Assembly: GCA_038742305.1 (NCBI GenBank)
Contig: JAVYKI010000002.1
Location: forward strand, 1,013-65,012
From: Candidatus Aenigmatarchaeota archaeon
GTDB lineage: Archaea > Aenigmatarchaeota > Aenigmatarchaeia > CG10238-14 > SpSt-28
Length of the DNA: 64,000 nt
Direction of reading: 5' to 3'
Every line of letters begins with the position of its first letter. Within the stretch, counting starts at the first letter, position 1. Shown in pieces: positions 1 to 64,000 of this stretch. The notes under the pieces were generated by a model. That model was given only the letters and a program-made list of their open reading frames with translations. It did not search any database and was not told the DNA's origin. The translations under genes were made by a program, and so were the position numbers.

Positions 1-3000
1 GCCTTTTCTATTAATTTTTCAATTTCTTCTTTAGATACTTCTTCAACATATTTTGGCATTTTAATTTTTCTTTTTTCAAATTCTTTTCTTATTCTTGGTT
101 CTATTCCTTCTAAATAAATATCTACTATATCAAAAGCACCTTGCATTAGTTTGCTTTCTGCAAGCTTAAGCTCTGTTTCTATATCAAACACATCAACTTC
201 ATGCTTTTTCAAAACTTCTAAGTAGAACTTTAATTCTTCAATTTTTCTATCTCTTTTATCATATTCTTCTAGTTCTTTATCACTTAACCTTGTTACTTGA
301 TGCAAAATTGGCCTAAAGCTTACAAAGTATGGCCTTCCTCTATTGTATTCTGCATTTACTATCATTCCAGTACCAACATTAGCTTTTACAATAGAACTTA
401 CAAATTCTTCCCCATACTTCATTTTTATTCTTTCCAAATCTCCTTCATACCTTGTTCTCATTTGAATTTCAGTACCAATATTTGCTCTAATTTCCCCAAC
501 AAAATCACTCAAAACTTGGCTAATCAATATTAAGCCAATTCCCCACTTTCTAAATTCTCTTACTCCTCTTTCTAAAGCAATAAATCCTTTACCGCTTCCT
601 CCAAATTTTGGCAATAATCTATGGACTTCATCATAAACTATTAAAGCTCTCAATTCTTTGCTTTCTTCTAGTTGGGAATTAAATATTTCTTGAATTGTAT
701 TTGCAACGAAAATGTCAATTTCTTCTGGTTTTAGTTTATTAATTACAAAAATATAAATATTGCCTTTTGGATTTTCAATTATTTCTTTTAAGTTTATTTT
801 TTGATAGGGGCTTCTTATTATTTTTATTTTGCCACTAAATCCTCTTGCTTGTTTTTTACTCATTCCAAACTTTGTATATTCTTTTAGCATATAATTTTCT
901 TTACACTTTCTTAAAAATCCAGTCCATTGAGCTGTTGGGTCAAAAACAATAACATTTTTGCCTTTTAATAGCGCTTCTTCTGCAATTACCATAGCAGCAA
1001 TAGTTTTTCCGCTTCCTGTAGCTCCAGCAATCATTGTATGCATTTTTAAATCATCTAAATAAATAAAAGCTCTTCTAGCAGTTTCTGCAATATTTCCAAT
1101 AAATGCTGAATTTTCAGTAGCTTGAGGCAAAGTTGAAAAATCTATTGGAGTAGCAAACCTTTTCTGTTTTTCTTTTATTTTCAAATATCTTCTATAAAAT
1201 ATTATTGAAATTGCAGAGCTAGAAGCTATTAATATTGCAAATAACAATAATGTTTTTAGCTCTACTCCTAAAACTTTTCTTTCTAATAGCGGAATTTCTA
1301 CTGTTACAAAAGCACTAGCTACAGCTTCTTGCTTAATGTCTTCAGTTAAATAAGTCGCTACTGCCTTTACTAAATATCTTTTTTCTGGAATGTTTTCTGG
1401 AACTTTTAGTGAAACAATTTTTGATAGAGAAGTTTCTACTGCTAAACTTTCTTCTACTTTGCTTATTTCTATCATCGCATCACTATCTATTAAAGCTACA
1501 GTTAAATTAACATCAACTCTTTTAGTTTTACCTAAATTGTAAAGTATTACTTCAGCTCTTAAATAATCTCCAGGCTTAACTTTATCTTGAAGCAAAGATA
1601 TTTTTAGATCTAAAAGCTTTAATTCGGAAGGTAAAACTTTTATAGTTATTGGAATGTTAAAGCTTTCGTTTTCTACTATTATTTTTGCATATCCTCTATA
1701 TGTTCTAACTTCTGCATCTTTTGGAATTTCTATGAAAAGTTCAAAATAGTTTGCAGATTTTTTATTTAGCAATATTCTTTTATTATAAACTTTTATAAAT
1801 TGAGAAGCTTCTCCATATAGCATTATTTCTGCATAAACATCTTTCTGCTTGTTGTTTGCAATATTTATTTTCTTAATATCTTTTTCTCCTTGCTTTAATT
1901 CAACATATATTTCTTCAGTTTTAATTTCAACTTTTTCTGTTAATTCTTTTAATGCTTCTTGTATTTTAGAATAATCTATGCTAGGTCTTTCATAATAACT
2001 TGGTGCTGGAGCTGGTGGAACAGAAGTTACTGGACAAGCACCACAATCAATAGAACAGCTTCTACAATCTTCATACAAACTATCACAAATATTATCTCCA
2101 CAAACTACTGCTTCAGCCAACAAAAATGCTGAAGAGGAATTTAATTCTATGTAAGCTTTACTTCTTATTAAATCTATTGTTGGAATTAATTCTATCCAAT
2201 TGCTTTCACAACTTCTATTTTCCAAATTCCAATTACTACACTTGTAAATTCTTAAATTACTAACTTTTATTATTGAGCTAGAATATTCTGAAATATCAAG
2301 TTCAAGCCTTAATTTATCGTAAGTAAAGTTTGGTTCTATTGCAAAAGCAAAAAACCTATTTCTTATATTTGAAACGTTTGGAATTAGAACGTTGAATACA
2401 TCTACTTTAACAAAATTAATAGTAGTAGAATTAATGCTAGCATTGTAATAAATAGCATCATGGTTTTCAATTTTTACTTTTACATCATATTTTCCTGCAA
2501 AAATAGAAGCATTAATTGTTGCGTTTTCATCAGGAACTAATAAATATTCTTTTTCTTTGCTTATTGGATTTAGTAATTCTAAGCTCAACTTTATTAATTT
2601 TTCATCTACAGTTTTTGAAAATGAAATAATACTAACTTTTTCTCCAGCTCTTAATAACTTTTCTTCTATTTTTGAATTGTTGCTCCTATCTCTTGCAAAA
2701 ACTTTTATTGTATAGTCTCCTTTTTCTTCTGGAAATATAATTGATTTGTAAACATTATTTTCTAAATAATAGTTTAGATTAGTTTCTGTTCCGTTTGGAT
2801 AAATTATAAATAGATAAACTTCTTGTATTTCATCATTATCTTCAACTAAAAACTCAACAGTATTATTTTTATTTATTTCTAGTTCTTTTGTTAAAATTGT
2901 TATGTTTGGGCTAATATTATCTATTACTTTTATAATTTGAGGAATTACTTGATAAGAAGTAAAGTTTAAGTAAGAAGCTTCTACAATTAAATCGTTGTAA

Positions 3001-6000
3001 AGCTTTGTAATAGGAACTAAGCAAGAAATGTTGAAAGAATTTGTAATGTTTGTTATTAAGCATTCTTTATTGCTCAACAAAACTCTAAAGCTTATGTTTT
3101 CAGTTATTTCATTATTTTCAAAATAAGCTTTTAAGCTAATGTTTAAAATTTGGTTTGGATAAACTTCTATTAAGTTTATTGGCTCTAAAACTATTAATGT
3201 AAAGTTAACTATAGTAATGTTGAAAATTATAGTTTTTGAAATGTTTAAAGTTTGATTAAATAAAGTAATGTTTTCTAAATAATTTCCTTCTTTAGTTAAA
3301 TTGTAATAAACTGGAATGCTTATTTCTTGAAGCTTTTGCAAAAATACTTCGTTTTCTACTTTTAAGTTTTCTGAAGAATTAATTTTTAATAGTAAATCGT
3401 TGTTTGCAATACTTTTAATAGTTAAATTAGTTAAAAATCCATAACCTTTACCTTTTTGCAATTCAAAATATTCATTTACTAAAAAGCTATAATTGTTTAA
3501 AACATTCACTCTTAAATAAACATACTTTTCAATTCCTTCTGAACTGCTTAACCTTAAAGTTCCCGCATAGCTGTTTGCACTATATCCAAAAGGTATTGTT
3601 ACATTTATTTCTATTTCCTTGCTTTCTCCAGGCATTAAAGTTCCTATAAACGGATTAAATTCTGGGTTAAATTCATAGCATATGGTTCCTAAAATGCATT
3701 CAGCTCTTATATTGCTTACTGGGTCTGTACCAGTAGATTCTATTAAGAATCTAATAGTATATTTTTGGCCGTGATGAGCATCTATCGGCAATGGGTCGTA
3801 TACTTCTAATCTTGCTTCTTTTTTAATTCCTTCAGCAATTACATATGCACCGCTTTGCAAAGTAGTATTTGCTTCTACAAACTTGTAAAGCTTGTTAACT
3901 TTGCTTGGCAACTGTATCCAGTTGTAACAAGTTTTTTCGTAAAAACTATAATCAGAACAATAAATTATTTTTAAATTATCTTCTATTGCACCAACTAATT
4001 GAGCTTCTTCTGGCTTATAATAAATTCTTATAGTTGAGTTAAAGCTTAATGGTAATAAGATTCCAAATCCTCCTAATGGCTTGTAAAGGTTAACTTCCGT
4101 AGAATAAATTTTATCGTATTTAATGAAATCGTTTGGTAAATCTAAAGTGCTTAAGTTATATATTTTTATTTTTGCTTTATCACTTTCTATTAATAAATCA
4201 TAAATTCTTTGATGCAGGCTTAAGTTTTTATATCCGTAAATATTTTCAAACTGCAAAATTTGATTAGTACCATTTCTGTAAAAAGTAAAGTTTAAGTTAA
4301 TTGGCTCATGTAATGCATTAGTAATGTTTACCCAAACATACTTCAAAATAAATACTTCAAAGTAATCTTCTAAAATTAGTGTGTTATTTGTTGTATCGTT
4401 TATGTAAAATATTAAATCGTAATCGTTTGGTTCTAAACTTGTTAACGTAATTTCCCAAGTTAAATTGTTTTCTGTTGTTAATTCAAAATATTGGTTTAAT
4501 TGCTTTACATGCATTAAAACTTTGTCTATTGCAACGTTATCTGTTAAATTAAGCTTTATTGCTACATTGCTTGGATATTCTACGCTTGGAATTTCTTTTG
4601 AAATTAAAGTTGGTTTAGTTACGTCTTTATAGTATAAAGCATTTATTTCTGTTTTTTGAACTGAAACATCATAAGCAATATAATAAGCTGTTAGCGTTAA
4701 GTTGTGCCATCTCCCATCTTCTAATTTTGGCAAGCTACAATTAATTAACCAATAAGCATTTTCTACTCTTAAATTGTTTATTTTGCATTCTTTATTATCT
4801 ACAAAAACTGAAAAGTTCAAATCTTGAGTTATGTATTCATCAACTAATTTAAAGCTAGCATTTATTTCTATGCTTTCGTTTTCCAAAACATTTAAGTATG
4901 GATTAATTTTATTAATTGTTAGCTCTGCAGGATAAACTTCAATTTTAATTGGCAATTTTCTAGTTCCTAAAATATTTTCATAAATAGTTAAGTTACCTTC
5001 GTAAAAGCTTAAATAATTTGGTGCAGTAATATTTGCAAAAACTTGGAATGTTTCTGCTGGATTTAGTTGTTTATAAGTTTCTGTTAAGCTTAATATATCT
5101 GTAACATTTCCTTCTAATGATAAACTACTAAATGTTAATATTTTATTTCCAACATTAGTAATGTTTAGAATGTTTTTAGTATAGTTTTTGCCTGCAATTA
5201 ATTTAATTGTAATGTTTTCTTTATCTGTAACATATCTATAATCTGCTGGAACTATAACTTGTAGTTCAAAGCTTGTTGAATTATCTATGCTTGTAATGTT
5301 TATTATTGGATAATAGTATCCATCTGAAAATCCTAGAGGCAAGCTAATAGTTAAAGTAATATTTCTAATTTCTCCTGCTGGAAAACTAGAAATAAAGCTC
5401 GGACTAAAGCTAACATATTGACATAACGTTGATTCTCTTATGCATTCAAAGCTTATGTTTCTTACTTCTGCATTTCCTTTTGAATAAATTGTAAAATTAA
5501 CTGAATAGCTTGAATTATGGCTTACTACAATGCTTGTTGGATAGTAAGTCAAGTTTATAATTCTTGTTGGCAAAACATTAACTTCTATTGTTGATGCTGA
5601 ATATGCTGTGCTTGAGCTTCCATCTGCATTATTCCAATTTACATATGGCCTAAACGAATATGTGTTTGGTAAAGTTTTTTCTGGAATTGTTACGTTTAAT
5701 AAACAGTAAACTGTTGTATTAGGATTAATAGAAGAAATGTTGCAAGATGTTATTATCCAGCTTGTTCCTCCTGGAGGTAAGGAAGTTAAAGAAACATTGT
5801 ATGCAGTAACAGTATCGTTTAAATTAGATATAGAAAAGTTTATTGAAATAGTTTTCGAATCTTCTTGAGTTATTCCGCTAACTTCGAAATAGTTATTAAT
5901 TGGAGATAAGCTCAATTGAGCTTTTGCAAAAGCTGTAAAATTAAAAGTTAAAGTTCTGCATTTATTACCAGTATCGCAAGCTGTTAAATTAGCTAAATAT

Positions 6001-9000
6001 AAACCTTCTATTGGAGGATAATAATTACAAGTTATTGTTCCATAGGTTAATGAATTTCCTTGAGCGCAAATTAAGGAATCTAAAGTTGAATTCGGTAAAG
6101 TAACGTTTAAATAAACTATTGCTAATTGATTTTGATCGTCATAGAAATAAGCACTAAATGCTTGCAACTTATTAATTTCAATTTTTTCGCTATATGCTAA
6201 ATTGTTGATATACGGAGCTACATCAACTATATGCCAATAAACTAAAGTATAGTTTAAAGTTGGATTTGCAGAATTGTTGCTAATAGTTATGTTTAAACCT
6301 AAATCTACTGAAACATAATAACCATTTTGCCAAAGCTTTATCTGATTGCTAGATTGCTTATCAACAAACAAATATGTTGGGTTATACAATTCACCATTTA
6401 CAACTTTATTTGTTTCAAAAATTCCATTTTCTATTGGATTAGTTGCTGATAATGAAGTATAACTTATGCTAAAGTTTAGAGGAACATTTCCAATGTTTTT
6501 AATAGTTATATTTCCAAGCAGTCCAGCTTCATTTAATCCATAAGTTTCTTCTATTCGGTCAACTTTTGTCCCATTCCTTGAAAAAACTTCCATTATCCAT
6601 CTTGAATCTATTGGAACAGTAACATTTATTTCTATTTCTTTTCTCCTTTCATCTGGATAACCTAAATTGCTAGTTACATTTATTATTCCTCTGTATAATC
6701 CAGGATCTTGGCCTAACGGAATGTTTATTGTTAAAGTAAAACTTTGATAACTTCCATCATCTATGCTTTGCCAATAGTTTGGACTAATTGTTATCCATTC
6801 TTTCGGCAAGTTAATTTCTGTATAATTAACCCAAACATCTTGTAAAGGAGCATTTCCAGTATTGTTTATTGTTATAATTATTGAAAAGCTTTGATTGTGC
6901 TGAATAGTTTGAGTAATGTTATACGTGCTTAGTTCTATTTGAGGATTGCCAACAACTGTAACATATTGTTTATTAGAAAAAATTATTGAAGATTTTTGCT
7001 GCTTGTTATTTATCCAGCTAGCATTGTAAACTTGAGTGTAAGTTCTTGGTTGAGTGCCTGCGGGAATTGTTATGTTGAAAGTTATATTTATTTCACTTTC
7101 TGGCAAAATTTCTGGAATCGGAGTTGCATTAATTATTGAAAATGGACCTGAATATTTAGTTATAGCTAAATTATGAATTGTTCCTTTTCCAGTATTTTTA
7201 ACTGTTATGTTGAATTGCTCAATTTTATCTTCTGTTAAGCTAACATTAAAAACTGTTAAATTGTAAGCAATTATTTGAGCTGAAGTTCTTAAATCTTCTA
7301 AATAATAATTAAAGCTAAAGTTTGCTAATTCGTAAAATGCACTAGAATTAAATGCCGAAACATAAATTGTTTTATTTCCAGCTAATAATTCGCAATTAGT
7401 TCCTATTGTAAAGTTTTGCTCGCAATTATAGCCATAACAAGTTTTTGTAAGACCATCTATTGTAATATTTATTTGGCCTATAATTAATTCATTAGTATCT
7501 ATTCTAGTATAATTACCAACTTTTATAGTTGTAATAGCGCAGCTTGGATTGCTTACAAAATCTTGAATAACTTTATATTCTTTTGTTAAATTAGTTGGTG
7601 CCCAAATTTTTATGTTGCTTGAATTTTCTCCATAAATTCCTTGATAATTTGTTATATTAACTTTTACGTAATGAATTCCTAAGGATGGAGAATTAAACTT
7701 AATTAAATAATTTCCCTGTTCATCTGTATTATTTGAAATTAAAAGGTTATTATCGAAATAAAGCTCTGTTAAGTTATTTATTAAGGGTAAATTATCTGGC
7801 AATAAAATTGCTTTTCCATAGAAAGAAGTTGAATTGTAGATTTTGTTGGAAGGATTTAATTCTATAAATATTTTCTTAACTTCAAAATAATAACTTAAGT
7901 TAATATTATTAGCAATTATTCCATTATTTGAAATTCCGCTAATGCTTACATTTAAATTATGGCTTCCCAAGTTTAAAGGAGCATTAAAAGTTTCTGAAGT
8001 TCTCCATTTGTTTAAAGTAGAATCAAAAACTAATGTGTAATTATTTCCATTTATAGTTAAATTGAAATTTCCTTGATTAACATCAAAATAGCTTGAACCA
8101 TTAAATTCCCTTATTCTTAAAGTTAAATAATAAGTTTCATTTGGATTAAGAATGTTATCTTGTTGATTATGAGAATCTAATAAAGTTAATTGGTCAAAGG
8201 TTAAATTTCTTACTTCTATTAAAATTGAATTTTCTCCATAAATTCCTTGATAATTTGTTATGTTAACTTTTATTTTATGAATTCCTAAAATACTGGATGC
8301 ATTTATTTGGCAAGAATATTCTCCATAATTATTTGTTGCACAACTTCCATTAAACACATTATCTTGATAAACAGAAACATTTTCATTACTAACATTTAAA
8401 TTATCTGGCAATAAAATTGCTTTTCCATAAACATTTATTGCATCGTTTGGATTAGCAATTGTAGAATTTAAATTTATTGTTATATTAATGGATTTAACAA
8501 AAAATGTTATATTTTTTTCTAGCGATTCGTTAGAAACAGAATAGATTATAACTGTAAAGTTATATTCACCAATAGAAGGCACAGAAGTATTGAAGTAAAA
8601 ATATTCTCTTTTGTCTATAGAAACCAAAGGAGTTAAACTAGAGTTTTCCCAAGTTAAAGCATTACCGTTAACTCTGAAAGTTGCGTTTGCTGTTGTTTTA
8701 TTACTTCCTGAAATAAAATTAAAATCACTTGGCAAAATTATATCAAATCTCAAAATATTTTCTAAAATTGATTGTACTGAAAATGTGAAAAGTTGATTTT
8801 CCTTGTTTGCTTGAAGAATTTTAACTTGTGTTGGGGGATTAGATTCTACACTAACAACTCCTATATAAGCTTTTAAAGGTAAGTAATCAGTATTATTGCT
8901 ACAGCTTGTACAACTACTTTTACTAATTAAATCATATGGGATATCACAAATTCCATTATTGTCATTATCTTGACATGTTTTAGAATAATTCTCAAAAGTT

Positions 9001-11072
9001 CCTAAATAAACATTACCGCCAATATAATTACCTTTAATAATATTTTCTGTTTGAGTTAAAGTAGTATTCCAAAAGTTTTGATAAATTGGAGGAATAAAGT
9101 TAGCTATATATTTCGTTTTAAAGAAATTATTGTAAATTAAATTATTTGAAGATGAAGATAAACTAATTGAAAAGCTCATAAGCTTAAAGATATTTGAAAA
9201 AATGTTTGTTGAATTAGATGATATCAAATATATTCCAGTAGAAATTCCTCCTGAACCTCCCGAACCTAAAAAACCACCACTTCCTCCAGCTCCACCAGTT
9301 AAATTACTTATTGTATTCGAATAAATTGTGTTATTTTGAGAATTTTGAAGGTATATTCCAGCAGAAATTCCTCCTGAACCTCCAGAACCTTGATAACCAC
9401 CAGTTCCTCCACTCATTCCTTTAAGTCCGGAAATTGTTAAATTATAAATTATTGAATTAGTAACATTTATTAAAGCTATTCCAGCAGAAATTCCTCCTGA
9501 ACCTCCTGAACCTTGATAACCACCGATTTGAATACTTCCTCCAATTAATATTGGAGGATTAGTTGAATTTATAGTAAAGTTAGCTATTATTATATTAGAT
9601 TTATTGAAAAAGTATAAAATTGGATTATTATCAAAATAGTTTAATTTTGAAGTATCTACAATGTTGTTGTTTAATAAGGTTATTTCATTATTGTAAGAAT
9701 TGGAATCTGAAATCTATATTCCAGCAGAAATTCCTCCTGAACCTCCCGAACCAAAATCACCACCACTTCCTCCAGCTCCACCAGTTAAATTACTTATTGT
9801 ATTCGAATAAATTGTGTTATTTTGAGAATTTTGAAGGTATATTCCAGCAGAAATTCCTCCTGAACCTCCAGAACCTTGATAACCACCACTTCCTCCAGCT
9901 CCACCAGTTAAATTACTTATTGTATTATTTCTTAACAAGTTATAACTACTTTTTACAAGAATTCCAATAGCATTACCTCCATTAAAAGATCCAAAAATAT
10001 AATTTATAATGTTGTTTTCTATAATTGAAAAATTAGCTTGAGAATCTAAAAAAATACCAGTTTGCCATTTTCTAATTATACAATTTTTAATAGTAACATT
10101 TTCAGAATTAACATATATTCCATACAAATTTTTTGAAGAGATATCATTAAGAGCAAAATTACCTTCTATTATTTTTCCATTACAATCCAAAGTTACATTT
10201 TCAGAAGTTATATTAATTCCTGTAGTTAAATTCAAATTTAAAATATCTTTGCTTAAAGTGTAATAACCGGGTTTATTTATTAATAAAACATAAATTAAGC
10301 TTGAGTTCAATCCACTTATTCCATTAGAATCTGTTGTATTAATTGTTATATTATAAATTCCTAAATCTGAAGGAACAGAAAAAGTATAACTATAATTTCC
10401 ATTAGAATCAGTAGTTACATTACTTAAAAAGTTATCATCTAAGTAAATGCTTATATTTATGTTTGGAACTGTTAAATTATCTGGCAATAAAATTGCTTTT
10501 CCGTAAACATTTATTGCATCTCCTGGATTAACAATTGTAGAATTTAAATTAATTGTTACAAAAATTTTTCGAACAATAACAGTAACATTTAATTCTTCAA
10601 TGCTTCCATTTTCATACAAAGCTTTTAAAGTAAAGTTATAATATCCAACATCTGGAACAGAAGAATTAAACCAAAAATTTTTTGTTTCATTAGCTAAAAT
10701 TAGCCCAGAAAAATTTTGCCAAACTAAAGTATTTCCATAAACAAAAAAATCAGAAAAAGCATTTGTTCCGTTGCTATTAGAAATAAAACTAAAGCCTGAA
10801 GGTAAAGTAATATTAAGCTGAGTAATATTTAAAGAAAGAGTATTGTTAACAGTAAAGTTAAAAAGCTGATTAGGTAAATTTGCTTGAACTGCTTGAGGAT
10901 ATGTAATAGAAAAAGGAGGGGTATGAACTTTAACTTCTAAGCTGAAAACGTTTATAAAAAAAGCTAAAGTTAATATTAATGTAAACCATAATTTTTTACT
11001 ATTCATATCTTTCATTAATGTTTCGAAGAATAAAAGCAAAGCTTTTAAATAAGCAAAAAATTTAAAAAGCAA
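1..11072 (-). CDS. Giant secreted/surface protein, partial (runs off the left edge). It has an N-terminal signal peptide, a beta-helix region with Gly-rich GGAGGSGG..GSGGSGGISAGI repeats, many Asn/Thr-rich Ig-like modules, a TM helix and a C-terminal cytoplasmic HerA/FtsK-like P-loop ATPase domain. An in-frame TAG sits at 9714-9716.
   Basis: The ORF track gives 9714..11072 (452 aa, MLFKFF...LILTLAFFINVFS signal peptide). I translated the minus strand by hand below the TAG and it continues in the same frame (codon starts at positions congruent to 2 mod 3), with the same Gly-rich repeat motifs. No other M-initiated ORF is listed anywhere in 534..8610 on either strand, consistent with a single open frame to position 1. 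Near the 3' end: the hydrophobic segment LLLFAILIASSSAISIIF, then Walker A HTMIAGATGSGKT (~1000-1040), Walker B LIVYDEVHRL, and a tail ...EKRKIKMPKYVEEVSKEEIEKLIEKA leaving the window. NxT/S sequons are abundant. Confidence 0.6.
7560..7700 (-). repeat. A ~70-140 bp intragenic duplicate of 8190..8290 (ttttctccataaattccttgataatttgttat(a/g)ttaactttta...atgaattcctaa).
   Basis: By-eye alignment; both copies lie in the giant ORF frame. Confidence 0.5.
8395..8480 (-). repeat. Ig-like module repeat (YGKAILLPDN...). It is ~90% identical to 10472..10557, and a partial copy lies at ~7797-7830.
   Basis: Shared string ttatctggcaataaaattgcttttcc(a/g)taaacatttattgcatc...ttgtagaatttaaatt. Confidence 0.6.
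9229..9402 (-). repeat. Intragenic repeat copy 1 (~175 bp). It is near-identical to 9714..9887 and encodes Gly-rich beta-helix turns (GGAGGSGG..GSGGSGGISAGIY).
   Basis: I aligned the two copies by eye at an offset of 485 bp and found only a handful of mismatches. The 26-nt core ccagcagaaattcctcctgaacctcc recurs at ~9231, 9361, 9481, 9721 and 9841, a period of about 120-130 bp. Confidence 0.7.
9714..9887 (-). repeat. Intragenic repeat copy 2. Its first codon is the in-frame TAG, where copy 1 has TAT (Tyr).
   Basis: Direct comparison of 9229-9240 (aatatattccag) with 9711-9723 (atctatattccag). Confidence 0.7.
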
Positions 11073-11172
11073 AGAAAAAGTTGAGAAAAAAGGTTAAAAA
11101 ATCAAAAAATAAAAAAGATAAAAGAAAAAATTTCGAAAAAGTTGAAACTTCGAAAATCGAAATAAATAAATA
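11073..11172. promoter_or_regulatory. Divergent intergenic/promoter region between the giant gene and the wHTH-MinD pair. It is poly-A rich and carries a repeated ttcgaaaa / ttcgaaaatcgaaa motif.
   Basis: Sequence ...tttcgaaaaagttgaaacttcgaaaatcgaaataaataaatattgataatt... lies immediately upstream of both divergent starts. Confidence 0.4.
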
Positions 11173-11469
11173 TTGATAATTATTATTATGGATAACAGAG
11201 AAATATTAAAAGAAAGAATTAAATTTGTTCTCGATTTATTAAAAGAAGAAAGAAAAGAGCAAAAAATTATCGGTAGAAAAGAAAAGAACAAAGAAAAAAT
11301 TTTGGAGTTTTTGAAGCAAAATAAATTTGCTACTTTAGAAGATATTGCAAAACTTTTAAACATTTCAATTAATAGAGCTTCAGAATATTTGAACGAATTA
11401 TTCAAAGAGCAAAAAGTTACTTACATAAGAAAAAACAAGAAAAAATACTTTAAGTTGTTAAATGGTTAG
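11173..11469 (+). CDS. Small K/E-rich winged-helix (HTH) DNA-binding protein. The true start may be the MDNREIL at ~11188.
   Basis: The C-terminal ...FATLEDIAKLLNISINRASEYLNELFKEQKVTYIRKNKKKYFKLL looks like a wHTH. It overlaps the downstream ATPase gene by 8 nt. Confidence 0.5.
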   Translation: MIIIIMDNREILKERIKFVLDLLKEERKEQKIIGRKEKNKEKILEFLKQNKFATLEDIAKLLNISINRASEYLNELFKEQKVTYIRKNKKKYFKLLNG

Positions 11470-12205
11470 AATAATAGGAATAGTAAGCGGAAAAGGAGGA
11501 ACAGGAAAAACTTTAATAGCAACCAACCTTTCTTATGCAATTTCTAATTTAGGCTTTAAAACTTTATTAATAGATTTTAACTTTACAACTCCCCACATTC
11601 CAATAATTTTAAATTCGAAGCCATCTTTTACTCTTAACGATTTTTTAGAAGAAAGGGCAGATTTTTACGAAATTTTAAATCCGCACTTAAACTTTTTCTT
11701 TGTTTCCCCTTCAACTAGCCTGCAGGATTTAAAAAATTTTAAAATAGAAAATATTGAAAAGCTTAAAGAAAAGCTAAGCTATTTTGATTATGTAATAATA
11801 GATTCTGCTCCAGGTTTTGGAAGAGAAGCAACTTATTCTTTTCTTTTTTCAGATGAAATATTAATAATTGCAAATCCAAATTTATCTTCTTTGTTCGATT
11901 CTTTAAAGTGCTATGAATTAGCCAAAAGATTAGATAAAAAAGTTTTAGGAATTTTAATAAATAGATATACTAAAGATTCAGCCCTAACAATTCAAGATTT
12001 TAAAAATGTTTTCGAAATACCAATACTAGGAATAATTGAAGAAAGTAAAATTGCAAAGCAGTTAGATTTAAAGAGGAAAATGCTTTACGATTTAGATAAA
12101 AACTTTCAAAATCAAATTCTTGAAGTTGCTTATAAAATTTGTAATCTCGAAATTAAAAAAGAAAGCTTTTTGGAAAAAATAAGAAGGTTTTTCAAAATTA
12201 TCTAG
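11462..12205 (+). CDS. MinD/ParA-family (deviant Walker A) ATPase.
   Basis: GIVSGKGGTGKTLIATNLS near the N-terminus and DYVIIDSAPG later. The gene ends with a TAG stop at 12203-12205. Confidence 0.8.
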   Translation: MVRIIGIVSGKGGTGKTLIATNLSYAISNLGFKTLLIDFNFTTPHIPIILNSKPSFTLNDFLEERADFYEILNPHLNFFFVSPSTSLQDLKNFKIENIEKLKEKLSYFDYVIIDSAPGFGREATYSFLFSDEILIIANPNLSSLFDSLKCYELAKRLDKKVLGILINRYTKDSALTIQDFKNVFEIPILGIIEESKIAKQLDLKRKMLYDLDKNFQNQILEVAYKICNLEIKKESFLEKIRRFFKII

Positions 12206-12800
12206 CACCTTCAGCTTCCCTTTCTATTCTTTCTTTTTCTTTTAATGCAAAGCTTTTAGAAATATCATTATTAGCTGCAGCAATAATTTCTTCTGCAAGA
12301 ACTTCTGACATTTTTGTAAAGTTAACTTTTCTTCTATAGCAAGAATTAACAATATTCCTTAAAGCTATATCTACTCTTCTTTGAGGGCTAACTATTACTG
12401 CACTCCTAGCAATTATTCCACCGACTTGATAAGAAACAGCTTCTTCTAATGGAGCAGAATTTTCTATTGCTCTTACTAAAACTTCAATCGGATTTCTTTT
12501 AGTTCTTTTTTCAATTATTTCAAAAGCTTCTTTAACAATTTTAATTATTTTTTCAGTTTTTCCTGCACAATGAGCAGAGCTAATTAAATGCTTTTTACCT
12601 TTATGCCCAGGTCCAAACATCTTGTTTATTAATCTTTCAACAATATTCATGTTTGCTTTCCCGAACCTTTTTTGGCTAAATCTTCCATAAGTTTTTGGAA
12701 TAACGCAAGGCTTAAGGTTTATATATCTTTTTAGCCCTAAATCTTTTACTTCAACATTCCAATCCCATTTTCCAAAAAGTTTTAATTCTTCTACAGCCAT
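12198..12800 (-). CDS. rps7: 30S ribosomal protein S7 (uS7).
   Basis: Length, sequence and position directly downstream of S12, in the conserved archaeal rpo/str-like block. Confidence 0.8.
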   Translation of the reverse strand: MAVEELKLFGKWDWNVEVKDLGLKRYINLKPCVIPKTYGRFSQKRFGKANMNIVERLINKMFGPGHKGKKHLISSAHCAGKTEKIIKIVKEAFEIIEKRTKRNPIEVLVRAIENSAPLEEAVSYQVGGIIARSAVIVSPQRRVDIALRNIVNSCYRRKVNFTKMSEVLAEEIIAAANNDISKSFALKEKERIEREAEGAR

Positions 12801-13222
12801 TATCTAGCAGGCTTTTGCTTTTTACCTTTTCTTATTGCATCCAAAGAAACTCCATTAACAGCTATAACTTTCCATCTTACTCCCCACATAGAACCTATTG
12901 GTCCTTTTTGACCGCCACCTAAAGGTTCAACTATTACTTCATCATGCTCATTTATAAAGTTTATACTTCCGCTTTTTGGAACAAAAGCAGTTAACTGTCT
13001 TCCATTTTTAACTAATTGAACTCTTACACATTTAATTAATCCAGAATAAGGCCTTTTCTGCTCTACTATTCTCTTTTCAATTACTATTCCTCTAGCTTGT
13101 GGAGCACCTTCTAATGGATCTTTTTTCCATAAGCCTAAAACTCTATTTTTAAACTTAAAAGAGCTCCATCTAAACTTTTTCCTTCTTTTTATTAATATTC
13201 TTGCAGCAAACTCTCCAGGCAT
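12800..13222 (-). CDS. rps12: 30S ribosomal protein S12 (uS12).
   Basis: ...[47 protein letters not shown]... is a typical S12 core. Confidence 0.85.
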
Positions 13223-13223
13223 A

Positions 13224-13631
13224 TTATATAATTTTTACATCATTTATTTTAAAGTTTCTTGAAAGTAAAGACTTATAAACTTCTAAGTTTCTTTTATTTC
13301 TACCTAAAACTAATCCTTTATACATTTTATTAACTTTTATTTCAATAATTTTTTTGCCATTATTATTCAAAATTCTATAGCTAATCATATAAGGAATTAA
13401 ATTTCTCAAAAATTCGTTTAAATCAGAAGAATATTCATAAACTTTTATTTCTTTGTTAAGCAATCTCTTCAAAATTTTAAGCATTGCAATGTTATACAAA
13501 GAGAACTTTGTTTTTTTATCTACAAGCAAATAAATTGTATTATTTTTAATTATACAATCTTTTATATTTGCATTTGTCAAATTTTCTACAAAATTTATTA
13601 TTCTTATTACTTCTTTATCAAACTCGATCAT
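13224..13631 (-). CDS. nusA: Archaeal NusA-like transcription factor (two KH domains, ~135 aa).
   Basis: Size and the KH-like [13 protein letters not shown], in the conserved position between rpl30e and rps12. Confidence 0.65.
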
Positions 13632-13887
13632 TTTTTATTACTATTACGCTTATAGGAAAAGGTTTTCCGCATAGTATTCCTAGCTCTATGCTTGTTCCAT
13701 TAAACTCTTTTATAAGATTTTTATTTCTTACAGCACTTATTATATCATTTTTCAAATCTTCTCTCATATTTTTTGCTATTATTACAAGCTTTGGTTCATA
13801 GTTTTTTAAATACTTGTAAGCTTTTCTGTATCCATATATTGCTTTATTTTCTTTTATTGCTTCTTTAACTATCTTTTCTATTTCCAT
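13618..13887 (-). CDS. rpl30e: 50S ribosomal protein L30e.
   Basis: An ~89-aa protein in the conserved slot between rpoA'' and nusA, with an L30e-like core. Confidence 0.7.
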
Positions 13888-14965
13888 TTTCCCTTAATGT
13901 TATTTCTACTGCTCCAGTTCCTATTGGAACAACATTTCCAATCATTAAGTTTTCAAAGCTGCTTTTTAATTCATCTTTTGCTCTTCTAACAGAAGCATTA
14001 ACAATGTTTTTAACTGTTTCTTCAAAGCCAGCTCTTGCAAGAATAGAATATTTTCTTCCAGCAACTCCATACCTTCCAATTGGGCTTATTGTACCATTAA
14101 AAGTCATAGTATCTGCAATTATAAATAAAAATCTTAAATTGACATCTAAACCTTGCTGTTGCAAAACTTTCATTACTTCCATTAAAAGCAAATTTCTAGC
14201 AGCCTCTATTCCCAAGACTTCAGCAACTTCATGAGGATTATTAGAAATTGTTCTTGTTTCGTCAACTTCTTCTATTTGCAAAACTTCTTTTAAGTTTGAG
14301 CCAATAGTTTGAATTATCCAATCATCTTTTTCTTTATAAACTATAGCAGTTTCGATTCCTTTAATTCCTTTAAATACCATGCTTCCTATTCTATCTCTAA
14401 GCCTTCTCAACTCTTTTATGCTATATTCTTTTCTAGGAATTATTTCAATTCTTTTTCCTTTTTTCTTTACAGAACCAAGCTTTATTTTTTCTTTTAGGAA
14501 TTCATAAACTTCTTCAAAATACTGTTCTTCGGGCTCAATTTCTAAAGAAAGCTCTGTAAGGTTTAAATAAATTCTGCTAACTTCTCCAATCTTTTTTTGA
14601 ATTAAAGAGCTTGCAACTCTATAAGCATCTTTTTCATTATTGTATTCTTTTTTTAAGTAAATTGTCATGCTTGGAGTAGAAATATCTTTTCTTGCATCAA
14701 AAAGCTCAATTAATCTTGGCAAACCTAAAGTAATTTTTATTCCTACAGCACCAGCAACATGGTATACTCTCATAGTTGCTTGAGTAGCAGGCTCGCTGAT
14801 GCTTTGAGCTGTTAAAATTCCAATAGCTTCTTGTGGCTCAAAAATAACTTTTTCATAAGCTTTTCTTACAGCTTCTTCTAATTTTTTCTTTTGCTCTTCG
14901 CTAAAATTATACTTTTTGCTAACTTTTTCTATTAACTCTTTTATTCTTATTGGTAGCTCAATCAT
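13865..14965 (-). CDS. rpoA2: DNA-directed RNA polymerase subunit A'' (C-terminal third of Rpb1).
   Basis: ...[26 protein letters not shown]... matches the trigger-loop region. The start overlaps the upstream rpo ORF by 4 nt. Confidence 0.85.
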
Positions 14966-17900
14966 ATTTCTTTTGCAATTTCTTCTACATTAATATCTCC
15001 ACCTTCAACTTTATATGGATCAATTAAATCTTCTCCAGCAATAAATTGAATTATATTTCCACTAGAATCTCTTATTGTTCCGTCATATTCAATTTTCAAA
15101 TCTTGTAAAGCTCCAATAAACCTCCTTTCCAAATAACCGCTATGCCTAGTTTTAACACTTTTATCCATAAGAGATTCTCTAGAATTAATCATTTCAAAGT
15201 ATAATTCTATTGGCTTTAATCCTTCTTTAAATCCTCTTGGAACAAATCCTTTTGCTTCTAAACTAATATCATTCCTTTCAAAGTGTGGAAAGCTTCTTAA
15301 GTAATAACCAATTTCTATTCTTCCTCCCATAACTTTTTCTTGACCGATCATTCCGGAAATTTGTATTATATTTACTAAGCTACCCCTTGCTCCAGAAGCT
15401 GCCATAACAAAAACTTCACTCTCTCTTTTAATTTCTGGCAAAACTAACTTAGAAACTTCTGTTAAAACTTCATTAACTATTCCATTAATTAATTGCTCCA
15501 AAGTTTCTTTTTCAGTCCTTCCTATTAAAGCTTCCAATTTTCCTTCTCTAAACTTTTTAATTAATTCATTAACTTTATCATTTGCTTTTTTAACTAACTT
15601 TTCAATTTCACTTTTAACTTTTTGAGAAATTGAATAATCAGCAAAAGAAATGCTAAATCCATGATAAAGCAAAAAGTTCATTCCAAGTTTTGAAACATTT
15701 TCAATAAACCTTTTTGTATAGTGCTCTCCAAACAAAGTTAATATTCTGTTTAATAATTTTCCGTTTTCTCCAACAGCTTTTTTATCTATTGCTCCATTTA
15801 TTAACTTTCCATCTTTTATAACTACATAACCTTCTTTTTCATCAACAGAAGCTAATGAACCTTTGAATTCTAATGAAATTTTTGGTAAGAAGCAGCTAAA
15901 TATTTCTTTTCCAGTTAAGTATTCTTTTCTCGGAATTTCTACGTTTAAATCTATTTCTCTTATAAGCTGTACAGCATCTTCATACTTTATTTTTCTTTCT
16001 CCATAAGTTAGCAAGAATAATCCAGAAATTTGATCGTGCAATAAAGCAATTATTGGACCTCCATACCTCGGGCTTCTAATATGCTTTATTACACTCATTA
16101 ATATTTCTGCTTCAGTCATAGCTTCTATTGATTGAGGAACGTGCAAATTCATTTCATCCCCATCAAAATCTGCATTGTATGGAATAGTTGTGCACAAGTT
16201 AATTCTAAAAGTTTTTCCGCTAGTAACTCTAACTCTATGAGCCATCATGCTCATTCTATGCAAGCTTGGCTGCCTATTAAACAAAACTATATCTCCATTA
16301 AGCAAGTGCCTTTCAACAATCCAGCCAGGGGCAATTCTTTTAGCAATTTCTTCTTTATTTTTATCCATTATTTTTATTCTTGTTCCATCTGGAGCAATTA
16401 CATAATTTGCTCCAGGCCATTTTTCTCCATTCAAAATAAGCTTTCTAATTTCTTCAATATTTTCTTCATTAACTACTACTGGCACAGTTAATTCTATAGC
16501 TAAAATTTCTGGAACTCCAACTTCATCTATATCTAAATATGGATCTGGACTAATTACGCTTCTAGCAGAAAAGTTTGTTCTTTTTCCTAGCAAGTTATAT
16601 CTAAACCTTCCTTCTTTTGTTTCTAATCTTTGAGAAAGAGTTCTTAAAACTCTTCCACTTCTATGCCTAGCAGGAGGAATTCCGCTTAACTCATTATCGT
16701 AAAACGTTGCAACATGATATTGTAATAATTCCCACAAATCTTTAATAATAAATTCTGGAGCACCAACTTCTAAAGTTTCTTTAAACCTTTCGTTTATTCT
16801 AACAATATCAACTAATTTATGAGTTAAATCGTCTTCACTTCTTTCTCCAGTTTCCAAAACTATAGAAGGCCTAACTGTAACTGGAGGAATTAGCATTACG
16901 CTTAATATAAACCATTCAGGCCTTACTCTTATACCAATTTTTTTCAGCTCTTCATCTTCGATAGAAGCTAAAAATTCTCTTAGCCATTCTCTATCAACTT
17001 CTTTATCATCAATTTTAAAAGTATAAGGCCTTATAAATTCAATTTTTGGCTGTTTTGCTTTGCAATGAGGACAAGTGGAAGGTAAAGATTTTAAGAATTC
17101 TTTAACTTTTGGCTTTTCTTCTTTTGTTAAAACTTTTTTACAGTTTTTGCAAACAGCTCTTAAAATAGTGTAAATATGCCTAACAAACAAAGGATGTATA
17201 ACCGGCTTAGCTAATTCTATATGTCCAAAGTGCCCAGGACAAGTTGCATATGTTCCAGCGCAAGTTCTACATCTTATTCCAGGGTCAACAGTTCCTAATC
17301 TTGGGTCCATTATTCCGCCTTCAACAGGATAACCTTCTTCATCATAAACATCAATTTTATTAATTTTTGCAACAGACATTTTCTTAATCATTTCAGGACT
17401 TAAAACGCTAAATTCAATGCTTATAACTCTTCCTAAGTTTTTATCTACAATTAATTTTGGATAAATGTGCATTGAAATAAGCTCTTGCAATAATAATTTA
17501 AATCCATAGCTCATTTCAACTAATACTACTTCACTACTATCATCACAAACATTACACCATAGTCTATTTCTTATTCTATCTTCATAAGCAATTAATCCGC
17601 ATCTCGCACAAACTGGAATTAATGTTTTATCGGAATCAAATCTTTCCTTTAAAGTAATTGCAGCACCATGAGCAATTAGTACATCCTTTTCCATTTCTCC
17701 TAATCTTAATCCACCTTCTTTTATTCTTCCTTCTGTTGGCTGCCTTGTTAATAATGTTACAGGCCCTCTAGTTCTTGCGTGTATTTTGTTAGAAACTAAA
17801 TGGTCTAATTTCATGTAAAATCCGCTTCCAATTAATATTCTAGCTTCATATTTTTTACCTGTTCTTGGGTCGTACATTACTTCTCTTCCATCTTCGCTAA

Positions 17901-19236
17901 ACCCAAGCTCTTTTAACATTTTAACTAATTCTTCTTCACTCATTCCTTCAAAAGCAGTGGCATCTATAAATTCTCCCTTTATTGCAGCAATTTTTCCAGC
18001 AACTATTTCTAATAATTGACCAACAGTCATTCTAGATGGAATGCTGTGGGGATTAAAAATTATATCTGGAACAATTCCGCTTTCTGTAAATGGCATATCT
18101 TCTTGTTTAACTAATAAACCAACGACTCCTTTTTGGCCATGCCTAGTTGCAAACTTATCTCCAATTTCCGGAACTTTTAAATCTCTTACAACAACCTTAA
18201 CCAATTTATTACCATCTAAAGTTGTAGTAATATAAACTCTATCTACAATACCTTTATCTCTATGCCTTAATTCTATCGAAGTTTCTCTTAAGTTTTCTGG
18301 AGAAATTATGAATTGAGTTGTTGTTCCAAGAAATCTTAACGGCGAAGTTCTGCCGATTAAAACTTGTCCTCCCTCTACTCTTGTTTCTGGAGGAACTATT
18401 CCATCAACATCTAAATGCTTATATGCATCTTCCCCTCTATATCCTTTAATTCCTGGCATTGGAATTCCTATTACATCTTCTTGTCCAGAAGGATATTTCT
18501 TTTCTTCAGCTTCATAAGTTCTAAACATGTAGCTCCAGAACAATCCTCTTTCTACGCTAGATTTATTTAATACAATAGCATCTTGCATTGCATAAGGATG
18601 AGAAATTATTGCAATTACAACATTATTACCTATAGGATGAGTATCAAAAGGAAAAGTTTCGTATGCAACAGTTCTAACTAATGGTATTTGAGTATATAAG
18701 CCAATGTTTGCCTTAGAATCTGCTCTAGTTTTATAAGCTAAATTATAAATTCCAATAGCTTGTCCACTCATTTTTGCACCATAGTTTATTCTATCCCCTC
18801 TATTATGTTCTACAAAAGGAATTAGAGAAGCATGCAACCCTAAAGTTATTGCTGGATGAATTTCTATATGAGTATGTTTTTCAGTTGCGTCTGGATATAA
18901 AGAAATATAAGCATTTTCTTCTTCTTCTGCATCCAAAAATTCTATTATTCCTTCTTTAACTAAATCGCTAAACTTTATTTTTCCATTTTTCAATTCTTCA
19001 ATCTTTTTAATTAAATCTTTATATCTTTCTCTTACAATTGCAGGCCTTCTAATTCTTCCAGAGCCAGTATTTATTCTAACTTCATTCTTAAATTCTAAAA
19101 CAGCAACATTTACTTGATATGATATTTTTCCACTTCTCCTTAATTCTCTTATTTTTTCAAATATCTTTTCTGGGCTAGAAGTGTATCCTAAAAATTCTCC
19201 ATCCAAATAAACTTTATATTTAGCCTTCATTTTCAA
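14962..19236 (-). CDS. rpoB1-rpoA1: Fused RNA polymerase subunit B' (RpoB C-terminal part) and subunit A' (Rpb1 N-terminal part), a single 1424-aa ORF.
   Basis: N-terminal half: ...[44 protein letters not shown]...[21 protein letters not shown] (RpoB C-terminus). It is followed without a stop by [51 protein letters not shown]...[29 protein letters not shown] (RpoA' zinc site). I checked the junction DNA at ~17400-17520 and found no stop. Confidence 0.75.
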
Positions 19237-20734
19237 TATATTTTATTATTTCTTCTTTTATTTTATCTCTTTCTTCATCCGGAATTCCAAAGGTAACTTC
19301 GCTAAATATGGCTAAATGCTTTCTTAGCCCAATAGTTGGACCTTCTGGAGTTTCTGCAATACAAAGCTTTCCATAATGAGTTGGATGCAATTCTCTAGCT
19401 TCAAAATGCTCTTGAGTAGTTTTTAATGGCGAACTAACAACTCTCATATGAGTAACGCTTTTATTTAAATTAGCCCTTTCTAATCTTTGACATGTTCCAG
19501 TTCTATTTCCAATCCATGTTCCAACAGCCATTGCGGATTGTATCATATTAGTTACATAATTTGATTCAATAACAGCATGTAATGGAGGCAACTTTTTTCT
19601 TCTAGCAAGCTTTTGGAAATTAAAAAGCATTCTATTAATTACTCCTTGCTTGCCCATTAAAATTGTTCTAAAAAGTATTTCGAAAAGTTCTCCAGCTAAT
19701 CTTACTCTTTTGTTTGCATAATGGTCAATATCATCTTGCTCTTCTTTTCCTATCGCAACTTTTATCATTCTTTCAACAATTTTGGCTAAAAATATTGCTT
19801 TATTTATTCTGTCTTTTTTAGTTTGTCCAACATGCAATAAAAAGTACTTATCTAGTAAAGTTTCAGCCCTTTCAATTCTTAGTTTTTTCTGAGGAATTTT
19901 CAAATATTTACCTATTTCGTCTAGTGCTTCTTCTTGAGTTAAAACAGGATATTCGTAAAGGTTAATTAAAAATTCTTCTTGAACTTCTTTATCTTGACTT
20001 ATAGTATTTAATAAAACTTCATCATTTTCCAACCCAAGAGCTTTAAGCAAAATAACAACTGGAAAATCATGTAAAGCGGAAAAAGTTGTTAAAACAATTC
20101 CATCCTTTTTTAATTCAAACAAATGCTTAACTATGTAACCTTCTTTTTCAGAATTTATTCTGCAATTAACAACTACATTATTTGTATTAACTTTTCTTAT
20201 TATTGGCTTGTTTGGAGCCAGTTCTTCAATTAAAATTAAATTTCTTTCAGTTCCGTTAATTATAAAATATCCTCCAGGATCATCTGGATCTTCTCTTGCT
20301 TTTATTAATTCTTCTCTGCTCATTCTTGATAAAGGACAAATTTTAGATTTTACCATAACTGGCAAATCACCAAAATAAACTTCTATAGGATCGCTTTTTA
20401 CTCCACCAACTTCAGTAACAACTTTTAAAAACATTGGAGTAGAATAAGTTAAATTTCTAATTCTGCATTCGTAAGGCAATAATGGATTTGAAGGTGTTCT
20501 TTGAGAGCCATCTGCTTCAATTAAAGTCGGATAATCATTAACTCTTCCATCTATAAAGTGAATTTTTACATTTCCAAGTTCAGGAATTTCTGGCTTAACT
20601 GTTCCAATGCTTTTAACAAGTTTAGGAAACTTTCTTTCAACAAAATCATTATAAGAATCTATTTGATATCTAACCCATCCTTTTTCAGCTATGTAAGCTT
20701 TCAATAAATCTGCAAATATTAAATTTAGGTTCAT
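19220..20734 (-). CDS. rpoB2: DNA-directed RNA polymerase subunit B'' (RpoB N-terminal part).
   Basis: [33 protein letters not shown]..., 504 aa, typical archaeal split rpoB. Confidence 0.85.
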
Positions 20735-20994
20735 TTCTCAACAACCACTCTATAATATAATGATTTAAAACCCTCAAAATTTCTTTCTATTTCTATTACA
20801 TCTCCAACTCTTGCTCCAAGCTTTATTACTACAGGATCTGTTGCCAATATTTTCGGAAGCTTATCCAAAGTAACATTATACTTTTTAAGCAAGGCTTCTT
20901 TTTCTTCTTCGCTTAATATTCTATGTTTTGGAACTAGTTTATGTTTAAAAATGTCTATTTCCTTCATAATATTTTCTTTTTTGTGCATGCTCAT
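20731..20994 (-). CDS. rpoH: RNA polymerase subunit H (Rpb5-like). The start is placed at the internal MSMHKK, because the upstream 38 codons of the listed ORF look like run-on.
   Basis: ...[52 protein letters not shown]... is the RpoH signature. Confidence 0.75.
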
Positions 20995-21022
20995 ATAATA
21001 TCTTAAAAAATATAAATACTTT

Positions 21023-21457
21023 ATGGTTAAGCTAGTTAGTGAAATTGTTGCAGTAGTTCTTATTGTTGCAGTTACTGTTGGAATAGCATTACTGGTTGGA
21101 TACTTCATTTCAAATTATATAAGTAAAAGACAAGCAGAAATTTCTTCTTATTGTTTTCTTGATAGAATAAATAATAAAGTTTATGCAAAAAAAATAAACG
21201 ATACTCATATATCTTTAAATTTTGAATATAATGTAGGTACACTTAAACTAGAAAACCTTTCTATAATAGTATATTGTAATGGAGAAGAGATCTTTAATTA
21301 CAAACACGATCAACCTTGTAATGTAGGATGTTTTATTTCTAAGGATGTAGAGACAAATTGTACAGATGGATTAAGAATAATGGTTTTTGCGAAATGTGAG
21401 AATGCTTTTTCAAACATTCTCGGATGTGGTAACGAGATTAGCTGTTTTTCTCAATAA
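21023..21457 (+). CDS. Hypothetical membrane-anchored protein (N-terminal TM/signal anchor) with a Cys-containing extracellular domain.
   Basis: [33 protein letters not shown]... is a hydrophobic N-terminus. There is no recognizable family. Confidence 0.4.
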
Positions 21458-22410
21458 AGAAAGTCTGGATCTAAAAATTTTGCTAATGGAGCTAAAGGCT
21501 TAAAAACTTTTATGTTAAAAGTATGAAACAATCTTTTCAATATTTTACCAATTTTAATAGATTTCCAAAAAACTTTTTTCATAGCTTTTTCATATTTTTC
21601 TATTTCTCCTCTCTTTATGTATTTATAAGCCAAGAAAGCGGAAAAAACAGAAAAAGTAATTCCTCCTAAACTAAAAGGTTTTATATATCCAGAAGCCTCC
21701 CCAACAATTAAATAATTTTTATTGCAAAGTTTTTTAGCAATAGAAGTATTTATCGGATATGCATAAAACTCTTTAACTTCTTTCAAATTAAATTTTTTCA
21801 AAAAATTCCAAAAAGTTTTTAGTTTAAGGTTATAATCCATTAATCCGATTTTTGTATAATTGTTAACATCAACTATCCACCCAAAATAATTTTTAGAAAA
21901 ATTGTTATCAAAAAATATGTTTACGTTTTCCATTATTTTTCCTTTTACAATAGCTTCAATTCCGATTGCAATTTTTTTATTTTTATTCAATAAACTATAA
22001 GGGCCTAAAGCATCTACTAAAATTTCAAATTCAAAATTTCCTTTATTAGTTATTACTAGATTATTTTTTAAACCTTTTGCAAAAGTGTTAAAACTAAATT
22101 TAGAAAAATTTTTATCTATATTTTCAAATATATATTTTTCAAAAGAGTTTCTATTTATTACTACCATTTTATTTTTTGATTTAACAGAAAAAGCAAGCTC
22201 ATCTTTATAATAAAAGTTTGCAATTTTATGCTCTTTTTCTACAAAATTTTCCAATTCAAAAAATCTTTCTATTTTTTTAGAAATTAAGCTTGTATCTCTC
22301 TTTTTTCCAACAAAATCTTCTTTTTCTATTACTAAATTTTTTATTCCAGAAGAAGAAAGAAAATAAGATAAACTTAAGCCAGCAATTCCAGAGCCTAATA
22401 TTACAATCAT
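21451..22410 (-). CDS. FAD-dependent oxidoreductase, geranylgeranyl reductase (GGR) family.
   Basis: MIVILGSGIAGLSLSYFL is a Rossmann FAD motif; ~320 aa; operon with UPP synthase. Confidence 0.6.
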   Translation of the reverse strand: MIVILGSGIAGLSLSYFLSSSGIKNLVIEKEDFVGKKRDTSLISKKIERFFELENFVEKEHKIANFYYKDELAFSVKSKNKMVVINRNSFEKYIFENIDKNFSKFSFNTFAKGLKNNLVITNKGNFEFEILVDALGPYSLLNKNKKIAIGIEAIVKGKIMENVNIFFDNNFSKNYFGWIVDVNNYTKIGLMDYNLKLKTFWNFLKKFNLKEVKEFYAYPINTSIAKKLCNKNYLIVGEASGYIKPFSLGGITFSVFSAFLAYKYIKRGEIEKYEKAMKKVFWKSIKIGKILKRLFHTFNIKVFKPLAPLAKFLDPDFLY

Positions 22411-23078
22411 TTACCAAAATTTCTTTTTTGACTCTTAAACCACTTTAAAGCATTAATTAAATCTCTTTTTGTTATATCAGGCCAATATTTTTTTAATACA
22501 TAAATTTCTGCATAAGAAGATTGCAAAGGAGCAAAATTTGAAAGTCTTGAAAAGCCGCCAGTTCTTATTATTAAATCTATGTCATCATTTATTAGCAAGT
22601 TTTGCTTTAAAGTTTTTTCAGTTATTTTTACTCTTTTTCTAACAATTTTTTTAAATGCTTGTAAAACATCGTAGAAGCCACTATAGCCAACAAGAAGATT
22701 TAGAAAAAATTTATTATATTTTTCAGTTTTTTTCATAACATTTTTCATAAGCTTTATTAAAGCATTAGGCACTTTTCTAAAATCTCCTAGAAACTTAACT
22801 CTTACTTCATATTTTTCAAATAATTTTTCTTTTTCCCATTTTTTTAAATAATTTTCGAGCAACTTAAAAATATATTCAACTTCTTCTTTACTTCGTTTTT
22901 TAACATTTTCATTAGATAAAAGGTAAAAAGTTACTTTTTTAATTCCTAGCTCTAAGCACCACTTTAGAAATTCTTCAACTTTTTTTGCCCCAAAATAATG
23001 CCCTAAACTTGCTTTTAATCCTCTTTTCCTAGCCCATCTTCTATTTCCATCCGGAATTACTCCAATATGAATATCCAT
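22407..23078 (-). CDS. uppS: Undecaprenyl/dolichyl-diphosphate synthase (cis-prenyltransferase).
   Basis: HIGVIPDGNRRWARKRG is the cis-IPPS signature. Confidence 0.85.
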   Translation of the reverse strand: MDIHIGVIPDGNRRWARKRGLKASLGHYFGAKKVEEFLKWCLELGIKKVTFYLLSNENVKKRSKEEVEYIFKLLENYLKKWEKEKLFEKYEVRVKFLGDFRKVPNALIKLMKNVMKKTEKYNKFFLNLLVGYSGFYDVLQAFKKIVRKRVKITEKTLKQNLLINDDIDLIIRTGGFSRLSNFAPLQSSYAEIYVLKKYWPDITKRDLINALKWFKSQKRNFGK

Positions 23079-23171
23079 AATTCTATTATTCTAGTTTTTA
23101 GTTTTTTATATGTTTATGTTTACCACCGATAAGTATTTAAATATTTAATTTATAAACTTAATAGTGGTGGC

Positions 23172-23513
23172 ATGTTCGGCAAAAAAGACTGGAAAGAATG
23201 CTTAGACCAAGAAACTAGGGAAATAGTAAAGAAACTAATAGAAGGAACTTTGCCATATGCATGTGCAGTACAGCAAGCAAGAGATGCAAGAATAGCTCAG
23301 CTATGGATAGCTTTAGCATTATTAAAGAAAGAACTTGATGAAAAAACTAAAATGCTAGAAATAGCAGTAAAGCCATGGAAAGCAATTGTAGAAGTAGGGG
23401 AAGCCGAAAAGAGAAAAGCTATAGAAAAAATCGTTAGCGAATTAATTCAGCCAAAAGATAAGGAACAAAAAGAAATAGTGGATAAGCTAGTAGATAGCTT
23501 AATGAAATTCTAA
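23172..23513 (+). CDS. Hypothetical protein, locally GC-richer.
   Basis: ORF only; it is preceded by the inverted repeat ccaccgataag...cttaatagtggtgg flanking a TATA-like tatttaaatattt. Confidence 0.35.
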   Translation: MFGKKDWKECLDQETREIVKKLIEGTLPYACAVQQARDARIAQLWIALALLKKELDEKTKMLEIAVKPWKAIVEVGEAEKRKAIEKIVSELIQPKDKEQKEIVDKLVDSLMKF

Positions 23514-23530
23514 TCCTTTTTTATTTTTTT

Positions 23531-23944
23531 ATGATATTGGATATAGTTAAATATCAATATCCAGAAGTATATGAATTTTTGAAAGAAATAGAGAATAAGT
23601 TAAGATTTGAGAAGAAAAAAAGAAAAATTATAGTTTATTTGGATGAAAAAGAGCTTTTAATTTTAAATCCTAGGTTTGGACTTTTTATTCCTTCTATAAA
23701 TTTTGCTGATTTTTTGTATAAAGCAGGAAAATATATAAAAATAAAGGAAAAAGATATTGAATTTATTAGGAAAAGCAAAAACTTGTTTAAAGTTAATGTT
23801 GAAATTTTTTCTGAAAATTTAAACATTTTCGAAGATTTTGCAATAGTAACTAATAAAGTAATAGGAATTGGAAGAACGAAAATAGATTTCGAAGAATTTT
23901 CTAACAGCAAAAAAGGATTAGTAGCAAAAGTTAGGAAAATTTAA
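23531..23944 (+). CDS. Hypothetical protein with a possible C-terminal PUA-like fold.
   Basis: The C-terminus ...VIGIGRTKIDFEEFSNSKKGLVAKVRKI is a weak resemblance only. Confidence 0.3.
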   Translation: MILDIVKYQYPEVYEFLKEIENKLRFEKKKRKIIVYLDEKELLILNPRFGLFIPSINFADFLYKAGKYIKIKEKDIEFIRKSKNLFKVNVEIFSENLNIFEDFAIVTNKVIGIGRTKIDFEEFSNSKKGLVAKVRKI

Positions 23945-25394
23945 AATAAATTATTTGAACATTTCTTTCTCTTTTTATTTTTAACTTTAACCCTTTAGGA
24001 ATTATTATTTTTATTTTTTTGTTAAAGTTTAGTTTTATAAATTCATTTATTTCTTTTGAAAGATTTTCAATTAAATTTTCATCAAAATTTTTATTAGTTT
24101 CTGATTGGAAGAAAGGAAAAGAATATGCAATCGATTCTTTAATTATTCCAAAATAAGGAGAATAAAGGTAAATTTCATAGCTTCTATCTATAAATTTTTC
24201 AAGTTTTTCTTTTTCTTCTTTAAAAATATGATAAGGCAAAAGTAAAACATTCTTTTCAGCTTTCCAAAGATTTTTTGCTCTTTCTTTTGCTAAAGAAACT
24301 TTAGGATTTTTTAAATCAAAAGATGAAAATAAGAAAAGGGCTTTTTGTTTTGGCTTGAAGAGATATCCTTTAAAAACTTTTTGTTCTGCAATTTTTTCAA
24401 AAGCTTCTCTTAATTTTGGATGAGAATAACTTTTCTGAACTAAATATTCCCAAAACCTCCCTTCTCTTATTGCCTGCTTTGCAGCATTCAATTCTTTTTT
24501 TAAAACATAAAGATTGTGCAATGCTAAAAGTTTAGTTCTTTCCTTCTTATTCATTTCTAATAATTCCTTTGGCTCATATTTACTACAAACTGTACAATTG
24601 CATGGAAAATAATCTAATTCTTTTAAACTATATGTTCTTTCTGAAGTCATGTATCTTTCATCTCTTGCAAAGAGAATATAGCTTGCGCTGTCAAACAAAT
24701 CAGCGCCTAGAGCAATTGCAAAAGGTAATAAATGTGAATGTCCAGCTCCAAAAAGATGCAAGGGTTTATCAAATTCAATAATTTTTCTTACTAAAGCTAA
24801 ATTTTCGAAAACTGGCAAATAATTATATTCTGTCATTAAAACTGTAGGACTTCCTAAAGCATAAACATCAAAATCTAGCTCTTTTCCTTTTTCAGCAGAA
24901 TATTTTACTAAATCTTTATAAATTCCACCTTGAATAGGATAAGCCCATAGCCTGATTTTGTCTATAATTTCTTTTGCTTCTTTAGCTCTTTTTATTGTTT
25001 CTTCAACAGTTTCTTTAGCTCTTTCATAATTAGAAATTCCAGTAGGAACATCTAGAAAAACTCCTATATCGGTATCGATTTTAATTTGATATTCAACAAT
25101 TTCTCTGTTTGTAACATCTATTTCTTTGTATTCCAAAATTTGATATCCGCCACTATCTGTCATTACAATTTCACAATCTAAAAGCTTATGAACATTATCA
25201 TTAAACTTTTTCTTAAATAAAATGTAAGCATTTGTTATAAGAGCTTTAAATCCAACTTTTTGAATTTCTTTTGGTTCGAGCTCTGTTTGAAAAGGATTAA
25301 TTACAGGAAATAAGTATGGAGTTTCAATCTTTTTTCCTCTAATTTTTAAACTTCCAATTCTAGCATTTAAATCTCTATCCTTTAAAGTAAACAT
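23931..25394 (-). CDS. tgtA: Archaeosine tRNA-guanine transglycosylase (catalytic part, no obvious PUA).
   Basis: TGT TIM-barrel motifs, a CNCTVCSKYEP zinc site and DSGGYQ. Confidence 0.75.
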   Translation of the reverse strand: MFTLKDRDLNARIGSLKIRGKKIETPYLFPVINPFQTELEPKEIQKVGFKALITNAYILFKKKFNDNVHKLLDCEIVMTDSGGYQILEYKEIDVTNREIVEYQIKIDTDIGVFLDVPTGISNYERAKETVEETIKRAKEAKEIIDKIRLWAYPIQGGIYKDLVKYSAEKGKELDFDVYALGSPTVLMTEYNYLPVFENLALVRKIIEFDKPLHLFGAGHSHLLPFAIALGADLFDSASYILFARDERYMTSERTYSLKELDYFPCNCTVCSKYEPKELLEMNKKERTKLLALHNLYVLKKELNAAKQAIREGRFWEYLVQKSYSHPKLREAFEKIAEQKVFKGYLFKPKQKALFLFSSFDLKNPKVSLAKERAKNLWKAEKNVLLLPYHIFKEEKEKLEKFIDRSYEIYLYSPYFGIIKESIAYSFPFFQSETNKNFDENLIENLSKEINEFIKLNFNKKIKIIIPKGLKLKIKRERNVQIIYFKFS

Positions 25395-25397
25395 AAA

Positions 25398-26870
25398 CTA
25401 TTCTTTTAAAATTTCTTTTATAAAATTTGGGATTTCCTCTATTTTTAATCTTTTTTGCTCTTTACTATCTCTAAACCTTATTGTAACAGTATTATCTTGT
25501 AAAGTCTGATAATCTATTGTTATTGCAAAAGGTATTCCTATTTCGTCGGCTCTGGCATAAAGTTTTCCAATAGAATCTGAAATATCAATTATTACATCTT
25601 GTCCAAACTCTTTTTTTAGAAATTCATAAACTTCTCTTGTTTTTTTCAAAATTTCTTCTTTATTTTTTACTAGAGGAAAAACTGCAATTAAATAAGGAGA
25701 AATTTTGTATGGAAAAGAAAAGTATGGCCATTCTCTTTCTCTATAATGTTCAAAAAATAAAGCTAGTAAAATTCTTTCTATTCCAAAAGATGGTTCAGCA
25801 ACATGCGGAATAAACTTTTTTCCATCTTTTTCTACGCTTAAATCTTCTTTAGAATGTTTTGAATGAGTAGATAAATCATAATCAGTTCTATAAGCATTTC
25901 CAACAATTTCTTTCCAACCAATACCTTCAAAATAATATTCTAAATCAAAATTTCCTGCAGAATAAAAAGGAGTTTCTTCTTCTAATACATGTCTAAATCT
26001 TAATTTATCTTCACTAATTTTTAAAACTTCTGTAAAAAATAAAAACTCTTTTGCTAAAAAATATGCTTGCCACTTTGATTTAATAATTCCTTTTTCCAAA
26101 AGTTCTTTAATCTTTATCCAAGTTATTTCATTACTATTTTTTCTTTGAGCTTCTCTTGTTAATAATGGAATTTTTAATTCTAAGTAATTTTCTATTGGGC
26201 AATTTTCATTTTCTGGGTCAAAAAACATTTCTATTTCTGCTTGAGTAAAAAATCTTAACCTTATTAAAAATTGTCTTGGAGAAATTTCATTCCTAAAAGA
26301 ATAGCCAACTTGATAAATAGCAAAAGGCAGTTTTTTTCTATAACTTTTCATTATCCTTTTAAAAGCTATAAAAATGTTTTGAGCAGTTTCCGGTCTTAAA
26401 AATGCTTCTTCTTTTGCTAAAGGCCCAATAAAAGTTTTAAACATTAAGTTAAATTCTTTAACATCTTCAAGCTCATTGTTACATTTCGGACATTTAATAT
26501 TTTTTTCTTTTATAATTTTGTTCAATTCTTCTACGCTTTTTCCTTCTACATAAATGTTCAATTTTTCTTCTATTAAATGGTCTGCTCTAAAAACTGTTTG
26601 ACATTTTTTACATTTTACAATTGGGTCAACAAAGCTTTTAGTATGACCGCTTGCATCTAAAACATCTTTAGGTAAAATTATGCTACCTTCAATTTCTACA
26701 AAATTTTCTTCAACAAAAAAATTTTTCCAAAGAGAAATTAATTTATCCTTTATTCTTTTACCTATTTCTCCTAATTCATAAAAACCAGAAACGCTACCAT
26801 AAATTTCTGCAGTAGGAAAAATTATTCCTCTTCTCAAACAAATGTTAATAATTTTTTCCAAAATTTCCAT
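25398..26870 (-). CDS. glyS: Glycyl-tRNA synthetase (class II, archaeal/eukaryal type).
   Basis: RRGIIFPTAEIYGSVSGFYELGEIG is the N-terminal motif typical of archaeal GlyRS, with class II core motifs downstream. Confidence 0.7.
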   Translation of the reverse strand: MEILEKIINICLRRGIIFPTAEIYGSVSGFYELGEIGKRIKDKLISLWKNFFVEENFVEIEGSIILPKDVLDASGHTKSFVDPIVKCKKCQTVFRADHLIEEKLNIYVEGKSVEELNKIIKEKNIKCPKCNNELEDVKEFNLMFKTFIGPLAKEEAFLRPETAQNIFIAFKRIMKSYRKKLPFAIYQVGYSFRNEISPRQFLIRLRFFTQAEIEMFFDPENENCPIENYLELKIPLLTREAQRKNSNEITWIKIKELLEKGIIKSKWQAYFLAKEFLFFTEVLKISEDKLRFRHVLEEETPFYSAGNFDLEYYFEGIGWKEIVGNAYRTDYDLSTHSKHSKEDLSVEKDGKKFIPHVAEPSFGIERILLALFFEHYREREWPYFSFPYKISPYLIAVFPLVKNKEEILKKTREVYEFLKKEFGQDVIIDISDSIGKLYARADEIGIPFAITIDYQTLQDNTVTIRFRDSKEQKRLKIEEIPNFIKEILKE

Positions 26871-26904
26871 TACTTATTTTTAAGGAAAAATTATTTAAAA
26901 ACTT

Positions 26905-27043
26905 CGCCGGGGGTGGGATTCGAACCCACGCGGGCGTAAAGCCCACCGGCTTTCTCTCTAATATTTGTTCATCATTAATCAGTTACCCCAGAGCTTATCA
27001 TTAACTCGAGGCCGGCGCCCTGGTCCAGCTAGGCGACCCCGGC
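26905..27043 (-). tRNA. tRNA-Ser(CGA), type II with a long variable arm and a ~54-nt intron after position 37.
   Basis: GC-rich island. The reverse complement GCCGGGGTC GCC TAGCTGGACCAG GGC G CCGGC CUCGAG [intron] A GCCGG UGGGCUUUACGCCCGCG UGGGUUCGAAUCCCA CCCCGGC G folds as a cloverleaf. The anticodon was read manually. Confidence 0.7.
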
Positions 27044-27106
27044 ATAATTAGAATTTCTCGACTTAGATTATGTTTTTTGCTTTAAAAGTAAATCTATTTT
27101 TATAAT

Positions 27107-28288
27107 ATGAAGGTAGGATTAATTTCAGATTTACATTTTGGTTTTGGAGAAGAAGAAATTTATGAAGATGTTTTTAAAATAGCTAGCAAAATATTTGAAA
27201 AAATGAAAGATTGCGATATAATTTTTTTGTTGGGAGATGTTTTTGATTCTAGAAACCCATCTTTAGAAACTATAGTTAAAGCAATAAGAGTTTTTAATAA
27301 TATTGAAAAAAGTGGAGAAATAGAATTAAAAGTTAATGGTAAAATAGAAAAATTTAGGAAGCCAGCCGTTTTTGCAATTCACGGAAATCATGATAGAAGA
27401 ACTAAGCTAGAATCTTCTCCACTAAAAATTTTGGAAGAAGTCGGAATTTTAAGATATGATAACTTTTTCGAAATAATTGATGAAAAAAATAAAGTTGCTT
27501 TTTTTGCAATGTCAAATTTTCCTGAAGCATATGCCAAAAAAATACTTTTTGAAAAATTTGACCCAAAACCAAAGGAAAATTATTTAAACTTTTTAATGTT
27601 ACATCAAAATATTTATCCATATGTTTATTCTAATGAAGAAAGCAGTTTAAAAGTAACTGATTTACCAAAAAATTTTGATTTAATAATTGATGGGCACATT
27701 CATTTAAAAAGGTTTGAAAAAGAGTTTAAATTGCTAATTTTAGGAAGCCCAATAATTACTAGGATTGAAAAAAATGAATTAGAAGAAGAGAGAGGATTTC
27801 ACATTTTAGAAATTGAAAACGGAAATTTTGAAATAAAATTTTATCCTATTGAAAAAGAAAGAAATTATTATTTATTAGAATTTAATAGTAAAGAAGATTT
27901 TTCTGTTTTAGAGCAAAAAATTCAAGAAATTATAAAAAAAGAAAAAGCTAAGCCTGTAATTAAAGTAAAAGTTTATGGAGAAAAACCAATAGCTACAAGA
28001 TTTCTAAGAAAAATAGAAGAAGTTTATAAAGAAAAAAGCATAATTAAAATAGAAAATTTGACAGTTAGTGAAGAAGTAGTTAAAATTTCTGAAAAAATTA
28101 AAGAGTTTAGAGAAGGAAAAAGTGTAAGGGAAATAATTTTGGAGGAATTGCTTAAAAGATTAGAAGAAAATAATTTTTCAAAAATTTTTAATGTTTTAGA
28201 AATAATAGAGCTTTTGGAAGATGGTGATACAGAAAGTATAATAGATATTTTGTTAGGTCAACAAAAAACTCTAGCAAGCTTCAAATGA
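27107..28288 (+). CDS. mre11: DNA double-strand-break repair nuclease Mre11.
   Basis: ISDLHFG, GDVFDS and HGNHD phosphoesterase motifs; 4-nt overlap with rad50. Confidence 0.85.
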   Translation: MKVGLISDLHFGFGEEEIYEDVFKIASKIFEKMKDCDIIFLLGDVFDSRNPSLETIVKAIRVFNNIEKSGEIELKVNGKIEKFRKPAVFAIHGNHDRRTKLESSPLKILEEVGILRYDNFFEIIDEKNKVAFFAMSNFPEAYAKKILFEKFDPKPKENYLNFLMLHQNIYPYVYSNEESSLKVTDLPKNFDLIIDGHIHLKRFEKEFKLLILGSPIITRIEKNELEEERGFHILEIENGNFEIKFYPIEKERNYYLLEFNSKEDFSVLEQKIQEIIKKEKAKPVIKVKVYGEKPIATRFLRKIEEVYKEKSIIKIENLTVSEEVVKISEKIKEFREGKSVREIILEELLKRLEENNFSKIFNVLEIIELLEDGDTESIIDILLGQQKTLASFK

Positions 28289-30618
28289 TTAAAGAAATTT
28301 ATTTAGAAAATTGGAAATCGCATTTAAAATCTAGAATTGTATTTAGCAAAGGAGTAAATTTAATTTTAGGTAAAATTGGAAGTGGAAAATCTTCTATATT
28401 TGAAGCAATTTGTTATTCATTTTTTGGAACTTTTCCAGATTTGAATTCTAAAAAAGTAAAGCTTGAAGATGTCATAATGAAAAAACCTGTTGAAAAAAGC
28501 TTTTCTGAAATTTTGCTAAAATTTTCATTTAAAAACAATGAATATGAATTAAGAAGAAGAATTGAAAAAGGAAAAAGCAGCTATGCCGAATTAAAAGAAA
28601 ATAATAAAATTGTTGAAGTAAATTCAGAAAATGTTAATAAGTTTTTAGAAAAGCTTTTAAAAATAGATTATGAAACTTTTTATAACATAATTTTTGGAGA
28701 GCAAAACAAAATCGATTATATTTTATCTTTGCCAAAAGGTCAAAGAAAAGAAAAAATTGATGAAATGCTTGGAATTGAAATTTTGGAGAAATATAGAAAA
28801 ACAACCGTAAGCGTAAAAAATAGATTAAACAGCATATTTTTAGAAAAAAGAAAAAGCTTGGAAAAACTAGAAAAAGAAAATATAAAAGAAAAACTAGAAA
28901 AAGAAAGAAATAATTATTTTGAATTGTTAAAGAAAAGAGAAGATTTAAAAAATAAAGCTGAAAATTTAAGTATTAAGTTAAAAGATCTAGAAGAAAAATT
29001 AAAAGAAGGCAAAAAATTAAAAGAAAAATATGTTTATTTAAAAAGCGAAAAAGACCAATTATTAATAAATTTAGATAGTATTGAAAAGAAAATTAGAGAA
29101 TTAAGAGAAGTTGTGAAGAATGTTGATTTTGATTTAAAAGAAAAATTAAGCGAAGTTAGCAAAAATTTAGAAAGTGTAAAAAGCGAAAAAGAAAAACTAA
29201 AAGCTGAATTAGAAAATTTACAAAAGAAATTAGCAGAAATTAATTATAAAATTAAAGTTCAGAAAGAAGTAGAAGAAGAAATAAACAAGCTGAATAAAGA
29301 AATTGAAATTTTTAAAAAAGAAGTTGAAAAAGAAAAAGATTTGAAAAAAAGATTTGAAGAAATAGAGAAAGAAATAGAAGAAATTAAAAATAAAAGAGCG
29401 TCTATTATTACTAAAAAAGATTTTTATTCAAATATATTAAATAATTTAGAAAAGGTTGAAGGTATTTGCCCAGTTTGTGGAAGAGATTTAGAAATTCATA
29501 AAAAGCAAGAATTAATAGAAGAATATCAAAGTTTATTAAAAAATTTAGAAAAAGAAAAAGAAGAAACCGAGAAGCATTATTTAGAAAAAGAAAGAGAAAT
29601 GGTAAAAATTAAAAATAGTTTAGAAGAAATAAAAAAGATTTTTGAAAGATTTGCTATTTACGAAAAAAGGATTGAAGAATTGAAAAGCAGAAGAGAAATT
29701 ATAGATGAAAAAATTCTAGATACTTTAGAAAAAGAATATGAGAGCAAAAAATTAGAGCTAATTTCTTTAGAGAAGAATTTAGAAAATTTATTAAAAGAGC
29801 AAAAAAATCTAGAATTTTTAATGTTGAAATTAGAAGAACTAAAAAATTTAGAAAAAGAAAAAGAAGAAACTGAAAAAAGGGTTTTCGAGCTAATTAATGA
29901 AATTGAAAAAATAGAAAATCTAGAAACTTTTAAAAACTTGGAAAAAATAGAGGAAGAATATTTAAAGTTAAATAAAGAAAAATCATTTTTGGATGCAGAA
30001 ATAAAAAATATAGATTTTAATATTTCGATTTTAGAAAAATTAATTTTAGAATACGAAAAAAAGTTAAAGGAAGAAGAAGAATTAAGAAATGAAATAAAAA
30101 GAATAGAAAAATTAATTAAGGATTTTGAAATTTTGGAAAAAAGTATAAGAGAAACTCAAACAATTGTAAGAAATAATTTAATAGATGCAATAAATTACTA
30201 CTTGAATATTTATTGGAGCGAGCTTTATCCTTATAAAGATTATGAAAGCTTAAGAATTTTACCAACTGAAGATGATTATTTACTTCAATTTAAAGATATT
30301 TTAGGAAGATGGATAGAATTAGAAAAAGTTGCTTCTGGAGGAGAAAGAACTATTGCTGCTTTATGTTTAAGAATTGCTTTAGCTAAAGTTTTAGCTTCTC
30401 AAATAGATATTTTAATTCTAGACGAACCAACTCATAATTTAGACGAAAATTCTATAAAAGAACTTGCAAGAGTTTTAAATGAAAAATTGCCTCAAATTTT
30501 TTCTCAAATATTTGTAATAACTCATGACGAAAGATTTGAAAACCTTTTAAATGCAAATGTTATAAAGCTTGAAAGAGATAAAATTAATGATCAGCCAACA
30601 ATAATTATTCAAGAATGA
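28285..30618 (+). CDS. rad50: DNA repair ATPase Rad50.
   Basis: Walker A GKIGSGKSS, long coiled coil, zinc hook CPVCGR, signature SGGE, Walker B ILILDEPT. Confidence 0.9.
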   Translation: MIKEIYLENWKSHLKSRIVFSKGVNLILGKIGSGKSSIFEAICYSFFGTFPDLNSKKVKLEDVIMKKPVEKSFSEILLKFSFKNNEYELRRRIEKGKSSYAELKENNKIVEVNSENVNKFLEKLLKIDYETFYNIIFGEQNKIDYILSLPKGQRKEKIDEMLGIEILEKYRKTTVSVKNRLNSIFLEKRKSLEKLEKENIKEKLEKERNNYFELLKKREDLKNKAENLSIKLKDLEEKLKEGKKLKEKYVYLKSEKDQLLINLDSIEKKIRELREVVKNVDFDLKEKLSEVSKNLESVKSEKEKLKAELENLQKKLAEINYKIKVQKEVEEEINKLNKEIEIFKKEVEKEKDLKKRFEEIEKEIEEIKNKRASIITKKDFYSNILNNLEKVEGICPVCGRDLEIHKKQELIEEYQSLLKNLEKEKEETEKHYLEKEREMVKIKNSLEEIKKIFERFAIYEKRIEELKSRREIIDEKILDTLEKEYESKKLELISLEKNLENLLKEQKNLEFLMLKLEELKNLEKEKEETEKRVFELINEIEKIENLETFKNLEKIEEEYLKLNKEKSFLDAEIKNIDFNISILEKLILEYEKKLKEEEELRNEIKRIEKLIKDFEILEKSIRETQTIVRNNLIDAINYYLNIYWSELYPYKDYESLRILPTEDDYLLQFKDILGRWIELEKVASGGERTIAALCLRIALAKVLASQIDILILDEPTHNLDENSIKELARVLNEKLPQIFSQIFVITHDERFENLLNANVIKLERDKINDQPTIIIQE

Positions 30619-31235
30619 AATTTTTAAAGGAAGGGGCAGTTTTCTTGAAAAAAGAAAAATTATTAATAATTGGAGATTTGCATATTGGCTACGAATTCGA
30701 ATTAAAACAAAAAGGTATAAATGTGGAAATAGATTTAAAAGAAATTTTGGAAAATGTAATTAAAAAAACTAGTGCGAATAAAATTGTTTTGCTTGGAGAT
30801 ACTAAACATTCTATATTTAAGCCAAATAAAAAAGAAAAAGAAAAACTTTTAGATTTTTTTAATTTTTTAGATAAAAAATTTGAAAAAATTTTTGTTGTAA
30901 AAGGTAATCACGATGCTTTTTTGGAAGAAATAATAAGAAATGAAAAAGTAAAAATTTTTCCTTCTAGAGGTTTTAAATATAAAGATTATGGATTTTTCCA
31001 TGGAAATTCTAAACCATTAAAAAAAGTTTTAGAAAGTAAAGTTGCTTTTTGTTCTCATTTCCATGTAAAGGAATTTGAAACAATTAGCTTTGTAATTTCT
31101 AAAGGAAAACCGAAAATAGTAATTTTACCTCCATTTAACCCTTTAATTTTAGGAAAAAATTTTGAAATAGAAAGCAAATTCCTTTCGAAACTTATAAAAG
31201 ATTATGAAATTGTAACTCCTTATGCTATTATTTGA
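30615..31235 (+). CDS. Small calcineurin-like metallophosphoesterase (Mre11/YfcE superfamily).
   Basis: IIGDLHIG, LLGDTKHS and VVKGNHD motifs; ATGA overlap with the rad50 stop. Confidence 0.6.
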   Translation: MKFLKEGAVFLKKEKLLIIGDLHIGYEFELKQKGINVEIDLKEILENVIKKTSANKIVLLGDTKHSIFKPNKKEKEKLLDFFNFLDKKFEKIFVVKGNHDAFLEEIIRNEKVKIFPSRGFKYKDYGFFHGNSKPLKKVLESKVAFCSHFHVKEFETISFVISKGKPKIVILPPFNPLILGKNFEIESKFLSKLIKDYEIVTPYAII

Positions 31236-32941
31236 AATTCTTTAAGTAACTCTATTTCATCCTGAGTCAAATATTTTTTGTATTTTAGCAAAACTTCTAT
31301 ATCATTTTTTTCCAAATGAGAAATTAAAATATCGTTTTCCTTACAATCTTTACCAATTTCTATATCCATACTTATTGCAGCTCTTTCATTTGTAAAAATT
31401 TTATCTATACTCATTTTTTCTTTTTGAATATCCAAAACATTTCCAAGAATTTTATTATCTATTTTTAGTTTTGAATTTTTTTGTAAGCAACCTTTTATTA
31501 CTTCTATTCCAAAAATTGCGGGATTGCTTCTTCTAAAAATATAGCCTTGTAAAATTTTAATTTTTACAGGCCTTGTAACATTTTTTAAAGCAATTTCTGC
31601 TTCATATTTTTCAATTTCTTTCAAAAAGTTTTCGTATTCTTCAAAAATTCTATAAATTACATTTCCAGAAAAAATTTTTGCATTCAAACTTTTTATTTTT
31701 TCTTTAGTTTCTTCATCAACTTCTATATTAAATGCAAGAATAACTTTATACTTTAAATCTTTTATTAATTCTAATTCTATTAAATCTTCTTTTTTAATTT
31801 TTCCAATGCTTGCCCTTTTTATTGGAATATTTAACTTTTTTGCAAAGTTTATCATTGCTTCTAAACTTCCGATACTTTCGGCTTTTAATATTACCCCTTC
31901 AATTTCTCTATTAAATTCTATTTCTTCAAAACTTTTTCTAAGCTCTTCTTTTATTTTTTCAATATCTTCTTTAGCTACTTCAAATTCTGTACCAGGAATT
32001 ACATTTTCTAAATTATCTGCAATAATTCTTATTCCAGCTGAAGCTACTATGCTATCTACATTTTGAAATTTTTTCTCAACTTTTATATCTTGAAGTTCTC
32101 TAGGAATTAATATAGCTTTAACTTTAGTAACTATTGGTTCTTTTGCTGCAAAAACAATTATATCATTTTTTCTAAGTTCTCCATCAAATAATATGCAATC
32201 AGCAACTTTTCCTAAACCTTTTACTTCTTTAATTTCTAAAACAATACCTCTAGTCCTATTACTTATAGTTAATCTATCTTTTAAAAATATTTGAGCTAAT
32301 CCAGTTAATATTAATAAAATTTCTGCAATTCCTTCTTTTGTTTTTGAAGATACTGGAACAATAGCTATTTGTTTTCTAAAATCTGTTACTCTATCAAATC
32401 TTTCAGATTCAAATCCAAAATTATAAAGCTCAGCAACTAAATTATAAACTCTTTTATCTAATTCATAAGCAACTTTTTCTGATTGTTTTTCTATTGCTAA
32501 AGAAAAAGAGAATTGATTTGTATTTTTCCAACCTTCTATTTTATCTATTTTTGTTGCAGCAACTAAAAAAGGGATTTTGAAATCTTTCAAAATATTTATA
32601 GATTCTATAGTTTGCTCTTTTATTCCTTCTATAATATCAATTACTAAAATTGCTAAATCAGCAACGCTTCCTCCTCGCTTCCTTAAATGTACAAAAGCAG
32701 CATGACCTGGAGTATCTATTAGAAGCAAACCATTAAACTTTATTTCAAATTTGAATTTTTTTAACAAATCTGAGCAAAGATATTCTATAATGCTTTTTGG
32801 AATAAAAGTGCTTGAAATATGTTGAGTAATTTGTCCTGCTTCTAATTCTGCAACTTTAGTATTTCTTATTGCATCGGCTAAAGAAGTCTTTCCATGGTCA
32901 ACGTGGCCCATTAATGTTACTATAGGAGCTCTTAGTTTCAT
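31220..32941 (-). CDS. infB: Translation initiation factor aIF5B (IF2 homolog).
   Basis: VTLMGHVDHGKTSLADAIR, DTPGHAAF; ~573 aa. Confidence 0.85.
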   Translation of the reverse strand: MKLRAPIVTLMGHVDHGKTSLADAIRNTKVAELEAGQITQHISSTFIPKSIIEYLCSDLLKKFKFEIKFNGLLLIDTPGHAAFVHLRKRGGSVADLAILVIDIIEGIKEQTIESINILKDFKIPFLVAATKIDKIEGWKNTNQFSFSLAIEKQSEKVAYELDKRVYNLVAELYNFGFESERFDRVTDFRKQIAIVPVSSKTKEGIAEILLILTGLAQIFLKDRLTISNRTRGIVLEIKEVKGLGKVADCILFDGELRKNDIIVFAAKEPIVTKVKAILIPRELQDIKVEKKFQNVDSIVASAGIRIIADNLENVIPGTEFEVAKEDIEKIKEELRKSFEEIEFNREIEGVILKAESIGSLEAMINFAKKLNIPIKRASIGKIKKEDLIELELIKDLKYKVILAFNIEVDEETKEKIKSLNAKIFSGNVIYRIFEEYENFLKEIEKYEAEIALKNVTRPVKIKILQGYIFRRSNPAIFGIEVIKGCLQKNSKLKIDNKILGNVLDIQKEKMSIDKIFTNERAAISMDIEIGKDCKENDILISHLEKNDIEVLLKYKKYLTQDEIELLKEFQIIA

Positions 32942-33021
32942 AAGTATTTTATGAAAAAGGAATTGATAATTACAATAATTGCAATTTTTATAGCTTTATA
33001 TTTCCTTTTCCAAAATTTAAT

Positions 33022-33519
33022 ATGGAAGATATTCTAGTTTTAAAATTAAATTTACCAAAATTAGAAAATGTAAAAGTAAATTTGGGCGAAGTATTCGATA
33101 AAAAATATACTTGCGAAGGAGAAAATATTAATCCAGAAATAATTTTACCTAAAAAAGGAATTTTTGCTGTTTTGCTTGAAGACCCAGATGCACCTTCAGG
33201 AACATGGCTTCATTGGGGAATAATTGTTTGGAATACTGATAAAATTGAAGAAGGTTTACCAAAAGAATTTAAAGGAAATAACTTTATTCAAATTTATAAC
33301 GATTTTTATTATTACAATTACATAACAGGAAAAATTAAAGGAATTGGTTATGATGGTCCTTGTCCTCCAAAAGGTCATGGATATCATAGATACTTTTTTG
33401 AAATTTTTGAATTAAAAAAGTTGCCGGAAAAAGAAATTAGAGAAAAGCAAGATTTAATAAATTTTGTAAAAGAGAATGCAATAGCATCTAATTATTTTGT
33501 TTCAAAATATAAAAGATAG
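33022..33519 (+). CDS. PEBP-family protein (YbhB/YbcL/RKIP-like).
   Basis: GYDGPCPPKGHGYHRYFFEIFEL motif. Confidence 0.8.
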   Translation: MEDILVLKLNLPKLENVKVNLGEVFDKKYTCEGENINPEIILPKKGIFAVLLEDPDAPSGTWLHWGIIVWNTDKIEEGLPKEFKGNNFIQIYNDFYYYNYITGKIKGIGYDGPCPPKGHGYHRYFFEIFELKKLPEKEIREKQDLINFVKENAIASNYFVSKYKR

Positions 33520-34494
33520 TTAAAGCTTTTTTATATAAAATTTTGAACCTTTTACACCTTTTGCTCTTATTAGCTTAACTTTTCCTAATTTTATTAGTTC
33601 TTTAACTAAATTGTTAAAAGTCCTTCTGCTTATATTAAATTCTTTTTCAATTATTTCAAAAACTTCGCTAGTAGTTACTTTTTCTTTTTCCCTAACTATT
33701 TGCATTATTCTGTTTAATCTTTCATCTTCAAACTTTTCACTTTCTTCAATTTTATTTAAAACTTCTTTTAAATGTTTAACTTGCAAAATTTTTGAATTTT
33801 CTTCAATCATTTTTTCTATAGCTAGTTTTGCTAATTTTAAAATTACTCTTACATCGCTATTCCTTTTATAACTTTCGTTTGCAAGCAAAACTATTACTGC
33901 ACTTTCATATTCCAAATTTAATAAATTTAATCTGTATTTTGCAATATCTTTTAATTGTTCAAAGCTATATTTTTTAAATTCAATAGTTTCTAGATTTAAA
34001 GAGCTTAATACTCTTTCTTCTAAAGATAAAATAAAATCTTTTGAATTAGAAATCAATATTAGCAAAACATTTTTTGCTTCTCTAAGTATTAAATAAAGAA
34101 GTTCGTTTAAATCTTTAACTTTATCTACTTCATCTAAAACAATTATAAACTTTTCAACTTTTTTACAAATTTCTAAAAACCTTTCTATAACTTCTTCTTT
34201 AGAAATACCCTTTTTAGGAATAATTTGCTTAAACTCTTCTAGAACTTTTTGTAAAATTGAAAATGTATCATTATATTTCCAACAGTTTATGTAAATGCTT
34301 TTTGCTGAAATATTTGATAAGGCAATTTTTATGGCAGCAGTTTTGCCTATTCCTGGAGGACCATAAATTAATAAATCATAAAATTTTCCGTAAAGCAAAA
34401 ACTTTTGAATTTTTGAATGAATATCTCTAATTTCATTTTCTCTATGTGGCAATTCTTTTGGCAAATAATCTTCTGAAAGTAAATCTATTTCCAT
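33520..34494 (-). CDS. cdc6: Orc1/Cdc6 replication initiator (short, 324 aa).
   Basis: DYLPKELPHRENEIRDI...LLIYGPPGIGKTAAIK with a C-terminal winged helix. Confidence 0.8.
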   Translation of the reverse strand: MEIDLLSEDYLPKELPHRENEIRDIHSKIQKFLLYGKFYDLLIYGPPGIGKTAAIKIALSNISAKSIYINCWKYNDTFSILQKVLEEFKQIIPKKGISKEEVIERFLEICKKVEKFIIVLDEVDKVKDLNELLYLILREAKNVLLILISNSKDFILSLEERVLSSLNLETIEFKKYSFEQLKDIAKYRLNLLNLEYESAVIVLLANESYKRNSDVRVILKLAKLAIEKMIEENSKILQVKHLKEVLNKIEESEKFEDERLNRIMQIVREKEKVTTSEVFEIIEKEFNISRRTFNNLVKELIKLGKVKLIRAKGVKGSKFYIKKL

Positions 34495-34518
34495 AATTGA
34501 ATCAAAAAAGAAAAAATA

Positions 34519-34620
34519 TAGCCCCGCCCGGATTCGAACCGGGGTCTCCGGGTTTCTTTCATTAGATCAAAGCTTTGGTTGCCCAAAGCCCGGCATCCTT
34601 GGCCGCTAGACGACGGGGCT
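34519..34620 (-). tRNA. tRNA-Gln(UUG) with a ~29-nt intron.
   Basis: Reverse complement AGCCCCG...CCGGG CUUUGG [GCAACCAAAGCUUUGAUCUAAUGAAAGAA] A CCCGG ...GGUUCGAAUCCGGG CGGGGCU. The intron carries CCAAAG complementary to the anticodon loop. Confidence 0.7.
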
Positions 34621-35009
34621 TTATAATTATCTTTATAAAATTATGATTAAAAAAATTAAAGCTTGTTTTATCCTTGCAGCTAATTTTAATTTTGATAAAT
34701 AAATTAGAAAATTATCGGATATTATACTTTGAAAATGTGTCAAAGCTTTAGAATTAAACTTCAAAAAAATTCTATATATTGAAAACTTTATTTAAATATG
34801 ATATTAGCTTTTGGAGTCAAATTTTTACTTAAAATATTTACCCTAAGAGCTAAACTTTTAAATAAAGAATTAGTTATATTTCTGGCTATATTTAAAGTAA
34901 TTAAAATTCATACCTTTATGGAAACGATTGTTAAAAATTTAAAACTTTTCAAATAAATTTCTCTTTATATAGGGAAAGAATTTAAAATTTTTTCCCTCTT
35001 ATAAATTTT
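34621..35009. other. Candidate replication origin region (AT-rich, ~390 bp, upstream of orc1/cdc6) with small hairpins.
   Basis: Position relative to cdc6; hairpins CTTTGAaaatgtgTCAAAG (~34728) and AGGGAAAgaatttaaaatttTTTCCCT (~34970); no coding capacity. Confidence 0.35.
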
Positions 35010-36263
35010 ATGGAGGACAAAATTTATCAGTATATAATTGATAGAAAAAGGGACATAGAGAAAATTGATGTAAAAGAAAGATTAATAAAAATAAATCCTA
35101 CTAAAGATTTTATTATTTCAATAATAGGTCCAAGAAGAGCAGGAAAAACATATTTCCTTTATCATTTTATAAAAGAAAATTTAAAAGAAGAGGATTATCT
35201 TTTTGTAAATTTTGAAGAAATAGAAGGAACTCTTGAAGAATTCGTTAAAAAGCATCAAGAAATATATGGAAAGCTTCCAGAATATTTGCTTTTAGACGAA
35301 ATTCAAGCTTTGAAAAATTGGGAAAAAGAAGTTTATAAAGTTTTTGAAAGAAAGAAGTTTTATATTTTTTTAACTGGTTCGTCTTCTAAATTTCTAAGCA
35401 AAGAAATCGCAACTCAATTAAGAGGAAGAAGCACGACAGTAAAAATATTTCCATTTTCTTTTCGAGAAGTTTTAAACTTGAATGGATTATTAAAAAAATT
35501 TTATAGTAGTGAAGAAATAGGTAAAATAAAAAGTATATTGAGAAATTTAATTAAAGAAGGCTCTTTTCCAGATATAGTTCTCAAAAAAATAGAACCTTCA
35601 AAATTTTTTTCAGAGTTTATAGACTTAATAATTTATAAAGACATTATTAAAAGGTATGGAGTTAAAAACAGAGTTGCTTTAGAATTTTTTATTAAAAACG
35701 TAATTTCTTCTAATTCAAATATTTTATCTCTAAATAAAATTTACAATGCAGCAAAATCTATGCAAATAAGAGTAAGTAAAAATACTCTTTATACTTTTCA
35801 AAAATTTTTAGAAGATATAAATGTAGTTTTCTTTCTAAAAAAATATTCAAGAAGCATTAGAAAAATTGAATTAAGCTTACCTAAGGTTTATTTAGTTGAT
35901 AACGGTCTTTATAGCTATACAGTTTACAAGCAAGATTTAGGTATTTTGCTAGAAAGTTTCGTTTTTCAAGAATTAATTAAAAAAGGTTATGAACCTAATA
36001 AAAATCTTTACTATTTTAGGAATGGTTATGAAGTAGATTTTGTTATATTAAAAGGCGAATTAGTCGAAAAGCTTATTCAAGTAACTTATGCTTCAAATAA
36101 AGATGAAATAGATAAAAGAGAAATAAGGTCATTATTAAAAGCAAGTGAATTATTAAAATGCAAAGATTTATTAATAATTACTTGGGATTATGAAGATGAA
36201 CTGAAAATTGAAAATAAGGAAATAAAGTGTATACCTTTATGGAAATGGTTATTAAAAAATTAA
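35010..36263 (+). CDS. AAA+ superfamily ATPase (COG1373-like, DUF4143-type C-terminus).
   Basis: IIGPRRAGKTYFLYHFI Walker A, LLLDEIQ Walker B. Confidence 0.7.
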   Translation: MEDKIYQYIIDRKRDIEKIDVKERLIKINPTKDFIISIIGPRRAGKTYFLYHFIKENLKEEDYLFVNFEEIEGTLEEFVKKHQEIYGKLPEYLLLDEIQALKNWEKEVYKVFERKKFYIFLTGSSSKFLSKEIATQLRGRSTTVKIFPFSFREVLNLNGLLKKFYSSEEIGKIKSILRNLIKEGSFPDIVLKKIEPSKFFSEFIDLIIYKDIIKRYGVKNRVALEFFIKNVISSNSNILSLNKIYNAAKSMQIRVSKNTLYTFQKFLEDINVVFFLKKYSRSIRKIELSLPKVYLVDNGLYSYTVYKQDLGILLESFVFQELIKKGYEPNKNLYYFRNGYEVDFVILKGELVEKLIQVTYASNKDEIDKREIRSLLKASELLKCKDLLIITWDYEDELKIENKEIKCIPLWKWLLKN

Positions 36264-36280
36264 TTCAATTTAAAATAAAA

Positions 36281-37570
36281 TTAAGCAAGTTTAAATTTTT
36301 TGAAAATAGTTTGAAATCTTTTATCGCTCATAAGCTTATTAATATTTTTTATCATTTTTTCAACTTTTTTGTAAGTTGAAAGCAATTCTCTAACTTCTTC
36401 TTCTTTTGTTCCACTACCTTTAGCAATTCTTCTTATTCTGCTTTCATTAATTATTTTCGGATTTTTTCTTTCTTCTTTTGTCATACTATCTATTATTGCT
36501 TTCCATTTTTTCATTTTTGCTTCTTGTAATTCCAAAACTTCTTCTGGAACAGAAATGCCAACCCCAGGAATTAATTTTGCTACTTGAGTTAAAGGTCCTA
36601 ACTGCTTTAAATATTTTAATTGTTTGTAAAAAACTTCTAAATTAAACTCTTCTATTTTTTCTTCTTCCTTAACAACTTCTTTAACTTTTTGAAGTAAAGT
36701 ATTTAAATCTCCTAAGCCTAACAACCTCGAAACAAAACTTTTTGGATCGTATTCTTCAAAGGCATCAACTTTTTCTCCATAGCTTATAAACTTTACTTTT
36801 GCATTGGTTGCACTACAAGCAGCAAGAGCTCCTCCACCTTTTGCTGTAGAATCTAGCTTAGTAACTATTATTCCAGTTATTCCTACAAGCTTATGAAATT
36901 CTTCAGCTTGTTTTTTAGCAACTTTTCCTATATCTGCAGGAATTACTAATAAAACTTCATCCGGCTTAATTATTTCTGCAAGTTTTTTTAATTCGTTCGC
37001 AAGCTCTTTATCTAAAGCATTTCTACCAGCTGTATCATATATTATTGCATCATATTTCTGCAAATAATTCAAAGATTTTTTAGCAACTTCTATTGCATTG
37101 CTATTTGCTAAATAATCTACATGTATTTGATTAGCAAGCTGTATTAATTGTTCTTTAGCAGCAGGTCTATGATAATCTAAGCAAACAAGCAAAACTTTTA
37201 ACCCTCTTTTTTGAAAATATTTGGCAAGCTTTGCAGCAGCAGTAGTTTTACCAGAACCAAAAAGCCCAACAAGCATTATTTTCTTTTTTCCTATTAAAGA
37301 AACTTTTTCTTTTCCAAGAATTTCAACAAGCTTATCATACATTAGCTTAATTATATATTCTCTATAAGTTAAGCCAGCTGGCAACTTTTCGCTTTTCAAT
37401 TCATTTTTTATAGAATTTATTATATTGTTTGCTAATTGAATATCTATATCAGCTTCTATTAAAGTTTTTTTAAATTCATTCAAAACTTCATTTATTAATT
37501 TTTCATCAACTTTTGAGCTAGAAATTTTTCTTATTAAGTTTTCAAAACTTTTTGCAATAAAGCCTAGCAT
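36281..37570 (-). CDS. srp54: Signal recognition particle protein SRP54.
   Basis: GLFGSGKTTAAAKLA and DTAGR; M-domain at the C-terminus. Confidence 0.9.
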   Translation of the reverse strand: MLGFIAKSFENLIRKISSSKVDEKLINEVLNEFKKTLIEADIDIQLANNIINSIKNELKSEKLPAGLTYREYIIKLMYDKLVEILGKEKVSLIGKKKIMLVGLFGSGKTTAAAKLAKYFQKRGLKVLLVCLDYHRPAAKEQLIQLANQIHVDYLANSNAIEVAKKSLNYLQKYDAIIYDTAGRNALDKELANELKKLAEIIKPDEVLLVIPADIGKVAKKQAEEFHKLVGITGIIVTKLDSTAKGGGALAACSATNAKVKFISYGEKVDAFEEYDPKSFVSRLLGLGDLNTLLQKVKEVVKEEEKIEEFNLEVFYKQLKYLKQLGPLTQVAKLIPGVGISVPEEVLELQEAKMKKWKAIIDSMTKEERKNPKIINESRIRRIAKGSGTKEEEVRELLSTYKKVEKMIKNINKLMSDKRFQTIFKKFKLA

Positions 37571-37593
37571 AAATTAATAGAAAAAATAAATTT

Positions 37594-38457
37594 ATGATTA
37601 AAGAATTTGAAAATAAGGTTTTTAAAACAATTGAAAAATATAGATTAGTAGAACCGAAAGATAAGATTTTTGTAGCTTTGAGTGGAGGAAAAGATAGTAG
37701 CGCTGCACTATTAGCTTTAAAAAGGTTTATTGAAGAAAAAAGTATAAGGGCTGAAGTTTATGCTTATCATATAAACTTAGGATTTGGTTATTCAGATAAG
37801 CTTCAAGAAGATGTCGAAAAAATTGCTGAAAAAATTGGAGTAAAGCTTTATGTAACAAATTTAAAAGAAGAATACGATTTTGATATAATTAAAGTTTCAA
37901 AAATTACTAAAAGGCCTATTTGTTCTGTTTGCGGATTAGTAAAAAGATATTTAATGAATAAAATTCCTAGAGAATTAGGGGCAACAAAGCTCGCAACAGG
38001 CCATCATGCTTCAGATTTCTTAATAATGTACTTTAAAAATGTTTTAAATAATAACTTTGAATGGAATTTTAAAATTTTGCCAAAAGTAAAATCAGAACAT
38101 CCAAAACAATTAACAAGAATTAGACCACTATTTTTTGCTTTTCCAGAAGAAAATAGAGAATATTGCAAAGCTTTCGAAATTCCAATAACAGAAATTAGTT
38201 GTCCATACTCTCCAAACTTTTGCTGCTATTTAACAAAAAAGCAAGATTCAAAACTTTTCGAAATAATAAACTTTTCAAACAGAATATATAAAGATTTTGG
38301 AGTACAGTTATTAAAATCTATAATAAACTTTAATAAAAAATACAAAATTGAAAAAGAAGAAATAAGAGAATGCAAAAAGTGTGGAGAACCTACTAATAAA
38401 GAAATTTGCGCTTTTTGCAAGCTAAAAAGTTATTTAGAAATAAATGTTTTTTCATGA
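37594..38457 (+). CDS. PP-loop ATPase, tRNA thiolation protein of the TtuA/NcsA (Ncs6/Ctu1) family.
   Basis: SGGKDS PP-loop; CxxC pairs at the N- and C-terminal ends. Confidence 0.7.
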   Translation: MIKEFENKVFKTIEKYRLVEPKDKIFVALSGGKDSSAALLALKRFIEEKSIRAEVYAYHINLGFGYSDKLQEDVEKIAEKIGVKLYVTNLKEEYDFDIIKVSKITKRPICSVCGLVKRYLMNKIPRELGATKLATGHHASDFLIMYFKNVLNNNFEWNFKILPKVKSEHPKQLTRIRPLFFAFPEENREYCKAFEIPITEISCPYSPNFCCYLTKKQDSKLFEIINFSNRIYKDFGVQLLKSIINFNKKYKIEKEEIRECKKCGEPTNKEICAFCKLKSYLEINVFS

Positions 38458-39359
38458 TAAAAATAACTATTTTAGGTTCTGGCTCTTCAATCCCAACTTT
38501 TGATAGATGGCATCCTTCAGTTGCTTTAGAACTCTTTTATGATAAATATTTTTTAATTTTGCTTGATTGCGGAGAAGGAACTCAATTAAGATTAATGCAA
38601 TCTAAAATTAGCTTTATGAGAATTTCTCATATTTTAATTACTCATTGGCATGCGGACCATTTTGCTGGTTTAATTCCTTTATTACAATCAATGCAATTAG
38701 AAGGAAGAAAAGAAAAATTATACTTAATTGCTCCAGAAGCTTCTAAAATGTTTGAAAATATAAAAAATCTTTATTATTACAAACTAAAATTTCCTGTAGA
38801 AACAATAGATGCAGAAGAAAAAGTAATTTTCGAAAACGAATATTTTTCAATAAGCGCATTAGAAGTTATTCATACAGTAAAAGCTTTTGCTTATAAAATA
38901 GAAGAAAAAGAAAAGTGGAAAATAAATGAAGAAAAATTAAAAGCTTTAGGGTTAAAAAGAGGAAAGTGGTTAAATATATTAAAAGAAAAGGGTAAATACG
39001 AAATTAATGGAAAAATTGTTAAATTAGAAGAAGTCGCAGATTTAGTAAAAGGTAAGAAAATTGTTTATACTGGAGATACAGAATATTGTGAAAAGCTTGT
39101 AGAATTTTCAAAAGATGCAGATATTTTAATTCATGATTCTACATATTTAGAAAAAGATAAAGAGAAAACAATGCACTCTAGCGCTTTAGACGCTGCAAAA
39201 ATCGCAAAACAAGCAAATGTTAAAACATTAGTTTTAACTCATTTTAGTAGAAGATATCAAAAAGAAGAAGATTTTAAAGAGTTTGAAAGAGAAGTTAGGA
39301 GTATTTTTAATGGGAACTTAATAATAGCAAAAGATTTACTTAGTTTTGAAATAAAATGA
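38454..39359 (+). CDS. rnz: Ribonuclease Z (tRNA 3' endonuclease). The start is set at the internal MIKITILGSGS.
   Basis: ILGSGSSIP, ITHWHADHFAGL (HxHxDH). Confidence 0.8.
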   Translation: MIKITILGSGSSIPTFDRWHPSVALELFYDKYFLILLDCGEGTQLRLMQSKISFMRISHILITHWHADHFAGLIPLLQSMQLEGRKEKLYLIAPEASKMFENIKNLYYYKLKFPVETIDAEEKVIFENEYFSISALEVIHTVKAFAYKIEEKEKWKINEEKLKALGLKRGKWLNILKEKGKYEINGKIVKLEEVADLVKGKKIVYTGDTEYCEKLVEFSKDADILIHDSTYLEKDKEKTMHSSALDAAKIAKQANVKTLVLTHFSRRYQKEEDFKEFEREVRSIFNGNLIIAKDLLSFEIK

Positions 39360-41185
39360 AAGAAATTAATTTAACTTTTATAGAATTAGAAAAATGGATT
39401 AAAGAAAATAGAGAAGAATTAATAGGTTCTAAAATTAAAAAAATTAAGCAAAGAGAAAATATATTTGATTTTGAATTGTTTAAAGGAAAAAACTTTCATT
39501 TAATAGTTTTATTGCCATATTTTTGCTTTATAAGAAAAAGTGGTATAAGAATTGAAAAGCCTACAAACTTCTCAATGCAACTAAGAAAAATTTTAGAAAA
39601 TGAAGTAATAAAAGATGTTTTCCAAAAAGAGTTTGAAAGGATTTTAATTTTTCAAACAAATAATTACAAAATAATTTTTGAATTTTTTTCTGAAGGAAAT
39701 ATAATAGTAGAAAAGGATAAAATTGTTACTGCATTAATTCAAAGAGAATGGAAAGACAGAAGCATTATTATAGGCAAGGAATATAAATTTCCACCTTCAA
39801 AAAATCTAATTAAATTAAGCTTTGTAGATTTAATAAATTCTATAAAGGAAGATAAAAACCTGGCAGCTTTTTTAGCTTCAGACTTTGGATTAAGCAGCTA
39901 TTATGCAAATTTAATTTTAAGTGAAACAAAAATTGAAAATAAAAAAGCAAAAGAATTAACTCAAAAAGAGTTAGATACAATTTTAAGAAAAATAGAAGAA
40001 ATAAGAAACTCAAAAAATTATTCTGTAATAACTAATAGCACTATAATTATTGATAGTTATAAGCGAAAGCAATTTGAAAAAATTAATGAAGCATTTAATT
40101 TTGCTTTTGAAGTTTATACTAAAAGAATTAGTAAAAAGAAGCAAGAAGAATTGCAAAAAAAGCTTGAAAAAATAATAGAAGAAAAAGAAAAAAGACAAAA
40201 AGAATTAGAAGAAAAATTAAAAGAATTAAGCAAAAAAATAGAAATTCTTGAAAATAGTAGAGAAGCCATTAATAATGCAATAAATAGAATATATGAACTT
40301 ATAAATGCAAAAATAGACTGGAAATTTATAAAAGAAATTATTAAATCTGAATTCTATTTTATAAAAGAAATAAATGAGAAAAAAGGAACAATTATATTAA
40401 ACTTAGAAAATATTGAAATACCATTCATTAAGCCATTAAAAAATTTTTTAGAAAGTTTGTATGAAGAAAGAAAAAGAATTAAGCAAAAATTAGAAAAAGC
40501 CGAAAAAGTTGAAATAAAAGTTGAAGAAGAAAAACCAAAAGAAAAAGCTGAAAAAGAGGAAAAGAAGTGGTTTGAAAAATTCAGATGGTTTATAAGTTCG
40601 GATGGTTATTTAGTTTTAGCTGGAAAAGATGCTGAAACTAATGAATTATTAATAAAGAAATATGCTAGAGATTACGATTACGTTTTGCATGTAGATATTC
40701 ATGGTTCTCCTTTTGTTTTAGTTAGAAACGATAAAAAAGAAGCAGTTCCTGCTCAAACTTTATATGAAGCAGCTCAATTTGCAGCTTGTTATTCAAAAGC
40801 TTGGAATTTAGGATTAAGCGTTATAGATGTTTATTGTGTTAGGCCTAATCAATTAAAAAAAGATAATTTGCCAAAAGGAAGTTTTTTAGTTGTTGGAGAA
40901 AGAATATGGTTTGAAAAAGTTAAACTTAGAATTTCTATTGGAGCAGTTATAGAAAACAATAAAGTATTTATAAGGGCTGCACCTCCAGTAGCTTTAAGGA
41001 AGCAAACACAATTTATAGCAACTTTAGTTCCTGGCAATAGGAGTGCTAAAGAATTAGCTCAAGAAATAAAAAAGCACTTAATATCAATTATTCCATTTGA
41101 ATTTAGAGATGAATTAGAAAAAAAGAGTTTGGAAGAAATAGAAAGGTTAATACCTTATGGAAAAGGCGAACTAGTAAAAGTTTAA
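39356..41185 (+). CDS. NFACT/Rqc2/FbpA-family protein (archaeal NEMF homolog).
   Basis: N-terminal NFACT domain, central coiled coil, C-terminal DUF814-like ...YVLHVDIHGSPFVLV... Confidence 0.65.
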   Translation: MKEINLTFIELEKWIKENREELIGSKIKKIKQRENIFDFELFKGKNFHLIVLLPYFCFIRKSGIRIEKPTNFSMQLRKILENEVIKDVFQKEFERILIFQTNNYKIIFEFFSEGNIIVEKDKIVTALIQREWKDRSIIIGKEYKFPPSKNLIKLSFVDLINSIKEDKNLAAFLASDFGLSSYYANLILSETKIENKKAKELTQKELDTILRKIEEIRNSKNYSVITNSTIIIDSYKRKQFEKINEAFNFAFEVYTKRISKKKQEELQKKLEKIIEEKEKRQKELEEKLKELSKKIEILENSREAINNAINRIYELINAKIDWKFIKEIIKSEFYFIKEINEKKGTIILNLENIEIPFIKPLKNFLESLYEERKRIKQKLEKAEKVEIKVEEEKPKEKAEKEEKKWFEKFRWFISSDGYLVLAGKDAETNELLIKKYARDYDYVLHVDIHGSPFVLVRNDKKEAVPAQTLYEAAQFAACYSKAWNLGLSVIDVYCVRPNQLKKDNLPKGSFLVVGERIWFEKVKLRISIGAVIENNKVFIRAAPPVALRKQTQFIATLVPGNRSAKELAQEIKKHLISIIPFEFRDELEKKSLEEIERLIPYGKGELVKV

Positions 41186-42267
41186 AGCCTTCCTCTATCT
41201 TTCATTGCTTGTAAAACTCTTTCTTGAGCAATTCTTAATGCAGCTTGTCTATAAGTAATTTCTTCTTTTTCTGCAGTTTCCAAAACAAGCTTAGTATTTT
41301 TTGAAATTTTTTCTTCAATAGTTTTAAACATTAAATCTATTTTTGATCCATATTCATATTCTATCCATGAACTAATTACTCCCCCAGCATTTACTAAAAA
41401 ATCTGGCAAAACTTTATATTTTTTATCCATTTCTTCTTCAATGCTTGGCTTAATTGGGGCGTTTGCAGCTTCAATTATAACTTTTGCTTTAATTTTGTTT
41501 GCAACACTTTCATCTATGCTAAAAGAAAGTGCAGAAGGAATTAAAATATCTACATCTAATTCAAAAATTTTTCTTGTTTCATAAACTTCTGCATCTTGAT
41601 AATTTATAACGCTATTGCTTCTTTTTTTAACTTCTATTACTTCATCAATTTTTAAACCTCTTGGATTATAAATAGTTCCTTTAGAATCGCTAACAGCAAC
41701 TATTTCATAACCTTTTTCATATAAGAATTTTGCAGCAAAGCTTCCTACATTTCCAAAACCTTCTATTGCAATTTTAGGATTATCTAAATTGAAATGCTTA
41801 ATTGCAATTTCTGTTGCAATAGCTACTCCATATCCAGTAGAGCCTAATTCATGTGGTAAACCATTTAAGCTTAATGGTTTTCCAGTAGCTGCTTTCAAAT
41901 TATTTAACTCATCGCAAAAAGCTGCCATATCCTTTTCATTAGTATTAACATCTGGTCCAGCAACATATTCGCTTGGGACAAACTTTTCTATTAACCTTGC
42001 AAACCTTCTAATTATTTGCTCCTTATCAATTCTTCTAGGATCGGCTCTTATTCCGCTTTTTGCTCCACCAAAAGGCAAATCAGCTAAAGCAGTTTTATAA
42101 GTCATAATTCTTGCAAGCTTTTTAACTTCTTCTTCATTTACGCTAGTAGTAAATCTTATTCCGCCTTTTCCTACTCCTCTAGCTGTATTGTCAATTACTA
42201 AAATTCCTTCAAAATTTAATTTTGGGTCGTAAACTTTTATTACTTTCTCTGGTCCAAATATATCCAT
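41182..42267 (-). CDS. gdh: Glu/Leu/Phe/Val dehydrogenase family (short GDH).
   Basis: LPFGGAKSGIRADP and a GFGNVG Rossmann motif. Confidence 0.75.
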   Translation of the reverse strand: MDIFGPEKVIKVYDPKLNFEGILVIDNTARGVGKGGIRFTTSVNEEEVKKLARIMTYKTALADLPFGGAKSGIRADPRRIDKEQIIRRFARLIEKFVPSEYVAGPDVNTNEKDMAAFCDELNNLKAATGKPLSLNGLPHELGSTGYGVAIATEIAIKHFNLDNPKIAIEGFGNVGSFAAKFLYEKGYEIVAVSDSKGTIYNPRGLKIDEVIEVKKRSNSVINYQDAEVYETRKIFELDVDILIPSALSFSIDESVANKIKAKVIIEAANAPIKPSIEEEMDKKYKVLPDFLVNAGGVISSWIEYEYGSKIDLMFKTIEEKISKNTKLVLETAEKEEITYRQAALRIAQERVLQAMKDRGRL

Positions 42268-42271
42268 AAAT

Positions 42272-43003
42272 TTATATAAACTTATTTAAATTCTTTTTTA
42301 TTTGATTAATTACTTTCTTTTCACTAACTTTATAAAAATTTGCAATTTCTTTAACAACTTCTATTACATCTTTGCTATTCATTTTTACATTTTTATATTC
42401 ATATGGACCATCGCTTTCAGTTAAAATATTTTTTAAATCTAAAATTTCTAAAGCTTTTCTATGATTTTCTTTAAATTTTAAAGTAATGTTGAAAGAGCAA
42501 AAGTATCCAACATTTTTAATTTCTTCTAAATAAGAAGAATATTGTACCCAATGAAAATTTGCTTTCTTTATATCAAATTTAAAAACTATATCTAAAACTT
42601 CTTTTATAGAATTTGCAGAGTGTAAATTTACAGGCAAATCATATTCTTTTGCAACTTTAATTTGCTCTACAAAAATTTCTTTTTGTTTTTCAATAGTTTT
42701 TGAAAAGAAAATTTTATCTAATCCGATTTCTCCAATTCCTATAGCATATTCAACTAATTTTTCAATTTCTTTTAAATCTTCTTTTTTTGCTAAATGAGCA
42801 TTCCAAGGATGAATTCCAACAAAAATTGGTAAATTAAATTTTTTATAAATTTCAATATTTTTTAAAGAAGTTTCCAAATTTTCGCTTACAGAAAAAATTA
42901 AAATTTTTTGATTTAAAAAATTTTCAATTTCTTTTTCAGAATATTCATAAGCATGACAATGAATATCGAAATATTTAAATAACTTGAGCTGTTCCTCCAG
43001 CAT
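42272..43003 (-). CDS. tatD: TatD-family metal-dependent hydrolase/DNase.
   Basis: FDIHCH...GIHPW...IGEIGLD...LHS...ESDGPY TatD motif series. Confidence 0.7.
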   Translation of the reverse strand: MLEEQLKLFKYFDIHCHAYEYSEKEIENFLNQKILIFSVSENLETSLKNIEIYKKFNLPIFVGIHPWNAHLAKKEDLKEIEKLVEYAIGIGEIGLDKIFFSKTIEKQKEIFVEQIKVAKEYDLPVNLHSANSIKEVLDIVFKFDIKKANFHWVQYSSYLEEIKNVGYFCSFNITLKFKENHRKALEILDLKNILTESDGPYEYKNVKMNSKDVIEVVKEIANFYKVSEKKVINQIKKNLNKFI

Positions 43004-44243
43004 GCCAACTTAATCTAGGCCTAATTACTGCAGTTAAAATTCTTTCAGAATTATCATCTAAAATTATTGCAGCTCCAGGAATTCTCGGCAATTTATTAAA
43101 TAATATTTCCAATTCTTCTTCTACGTAAGTTTGCATTATCGCTCTTAATGCTTTTAAATCTTCTCTAGCTGTTAATCTAAAAGAAATAACTATATCTGTT
43201 TGACTTAATAAATCTTGATGCAATTTATTTGGCATTTGAGTTATACAAATTAAATTTACTCCAGGCTCTCTTCCTTGCTTTGCAATTCTTAATATTGGAT
43301 CTAGTGCAATAGTTTGCTTATCGCTTGGAGCAAAATTTTGTGCTTCTTCAAAAAGCAGCCAAGTAATTGGAAAAAAATATTTTTGCTCTCTTCCTTCAAT
43401 TTTTGCAATTTCTTCTTCTTTTCTAGATAAAACTCTATTAAAATAAATAGTATTTGCAAGCCATGCAGCAATCATATTCATTATAGCAATATTTTTAACT
43501 CTTGATAAATCTATTACAGTAACTTTTCCAGGAACAACAAAATCTTCAATTCTATTTCCATATTTTTCAAAAATTTTCCAGGATTCTATTGTTTTAAAAG
43601 TGCTAACTAAAAACTTTTTAACTTCATCTTCTATTTCGTTATCATTTTTTATTTTCTCTATTAAATCGTTTAAATCATAAATTTCCTTTTCCTTTGCTAA
43701 TTCATTTAAATTTTTTTCTAATGCAATAGCTGCTTTGCTAGTTCTTTCTAATTCTAATGTCCTAATCCAATCTTCTGCAGTAAATATGTTAGTAGCTAAA
43801 GAAAAAGAATCGTCAACAGGAATTCCAGCATTAATATAATCTTCATACAAACCTTTTGGAACTAATACTCTAAAATATTCTTTAAAACCTCTTGGCTCTA
43901 AATTCCATTGTTGCAAAATTTGCTTCATTGCTAAGTTTGGATATTTCATGCTCCAATAAATTCCCATCGGGTCAACTATTACAAAAGCACTTTTATTCCT
44001 TATTTCATCTTCTAATTTGCAAAATTCTTCTATAATTACTCCAGCAGAAAAACTTTTTCCAGAGCCTCTTTTGCCACAAATTAAAACAACATGAGCTTTT
44101 ATAAAATCGAAATAAACTTTTGTAGTAAGCTGCCAATCATATTCACCAATTACTAATTGTCTTCCAATAAATCCAGCACCTTTAATTCCATATTTTTTTA
44201 AATCTTCTTTGCTTCTTCCAACAACATTTTCAATAATTTCCAT
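42975..44243 (-). CDS. HerA/FtsK-superfamily P-loop ATPase (DUF87-like).
   Basis: VVLICGKRGSGKSFSAGVIIEE Walker A; ITWLLFEEAQNFAP Walker B-like; overlaps the tatD start by 29 nt. Confidence 0.6.
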   Translation of the reverse strand: MEIIENVVGRSKEDLKKYGIKGAGFIGRQLVIGEYDWQLTTKVYFDFIKAHVVLICGKRGSGKSFSAGVIIEEFCKLEDEIRNKSAFVIVDPMGIYWSMKYPNLAMKQILQQWNLEPRGFKEYFRVLVPKGLYEDYINAGIPVDDSFSLATNIFTAEDWIRTLELERTSKAAIALEKNLNELAKEKEIYDLNDLIEKIKNDNEIEDEVKKFLVSTFKTIESWKIFEKYGNRIEDFVVPGKVTVIDLSRVKNIAIMNMIAAWLANTIYFNRVLSRKEEEIAKIEGREQKYFFPITWLLFEEAQNFAPSDKQTIALDPILRIAKQGREPGVNLICITQMPNKLHQDLLSQTDIVISFRLTAREDLKALRAIMQTYVEEELEILFNKLPRIPGAAIILDDNSERILTAVIRPRLSWHAGGTAQVI

Positions 44244-44287
44244 AATTACTTCGAGTTTAACTTAAAAATAAAATTATATATTAATAT

Positions 44288-44569
44288 ATGAAATTTCCAA
44301 AAGAAGTAAGGATATATTGCCCATATTGCAATAAGCACACTTTGCATAGTGTTGAAATTGTTAAAAAAAGGCCAAGAAGAACATTAGCTCATGGGCAAAG
44401 AAGATTTCTTAGAAAAATGAAAGGTTATGGAAGCTTTCCAAAAGAAAATCCAAAAGGAAGAGAAAAGCCAACAAAAAAAGTTGATTTGAGGTTTAAATGT
44501 AAAGAATGTAATAAAAAGCATGTGCATGGAAAAGGATTTAGAGTTAAAAAGCTTGAATTCAAGCAATGA
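44288..44569 (+). CDS. rpl44e: 50S ribosomal protein L44e (eL42).
   Basis: [22 protein letters not shown]...KCKECNKKH. Confidence 0.85.
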
Positions 44570-44742
44570 GCTCAAAATTTTTAAGAGTAGTTTGTTTAAA
44601 GTGTAGAAACGAACAAATTATTTTTGAAAAAGCTAGTACAATAGTAAGATGCTTAAATTGTAATGAAATTATTGCAATTCCTACTGGAGGAAAAGCTAAG
44701 TTACAGCATGTAGAAGTAATTGAAGAAATTACTAATTTTTAA
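44566..44742 (+). CDS. rps27e: 30S ribosomal protein S27e (eS27), 58 aa. It is absent from the ORF track because it is shorter than 60 aa.
   Basis: Hand translation [58 protein letters not shown] gives a C4 zinc ribbon, with an ATGA overlap with rpl44e. Confidence 0.8.
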
Positions 44743-44758
44743 AATTTAAATTCTTTTA

Positions 44759-45289
44759 GTGGAGGAAATAATAACTTTTGAAGAATTAAGAGAAGTTTTT
44801 ATTAGCGAAAAGAACGATTCTAAACTTACAAAAATAGATGAAAACTTTTTTTCTAAAGTAAAAAATTATTTAGAATTTAAAGAAAAAGCTTTTGAGCAAA
44901 CAAAAAACGAAAAGATATTGCAGGAATTGAAATCTGCTAAAAGAATGTTTGAAGAAATAATTTTAACAAGGCAGAAGAAAATAATAAATTCTGTTTTTGT
45001 TTTTCTTAAAACTGGAGCATTGCCAGAAAATATGCTAAATAGCGAAGAAGAAATATTTTTTAAAATAGTAGATTTATTAAAAGAGTATAGACAAAAATTA
45101 ATTTCTGGCTCTCAAGAAATAAAAAAGCAAGAAGTTAAAAAAGTTAAAATAAAAATGCTTTTTGATATTCCAGAATTTATTGGGCCAGATGGAAAAGAAT
45201 ATGGACCTTTTAAACAAGACGAAATTGTTGAAATAGAAGAAGAAGTAGCTAAATACTTAATTGAAAATGGATTTGCGAAAACTATTTAA
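44759..45289 (+). CDS. Hypothetical helical protein, possibly GINS-like; the family is uncertain.
   Basis: Size (~176 aa) and context after rpl44e-rps27e; no firm motif. Confidence 0.3.
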   Translation: MEEIITFEELREVFISEKNDSKLTKIDENFFSKVKNYLEFKEKAFEQTKNEKILQELKSAKRMFEEIILTRQKKIINSVFVFLKTGALPENMLNSEEEIFFKIVDLLKEYRQKLISGSQEIKKQEVKKVKIKMLFDIPEFIGPDGKEYGPFKQDEIVEIEEEVAKYLIENGFAKTI

Positions 45290-45311
45290 ATATAAAAACT
45301 TAATTTAATAT

Positions 45312-46235
45312 ATGGTTTCAAAAAGCTTTGGTGCTATATTTAATAACTTTATTATATTACTATTTTTATTTTCTGTAGTTTTTGCTCAGAATGAAACCAA
45401 TCCATTAGAAATAGTACTAGGAATAATACCGGTAATAATTGTAATATTAATACTTTTGTGGTTGGGCGGAGTATTTAAAGCTCCAGGAGGAAGATTTCCC
45501 CTAGCTCCTATACTTTATGTACTACTTATAGTAATAATTTTTGTATTACCTCTTTTACAAAGGTTAGGTTATATTAAGATTTTTCCCGATACTATAAGTT
45601 CTGAAACGTTAAAGCAATGGGGATTTCCTCAGCAAAACAAATTACCAGATTTCGCTTGTAAAGTTCTTACTGGTTTAACTTTGCAAGAAGAAATTGCTTG
45701 TTATGTTCCTGAACTTATATTCTTCTTTATTCTTCCTTTTGCAGCAATTTTTGCTATAACATGGGCATTTTTAAAAATGTTAAATATATTTGAAAATGTA
45801 CCAAATGCTGATAACATTTACAGATTATTAGCTTTTATAATAGCATTTATGACGATTCCTATGGGTATTTTTATGATTCTTATAGCTACATGGTTTAGCT
45901 TTTTAGGCGCTTTTTCTATTGCTGTTTTTGTTGCAATGTTTATTGCTGGAGTGTTTTTCAGAGGATATGGATATATTAGAGCAGAAGCTTATGGAGTAGC
46001 TTTAAAAACTTTATCTATAAGAATAAAAGAAGCTAGAGCTAAATTTGAAAAATTATTAGATCAAGTGGATGATTTGAGTGTAGATGCTCTAAGAAATGAA
46101 TTAAAAGATTTAAGAAGAGCTTATGGAGATCTAGATGCTGTAGTTTCTGAAATTCCAACTAAAACTGAAATTGATAATTGGGATAAAAATACAATAAAGC
46201 AAAGAATTCAAAACATAATTAACAAACTTAAATAA
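45312..46235 (+). CDS. Polytopic membrane protein with a signal peptide and a C-terminal cytoplasmic coiled coil. It appears related to the two small membrane proteins at 49516-50564.
   Basis: Hydrophobicity pattern; FILPFAAIFAITWAFLKMLNIFE resembles VPFLISFAFFYALFEKIKI in the downstream paralogs. Confidence 0.4.
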   Translation: MVSKSFGAIFNNFIILLFLFSVVFAQNETNPLEIVLGIIPVIIVILILLWLGGVFKAPGGRFPLAPILYVLLIVIIFVLPLLQRLGYIKIFPDTISSETLKQWGFPQQNKLPDFACKVLTGLTLQEEIACYVPELIFFFILPFAAIFAITWAFLKMLNIFENVPNADNIYRLLAFIIAFMTIPMGIFMILIATWFSFLGAFSIAVFVAMFIAGVFFRGYGYIRAEAYGVALKTLSIRIKEARAKFEKLLDQVDDLSVDALRNELKDLRRAYGDLDAVVSEIPTKTEIDNWDKNTIKQRIQNIINKLK

Positions 46236-48429
46236 ATTCTAGCATTTGTTTTTCCCATCTTCTAAGTATTTCTTTAGAATCTAAATATCCAAGCTCTCTT
46301 TTTACTTCTTCAGAAATTAAGTGAAAATACTCGTTTGCTAAAACAACATATTCCGCTTCAAGCAATTCTGGCTTATTATACTTTTCAGAAAATTCTATTA
46401 ATTTTTCTTTAATTTTTGCTCTTAGCATTATATTTTCCCAAACTAAATCCCAATTTCCATGAAATTCCGGAACTCTTCTCATTATTTCTCTAATTACAAA
46501 ACTTTCTCCATTAATTAAAGTTGGAGTAGGTATTAAATTATCTTCTTTTGCATTATAAATCATTAGCGGAATAAAAGCATTTTCTCTTAATGGATCGTCT
46601 TCCCAATTTTTTCTAACTTCTATAACTTCAACAACTCTTTTAAACCTTCTTATACCATCTGCGCTTTTTAAATTAGCGGTAATAATTATTAAATCTACAG
46701 CCTTAAAGCTTGTTTTTGGAACTTTTAAATCGTTTACAACTCTATCAAAAACTCCATAAGCAGATTCTCCATGAATAGTTCCTGCAACAACATGAGCTAA
46801 TGCTCCAATTCTCATTGCTTCAAACAAAGTAAGAGCTTCAGTACTTCTTATTTCTCCAATTATTAATGCACTATCTCCAAGCCTTAATGCAGTTCTTAAT
46901 GCTTCTTCAGCTGGCAACTCGCTTTCTACTCTAGTTATTACGCTTCTAGCTTTTAATCTTTCAATATTATAGCCAATTTCTCTCATTTGTGGAACAGGAA
47001 GCTCTAAAGTATCTTCAAGAACAATTATTCTATATTTTTTAGGAATTTCTAACATTAAAGCTTGAAGTAATGAAGTTTTTCCCGAACCTCTACCTCCAGC
47101 AACTAAGAAGCTTCTAGCACCACTAACTATAAAATTCATTAATCCAGCAAAAAGAGAATTTATCATTTTCTTTTTTATAAATAAAGGCAAAGTCCACGGC
47201 TTATCTCTATGCCTTCTAAAAGCAAAAGATAAACCTTCTGGAGTTAATGGTCTAGTAGTTATTGCAACCCTTGCTCTTCCTTCTGGCAAGTTTAATTCGG
47301 TATCCAAAACAGGGTTTGCTTCATCTAGCGGTCTTCCAGAATAAAGCCTAAACTTTGTTGCCCAGTTTTCAGCTTCTACGGGAGAAATTATAATGTTAGT
47401 TTCGCATTCTTCAAATTCAGAATGCTGAATAAAAACTGGCTTGCTTCCAATTGGCGAGTTAATATAAATATCTGTAATGTTTTCATCAGCAACAAATCTT
47501 TCTAAAATTCCATATCCAACAGTATATTTTAATAAAATATTTGTAAGCTCTTCAATCCTTTTTTCGGTTAATGGTATATTCATTTCTGCAGAAACTTTTT
47601 TTATTAAATCTCTTTCTAAATTAAAAAAAGCTTCTCTAGTTTTTTCAAAATCCTTTAATTCTTCTTCGCTTACTTTATGCTCAGCCAAAATTGCTCTTAC
47701 TCTTTCGAGTATTTTTATTTCTTCATCTGAAAGAAAAAATTCTGGAGCCAAAATCATATAAAGAGGCCTAACTTTATTAGGAACTTTAAAAATTTCTACT
47801 TCAAAATCTCTTACTTTATACTTAGCTAATCTAATAGAATTTTTTGGAGGCAAAATATAAAACTTTGTTTCTAAAAATATTGGCCTAATTATAGGATTAA
47901 GGTATTCTCTATAAACGCTTCTATCACCAATTTTAATATTTTTATCTTTAGAAACTTTTACAAAAAAATTTTTTTCTAGTATTGAAATTAAGGGCTCTAT
48001 ATGATATTTAATAAAATTTAAGTAAGTATCATCTTTTGTTTTTTCGTAAAGAGCTAAAAGTTTTGGTCTAAACAGTAAAAGTTTTTTGTAACTTGAAATT
48101 ATATCCTCTTTAATTTCTTCTATAAAAGAATTTAACTGATCAAAAAACTTTTGCAAAACGTTTAGCTTTCTCACTTCTTTTAAAGTAGGTACATTAATCC
48201 TATTTTTTATTATTTCTTCATAAGTTTCTGCAATTTCTCTTAATAATTTAGTTTGCTCATAAGGATATTCCAATTCTTTTAAACTTTGAATTATTATTTC
48301 TAAAACATTTTTATTTTGAATTAATTGTTCTATACAAATTTTCATAAGCTCTCTAGAATCTTCTATAGGTACAATTGGCTTGTCAGAAATTTTTATTATT
48401 AACTTATTTTCTTCGATTCTTATATCCAT
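46228..48429 (-). CDS. FlaI/TadA/VirB11-family secretion-type ATPase, with long N- and C-terminal extensions (733 aa).
   Basis: LVAGGRGSGKTSLLQALMLEI, IIVLEDTLEL, IIGEIR. Confidence 0.8.
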   Translation of the reverse strand: MDIRIEENKLIIKISDKPIVPIEDSRELMKICIEQLIQNKNVLEIIIQSLKELEYPYEQTKLLREIAETYEEIIKNRINVPTLKEVRKLNVLQKFFDQLNSFIEEIKEDIISSYKKLLLFRPKLLALYEKTKDDTYLNFIKYHIEPLISILEKNFFVKVSKDKNIKIGDRSVYREYLNPIIRPIFLETKFYILPPKNSIRLAKYKVRDFEVEIFKVPNKVRPLYMILAPEFFLSDEEIKILERVRAILAEHKVSEEELKDFEKTREAFFNLERDLIKKVSAEMNIPLTEKRIEELTNILLKYTVGYGILERFVADENITDIYINSPIGSKPVFIQHSEFEECETNIIISPVEAENWATKFRLYSGRPLDEANPVLDTELNLPEGRARVAITTRPLTPEGLSFAFRRHRDKPWTLPLFIKKKMINSLFAGLMNFIVSGARSFLVAGGRGSGKTSLLQALMLEIPKKYRIIVLEDTLELPVPQMREIGYNIERLKARSVITRVESELPAEEALRTALRLGDSALIIGEIRSTEALTLFEAMRIGALAHVVAGTIHGESAYGVFDRVVNDLKVPKTSFKAVDLIIITANLKSADGIRRFKRVVEVIEVRKNWEDDPLRENAFIPLMIYNAKEDNLIPTPTLINGESFVIREIMRRVPEFHGNWDLVWENIMLRAKIKEKLIEFSEKYNKPELLEAEYVVLANEYFHLISEEVKRELGYLDSKEILRRWEKQMLEFI

Positions 48430-48455
48430 AATATAAACATTAATGATTAATAATT

Positions 48456-48803
48456 ATGGAAAATGTATTGAACGAACTGCCAATAAGAATAAGAATTATG
48501 GAGCAACAATTAAGAAAGCTTGATGATAACGTTAAAAGTCTTGAAAATATGATTAATTTTAATGTTAAAAATATTAACGAAAAAATAAGAGAATTAAAAA
48601 ACGATATAGAAATTTTGAAAGAAAAAGTAAACGACCTATATCAAAAAATAGATAGAATAGAAAGTGAAATGAGAAGAAAAGCAAATTTAAGCGATTTAAA
48701 AGAATTAAAAGAGCTTATAGACATCTTCAATCCATTAAAATCTACTTTTGTTACTAGAGATGAAGTAAAGAGAATAATCGAAGAAATAATAAAAACTAAA
48801 TAA
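48456..48803 (+). CDS. Coiled-coil protein (115 aa).
   Basis: Heptad-rich sequence; it is divergent from the FlaI-like gene with only a 26-bp spacer. Confidence 0.4.
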   Translation: MENVLNELPIRIRIMEQQLRKLDDNVKSLENMINFNVKNINEKIRELKNDIEILKEKVNDLYQKIDRIESEMRRKANLSDLKELKELIDIFNPLKSTFVTRDEVKRIIEEIIKTK

Positions 48804-48808
48804 ATATT

Positions 48809-49519
48809 ATGGTTACTCTTTTTGGTAAAAAAGAAGAAAAGAAGGTTGGAAGAGGTTTCGTTCCTATAGAAAGGGTAAAAGAAATGCTTGATAAAGGTTT
48901 TAATGAAATTGAAATAATTGATACTTTGAGGAAAGAAGGATTTAGTGCAGAAGAAATAGATAAAGCTTTAACAGAAGCTTATAAAGACGTTATTTCTAGA
49001 CCTTTACAACCAAGCACTGAACAAACTACAAATACTCAACCTCCTCAAATTCAAGCCCAATATCAACCTTTTCAAAACATATCTGCTCCTCTAAAAGATG
49101 AAGGTTTATCAAAAGAAATAAAACCACTAGCTCAAACTCAAACTCAACAAACATTTTATCAACCCTTTAAATCAGAAATAGAAACTAAATTAGAAGATCA
49201 AATTTCTTTAGAAGAATACTTAGATGCTTTAATAAAAAGTAATTTAGATGAATTAAACAAAAGATTAATGGAAATTTCTTTGAAGCAAAGAGAATTAGAA
49301 GAAAAAATTGCAGATTTTGAAAATAAATTAGCCGAAACTGAAAAATCTAGAAAAGATGAATTAGAAAAAATTCTTTTAGAAATAAGAGGTTCTAGGGAAA
49401 ATATAAACGATTTGATTGTAAAAGTCGAAACTTTATCGAAAACTATAAAAGAATTATTACCAACTTTAATAGAAGCAGTAAGATTATTAAGCGAAATAGT
49501 TCAGCAAAAAACTAAATGA
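48809..49519 (+). CDS. Protein with an N-terminal small domain, a Q/P/T-rich linker and a C-terminal coiled coil.
   Basis: GFVPIERVKEMLDKGFNEIEIIDTLRKEGFSAEEIDKAL; linker PLQPSTEQTTNTQPPQIQAQYQPFQ; coiled-coil tail. Confidence 0.4.
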   Translation: MVTLFGKKEEKKVGRGFVPIERVKEMLDKGFNEIEIIDTLRKEGFSAEEIDKALTEAYKDVISRPLQPSTEQTTNTQPPQIQAQYQPFQNISAPLKDEGLSKEIKPLAQTQTQQTFYQPFKSEIETKLEDQISLEEYLDALIKSNLDELNKRLMEISLKQRELEEKIADFENKLAETEKSRKDELEKILLEIRGSRENINDLIVKVETLSKTIKELLPTLIEAVRLLSEIVQQKTK

Positions 49520-50037
49520 GCTATTTTGAAGAAGTTGCAAATTTTTTAATTCAGTCTGGAACAATATCTTTTTTAGTACCATTTTTAATTTCTTTTGCAT
49601 TCTTTTATGCTTTATTTGAAAAAATTAAAATTTCAGAGAAAAAATCAATTAGTACAATTTTAGCATTTTCTATAAGTTTACTAATTTTTACTTTTCCATT
49701 AATTAGCGGAATAGATTTAGGAGTAGCTCTTTCTTATTATTTTGCTCAAGCTTTTGGATTTTTAATTGTTTTAGTTTTTGGATTATTGGTAGCTTCTTTA
49801 TTTTATCCAGATTTTAGTGAAAAATTAAAGCAATTTTTTGTAACTAGAGGAGTATTAGTCGCTATGATAGCTTTAGCTTTAACTCTTTTTGTAACTAGTG
49901 GTATTTTAAACCTTCTTTTCTTTTCTTTTTCTCCTCAAACAGAAAACACATTATCTGAAGCTGTAAACGTAGGAATATTGGCTGCACTACTTATAATATT
50001 CGCAGTATTAATAGCTATTTCTAGTAGAATAAGATGA
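49516..50037 (+). CDS. Small polytopic membrane protein, paralog A.
   Basis: Four predicted TM segments; paralogous to the next ORF. Confidence 0.5.
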   Translation: MSYFEEVANFLIQSGTISFLVPFLISFAFFYALFEKIKISEKKSISTILAFSISLLIFTFPLISGIDLGVALSYYFAQAFGFLIVLVFGLLVASLFYPDFSEKLKQFFVTRGVLVAMIALALTLFVTSGILNLLFFSFSPQTENTLSEAVNVGILAALLIIFAVLIAISSRIR

Positions 50038-50564
50038 GCGATGCATTTACTCTTACAATACAATTTTTAGATTCAATAGGATTTTTTAAGTTTGTAATTC
50101 CTTATATTTTAACATTTGCAATTTTTTATGGATTGCTTAGAAAATCTCAAATATTTGGAGAAAGGAAAGAAGCTGTTGCTATAAATGCTACTATTGCACT
50201 TTCCGCAAGCCTATTAGTTACTGCAGCTCCAATACTAGCTGGAATAGACATTTCCACAGCTTTATCACAATTTTTGGCTTTCTTCTTAGTAATACTAGTA
50301 ATAATTCTTGTGTTAGTTTTTATTCCTTTAACAATTTATGGAAAAAGTTTATCTGACTTAGGACTTAAAGGTTGGAATTCGGCTATAGTTATAATTGTTA
50401 TAATAGCAGTTGCAGTATTAATTGCAACGGGCTTATTATTAGGTCCGTTTTTAAACTTTTTCGGTGCTGTTTCAGAGGAAACACTGTATTCAATAGTAAC
50501 TTTAGGCATATTTTTGGCAATAATGCTAGCAATACTATTCTTTCCTTCTAAAAAACAATCATAA
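50034..50564 (+). CDS. Small polytopic membrane protein, paralog B.
   Basis: Alignable with the preceding ORF (VPFLISFAFFYALFEKIKI/IPYILTFAIFYGLLRKSQIF; ISGIDLGVALS/LAGIDISTALS). Confidence 0.5.
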   Translation: MSDAFTLTIQFLDSIGFFKFVIPYILTFAIFYGLLRKSQIFGERKEAVAINATIALSASLLVTAAPILAGIDISTALSQFLAFFLVILVIILVLVFIPLTIYGKSLSDLGLKGWNSAIVIIVIIAVAVLIATGLLLGPFLNFFGAVSEETLYSIVTLGIFLAIMLAILFFPSKKQS

Positions 50565-50566
50565 AG

Positions 50567-51322
50567 CTAAAGGAAACTTAAAGCCTCTTTTTCTACAGAA
50601 GAAAGCTCTGAAGGAATTATTAAAACATAAGGTGGAAATCCAAAATCTTTTTCAAGAAGATTTTCTATTTTATCGAAAAATATTTTTTCATTTTTAAAAC
50701 CAACTCTACAAGCAATTATTACTTCTATTTCTTTATTTATTATATTTTGTTTATACTCTTTTTCAGCTTCTAATAAAAGCTTTAAAGCTTCATTCGGCTT
50801 AAGATATTCATTTTTTTCTTTATCTATATCTAATAAGCAAAGAGTATGAAGTTTGTTTTTTTTGTTAACTTTAATAGCTTCGTAAACGCTATAAGGCAAT
50901 TTTTCGTATTTAGATTTTAAAGGTATAGTAACTATTTTCCCGAATTTATAGCAGCTTAAACCTATTTCGAAAATTGCTGTTAAAATCGAAGAAGAGTGAA
51001 TTGTTTTTATTTCCACATTTTGCTTTTTTGCTTCAATTTTTAAAGAAATGTGAGTAGTTGCGAAAAAAGGATCTCCATAAACTAAAATAGCAACATCTTT
51101 TTCCTTTGCTTCTTCTATTATTTTTCCTAAGTTATTTTCTAAATCTTCTCTTTTTAAAATTTCAACTTTTTTACCTATAAAACTTTCGATTTCTTCTTTA
51201 GAAGATTCAAAATAATTTGTATAATCTTCTAAATAAACTTTTTCGCATTTTTTAATAGCATTTAAACCTTTAATGCTTATGTCTTCAACATTCGCAACTC
51301 CAAGCCCTATTAAGTATATCAT
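50567..51322 (-). CDS. dphB: Diphthine synthase (Dph5); the start is likely at the internal MIYLIGLG.
   Basis: YLIGLGVANVEDISIKGL...VYGDPFFATTH is a tetrapyrrole-methylase-like fold. Confidence 0.75.
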   Translation of the reverse strand: MIYLIGLGVANVEDISIKGLNAIKKCEKVYLEDYTNYFESSKEEIESFIGKKVEILKREDLENNLGKIIEEAKEKDVAILVYGDPFFATTHISLKIEAKKQNVEIKTIHSSSILTAIFEIGLSCYKFGKIVTIPLKSKYEKLPYSVYEAIKVNKKNKLHTLCLLDIDKEKNEYLKPNEALKLLLEAEKEYKQNIINKEIEVIIACRVGFKNEKIFFDKIENLLEKDFGFPPYVLIIPSELSSVEKEALSFL

Positions 51323-52109
51323 TATTAATTTCAAAAACTTCAACTTTTTTATTTTTTATTTTTGCAAAACTTACTTTTTCATTTCCATAAACATTTTTCA
51401 TAGAAAAAATTGTTAGAACTTTGTTTTCATGATTAAGTTTATATGCATTACATGGCTCATGAGACCTAATTACTAATTTAAAATTATTTTTTTCAAGAAA
51501 ATTTTTTGTAACTTCTTTTGAAAACAAATAACCAATTCCTCTAAAAGATGGAGCAGTTTCTTCTTCTGTAGGATCGTTCCAAAGCATTTGAATAATATTT
51601 TCTTTATCTAGCAATTCTTCAATTTTTGGGGAAGAAATAGGAATTCCTCCATGAACTAAAAATATTTTTTCATTAGCTACAGCAAAATAAGAAAGTTTAT
51701 TCCAAAAACTTTTTACTTTTTGATAAATTTCATAAGCTTTATTTCCAAATTTTGATAATAAAGCTCTTGGAAAATCGTGAGGAGCAAAAGGAATTTCAAC
51801 ATATTCATGATTCCCCTTTAAAAGTATAACATCTTTTTTCAAAATTTCTTTTAATTTTAAAATAAAATAATAAACTTCTACTTGATAGTTTCCTCTATCT
51901 CCATAATCTCCTAAAAAAACTATTTTTTCATTTTCTCTATTTTCCAAAATTTTTAGTAAAGAATCCAAATCTCCATGCAAATCTCCTATAACTAAAAAAT
52001 CTCCTTTCAAAATTTCATATTCATTCTGCTCTTCAAATTCTTCTAATAATTTTTCAAATTCATAAGGAGTTAATTTAAATGCTTCTTCTTTAATTTTTTC
52101 TAGATTCAT
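51285..52109 (-). CDS. PPP-family Ser/Thr protein phosphatase (metallophosphoesterase).
   Basis: GDLHGD, GDYGDRG, GNHE, HGG. Confidence 0.8.
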   Translation of the reverse strand: MNLEKIKEEAFKLTPYEFEKLLEEFEEQNEYEILKGDFLVIGDLHGDLDSLLKILENRENEKIVFLGDYGDRGNYQVEVYYFILKLKEILKKDVILLKGNHEYVEIPFAPHDFPRALLSKFGNKAYEIYQKVKSFWNKLSYFAVANEKIFLVHGGIPISSPKIEELLDKENIIQMLWNDPTEEETAPSFRGIGYLFSKEVTKNFLEKNNFKLVIRSHEPCNAYKLNHENKVLTIFSMKNVYGNEKVSFAKIKNKKVEVFEINNDILNRAWSCEC

Positions 52110-53254
52110 TTATAAATTTTGTTCCACATTTCTTGAGCCAATTTTCCGTCATAAAAATACTTTTCAATTTTTACTTTTTCTCTTCTTTTTCTAAACTCTT
52201 TTAAAAATTCATTAATTTTTTTTGCAGTATATTCTTTTAATTCTCCAGTTAAAAGATTTCCGCTCTTATATTCTTCTCTTATTTCTTCAATTTTTTTATC
52301 GTCTTCTTCAAAAAGTATATACAAATATTGAAAACAAACATCTATATCTGGATTTCCTCCTAATTTTCTATGCAATTCTACAGTTGGCTGTCCTCCAGAA
52401 AATGCATATTTAAAAATTTTATTTCTTACAACTTCTTCGCTATCATTCAAAAATATTGTAGTTTCTGGTTTGCTAGTAGACATTTTACCTTCTATTCCAG
52501 TTAGTGGAGGTAAAAATTTTGAATGAATTTGAAAAGCTTTATTTTTACCTAATTTTTCTGCTATATCTCTTTGAACTCTCCAAAAAGGATCTTGGTCAAC
52601 AGAAGCTGGAATTAAGCAATAATTATCTTCAAAAAAGGTTGGGGCAATTTCTAATGAAGGAAAAAATATTAATCCTATGTTTGTTTCTCCTTTAAATCCA
52701 AAAACTGCTTTAACAGTAGAAAAATTTATTCTTTTTGCAATTTTTAATGCTAACTGATAAAAATTTTTAATGTATTCTGTATTTTTAAAAATAAAAGTTT
52801 TGTTTTCATCAAATCCAACAGCTGCTATATCTAATGCATTTTCGTAAGCCCATTTTTGAGTTTCTTCAAGTTCTAATTTTCTTTTTGGTTCTAAAAACTT
52901 TTCATCATCAGTTAATTGAATATAAACATTTACATTAAACTTTTCTTGAAGCCATTTAGTTAAAATAAAGGGAATTAAATGTCCAATATGCATTGGACCG
53001 CTTGGGCCTCTACCAGTATATAAGAAAAAACTTTTACCTTTTTCAATTTCTTCTAGCAATAAATCAAAATCTCTATGAGCAAAAAAATGATTTCTTCTAA
53101 TTAATACATGTAAATCTTTCGTAAAACTTTTCAATTTTTCTTTTATTTCTTCTGTAATAGGTTTTAAACCAAAAACTTCTATTAATCTATTGTAATCTAC
53201 TCTTCCTTCTACTTCCCAAGGAGTTACTTTAAAATTATCTTGTAATTTGTGCAT
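52106..53254 (-). CDS. trpS: Tryptophanyl-tRNA synthetase.
   Basis: YTGRGPSGPMHIGHLIPF, KMSTS, FSGGQ. Confidence 0.8.
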   Translation of the reverse strand: MHKLQDNFKVTPWEVEGRVDYNRLIEVFGLKPITEEIKEKLKSFTKDLHVLIRRNHFFAHRDFDLLLEEIEKGKSFFLYTGRGPSGPMHIGHLIPFILTKWLQEKFNVNVYIQLTDDEKFLEPKRKLELEETQKWAYENALDIAAVGFDENKTFIFKNTEYIKNFYQLALKIAKRINFSTVKAVFGFKGETNIGLIFFPSLEIAPTFFEDNYCLIPASVDQDPFWRVQRDIAEKLGKNKAFQIHSKFLPPLTGIEGKMSTSKPETTIFLNDSEEVVRNKIFKYAFSGGQPTVELHRKLGGNPDIDVCFQYLYILFEEDDKKIEEIREEYKSGNLLTGELKEYTAKKINEFLKEFRKRREKVKIEKYFYDGKLAQEMWNKIYK

Positions 53255-54335
53255 TTTTTACTATTTCATAAAGTTCTCTTGCTTTTCCTTTTTCAAAGTG
53301 TTTTCTTATTGGCTCTAAAATTAAATTTAAATATTCTGCACAGGCATTCTTTAAATCTAAAGGATGAATCTTTCCTTCAGAATAAAGCTTTTCTAATTCT
53401 TCATAGTTTTGAATTTCAATATTTCCTCCATACTTTTCTTCTCTTTTAATTATTACGCTATCAAACTTTCTAAAAATAATGTATTTAAATATTTCTATTA
53501 TAGGATTGTTTTCAATTTGCTTTGGAGGACAGTAAGCATCTCTTATTTTTTCTTTTACCTCTTCTTCGCTATCATGAATAAATATTGCAGATTTCGGAAT
53601 GCTTTTACTCATTTTAAAAGATATTTGTTCAGAAATTTTTTCATTTTCATCAAAACTTTTCATTTTAGTAGGTCCTTGCAAACCAATAAGTAGATGATGA
53701 TGAACAGCAACTGGCTTTTTTCTTCCTAATGCTTCAGCAATTTCTCTAGCTAGCATGTTAACTTTTCTTTGGTCCAAGCCTAATTGACAAATATCAATAC
53801 CTTTTTTGTCGTTTAACATAAAAATGTCTGTTGCTTGCATTAAAGGATAAATTATTAAACTTGGTTCTTTTACTTCAGCTTCAGTTCTTCCAGCAATAGT
53901 TACAGCTCTTAATACTCTTTTCAAAGTTATTAATCTAGAAATTTTTAAAAAAGTTTCCCAGTATTCAACATCTTTAATTAATTCGCTATTCCAAACAATT
54001 TTTACTTTATTAATATCTACTCCACAAGCTTTCCAACCTTCAATAAAATATTCTCCAGCTTTTCTAATAAGTTCCATATTTCCTCCAAATTTATTGTTTA
54101 AATAGGCAAACCAATCTGCAATATAAAGAATAAAATCAATTTTTGCATCTAAAAAATCCTGAAGCTTTATAGCTCTTAATATTCCAGAGCCTAAATGCAT
54201 TAAGCCACTTGGTTCAAAGCCATCATAAGCAACAATTTTATCTTTTGTTTCCAATAGCTCTATTAATTCTTTTTCTGTTATTATTTCTTCAGTTGGTGGC
54301 CTTTTAATTAATTCTAATCTTTTTTCTATATCCAT
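53235..54335 (-). CDS. tyrS: Tyrosyl-tRNA synthetase (archaeal type).
   Basis: GFEPSGLMHLG, KMSKS. Confidence 0.8.
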   Translation of the reverse strand: MDIEKRLELIKRPPTEEIITEKELIELLETKDKIVAYDGFEPSGLMHLGSGILRAIKLQDFLDAKIDFILYIADWFAYLNNKFGGNMELIRKAGEYFIEGWKACGVDINKVKIVWNSELIKDVEYWETFLKISRLITLKRVLRAVTIAGRTEAEVKEPSLIIYPLMQATDIFMLNDKKGIDICQLGLDQRKVNMLAREIAEALGRKKPVAVHHHLLIGLQGPTKMKSFDENEKISEQISFKMSKSIPKSAIFIHDSEEEVKEKIRDAYCPPKQIENNPIIEIFKYIIFRKFDSVIIKREEKYGGNIEIQNYEELEKLYSEGKIHPLDLKNACAEYLNLILEPIRKHFEKGKARELYEIVKNAQITR

Positions 54336-54339
54336 AATA

Positions 54340-55065
54340 TTATCTTACTGGCTTATAGTTTTTCATGTAAATTCCAAAAAGATTAAATAAAAAGAAAAAT
54401 AAAGTATATTTAAATGCCATTTTAATTCTTCCCTCTTTTTCAAATCTTCTAGTGCTAGTAATTACTGGAAACTTTGCTAAACCAACTTTTGCAATTTTTG
54501 AAACTCTTTTTATTAAATCTAAATCTTCAGCAGTAGTCAAATTTTCATTAAATCCATTAACTTTTTGAAAAACTTCTTTTTTTATAGCTATAAAAAATCC
54601 TCCTGCTTGAGGTAAAATGTATTTAAGTAAAAGTATAGAAAGATTATAAATAAAGTAAAAAAAACTGTAAATAAAAGAAGAATCTAATGTCCAAACTCTA
54701 GGATAAATTAAATCATATTCTTTAAAATATTTTAAGCACTCTTCTAGAGTATTTGGTAGAATTATTGTATCAGCATCAATAAAAACTAAAAATTTACCTT
54801 TTGCATATTTTGCTCCTAAATTTCTTCCAACAGCAATCCCTTTTCTATCTGTAATTATTATTTTGTCTGCATATTTTTTTGCAATTTCGATTGTTCTATC
54901 TTTGGAATTAGAATCACAAATTATTATTTCATATTTATTTCTATCTAAAGTTTGGTTTGAAACAGCAATTAATGTTGTTCTTATATATTTTTCCTCGTTT
55001 AAAGTTGGAATTATAACACTTATTAAAGGTTTTTTCTTTTTTCTAATTTCTATAATTTTTTCCAT
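54340..55065 (-). CDS. GT2-family glycosyltransferase (dolichyl-phosphate sugar transferase-like) with a C-terminal TM.
   Basis: ISVIIPTLNEE, DSNSKDRT, DADT. Confidence 0.7.
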   Translation of the reverse strand: MEKIIEIRKKKKPLISVIIPTLNEEKYIRTTLIAVSNQTLDRNKYEIIICDSNSKDRTIEIAKKYADKIIITDRKGIAVGRNLGAKYAKGKFLVFIDADTIILPNTLEECLKYFKEYDLIYPRVWTLDSSFIYSFFYFIYNLSILLLKYILPQAGGFFIAIKKEVFQKVNGFNENLTTAEDLDLIKRVSKIAKVGLAKFPVITSTRRFEKEGRIKMAFKYTLFFFLFNLFGIYMKNYKPVR

Positions 55066-55072
55066 AAATATT

Positions 55073-55846
55073 ATGAAACCAAAGATTTCAATTATTATTC
55101 CTACAAAAAACGAAGAACAGGCAATAGCAAAAGTTATTTGTTCTATACCTAAAAAAATTCTTGAAGTTTCAGAAATTATTGTTGCAGATTCTTCTAATGA
55201 TTTAACTCCAATAATTGCGAAAAGGTTAGGAGCAAAAGTTCTTAGAATAAAAGGTGGAAAGGGGAAAGCTATGAAAGCTGCAGCTAAGAAAGCAAAAGGA
55301 GAAATTTTAGTTTTTTTAGATGGAGATGGTACTGACGATCCTAAATATATTCCTAAAGCTTTAAATTTATTAAAAAAATGCGATATAGTGCATGTTGCTA
55401 GACATTATAAAAAAGGTGTAAAAGTGAAAAATCCAATTATAAGGGCATCTTGGATTTTATATATTTCTTTTATGATAAGTTTTTGGAAACTTTTAGGTTT
55501 AAATTTTAAAGGAGATCCATTAGCCGGTTTTAGAGTTCTAAAAAAAGAAACTTGGGAAAAAATGAAATTGAAAAGCAACGATTTTTTAATAGAAAGTGAA
55601 ATGAATTTAAAAGCAAAAAAGTTAAATTTAAAAATTTGCGAAATTTTAGCACCAATTTTGCCAAGAATTGGAGGAACTTTTTCTAGTAAGTTTCTATCTA
55701 ATCCTAAGCAAATATCTAAATACTTTTCTTTTTGCTTAAAGTATATGACAAAAGAAAATAAAATTAAAGCTAAAGAAATTATAAGAAAATTCAAAAAATC
55801 TTTAGAAAAACTATTATTATTTTATGAAAATAATCGAAATAAATAA
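55073..55846 (+). CDS. GT2-family glycosyltransferase; start set at MKPKISIIIPTKNEE.
   Basis: IIIPTKNEE, DSSND, DGDG; divergent from the other GT2. Confidence 0.7.
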   Translation: MKPKISIIIPTKNEEQAIAKVICSIPKKILEVSEIIVADSSNDLTPIIAKRLGAKVLRIKGGKGKAMKAAAKKAKGEILVFLDGDGTDDPKYIPKALNLLKKCDIVHVARHYKKGVKVKNPIIRASWILYISFMISFWKLLGLNFKGDPLAGFRVLKKETWEKMKLKSNDFLIESEMNLKAKKLNLKICEILAPILPRIGGTFSSKFLSNPKQISKYFSFCLKYMTKENKIKAKEIIRKFKKSLEKLLLFYENNRNK

Positions 55847-56450
55847 TTTTTCGAATTCTTATTTATTGCTTTCTAAAAAATTAAACATATTAATTGATGC
55901 TTCTAACGATTTAAAAGCTGAAAAAATTATTCAAGAAATAAATAAAAACAAGATTAAAAAATTAGATTACATAATTATTACTCATGCTCATTCAGACCAT
56001 ATTAAAGGCTTATATTCTGTTTTATCTTTTTTTGAATTTAAACCGAAAGTTTTGTGTCATGAATTTGAAAGAAAATATGTTGAAGGAATTAAATTTATTG
56101 AAAGAAATTTTTTGGAAAAAATTTTTAGACCAAAAATTAAAAAAGTTTATGCAGAAGGAATAATTGAAGAAAGATTAAAAATTTCGAAAAATATAGAAAT
56201 TATTCATACTCCAGGGCATACTGATGGAAGCATTTCTGTTTATGTTAAAAATTTTTGTATTTTTGTTGGGGATTTGTTAATTAGAAATAAATTTGGAAAT
56301 GTAGATATAAGTGATGAAATAAATTCTGATATAGATTTAATAAAAGAAAGCATTAAAAAAATTTTAAATTTTGATTTTAAAAAAATTTATTTTGGACATG
56401 GAAAATCTGGAAATAAGAAAGAAGTAAAAAATTTTTATAAAAACTTTTAA
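55824..56450 (+). CDS. Metallo-beta-lactamase-fold hydrolase.
   Basis: IIITHAHSDHIKGL. Confidence 0.7.
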   Translation: MKIIEINNFSNSYLLLSKKLNILIDASNDLKAEKIIQEINKNKIKKLDYIIITHAHSDHIKGLYSVLSFFEFKPKVLCHEFERKYVEGIKFIERNFLEKIFRPKIKKVYAEGIIEERLKISKNIEIIHTPGHTDGSISVYVKNFCIFVGDLLIRNKFGNVDISDEINSDIDLIKESIKKILNFDFKKIYFGHGKSGNKKEVKNFYKNF

Positions 56451-56451
56451 T

Positions 56452-59133
56452 ATGATTAAAATTTTGAAAGTTAAAGAAAAGAAAAGTTTGGATTCGAAAA
56501 TATTTAAAATGCTAAGGCCTTACTTTTCAGAATGGTTTAGAAATAAGTTTGGAAAATTTACCTTGCCACAAAAATATTCAATACCATTAATAAAAGAAGG
56601 GAAAAATGTTTTGATAACTTCTCCAACAGGAAGCGGAAAAACATTAGCTTGCTTTGCAGCTGTACTAGATTATCTTTTTGAGCTTGCAGAAAAAAATCAA
56701 TTAGAAAATAAAGTTTATTGCATTTACGTTTCTCCATTAAGAGCTTTAGATAATGATATAAGAAGAAATTTAGAAGTACCTTTAAAAGAAGTAAGTGAAA
56801 TTGCAAAAAGAAAAGGAATTAATTTGCAAGAAATAAGAATTGCAATAAGAACTGGAGATACTAAGCCAAGCGAAAAGCAAAAACAATTAAAATATGCCCC
56901 CCATATTTTAATAACAACACCAGAAACTTTAGGAATAATATTAAGCACAAAAAAATTTAAAGAAAAATTAAAAGATGTAAAGTTTGTAATTATTGATGAA
57001 ATTCACGAATTAGCAAATAATAAAAGAGGAGTTCATTTATCTTTAAGTTTAGAAAGATTAGAATATTTTGTTGGAAAACCTGTTCAAAGAATAGGTGCAG
57101 GAGCTACATTAGAGCCTTTAGAAGAAGCAGCAAAATTTTTAGTTGGTAATAATAGAAGTTGCATAGTTATAGATGCAAGGTTTGTAAAGCCTGTAGATAT
57201 TAAAGTTTTAATCCCTTCAAAAAATCTAATTCTTGAAAAAGCAGAAGAAATAAATAAAAAAATGTATAAATTAATAGATAAATTAGTTTCGAAACATACA
57301 ACAACTTTAATTTTTACAAATACAAGGAGCGGAGCAGAAAGAGTTCATTTGCATTTAAAGCAGCTTTTCCCAACTAAATATTTAGATGAAACTACTGGAG
57401 TTCATCATTCAAGTGTAAGTAGAGATATTAGGTTTGAAGTTGAAGAAAAATTAAAACAAGGAAAATTAAAATGTGTAATAAGTTCAACATCTTTAGAGCT
57501 TGGAATTGATATTGGTTATATAGATTTGGTTATTCAAATTGGCAGCCCAAAAAGTGTTTCTAGATTATTGCAAAGAATAGGAAGAGCTGGTCATAGTTTG
57601 CATGAAATTTCTAAAGGAAGAATAATTTGTTTGGATAGAGATGATTTAGTAGAATGTTCTGTAATGGTTAAGAAAAGCAAAGAATATTGGCTAGATAAGT
57701 TCTACATGCCAAAAAATTGTTTAGATGTTTTAGCCCAGCATTTAGTTGGAATGGCTTTAGAAAAGAAATGGAATATAAATGAAGCTTATGAGCTTGTTAA
57801 AAAAGCTTATCCTTATAAGGATTTAGATTTCGAAACATTTTTAAGAGTTCTTAAATATTTGGCTGGATATTATCATACTTTAGAAGATTTTAACATTTAC
57901 GGAAAAATTTGGTTAGATTTAAATGAGCAAAAGTTTGGAAGAAAAAAGAACAGCAGAGTAATTTATATGCTTAATAGCGGAGTAATTCCTGAAGAAGTAA
58001 AAATTGTTGTAAAAACTTTAGAAGGAAAGTTTGCCGGATTTATAGAAGAAGGATTTTTAGAAAGATTAAGCTATGGTGATATTTTTGTTTTAGGAGGAAA
58101 AACCTATGAATTTATTAAAAGTGTTAAAAATATTGCATATGTTAGAGAAGTAAAAGAAAAAAGGCCAACGATTCCAAGCTGGTTTAGCGAACAATTACCA
58201 TTAAATTTTGATTTAGCAATAGAAATTGGAAAGTTTAGAGGGAAAACGTTTGAGTTATTAGAAAATAAAAAGAGTAAAAAAGAAATTTTAAAGTTTTTGA
58301 AAGAATATCTAGATTTTGATATAAATGTTGCAAAAGAAATTTATGAATATTTTTACTTAGAATATAAATTTTTAAAACTTTTAGGAGCTAAGAAGTTTCC
58401 TAGCGAAAAAGTAATTTTAATTGAAAATGTTATTGATAAAAGAAATCAAAACATTGTTTTCCATACATTGTACGGAAGAAGAGTTAACGATGCTTTAAGT
58501 AGAGCTTATGCTTATGCTTTAAGCAATTATTTAGGAAAAAGTATAGGAATTGCAATAAATGATAACGGCTTTGTTTTAATTATTCCTAGAGAAAAACATG
58601 CTAATAAATGGTATAATATTTTCGAAATAAAAAAGAAAACAGAATTTGTTAATCCAGAAGAAGTTTTAAAATTAGTTAATTCAGAAAATTTTGAAGAATT
58701 GTTAAGGAAAAGTTTAATAAATACAGAATTAATAAAAAGAAAGTTTAGGCATGTTGCATCTAGAGCATTTATGATACTAAGAAATTATAAAGGGCATGAA
58801 ATAAGTTTAGAAAAGCAACAAATGAATGCGGAAAGATTGATAAAAATTGTAAAAGATATTCCAGATTTTCCAATTTTAGAAGAAACTTATAGAGAAATTT
58901 TAGAAGACTTTATGGATGTTAAAAATGCAAAAGAGATATTGAAGAAAATTGAAAAAGGAGAAATAGTAGTTGAAATATTAAAAGAAAGCGATTTACCTTC
59001 TCCTTTTGCTCATAATTTGTTTGTATTAAGCGAAAGCGATGTAGTTTTAATGGAAGATAGAAGAAAACTTTTGCTTAAGCTTTATGAAAAAATTAAGGAA
59101 AGAATAGAATCTAAAGCTTTAGCTCGTGCTTAA
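56452..59133 (+). CDS. lhr: Lhr-type large superfamily-2 helicase (Lhr-core).
   Basis: ITSPTGSGKTLACF, DEIHE, ~893 aa with a C-terminal Lhr-like extension. Confidence 0.75.
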   Translation: MIKILKVKEKKSLDSKIFKMLRPYFSEWFRNKFGKFTLPQKYSIPLIKEGKNVLITSPTGSGKTLACFAAVLDYLFELAEKNQLENKVYCIYVSPLRALDNDIRRNLEVPLKEVSEIAKRKGINLQEIRIAIRTGDTKPSEKQKQLKYAPHILITTPETLGIILSTKKFKEKLKDVKFVIIDEIHELANNKRGVHLSLSLERLEYFVGKPVQRIGAGATLEPLEEAAKFLVGNNRSCIVIDARFVKPVDIKVLIPSKNLILEKAEEINKKMYKLIDKLVSKHTTTLIFTNTRSGAERVHLHLKQLFPTKYLDETTGVHHSSVSRDIRFEVEEKLKQGKLKCVISSTSLELGIDIGYIDLVIQIGSPKSVSRLLQRIGRAGHSLHEISKGRIICLDRDDLVECSVMVKKSKEYWLDKFYMPKNCLDVLAQHLVGMALEKKWNINEAYELVKKAYPYKDLDFETFLRVLKYLAGYYHTLEDFNIYGKIWLDLNEQKFGRKKNSRVIYMLNSGVIPEEVKIVVKTLEGKFAGFIEEGFLERLSYGDIFVLGGKTYEFIKSVKNIAYVREVKEKRPTIPSWFSEQLPLNFDLAIEIGKFRGKTFELLENKKSKKEILKFLKEYLDFDINVAKEIYEYFYLEYKFLKLLGAKKFPSEKVILIENVIDKRNQNIVFHTLYGRRVNDALSRAYAYALSNYLGKSIGIAINDNGFVLIIPREKHANKWYNIFEIKKKTEFVNPEEVLKLVNSENFEELLRKSLINTELIKRKFRHVASRAFMILRNYKGHEISLEKQQMNAERLIKIVKDIPDFPILEETYREILEDFMDVKNAKEILKKIEKGEIVVEILKESDLPSPFAHNLFVLSESDVVLMEDRRKLLLKLYEKIKERIESKALARA

Positions 59134-59314
59134 AATTATTTTTTTCAGCATCTTCTAATTTCCAAGCATCTTCCAATAGCATGTCTGGTATTTCTTCTTC
59201 TAATATAGGAAAAGCTAGCTTGCAATTATAACAAACTAGAAACATTCCTTTTTCTTCTAAGTTTCCTTTACATTTTGGGCATGCTAGTACTTCTAATAAT
59301 TCTTTCGGCAACAT
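59111..59314 (-). CDS. trm112: Trm112-like small zinc-finger protein.
   Basis: LLEVLACPKCKGNLE...LVCYNCKLAFPI. Confidence 0.7.
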   Translation of the reverse strand: MLPKELLEVLACPKCKGNLEEKGMFLVCYNCKLAFPILEEEIPDMLLEDAWKLEDAEKNNFKHELKL

Positions 59315-59316
59315 AA

Positions 59317-60279
59317 TTATTTATAAGTACCTTTTTCCATAAAAACTCTATCAATTCTTACTGCAATACCTTTTTCAGCTTTAATAATTTCTTGACTACT
59401 CATTTTAGCATAACCAAAAGCTACTAATTCGTTTTTTAAACTAAAGATTGCTACAACTTCATCTTTTTGTATATTATCTTGCAACCTTACTATTCCGCTA
59501 ACATATAAAGGAGCCCCATTAAGCAAGTTTGGAATTGCAGAATCTTTAACAAATATTTTTTTAATATGTGGTAAACAAAATTCTGCAGGAACAAATATTT
59601 CTCTAATTTTTTTCTCATCTTTATTAATTAAGGCATCTGCAATTTCTATTAAATTATGAGCTTTTTCTTCTTGAAAAATTCTAAAATATTCTTTTTCATA
59701 CTTTCCAATAGAAATTCTTCTTAGCTCCTTTAAATGAGCACCAATTTTTAATTTTTGACCTATATCATGAACCCATTTTCTAACATAAAAGCCACTTTCG
59801 CAAATTATTCTGAAAAGAACATCTTTTCCATCTTTTTCTATTAAATAAGCTTCATAAACTTTTCTTTTTCTCGGAACTCTTGCAACAGCGCTTCTTTTTG
59901 GGGGAACTTGAATTATTTCTCCAACAAAAAATTTTTGAACAAATTCGTTTAAACTATCTAAATCATAATCTTTATGTAAATGCATTATTCCTACATATTC
60001 TTTATCTAATTTTTGAAATAAAGGCAATAGTCTTGTACTTTTTCCTATTAAAGTTGGAAGAACTCCTGTAGCAAAAGGGTCTAAAGTACCTATATGTCCA
60101 GTTTTTTTAACTTTTGTTAAATCTTTTAGCCAATAAGATATTTGATGGCTTGTTGGCCCGCTAGGCTTATCAACAATAACAATAGAAGTATTAATAAGCT
60201 CTTCTAAACTTCTTTTTTCAGGTTCTTTTCCATATTCTGGATTTGTCTCCTCATCTAAACTTTTATATAGCCAACTCAC
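59317..60279 (-). CDS. cbf5: tRNA/rRNA pseudouridine synthase Cbf5 (TruB family with PUA).
   Basis: VDKPSGPTSHQ, GHIGTLDPFATGVL. Confidence 0.85.
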   Translation of the reverse strand: MSWLYKSLDEETNPEYGKEPEKRSLEELINTSIVIVDKPSGPTSHQISYWLKDLTKVKKTGHIGTLDPFATGVLPTLIGKSTRLLPLFQKLDKEYVGIMHLHKDYDLDSLNEFVQKFFVGEIIQVPPKRSAVARVPRKRKVYEAYLIEKDGKDVLFRIICESGFYVRKWVHDIGQKLKIGAHLKELRRISIGKYEKEYFRIFQEEKAHNLIEIADALINKDEKKIREIFVPAEFCLPHIKKIFVKDSAIPNLLNGAPLYVSGIVRLQDNIQKDEVVAIFSLKNELVAFGYAKMSSQEIIKAEKGIAVRIDRVFMEKGTYK

Positions 60280-60641
60280 TTTGACTCCTTCTTTTTCTTA
60301 GTTTTCTTTTCCTCCTTTTTTTCCTTCTCTTCTTCCTTTCCAGCTTTTTCCATTTCTTTTACTTCATGTGCTGCTGGAAGCTTTAGTCCAAGTTTTTTAT
60401 ATAGTCCACTTTTTATCCATGCTTCTAAAACTTCTTTATCGCTTGCTTCTTCTTTTATTTCTAGCTTTAAAGGAAGTTCTTCTAAATGTCTTATATTGCA
60501 TCTTCTTCTTTTTACTCCAGTTAAAATTTTTGGTCCAGTAACTATTACAAAGTTTTCATCTATCTTTTTTACTACTACGCAATACCTTGAAGCTTCTCTT
60601 CCTGCTGTTTTTATTGCAATTGTTCCAACTTCTATTACCAT
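60276..60641 (-). CDS. rpl14e: 50S ribosomal protein L14e with a Lys/Glu-rich tail.
   Basis: IEVGTIAIKTAGREASRYCVVV...VTGPKILTGVKRRRCNIRHLE. Confidence 0.8.
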   Translation of the reverse strand: MVIEVGTIAIKTAGREASRYCVVVKKIDENFVIVTGPKILTGVKRRRCNIRHLEELPLKLEIKEEASDKEVLEAWIKSGLYKKLGLKLPAAHEVKEMEKAGKEEEKEKKEEKKTKKKKESK

Positions 60642-60684
60642 AATATTGTAAAATTATTAAATTTTAGAAATTAAAAAGATAATA

Positions 60685-61764
60685 ATGATAGAAATAGAAA
60701 AGCCAGCAGTAATATATTCAGATGAAACTGTAAGGGAAGCAATAAAACTAATGAAAAATTTAAATGTAAAAAATTTAATAGTTGTAAAAAACAATAAATT
60801 CTTTGGAATAATAAGAGAAAGAGATTTATTAATAGAAAAAAATTTAAATACTAAGTTAGAAAAAGTAAAAAGGATTTTTGCTTATTGCGAAACTGATGAT
60901 GTAAGAGAAATAGCTAAAAAAATGTATGAAGCTGATTCTTATTTAGTAGCATATGTAAATGCGAAAGGAGAAGTAATAGGCCAAGTTTATATAGATTCTT
61001 TGCTAGAATATATAAAGAAAAATTTTGGAGAAATAAGGGCTAGCGAAATAATGAGCAAGCCAGTAATTTCTGTTGAAAAAGATGTACCAATTTCAAAAGT
61101 TTTAAAAATAATGTATGAAAATAACATTTCTCACATTCCAATTACTGAAAATTCAAAGTTAATAGCAATTGTAAGCGCTAGGGATATAATTTTAAACTTA
61201 AAAGAAAAAGAAAGAGAAACTATTGGAGAATTAAAGGGTGAAAAATTAAAGTTTTTATCAAATCCGATAATTTCTATAGCTTCTAAGCCAGTAATAACTT
61301 TTGAAGAAAACGATAAAATTAGATATTTAATAGATAAAATGTTTAAATACAATATTTCTTGTTTAGTAGAAAAGAATTTGAAAGGAATAATTACTAAAAA
61401 AGATTTTCTAAAAGTTTTGCTTGAAAGGGAAAAAGAAAAAATTTTAATTAGAGTTTCAGCAAGCGAATTAACTTCTTATCAGCAAGATGAACTTAAAAAA
61501 TATTTAAGAATTTTTGAAAGAAAAGTTTCGAAAGATATAAAGGGAGAACTAATTGTAATAATAAGGAAAGAGCAAAAATTTTATAGATTTAACTTAAAGT
61601 TTTCTTCTAACAAGAAAAGTTTTTTTGTTAATTTAGAAAGTGAAAAGTTTTTAGATGGTTTGCAAGAAGCTTTCGATAAATTAATAAGACAAATAAGAGA
61701 AGAAGAGGATAAAAAGCTTACTTTAAGAAAAAGAGCAGTTTATGAATATTTGAAACAAATATAA
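60685..61764 (+). CDS. CBS-domain (4x) protein.
   Basis: Repeated CBS-pair pattern. Confidence 0.6.
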   Translation: MIEIEKPAVIYSDETVREAIKLMKNLNVKNLIVVKNNKFFGIIRERDLLIEKNLNTKLEKVKRIFAYCETDDVREIAKKMYEADSYLVAYVNAKGEVIGQVYIDSLLEYIKKNFGEIRASEIMSKPVISVEKDVPISKVLKIMYENNISHIPITENSKLIAIVSARDIILNLKEKERETIGELKGEKLKFLSNPIISIASKPVITFEENDKIRYLIDKMFKYNISCLVEKNLKGIITKKDFLKVLLEREKEKILIRVSASELTSYQQDELKKYLRIFERKVSKDIKGELIVIIRKEQKFYRFNLKFSSNKKSFFVNLESEKFLDGLQEAFDKLIRQIREEEDKKLTLRKRAVYEYLKQI

Positions 61765-61767
61765 ATT

Positions 61768-62283
61768 ATGATAGAAAAAGTACTTTTAGCTATTGCAGTA
61801 TTAATTTCTGTAGTTTCCCTTTCATTAATTTTAACTTATCATCCAGGAATAGAATTAGAATTACCTCAAATTCCAGATTTAAGTTTAGTAAATTTTGAAA
61901 AAGTTAATGATATAGATGTTGCTTTTGAAAATAATGTGGCATTAATAACTCTTTATACGGACTGCTATAAGCTTTCTGCATGGGTAGAAGAAGTTCAAGG
62001 CAGGTCTATTTTAAACGGAAAAGAAGGTAAAAGAGATATAAGGCCGAATTCTCATGATATAGTTAAAGATATTTTTGAAGAATTAGGAATAAAAGTTTTA
62101 GATGTTAGGATTACAAACTTAAAAGAAAATACATATTTCGCTGTTATAAACATAATGCAAAGAAACAAAGTTTTATCTTTAGATATTAGACCTAGCGACG
62201 GAATTGCAATTGCATTAAGGACTAATTCTCCAATTTACATCAATAAAACTCTTTTAGTTGAAAAAGGAGAAAAAATTTGCTAA
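61768..62283 (+). CDS. DUF151 bifunctional-nuclease-family protein with an N-terminal TM.
   Basis: IRPSDGIAIALRTNSPIYIN. Confidence 0.65.
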   Translation: MIEKVLLAIAVLISVVSLSLILTYHPGIELELPQIPDLSLVNFEKVNDIDVAFENNVALITLYTDCYKLSAWVEEVQGRSILNGKEGKRDIRPNSHDIVKDIFEELGIKVLDVRITNLKENTYFAVINIMQRNKVLSLDIRPSDGIAIALRTNSPIYINKTLLVEKGEKIC

Positions 62284-62343
62284 TTTTATTACTGAAAGAA
62301 TTTTCTTTATGAATTAGTTGAATTAAGAAATATAAGCCAAAAG

Positions 62344-62961
62344 TTAAAGTAAGTTTTTAGAAAATAGTATACAAACGACTTTTATATTAACTTTTGGTTT
62401 TCTATGAAATTTAAACAAATATTTTATTGGAAAATCAAAAAATTTATAATAAATAATTTTAAATCCTTTATCTTCTGAAAACTTTTTTAGAAATTCTAGA
62501 TTTTCTTTTGTGCCATGATGAATAGAAAAGATTAAGTCAGAATTGTTAAATGCAAATTCCAAAAATTTTAAATCATTATAATTGCCTCTAAATCCAAAAG
62601 GCGGGTTTTGAACTATTAAGTCAAATTTTCTTTTAAATTTTATATTTTCAACATTTCCAATAATCAAGTAAATATTTTTAGCATTAATTTTTTTAATATT
62701 TTCTCTAGCAATTTTTATAGCTTCTTTATCTATATCAAAAGCAATTATAAACTTAGGATTAAAAAAAGATAATGCTATTGAAATTTTTGCAGTTCCACAA
62801 GCAGGTTCTAGAATTATTTTATTTTCGATTAAATTGTTCAAATTTAAAAAATTAACTATTTCTGCAATTATATTAGAAGGGGTTTCATATTGTTCTAATT
62901 CTACTTTTGGATTTTCAAATTTCTTCAAACTTTCCAAAATAATTTCTAATTCCTTCTTCAT
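62344..62961 (-). CDS. N6-adenine RNA/DNA methyltransferase-like (METTL5/COG2263-type).
   Basis: LEPACGTAKISI, DIDKEAI, VQNPPFG. Confidence 0.7.
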   Translation of the reverse strand: MKKELEIILESLKKFENPKVELEQYETPSNIIAEIVNFLNLNNLIENKIILEPACGTAKISIALSFFNPKFIIAFDIDKEAIKIARENIKKINAKNIYLIIGNVENIKFKRKFDLIVQNPPFGFRGNYNDLKFLEFAFNNSDLIFSIHHGTKENLEFLKKFSEDKGFKIIYYKFFDFPIKYLFKFHRKPKVNIKVVCILFSKNLL

Positions 62962-63889
62962 AAGTTAAAAGGTCTGAAAAGTTAATAAATGGTATTTTAT
63001 ATCTTTCAATATCATCGAAAATTCTTGGGCAAGCAATATTAACTAAACAATTAACGTTTATTCCATAAAGCTTTTCTGGTAATATTTCATCCATTACAAA
63101 AACATAAACTTTTTTCCCAAGTTTTTCTAGTATTTCTTTAACTTTAAAAGGATTAAAAAATATTTGACCTTTTTTCCAACTAACTAATAATCCAACTTCT
63201 TTTGCTTCTCTAAACTTTACAACATTCCAAGCAATAATTTTTTCATATTTTTTCTTTTCTTCAGTAATTTCTTTAATTTCTTCTTTTTCTAAATCAAAAA
63301 CATAAACTGGCTTATTAGTTTTTAATAGCAATCCAACAGGATAAAATTTTCCTTCTGTTATAACTAAAAATATATCTACTTTATTTTCAATAACTTTTGC
63401 AGCAGAAACATTGCAACCTAAAATTTGAGATTCATATTCTAAAGTTTTTGCAGAAAGAACATTAAATCCAAAATTTTTTAATATTTCTTTTATTTTTTCT
63501 ACATATTTTACATATTGCAAACTACTAACAATTCCAATGTTTTTAAAACTTTTTATTTTTTCAACTTCTCTTTCAAAAACTTTTAACTTTTTTTCATTAA
63601 CATTAAAAATAAAGTGAACATAATAAGTTTCTATTTTACTTTTTACTCCAAAATCTGCATGTCCAATATGAACTAAAGCATCACAATTAAATCTCAAAGC
63701 TTCATCATCTTTTAAATCGCAAGCTCCATAAGTTGGCTCTAAACTTAATAAATACTTTACTTTGTATTTTTCAAAAATTTCACAAATTTGTTTTGCATAA
63801 ATTTTTAGCCCATCAGCAATTTGTACAAAAACTTTTTTATTGCTTAATTTTTTTGCAATTTCTTCAATTTCCTCAAACATTATTTCCAA
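62915..63889 (-). CDS. dph2: Diphthamide synthase subunit Dph2-like.
   Basis: Size and Cys-containing pattern (YGACD...), together with the Dph5 context. Confidence 0.5.
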   Translation of the reverse strand: MEIMFEEIEEIAKKLSNKKVFVQIADGLKIYAKQICEIFEKYKVKYLLSLEPTYGACDLKDDEALRFNCDALVHIGHADFGVKSKIETYYVHFIFNVNEKKLKVFEREVEKIKSFKNIGIVSSLQYVKYVEKIKEILKNFGFNVLSAKTLEYESQILGCNVSAAKVIENKVDIFLVITEGKFYPVGLLLKTNKPVYVFDLEKEEIKEITEEKKKYEKIIAWNVVKFREAKEVGLLVSWKKGQIFFNPFKVKEILEKLGKKVYVFVMDEILPEKLYGINVNCLVNIACPRIFDDIERYKIPFINFSDLLTYEEGIRNYFGKFEEI

Positions 63890-64000
63890 ATTTCCTCTTC
63901 TTCGTTTTTTAATTTTTTAATCCATCTAGAAATTACAAAAAGCAAATCTGACAATCTATTAATATATTTTAAAATGTTTTCATCAACATTTTGCTTTTCA
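63887..64000 (-). CDS. Partial CDS (C-terminal end): PduO-type ATP:corrinoid adenosyltransferase-like.
   Basis: Hand translation of the minus strand gives ...ILKYINRLSDLLFVISRWIKKLKNEEEEIWK*. Confidence 0.45.

What the first reader, a model, noticed from the sequence alone, without database searches (positions are those of the whole stretch)
45312..50564. FlaI/VirB11-like ATPase cluster with three paralogous small polytopic membrane proteins and two coiled-coil proteins, but no recognizable platform protein or pilins
A 733-aa secretion-type ATPase (the usual FlaI is ~540 aa) sits back-to-back with a 26-bp divergent spacer to four plus-strand genes. These are a 115-aa coiled coil, a 236-aa protein with a globular N-terminal domain plus a Q/P-rich linker plus a coiled coil, and two clearly paralogous ~175-aa 4-TM proteins. 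A third related membrane protein (45312-46235) is convergent on the other side. I see no FlaJ/TadC-size platform, prepilin peptidase or class-III-signal pilins. The paralogous small membrane proteins could be a split or novel platform, which would make this a candidate uncharacterized type-IV-filament-like or secretion module.
Basis: partly seen in the sequence, partly recalled or inferred. Interest (0 to 1): 0.6.

Follow-up and report, generated by a model that had tools for sequence, protein, structure and literature searches.

The report
DPANN pilus ATPase with conserved accessory genes
This is the motor ATPase of an archaeal type IV pilus-like machine, with a set of helper genes of unknown function that recurs in about 50 related DPANN loci; the small membrane proteins are helpers, not a replacement for the usual membrane platform, which in this lineage is simply not encoded next to the ATPase.

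Summary
The window comes from a Candidatus Aenigmatarchaeota genome assembled from a metagenome (DPANN archaea, about 26% GC).

**What the cluster contains**
- A 733-aa PilB/FlaI/GspE-type ATPase.
- Four translationally coupled genes across a 26-bp divergent spacer:
  - a short coiled-coil protein (ccS);
  - a longer protein with a three-helix head, a P/Q-rich linker and a coiled coil (ccL);
  - two paralogous membrane proteins with five transmembrane helices (5-TM).
- A convergent 307-aa membrane protein (mem307). It shares the first three transmembrane helices of the 5-TM family, a link seen only at profile level.

**How widely it is conserved**
- The ATPase–ccS–ccL–5-TM unit recurs in every one of about 20 distinct genome loci (Aenigmarchaeota and one Pacearchaeota).
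- In metagenome loci, 28 of 32 ATPases with enough upstream sequence have the ccS and ccL pair.

**Why the split-platform idea fails**
- Outside the window's clade, 15 distinct genome loci and 52 metagenome loci also carry a canonical 640–700-aa T2SSF (TadC/FlaJ-like) platform just downstream of the ATPase; the loci read in detail also carry pilins.
- The 5-TM proteins show no sequence or fold similarity to platforms.
- They are therefore accessory parts, not a split platform.

**What is unusual here**
- In the window's clade (five loci) mem307 occupies the platform's position.
- No platform, pilin or prepilin peptidase lies within 10 kb, or in the window itself.
- Whether these genes moved elsewhere or were lost is unresolved.

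Verdict: a new variant of a known kind, of moderate interest.

The parts
46228..48429 (-). 733-aa type IV filament assembly ATPase of the PilB/FlaI/GspE/TadA superfamily. It belongs to a roughly 745-aa DPANN family with its own N-terminal extension.
   Evidence: - Pfam T2SSE 8.4e-19.
- NCBIfam FlaI model 1.4e-41, but 143 bits against a cut-off of 550, so it is not a FlaI equivalog.
- Best solved relatives are A. fulgidus GspE 2OAP (6e-35), CpaF and FlaI.
- Walker A, Asp box, Walker B and His box are intact.
- More than 100 homologs at 45-82% identity, all about 745 aa, several carrying inteins.
47845..48429 (-). N-terminal extension of the ATPase (residues 1 to about 195): a small alpha/beta domain (1-56) followed by a helical bundle (57-176), ahead of the FlaI-like N-domain.
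   Evidence: - AF2 model of residues 1-290: pLDDT 87.5, pTM 0.76.
- The extension is conserved across the family at 27-66% identity.
48430..48455 (.). 26-bp AT-rich divergent intergenic spacer between the ATPase and the four-gene operon.
   Evidence: - Sequence read directly: aatataaacattaatgattaataatt.
- The divergent arrangement is kept in all related loci.
48456..48803 (+). ccS: a 115-aa cytoplasmic coiled-coil protein with a conserved C-terminal motif, NP-x-x-S-x-FVT-(R/K)-(D/E)-E.
   Evidence: - 17-sequence alignment with invariant A76, P93 and F98.
- Only generic coiled-coil hits in Pfam and the PDB.
- Always the first gene divergent from the ATPase.
48809..49519 (+). ccL: a 236-aa cytoplasmic protein. 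It has an N-terminal head of about 45 aa (GFxExEIIDxLRKEGFSxEEIDxAL, likely a three-helix domain), a variable P/Q-rich linker, and a coiled coil ending in a conserved LPxLIExVRxLS motif.
   Evidence: - 17-sequence alignment.
- Sub-threshold RecX_HTH1, UBA and DUF7310 hits only.
- Its coiled coil aligns with that of ccS (hhalign probability 91%, E 1e-6).
49516..50037 (+). 5-TM-a: a 173-aa member of an unannotated family of five-transmembrane-helix membrane proteins.
   Evidence: - BLASTP 4e-12 to the next gene.
- Family HMM 1.5e-35.
- No Pfam hit above its curated cut-off (only Acyl_transf_3 at 19 bits against 31) and no NCBIfam hit.
50034..50564 (+). 5-TM-b: a 176-aa paralog. The family hallmark is TM1 plus the following loop, GFFKFxLPFxLTxAIFYGLLRKSxIFG.
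   Evidence: - 51 clusters by phmmer.
- 1413 representatives at 50% identity with E <= 1e-3 by profile search.
- AF2 pLDDT 80, five transmembrane helices.
45312..46235 (+). mem307: a 307-aa membrane protein made of a signal peptide, two transmembrane helices, a loop with two Cys, three transmembrane helices homologous to TM1-3 of the 5-TM family, and a C-terminal helical (coiled-coil-like) tail of about 80 aa, cytoplasmic by inference. In this clade it sits convergent where other lineages carry the platform gene.
   Evidence: - hhalign against the 5-TM family: probability 86%, E 4.9e-6; against the platform: probability 0.6%.
- 52 homolog clusters.
- Same position in L001, L020, L021 and L022.

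Best explanation
The region encodes the motor ATPase and a lineage-specific accessory module of a DPANN-type archaeal type IV pilus-like machine.

**Shown**
- The ATPase is a catalytically intact PilB/FlaI/GspE-type enzyme with a family-specific N-terminal extension.
- ccS, ccL and two or more 5-TM paralogs are its conserved divergent neighbours across Aenigmarchaeota and one Pacearchaeota locus.
- Outside the window's clade, every locus where the ATPase's downstream side can be read (15 distinct genome loci, 52 metagenome loci) also encodes a T2SSF platform just after the ATPase. The loci read in detail add several class-III-signal pilin-like proteins and large secreted Cys-rich proteins.

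**Inferred mechanism**
- The 5-TM proteins form a hetero-oligomeric membrane anchor. Their most conserved feature, the TM1-TM2 loop YGLLRKSxIFG, faces the cytoplasm. The topology (N terminus outside, C terminus inside) follows from the positive-inside rule and from paralogs that carry cleavable signal peptides.
- ccS and ccL pair through their homologous coiled coils and hang from this anchor.
- The three-helix head of ccL, held on a flexible P/Q linker, or the C-terminal motif of ccS, docks the N-terminal extension of the ATPase.
- Together they would form a cytoplasmic cage that positions or restrains the ATPase hexamer at the membrane. FlaX/FlaH or FlaCDE do this in the archaellum, PilM-N-O in T4a pili, and GspL-M in type II secretion.

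**The window's clade**
In this thermophilic clade (ATPase 60-82% identical among members), the platform and pilin genes have been separated from the ATPase. Their slot holds mem307, a third family member fused to a C-terminal helical tail that is predicted to lie in the cytoplasm and may join the same scaffold. The platform most likely sits elsewhere in the genome, perhaps next to the prepilin peptidase as in other DPANN relatives.
For: **Identity of the ATPase:**

**Conservation of the unit**
- Called gene order and Pfam annotation, or their absence, around ATPase homologs.
- HMM map of 25 loci. ccS and ccL are divergent from the ATPase in every locus with flank. 5-TM hits are present in all but L017 at E < 1e-5, and L017 has weaker hits (1.2e-7 and 2.9e-4).
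- The 5-TM genes can flip orientation and still stay adjacent (L011, L014, L015, L017).
- The flanking genes differ in Pacearchaeota L015, so the linkage is not just inherited synteny.
- Metagenome scan: 28 of 32 ATPases have ccS and ccL.

**Canonical parts in sister loci**
- The platform belongs to T2SSF.
- 'MKG|hydrophobic' pilin-like ORFs lie downstream: 4 in L002 and 6 in L003.

**Constraint and organisation**
- All six window genes are under purifying selection.
- The four-gene operon is translationally coupled.

**Relationships among the parts**
- ccS and ccL coiled coils are homologous.
- mem307 shares the core of the 5-TM family. mem307-type and 5-TM-type genes also cluster together away from the ATPase (L025).

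**Precedent for separating platform and ATPase**
- 10 metagenome loci have a platform with no ATPase upstream.
- All 4 of those tested are paired with a Peptidase_A24 prepilin peptidase.
Against: - No physical or genetic evidence exists for any interaction. The scaffold model rests on gene order, topology and analogy.
- No platform, pilin or peptidase was found for this genome. Only 64 kb of it could be read, and attempts to reach the rest failed.
- Four related ATPase-platform loci (L045, L064, L067, L071) have no ccS or ccL hit. In the three read in detail (L045, L064, L067) a 420-aa soluble protein takes that position. The module is therefore not obligatory for the ATPase family.
- mem307-type and 5-TM-type genes also occur away from any ATPase (L025), so the family may have a role that is not strictly tied to the pilus.
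- Profile matches between coiled coils can be inflated by composition.
Confidence: 0.6

Rival explanations
1. Split or novel platform. The 5-TM paralogs, with or without mem307, replace the T2SSF platform and couple the ATPase to filament assembly or secretion.
For: - The window contains no T2SSF protein, and these are its only polytopic proteins.
- mem307 sits exactly where the platform gene lies in other lineages.
Against: - Outside the window's clade the same 5-TM genes coexist with a full platform.
- There is no profile similarity between them: probability 0.7% and 0.6%.
- The proteins lack the two cytoplasmic helical-bundle domains that define T2SSF proteins (model).
Confidence: 0.06
2. 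Repurposed machine without a pilus. This clade has lost the platform and pilins, and keeps the ATPase with its accessory and membrane proteins for another ATP-driven membrane task, for example in contact with a host cell.
For: - Five clade loci have no platform or pilin within 10 kb on either side.
- The ATPase and accessory genes remain under purifying selection.
- The clade gained an extra family member, mem307, beside the ATPase.
Against: - Absence is shown only locally.
- Orphan loci pairing a platform with a prepilin peptidase exist in related DPANN, so simple relocation is the more economical reading.
- The catalytic motifs and the N-terminal extension are unchanged relative to homologs linked to a platform.
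- From general knowledge, no PilB/FlaI-type ATPase is known to work without a T2SSF partner.
Confidence: 0.12
3. Neighbours with an unrelated function. The coiled-coil and 5-TM proteins belong to a different membrane or cytoskeletal system, such as envelope organisation or division, and sit beside the ATPase through inherited gene order or shared regulation.
For: - The housekeeping gene dph5 is also syntenic next to the cluster in Aenigmarchaeota.
- mem307-type and 5-TM-type genes occur without an ATPase in L025.
- Some ATPase-platform pairs lack the coiled-coil genes.
Against: - The divergent ccS-ccL/ATPase junction is kept even where the flanks differ (Pacearchaeota L015), where a toxin-antitoxin pair is inserted (L023), and where the 5-TM genes are inverted.
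- 28 of 32 independent metagenome loci keep the junction.
Confidence: 0.12

Closest known systems
Archaeal type IV pilus loci as catalogued by Makarova, Koonin and Albers 2016 (PMC4858521), especially subclade 4F
   Same: - A VirB11/FlaI-family ATPase paired with a TadC-like platform and class III pilins (seen here in sister loci).
[quoted passage not shown]
- Those loci carry an intracellular coiled-coil protein (arCOG07564).
[quoted passage not shown]
   Different: - Membership of subclade 4F was not tested, because no reference sequences were available.
- The 4F extension is described there as cysteine-rich; the extension here is an alpha/beta domain plus a helical bundle.
- The 5-TM family and the two-protein coiled-coil pair are not described there.
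- The window's clade lacks an adjacent platform.
Archaellum motor accessory proteins: FlaX/FlaH (Crenarchaeota) and FlaC/D/E (Euryarchaeota)
   Same: Coiled-coil proteins, soluble or membrane-anchored, are encoded beside a FlaI-type ATPase and are thought to form a cytoplasmic ring or scaffold. mem307 (membrane anchor plus C-terminal helical tail) resembles FlaX in layout.
   Different: - Homology is not significant: FlaC_arch hits reach only E 4.8e-4 to 0.027, below threshold.
- No FlaH, FlaF, FlaG or archaellin gene was recognised in any of the loci.
- The ATPase scores 143 bits against the 550-bit cut-off of the FlaI equivalog model.
Bacterial alignment and assembly-platform subcomplexes: PilM-PilN-PilO (T4a pili) and GspL-GspM (type II secretion)
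   Same: Proposed role: membrane-anchored coiled-coil proteins that dock the N-terminal domain of the ATPase and hold it at the platform.
   Different: - PilN, PilO, GspL and GspM are bitopic proteins with periplasmic ferredoxin-like domains. Here the anchors are five-transmembrane-helix proteins and the coiled coils are separate soluble proteins.
- No sequence or fold similarity was detected.
A. fulgidus GspE (PDB 2OAP), CpaF/TadA and S. acidocaldarius FlaI (PDB 4II7/4IHQ)
   Same: These are the closest solved relatives of the ATPase core: E 6e-35, 4e-24 and 2.7e-22. They cover both the N-domain and the C-terminal ATPase domain.
   Different: They are 420-513 aa long and lack both the roughly 195-residue N-terminal extension and the roughly 50-residue C-terminal tail of this family.

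Membership tests
Type II/IV secretion and type IV filament assembly ATPases (Pfam T2SSE; PilB/GspE/FlaI/TadA) | T2SSE domain scoring above the Pfam gathering threshold | tested here: met
   67.9 bits against a cut-off of 24.9, E 8.4e-19.
Type II/IV secretion and type IV filament assembly ATPases (Pfam T2SSE; PilB/GspE/FlaI/TadA) | Walker A, Asp box, Walker B and His box all present | tested here: met
   GGRGSGKTS 445-453, VLEDTLEL 470-477, LIIGEIRS 522-529 and AGTIHGES 549-556. These positions are near-invariant across the family.
Type II/IV secretion and type IV filament assembly ATPases (Pfam T2SSE; PilB/GspE/FlaI/TadA) | Hexameric, ATP-hydrolysing motor | not testable with these tools
   This needs biochemistry or a structure of the complex.
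Archaellum motor ATPase FlaI (NCBIfam NF058587 equivalog) / archaellum operon | Score above the equivalog cut-off | tested here: not met
   142.9 bits against a cut-off of 550.
Archaellum motor ATPase FlaI (NCBIfam NF058587 equivalog) / archaellum operon | Co-encoded FlaH (KaiC-like), FlaF/FlaG and archaellins | tested here: not met
   No such Pfam families appear on any called gene in loci L001-L003 or L020-L023. None was seen in the parts of the window that were scanned.
Complete archaeal type IV pilus locus (ATPase + TadC/FlaJ platform + class III pilins + prepilin peptidase) | T2SSF-family platform encoded next to the ATPase | tested here: not met
   Absent from the window and from all five clade loci within 10 kb either side. 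Present in the 15 distinct genome loci outside the clade.
Complete archaeal type IV pilus locus (ATPase + TadC/FlaJ platform + class III pilins + prepilin peptidase) | Pilins with class III signal peptides | tested here: not met
   A crude regex plus hydrophobicity screen finds no pilin candidate in the window. It finds 4 such ORFs in L002 and 6 in L003, all downstream of the platform. The rest of the genome could not be tested.
Complete archaeal type IV pilus locus (ATPase + TadC/FlaJ platform + class III pilins + prepilin peptidase) | Peptidase_A24 prepilin peptidase (PibD/FlaK/EppA) | tested here: inconclusive
   The window has no polytopic candidate. The enzyme is usually encoded elsewhere. 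It is found beside orphan platforms in L038, L044, L046 and L053.
T2SSF platform proteins (GspF/PilC/TadB/TadC/FlaJ), as a home for the small membrane proteins | PF00482 T2SSF domain, or profile similarity to the cognate platform | tested here: not met
   No Pfam hit above any curated cut-off and none to T2SSF (the 173-aa protein has one sub-threshold hit, Acyl_transf_3, 19 bits against 31), and no NCBIfam hit. hhalign probability is 0.7% for the 5-TM family and 0.6% for mem307 against the platform alignment.
T2SSF platform proteins (GspF/PilC/TadB/TadC/FlaJ), as a home for the small membrane proteins | Fold: cytoplasmic helical-bundle domains alternating with transmembrane helices | tested here: not met

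The most novel reading that the evidence does not exclude
In this thermophilic Aenigmarchaeota clade the T2SSF platform and the pilins have really been lost. The PilB/FlaI-type ATPase now works with the 5-TM/mem307 family and the two coiled-coil proteins as its only membrane partners. That would be the first derivative of a type IV filament machine without a platform, perhaps acting at the contact site between symbiont and host.
Probability: 0.1. Interest if true: 0.75.

Novelty: new variant of a known kind. Interest (0 to 1): 0.42.

Why it matters
DPANN archaea are tiny and mostly live attached to host cells. Surface filaments are the leading candidates for how they find and hold their hosts, yet the base of their pilus machine is unknown.

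This analysis defines a recurrent accessory module that nobody has annotated: two coiled-coil proteins and a five-transmembrane-helix family with more than 1400 sequence clusters. The module travels with the DPANN pilus ATPase and has no counterpart in studied archaeal or bacterial systems. It gives concrete targets for cryo-ET, pull-down experiments and genetics.

The window's clade adds a natural experiment. Here the ATPase and its accessory genes are conserved with no platform or pilin nearby. That could show whether the module can act independently of a pilus. If the platform has simply moved elsewhere in the genome, the finding is a modest extension of the known diversity of archaeal type IV pili.

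Tried and rejected
**Searches for known relatives that came back empty**
- Fold search of the 5-TM model against the AlphaFold database (afdb50): the library was not available.
- PDB sequence-profile searches:
  - 5-TM family (A1): no hits.
  - ccL (A2) and ccS (A4): only coiled-coil noise such as GCN4 and viral spike proteins.
- Pfam scans of every ccS and ccL homolog: only sub-threshold coiled-coil families. DUF7310 recurs in 8 of 17 ccL and 4 of 17 ccS members, but below its cut-off.

**mem307 as a truncated platform**
- Rejected: hhalign probability 0.6%.
- The mem307 C-terminal tail shows no support for a relationship to ccS or ccL: probability 3-4%.

**Attempts to reach the rest of the source contig or genome, to look for platform, pilins and peptidase**
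- Exact-protein look-ups either failed or returned only short Logan contigs.
- The platform-anchored metagenome scan found no locus that could be assigned to the low-GC window clade.

**Literature searches**
- Searches for a description of this module found only general statements. Aenigmarchaeota carry FlaI/FlaJ/FlaG homologs (PMC8407114), and DPANN pilus islands contain unrecognisable components (PMC6393860).
- The MoxR-associated 'novel secretion system' of Makarova 2015 (PMC5898192) is unrelated.

Full report
**Source and observation**

The window has about 26% GC. Its ATPase is 100% identical to a protein annotated in a 'Candidatus Aenigmatarchaeota archaeon' genome assembled from a metagenome, on an 87.7-kb contig. 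The locus tags are QXQ14_00915 to QXQ14_00940.

The spacer between the ATPase and the plus-strand genes is 26 bp and AT-rich. The four plus-strand genes are 5 nt apart or overlap by 4 nt, so they look like one translationally coupled operon. The 307-aa gene converges on the ATPase and overlaps it by 8 nt.

Compared with an 82%-identical relative (L020), all six genes have dN/dS of 0.15-0.47. They are therefore real genes under constraint. dS is 0.84-1.40, near saturation, so these ratios are approximate.

**The ATPase**

- It carries a T2SSE domain (8.4e-19).
- It is closest to FlaI, TadA and VirB11 models, but lies far below the FlaI equivalog cut-off (143 against 550 bits).
- Its best solved relatives are A. 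fulgidus GspE, CpaF and FlaI.
- Walker A, Asp box, Walker B and His box are intact.
- The extra length is a family trait. More than 100 homologs of about 745 aa share it, and the N-terminal 297 residues are 27-66% identical across the loci.
- Several homologs carry inteins, which from general knowledge tend to sit in highly conserved, important proteins.

**The accessory proteins**

- ccS (115 aa) and ccL (236 aa) have no transmembrane segments and give only generic coiled-coil matches.
- Alignments of 17 homologs each show specific conserved features:
  - in ccS, a C-terminal NPxxSxFVT(R/K)(D/E)E motif;
  - in ccL, an N-terminal head of about 45 residues (GFSExEIIDxLRKEGFSxEEIDxAL), a P/Q-rich linker of very variable length, and a coiled coil ending in LPxLIESVRxLS.
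- The coiled coils of ccS and ccL align with each other (probability 91%).
- The 173-aa and 176-aa proteins are paralogs (4e-12). The AF2 model has five transmembrane helices (pLDDT 80).
- Their family has 51 clusters by phmmer and 1413 representatives by profile search. It has no Pfam hit above a curated cut-off, no NCBIfam family and no PDB relative.
- The most conserved part is TM1 and the basic loop that follows it (YGLLRKSxIFG).
- Some paralogs have a cleavable signal peptide ahead of the N-terminal helix. Together with the positive-inside rule, this gives a topology with the N terminus outside and the C terminus inside, and puts the conserved loop in the cytoplasm. This topology is an inference.
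- mem307 shares TM1-3 of this family only at profile level (probability 86%, E 4.9e-6). It adds two N-terminal transmembrane helices and a C-terminal helical tail, placed in the cytoplasm by the same inference. A 179-aa protein in L025 hits both profiles and sits beside a mem307-type gene, which supports one superfamily.

**Context in other genomes**

Loci around ATPase homologs were taken from NCBI assemblies, JGI and Logan contigs and a GTDB genome scan. They were mapped with HMMs for each component.

- In every locus with enough flank, ccS and ccL lie divergent from the ATPase, in that order.
- Two to five 5-TM paralogs follow. They are either co-oriented or inverted (L011, L014, L015, L017).
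- This holds in a Pacearchaeota contig with different flanks (L015).
- It also holds in L023, where a MazE-PIN pair is inserted between ccS and ccL.
- In 80 metagenome loci anchored on the platform gene, 28 of 32 ATPases with enough upstream sequence have ccS and ccL. The four exceptions have no ccS or ccL hit; the three read in detail carry a 420-aa soluble protein instead.

**The platform question**

Outside the window's clade, the ATPase in every genome locus is followed, usually within a few bases, by a 644-702-aa protein with 7-10 predicted transmembrane helices.

- Eight of eleven of these proteins hit PF00482 T2SSF (best 3.3e-8).
- The only PDB sequence hits of their profile are GspF.
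- In the loci read in detail, several ORFs follow that start with 'MKG' or similar plus a hydrophobic stretch, the class III signal typical of archaeal pilins. Large Cys-rich secreted proteins follow as well.

These loci are therefore complete type IV pilus loci that also contain the accessory module. The 5-TM family and mem307 show no profile similarity to this platform (probability 0.7% and 0.6%). The split-platform idea is not supported.

**What is unusual in the window**

The window, L020 (82%), L001 (68%), L021 (62%) and L022 (60%) form a low-GC clade (26-32% GC). L001 carries reverse gyrase. In this clade the gene downstream of the ATPase is the convergent mem307 rather than the platform. 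No platform HMM hit occurs within 10 kb on either side.

In the part of the window that lies outside the giant gene (9.4-64 kb), the three family members are the only proteins with more than two predicted transmembrane helices. The window also yields no pilin candidate.

I could not read the remaining roughly 24 kb of the contig or the other contigs. Separation of platform and ATPase has precedent. Ten platform loci in the metagenome scan have no ATPase upstream, and all four that were tested are paired with a Peptidase_A24 prepilin peptidase. Relocation is therefore the economical reading, and loss remains possible.

**Mechanism**

Shown: the genes are genetically linked and conserved, the ATPase is intact, and canonical pilus parts occur in sister loci.

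Inferred:
- The 5-TM proteins form a membrane anchor.
- The ccS-ccL coiled-coil pair hangs from their conserved cytoplasmic loop.
- The ccL head on its flexible linker, or the ccS C-terminal motif, docks the family-specific N-terminal extension of the ATPase.
- Together they form a cage that positions or restrains the hexamer. By analogy only, this matches FlaX/FlaH or FlaCDE, PilM-N-O and GspL-M.
- In the window's clade the helical tail of mem307 may join this scaffold.

**Comparison with what is known, and novelty**

The closest described systems are the archaeal type IV pilus loci of Makarova et al. 2016. Their subclade 4F combines ATPases with an extra N-terminal domain, an intracellular coiled-coil protein (arCOG07564) and nanoarchaeal members without identifiable pilins. 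That is a lead and not a tested membership.

Later papers note only two things. DPANN pilus islands contain unrecognisable components (PMC6393860), and Aenigmarchaeota carry FlaI, FlaJ and FlaG homologs (PMC8407114). I found no description of the ccS/ccL/5-TM module.

I rate this a new variant of a known kind: a type IV pilus-like system with a new, widely conserved accessory module, plus a clade-specific layout in which the ATPase lacks an adjacent platform. Interest is moderate (0.42). It would rise sharply if the platform proves to be absent from the whole genome.

Noticed in passing
window 1-9416 (minus strand, runs off the window start); also 9714-11072 (-): A giant ORF of more than 3138 aa. 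It has GGSGG-rich repeats that look like a beta-helix, an NPCBM_assoc/NEW3 domain (2e-15) and, at residues 2773-2940, a HerA/DUF87 plus ResIII-type P-loop domain (2e-9). A secreted right-handed beta-helix protein (PF13229, 5.7e-10) is encoded just upstream. A surface protein fused to a HerA-like ATPase is unusual.
   Followed up: partly
L017 9929-13705; L021 10001-13780; proteins P0013, P0068, P0075, P0079, P0101, P0117: Several orthologs of the ATPase are 1240-1270 aa long because they carry an intein with a LAGLIDADG homing endonuclease (PF14890, PF14528) inside the ATPase domain.
   Followed up: no
L038 2495-5912; L044 4910-7962; L046 5195-8013; L053 4915-7950: 'Orphan' homologs of the platform with no ATPase within 3-6 kb upstream. 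Each is paired divergently with a Peptidase_A24 prepilin peptidase (E 2.6e-8 to 3.6e-6). This shows that platform and ATPase can be unlinked in related DPANN lineages.
   Followed up: partly
L023 4998-5662 and 8001-8954: A MazE-PIN toxin-antitoxin pair is inserted between ccS and ccL without breaking up the module. In the same locus a 317-aa member of the 5-TM family carries a C-terminal Peptidase_S74 (intramolecular chaperone) domain.
   Followed up: no
L045 462-1733; L064 2262-3524; L067 2219-3484: In a higher-GC lineage (46-53% GC) the roughly 750-aa ATPase and its platform are divergent from a 420-aa soluble protein instead of ccS and ccL. This may be an alternative accessory partner.
   Followed up: no
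L025 9187-10900: A mem307-type gene lies directly after two 5-TM-type genes (179 aa and 90 aa) on a 723-kb contig, with no ATPase within 10 kb. A pilin-like 98-aa ORF (MMGSKG|DDTLIWIIL...) lies about 7 kb away. The membrane family is therefore not always next to the ATPase.
   Followed up: partly
window 42272-44243 (-) and 11462-12205 (+): A second, stand-alone HerA/DUF87 ATPase (1.3e-13) overlaps a TatD-family DNase gene (2.2e-44). A MinD/ParA-type ATPase is encoded at 11.5 kb. Neither is linked to the cluster in other loci.
   Followed up: no
window 50567-51343 (-) and the equivalent position in L001-L008, L010-L012, L014, L016-L018 and L020-L024: Diphthine synthase (dph5, TP_methylase) lies on the far side of the 5-TM genes from the ATPase, within 0-4 kb, in every Aenigmarchaeota locus with enough flank but not in Pacearchaeota L015. 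This is probably inherited synteny rather than a functional link.
   Followed up: no
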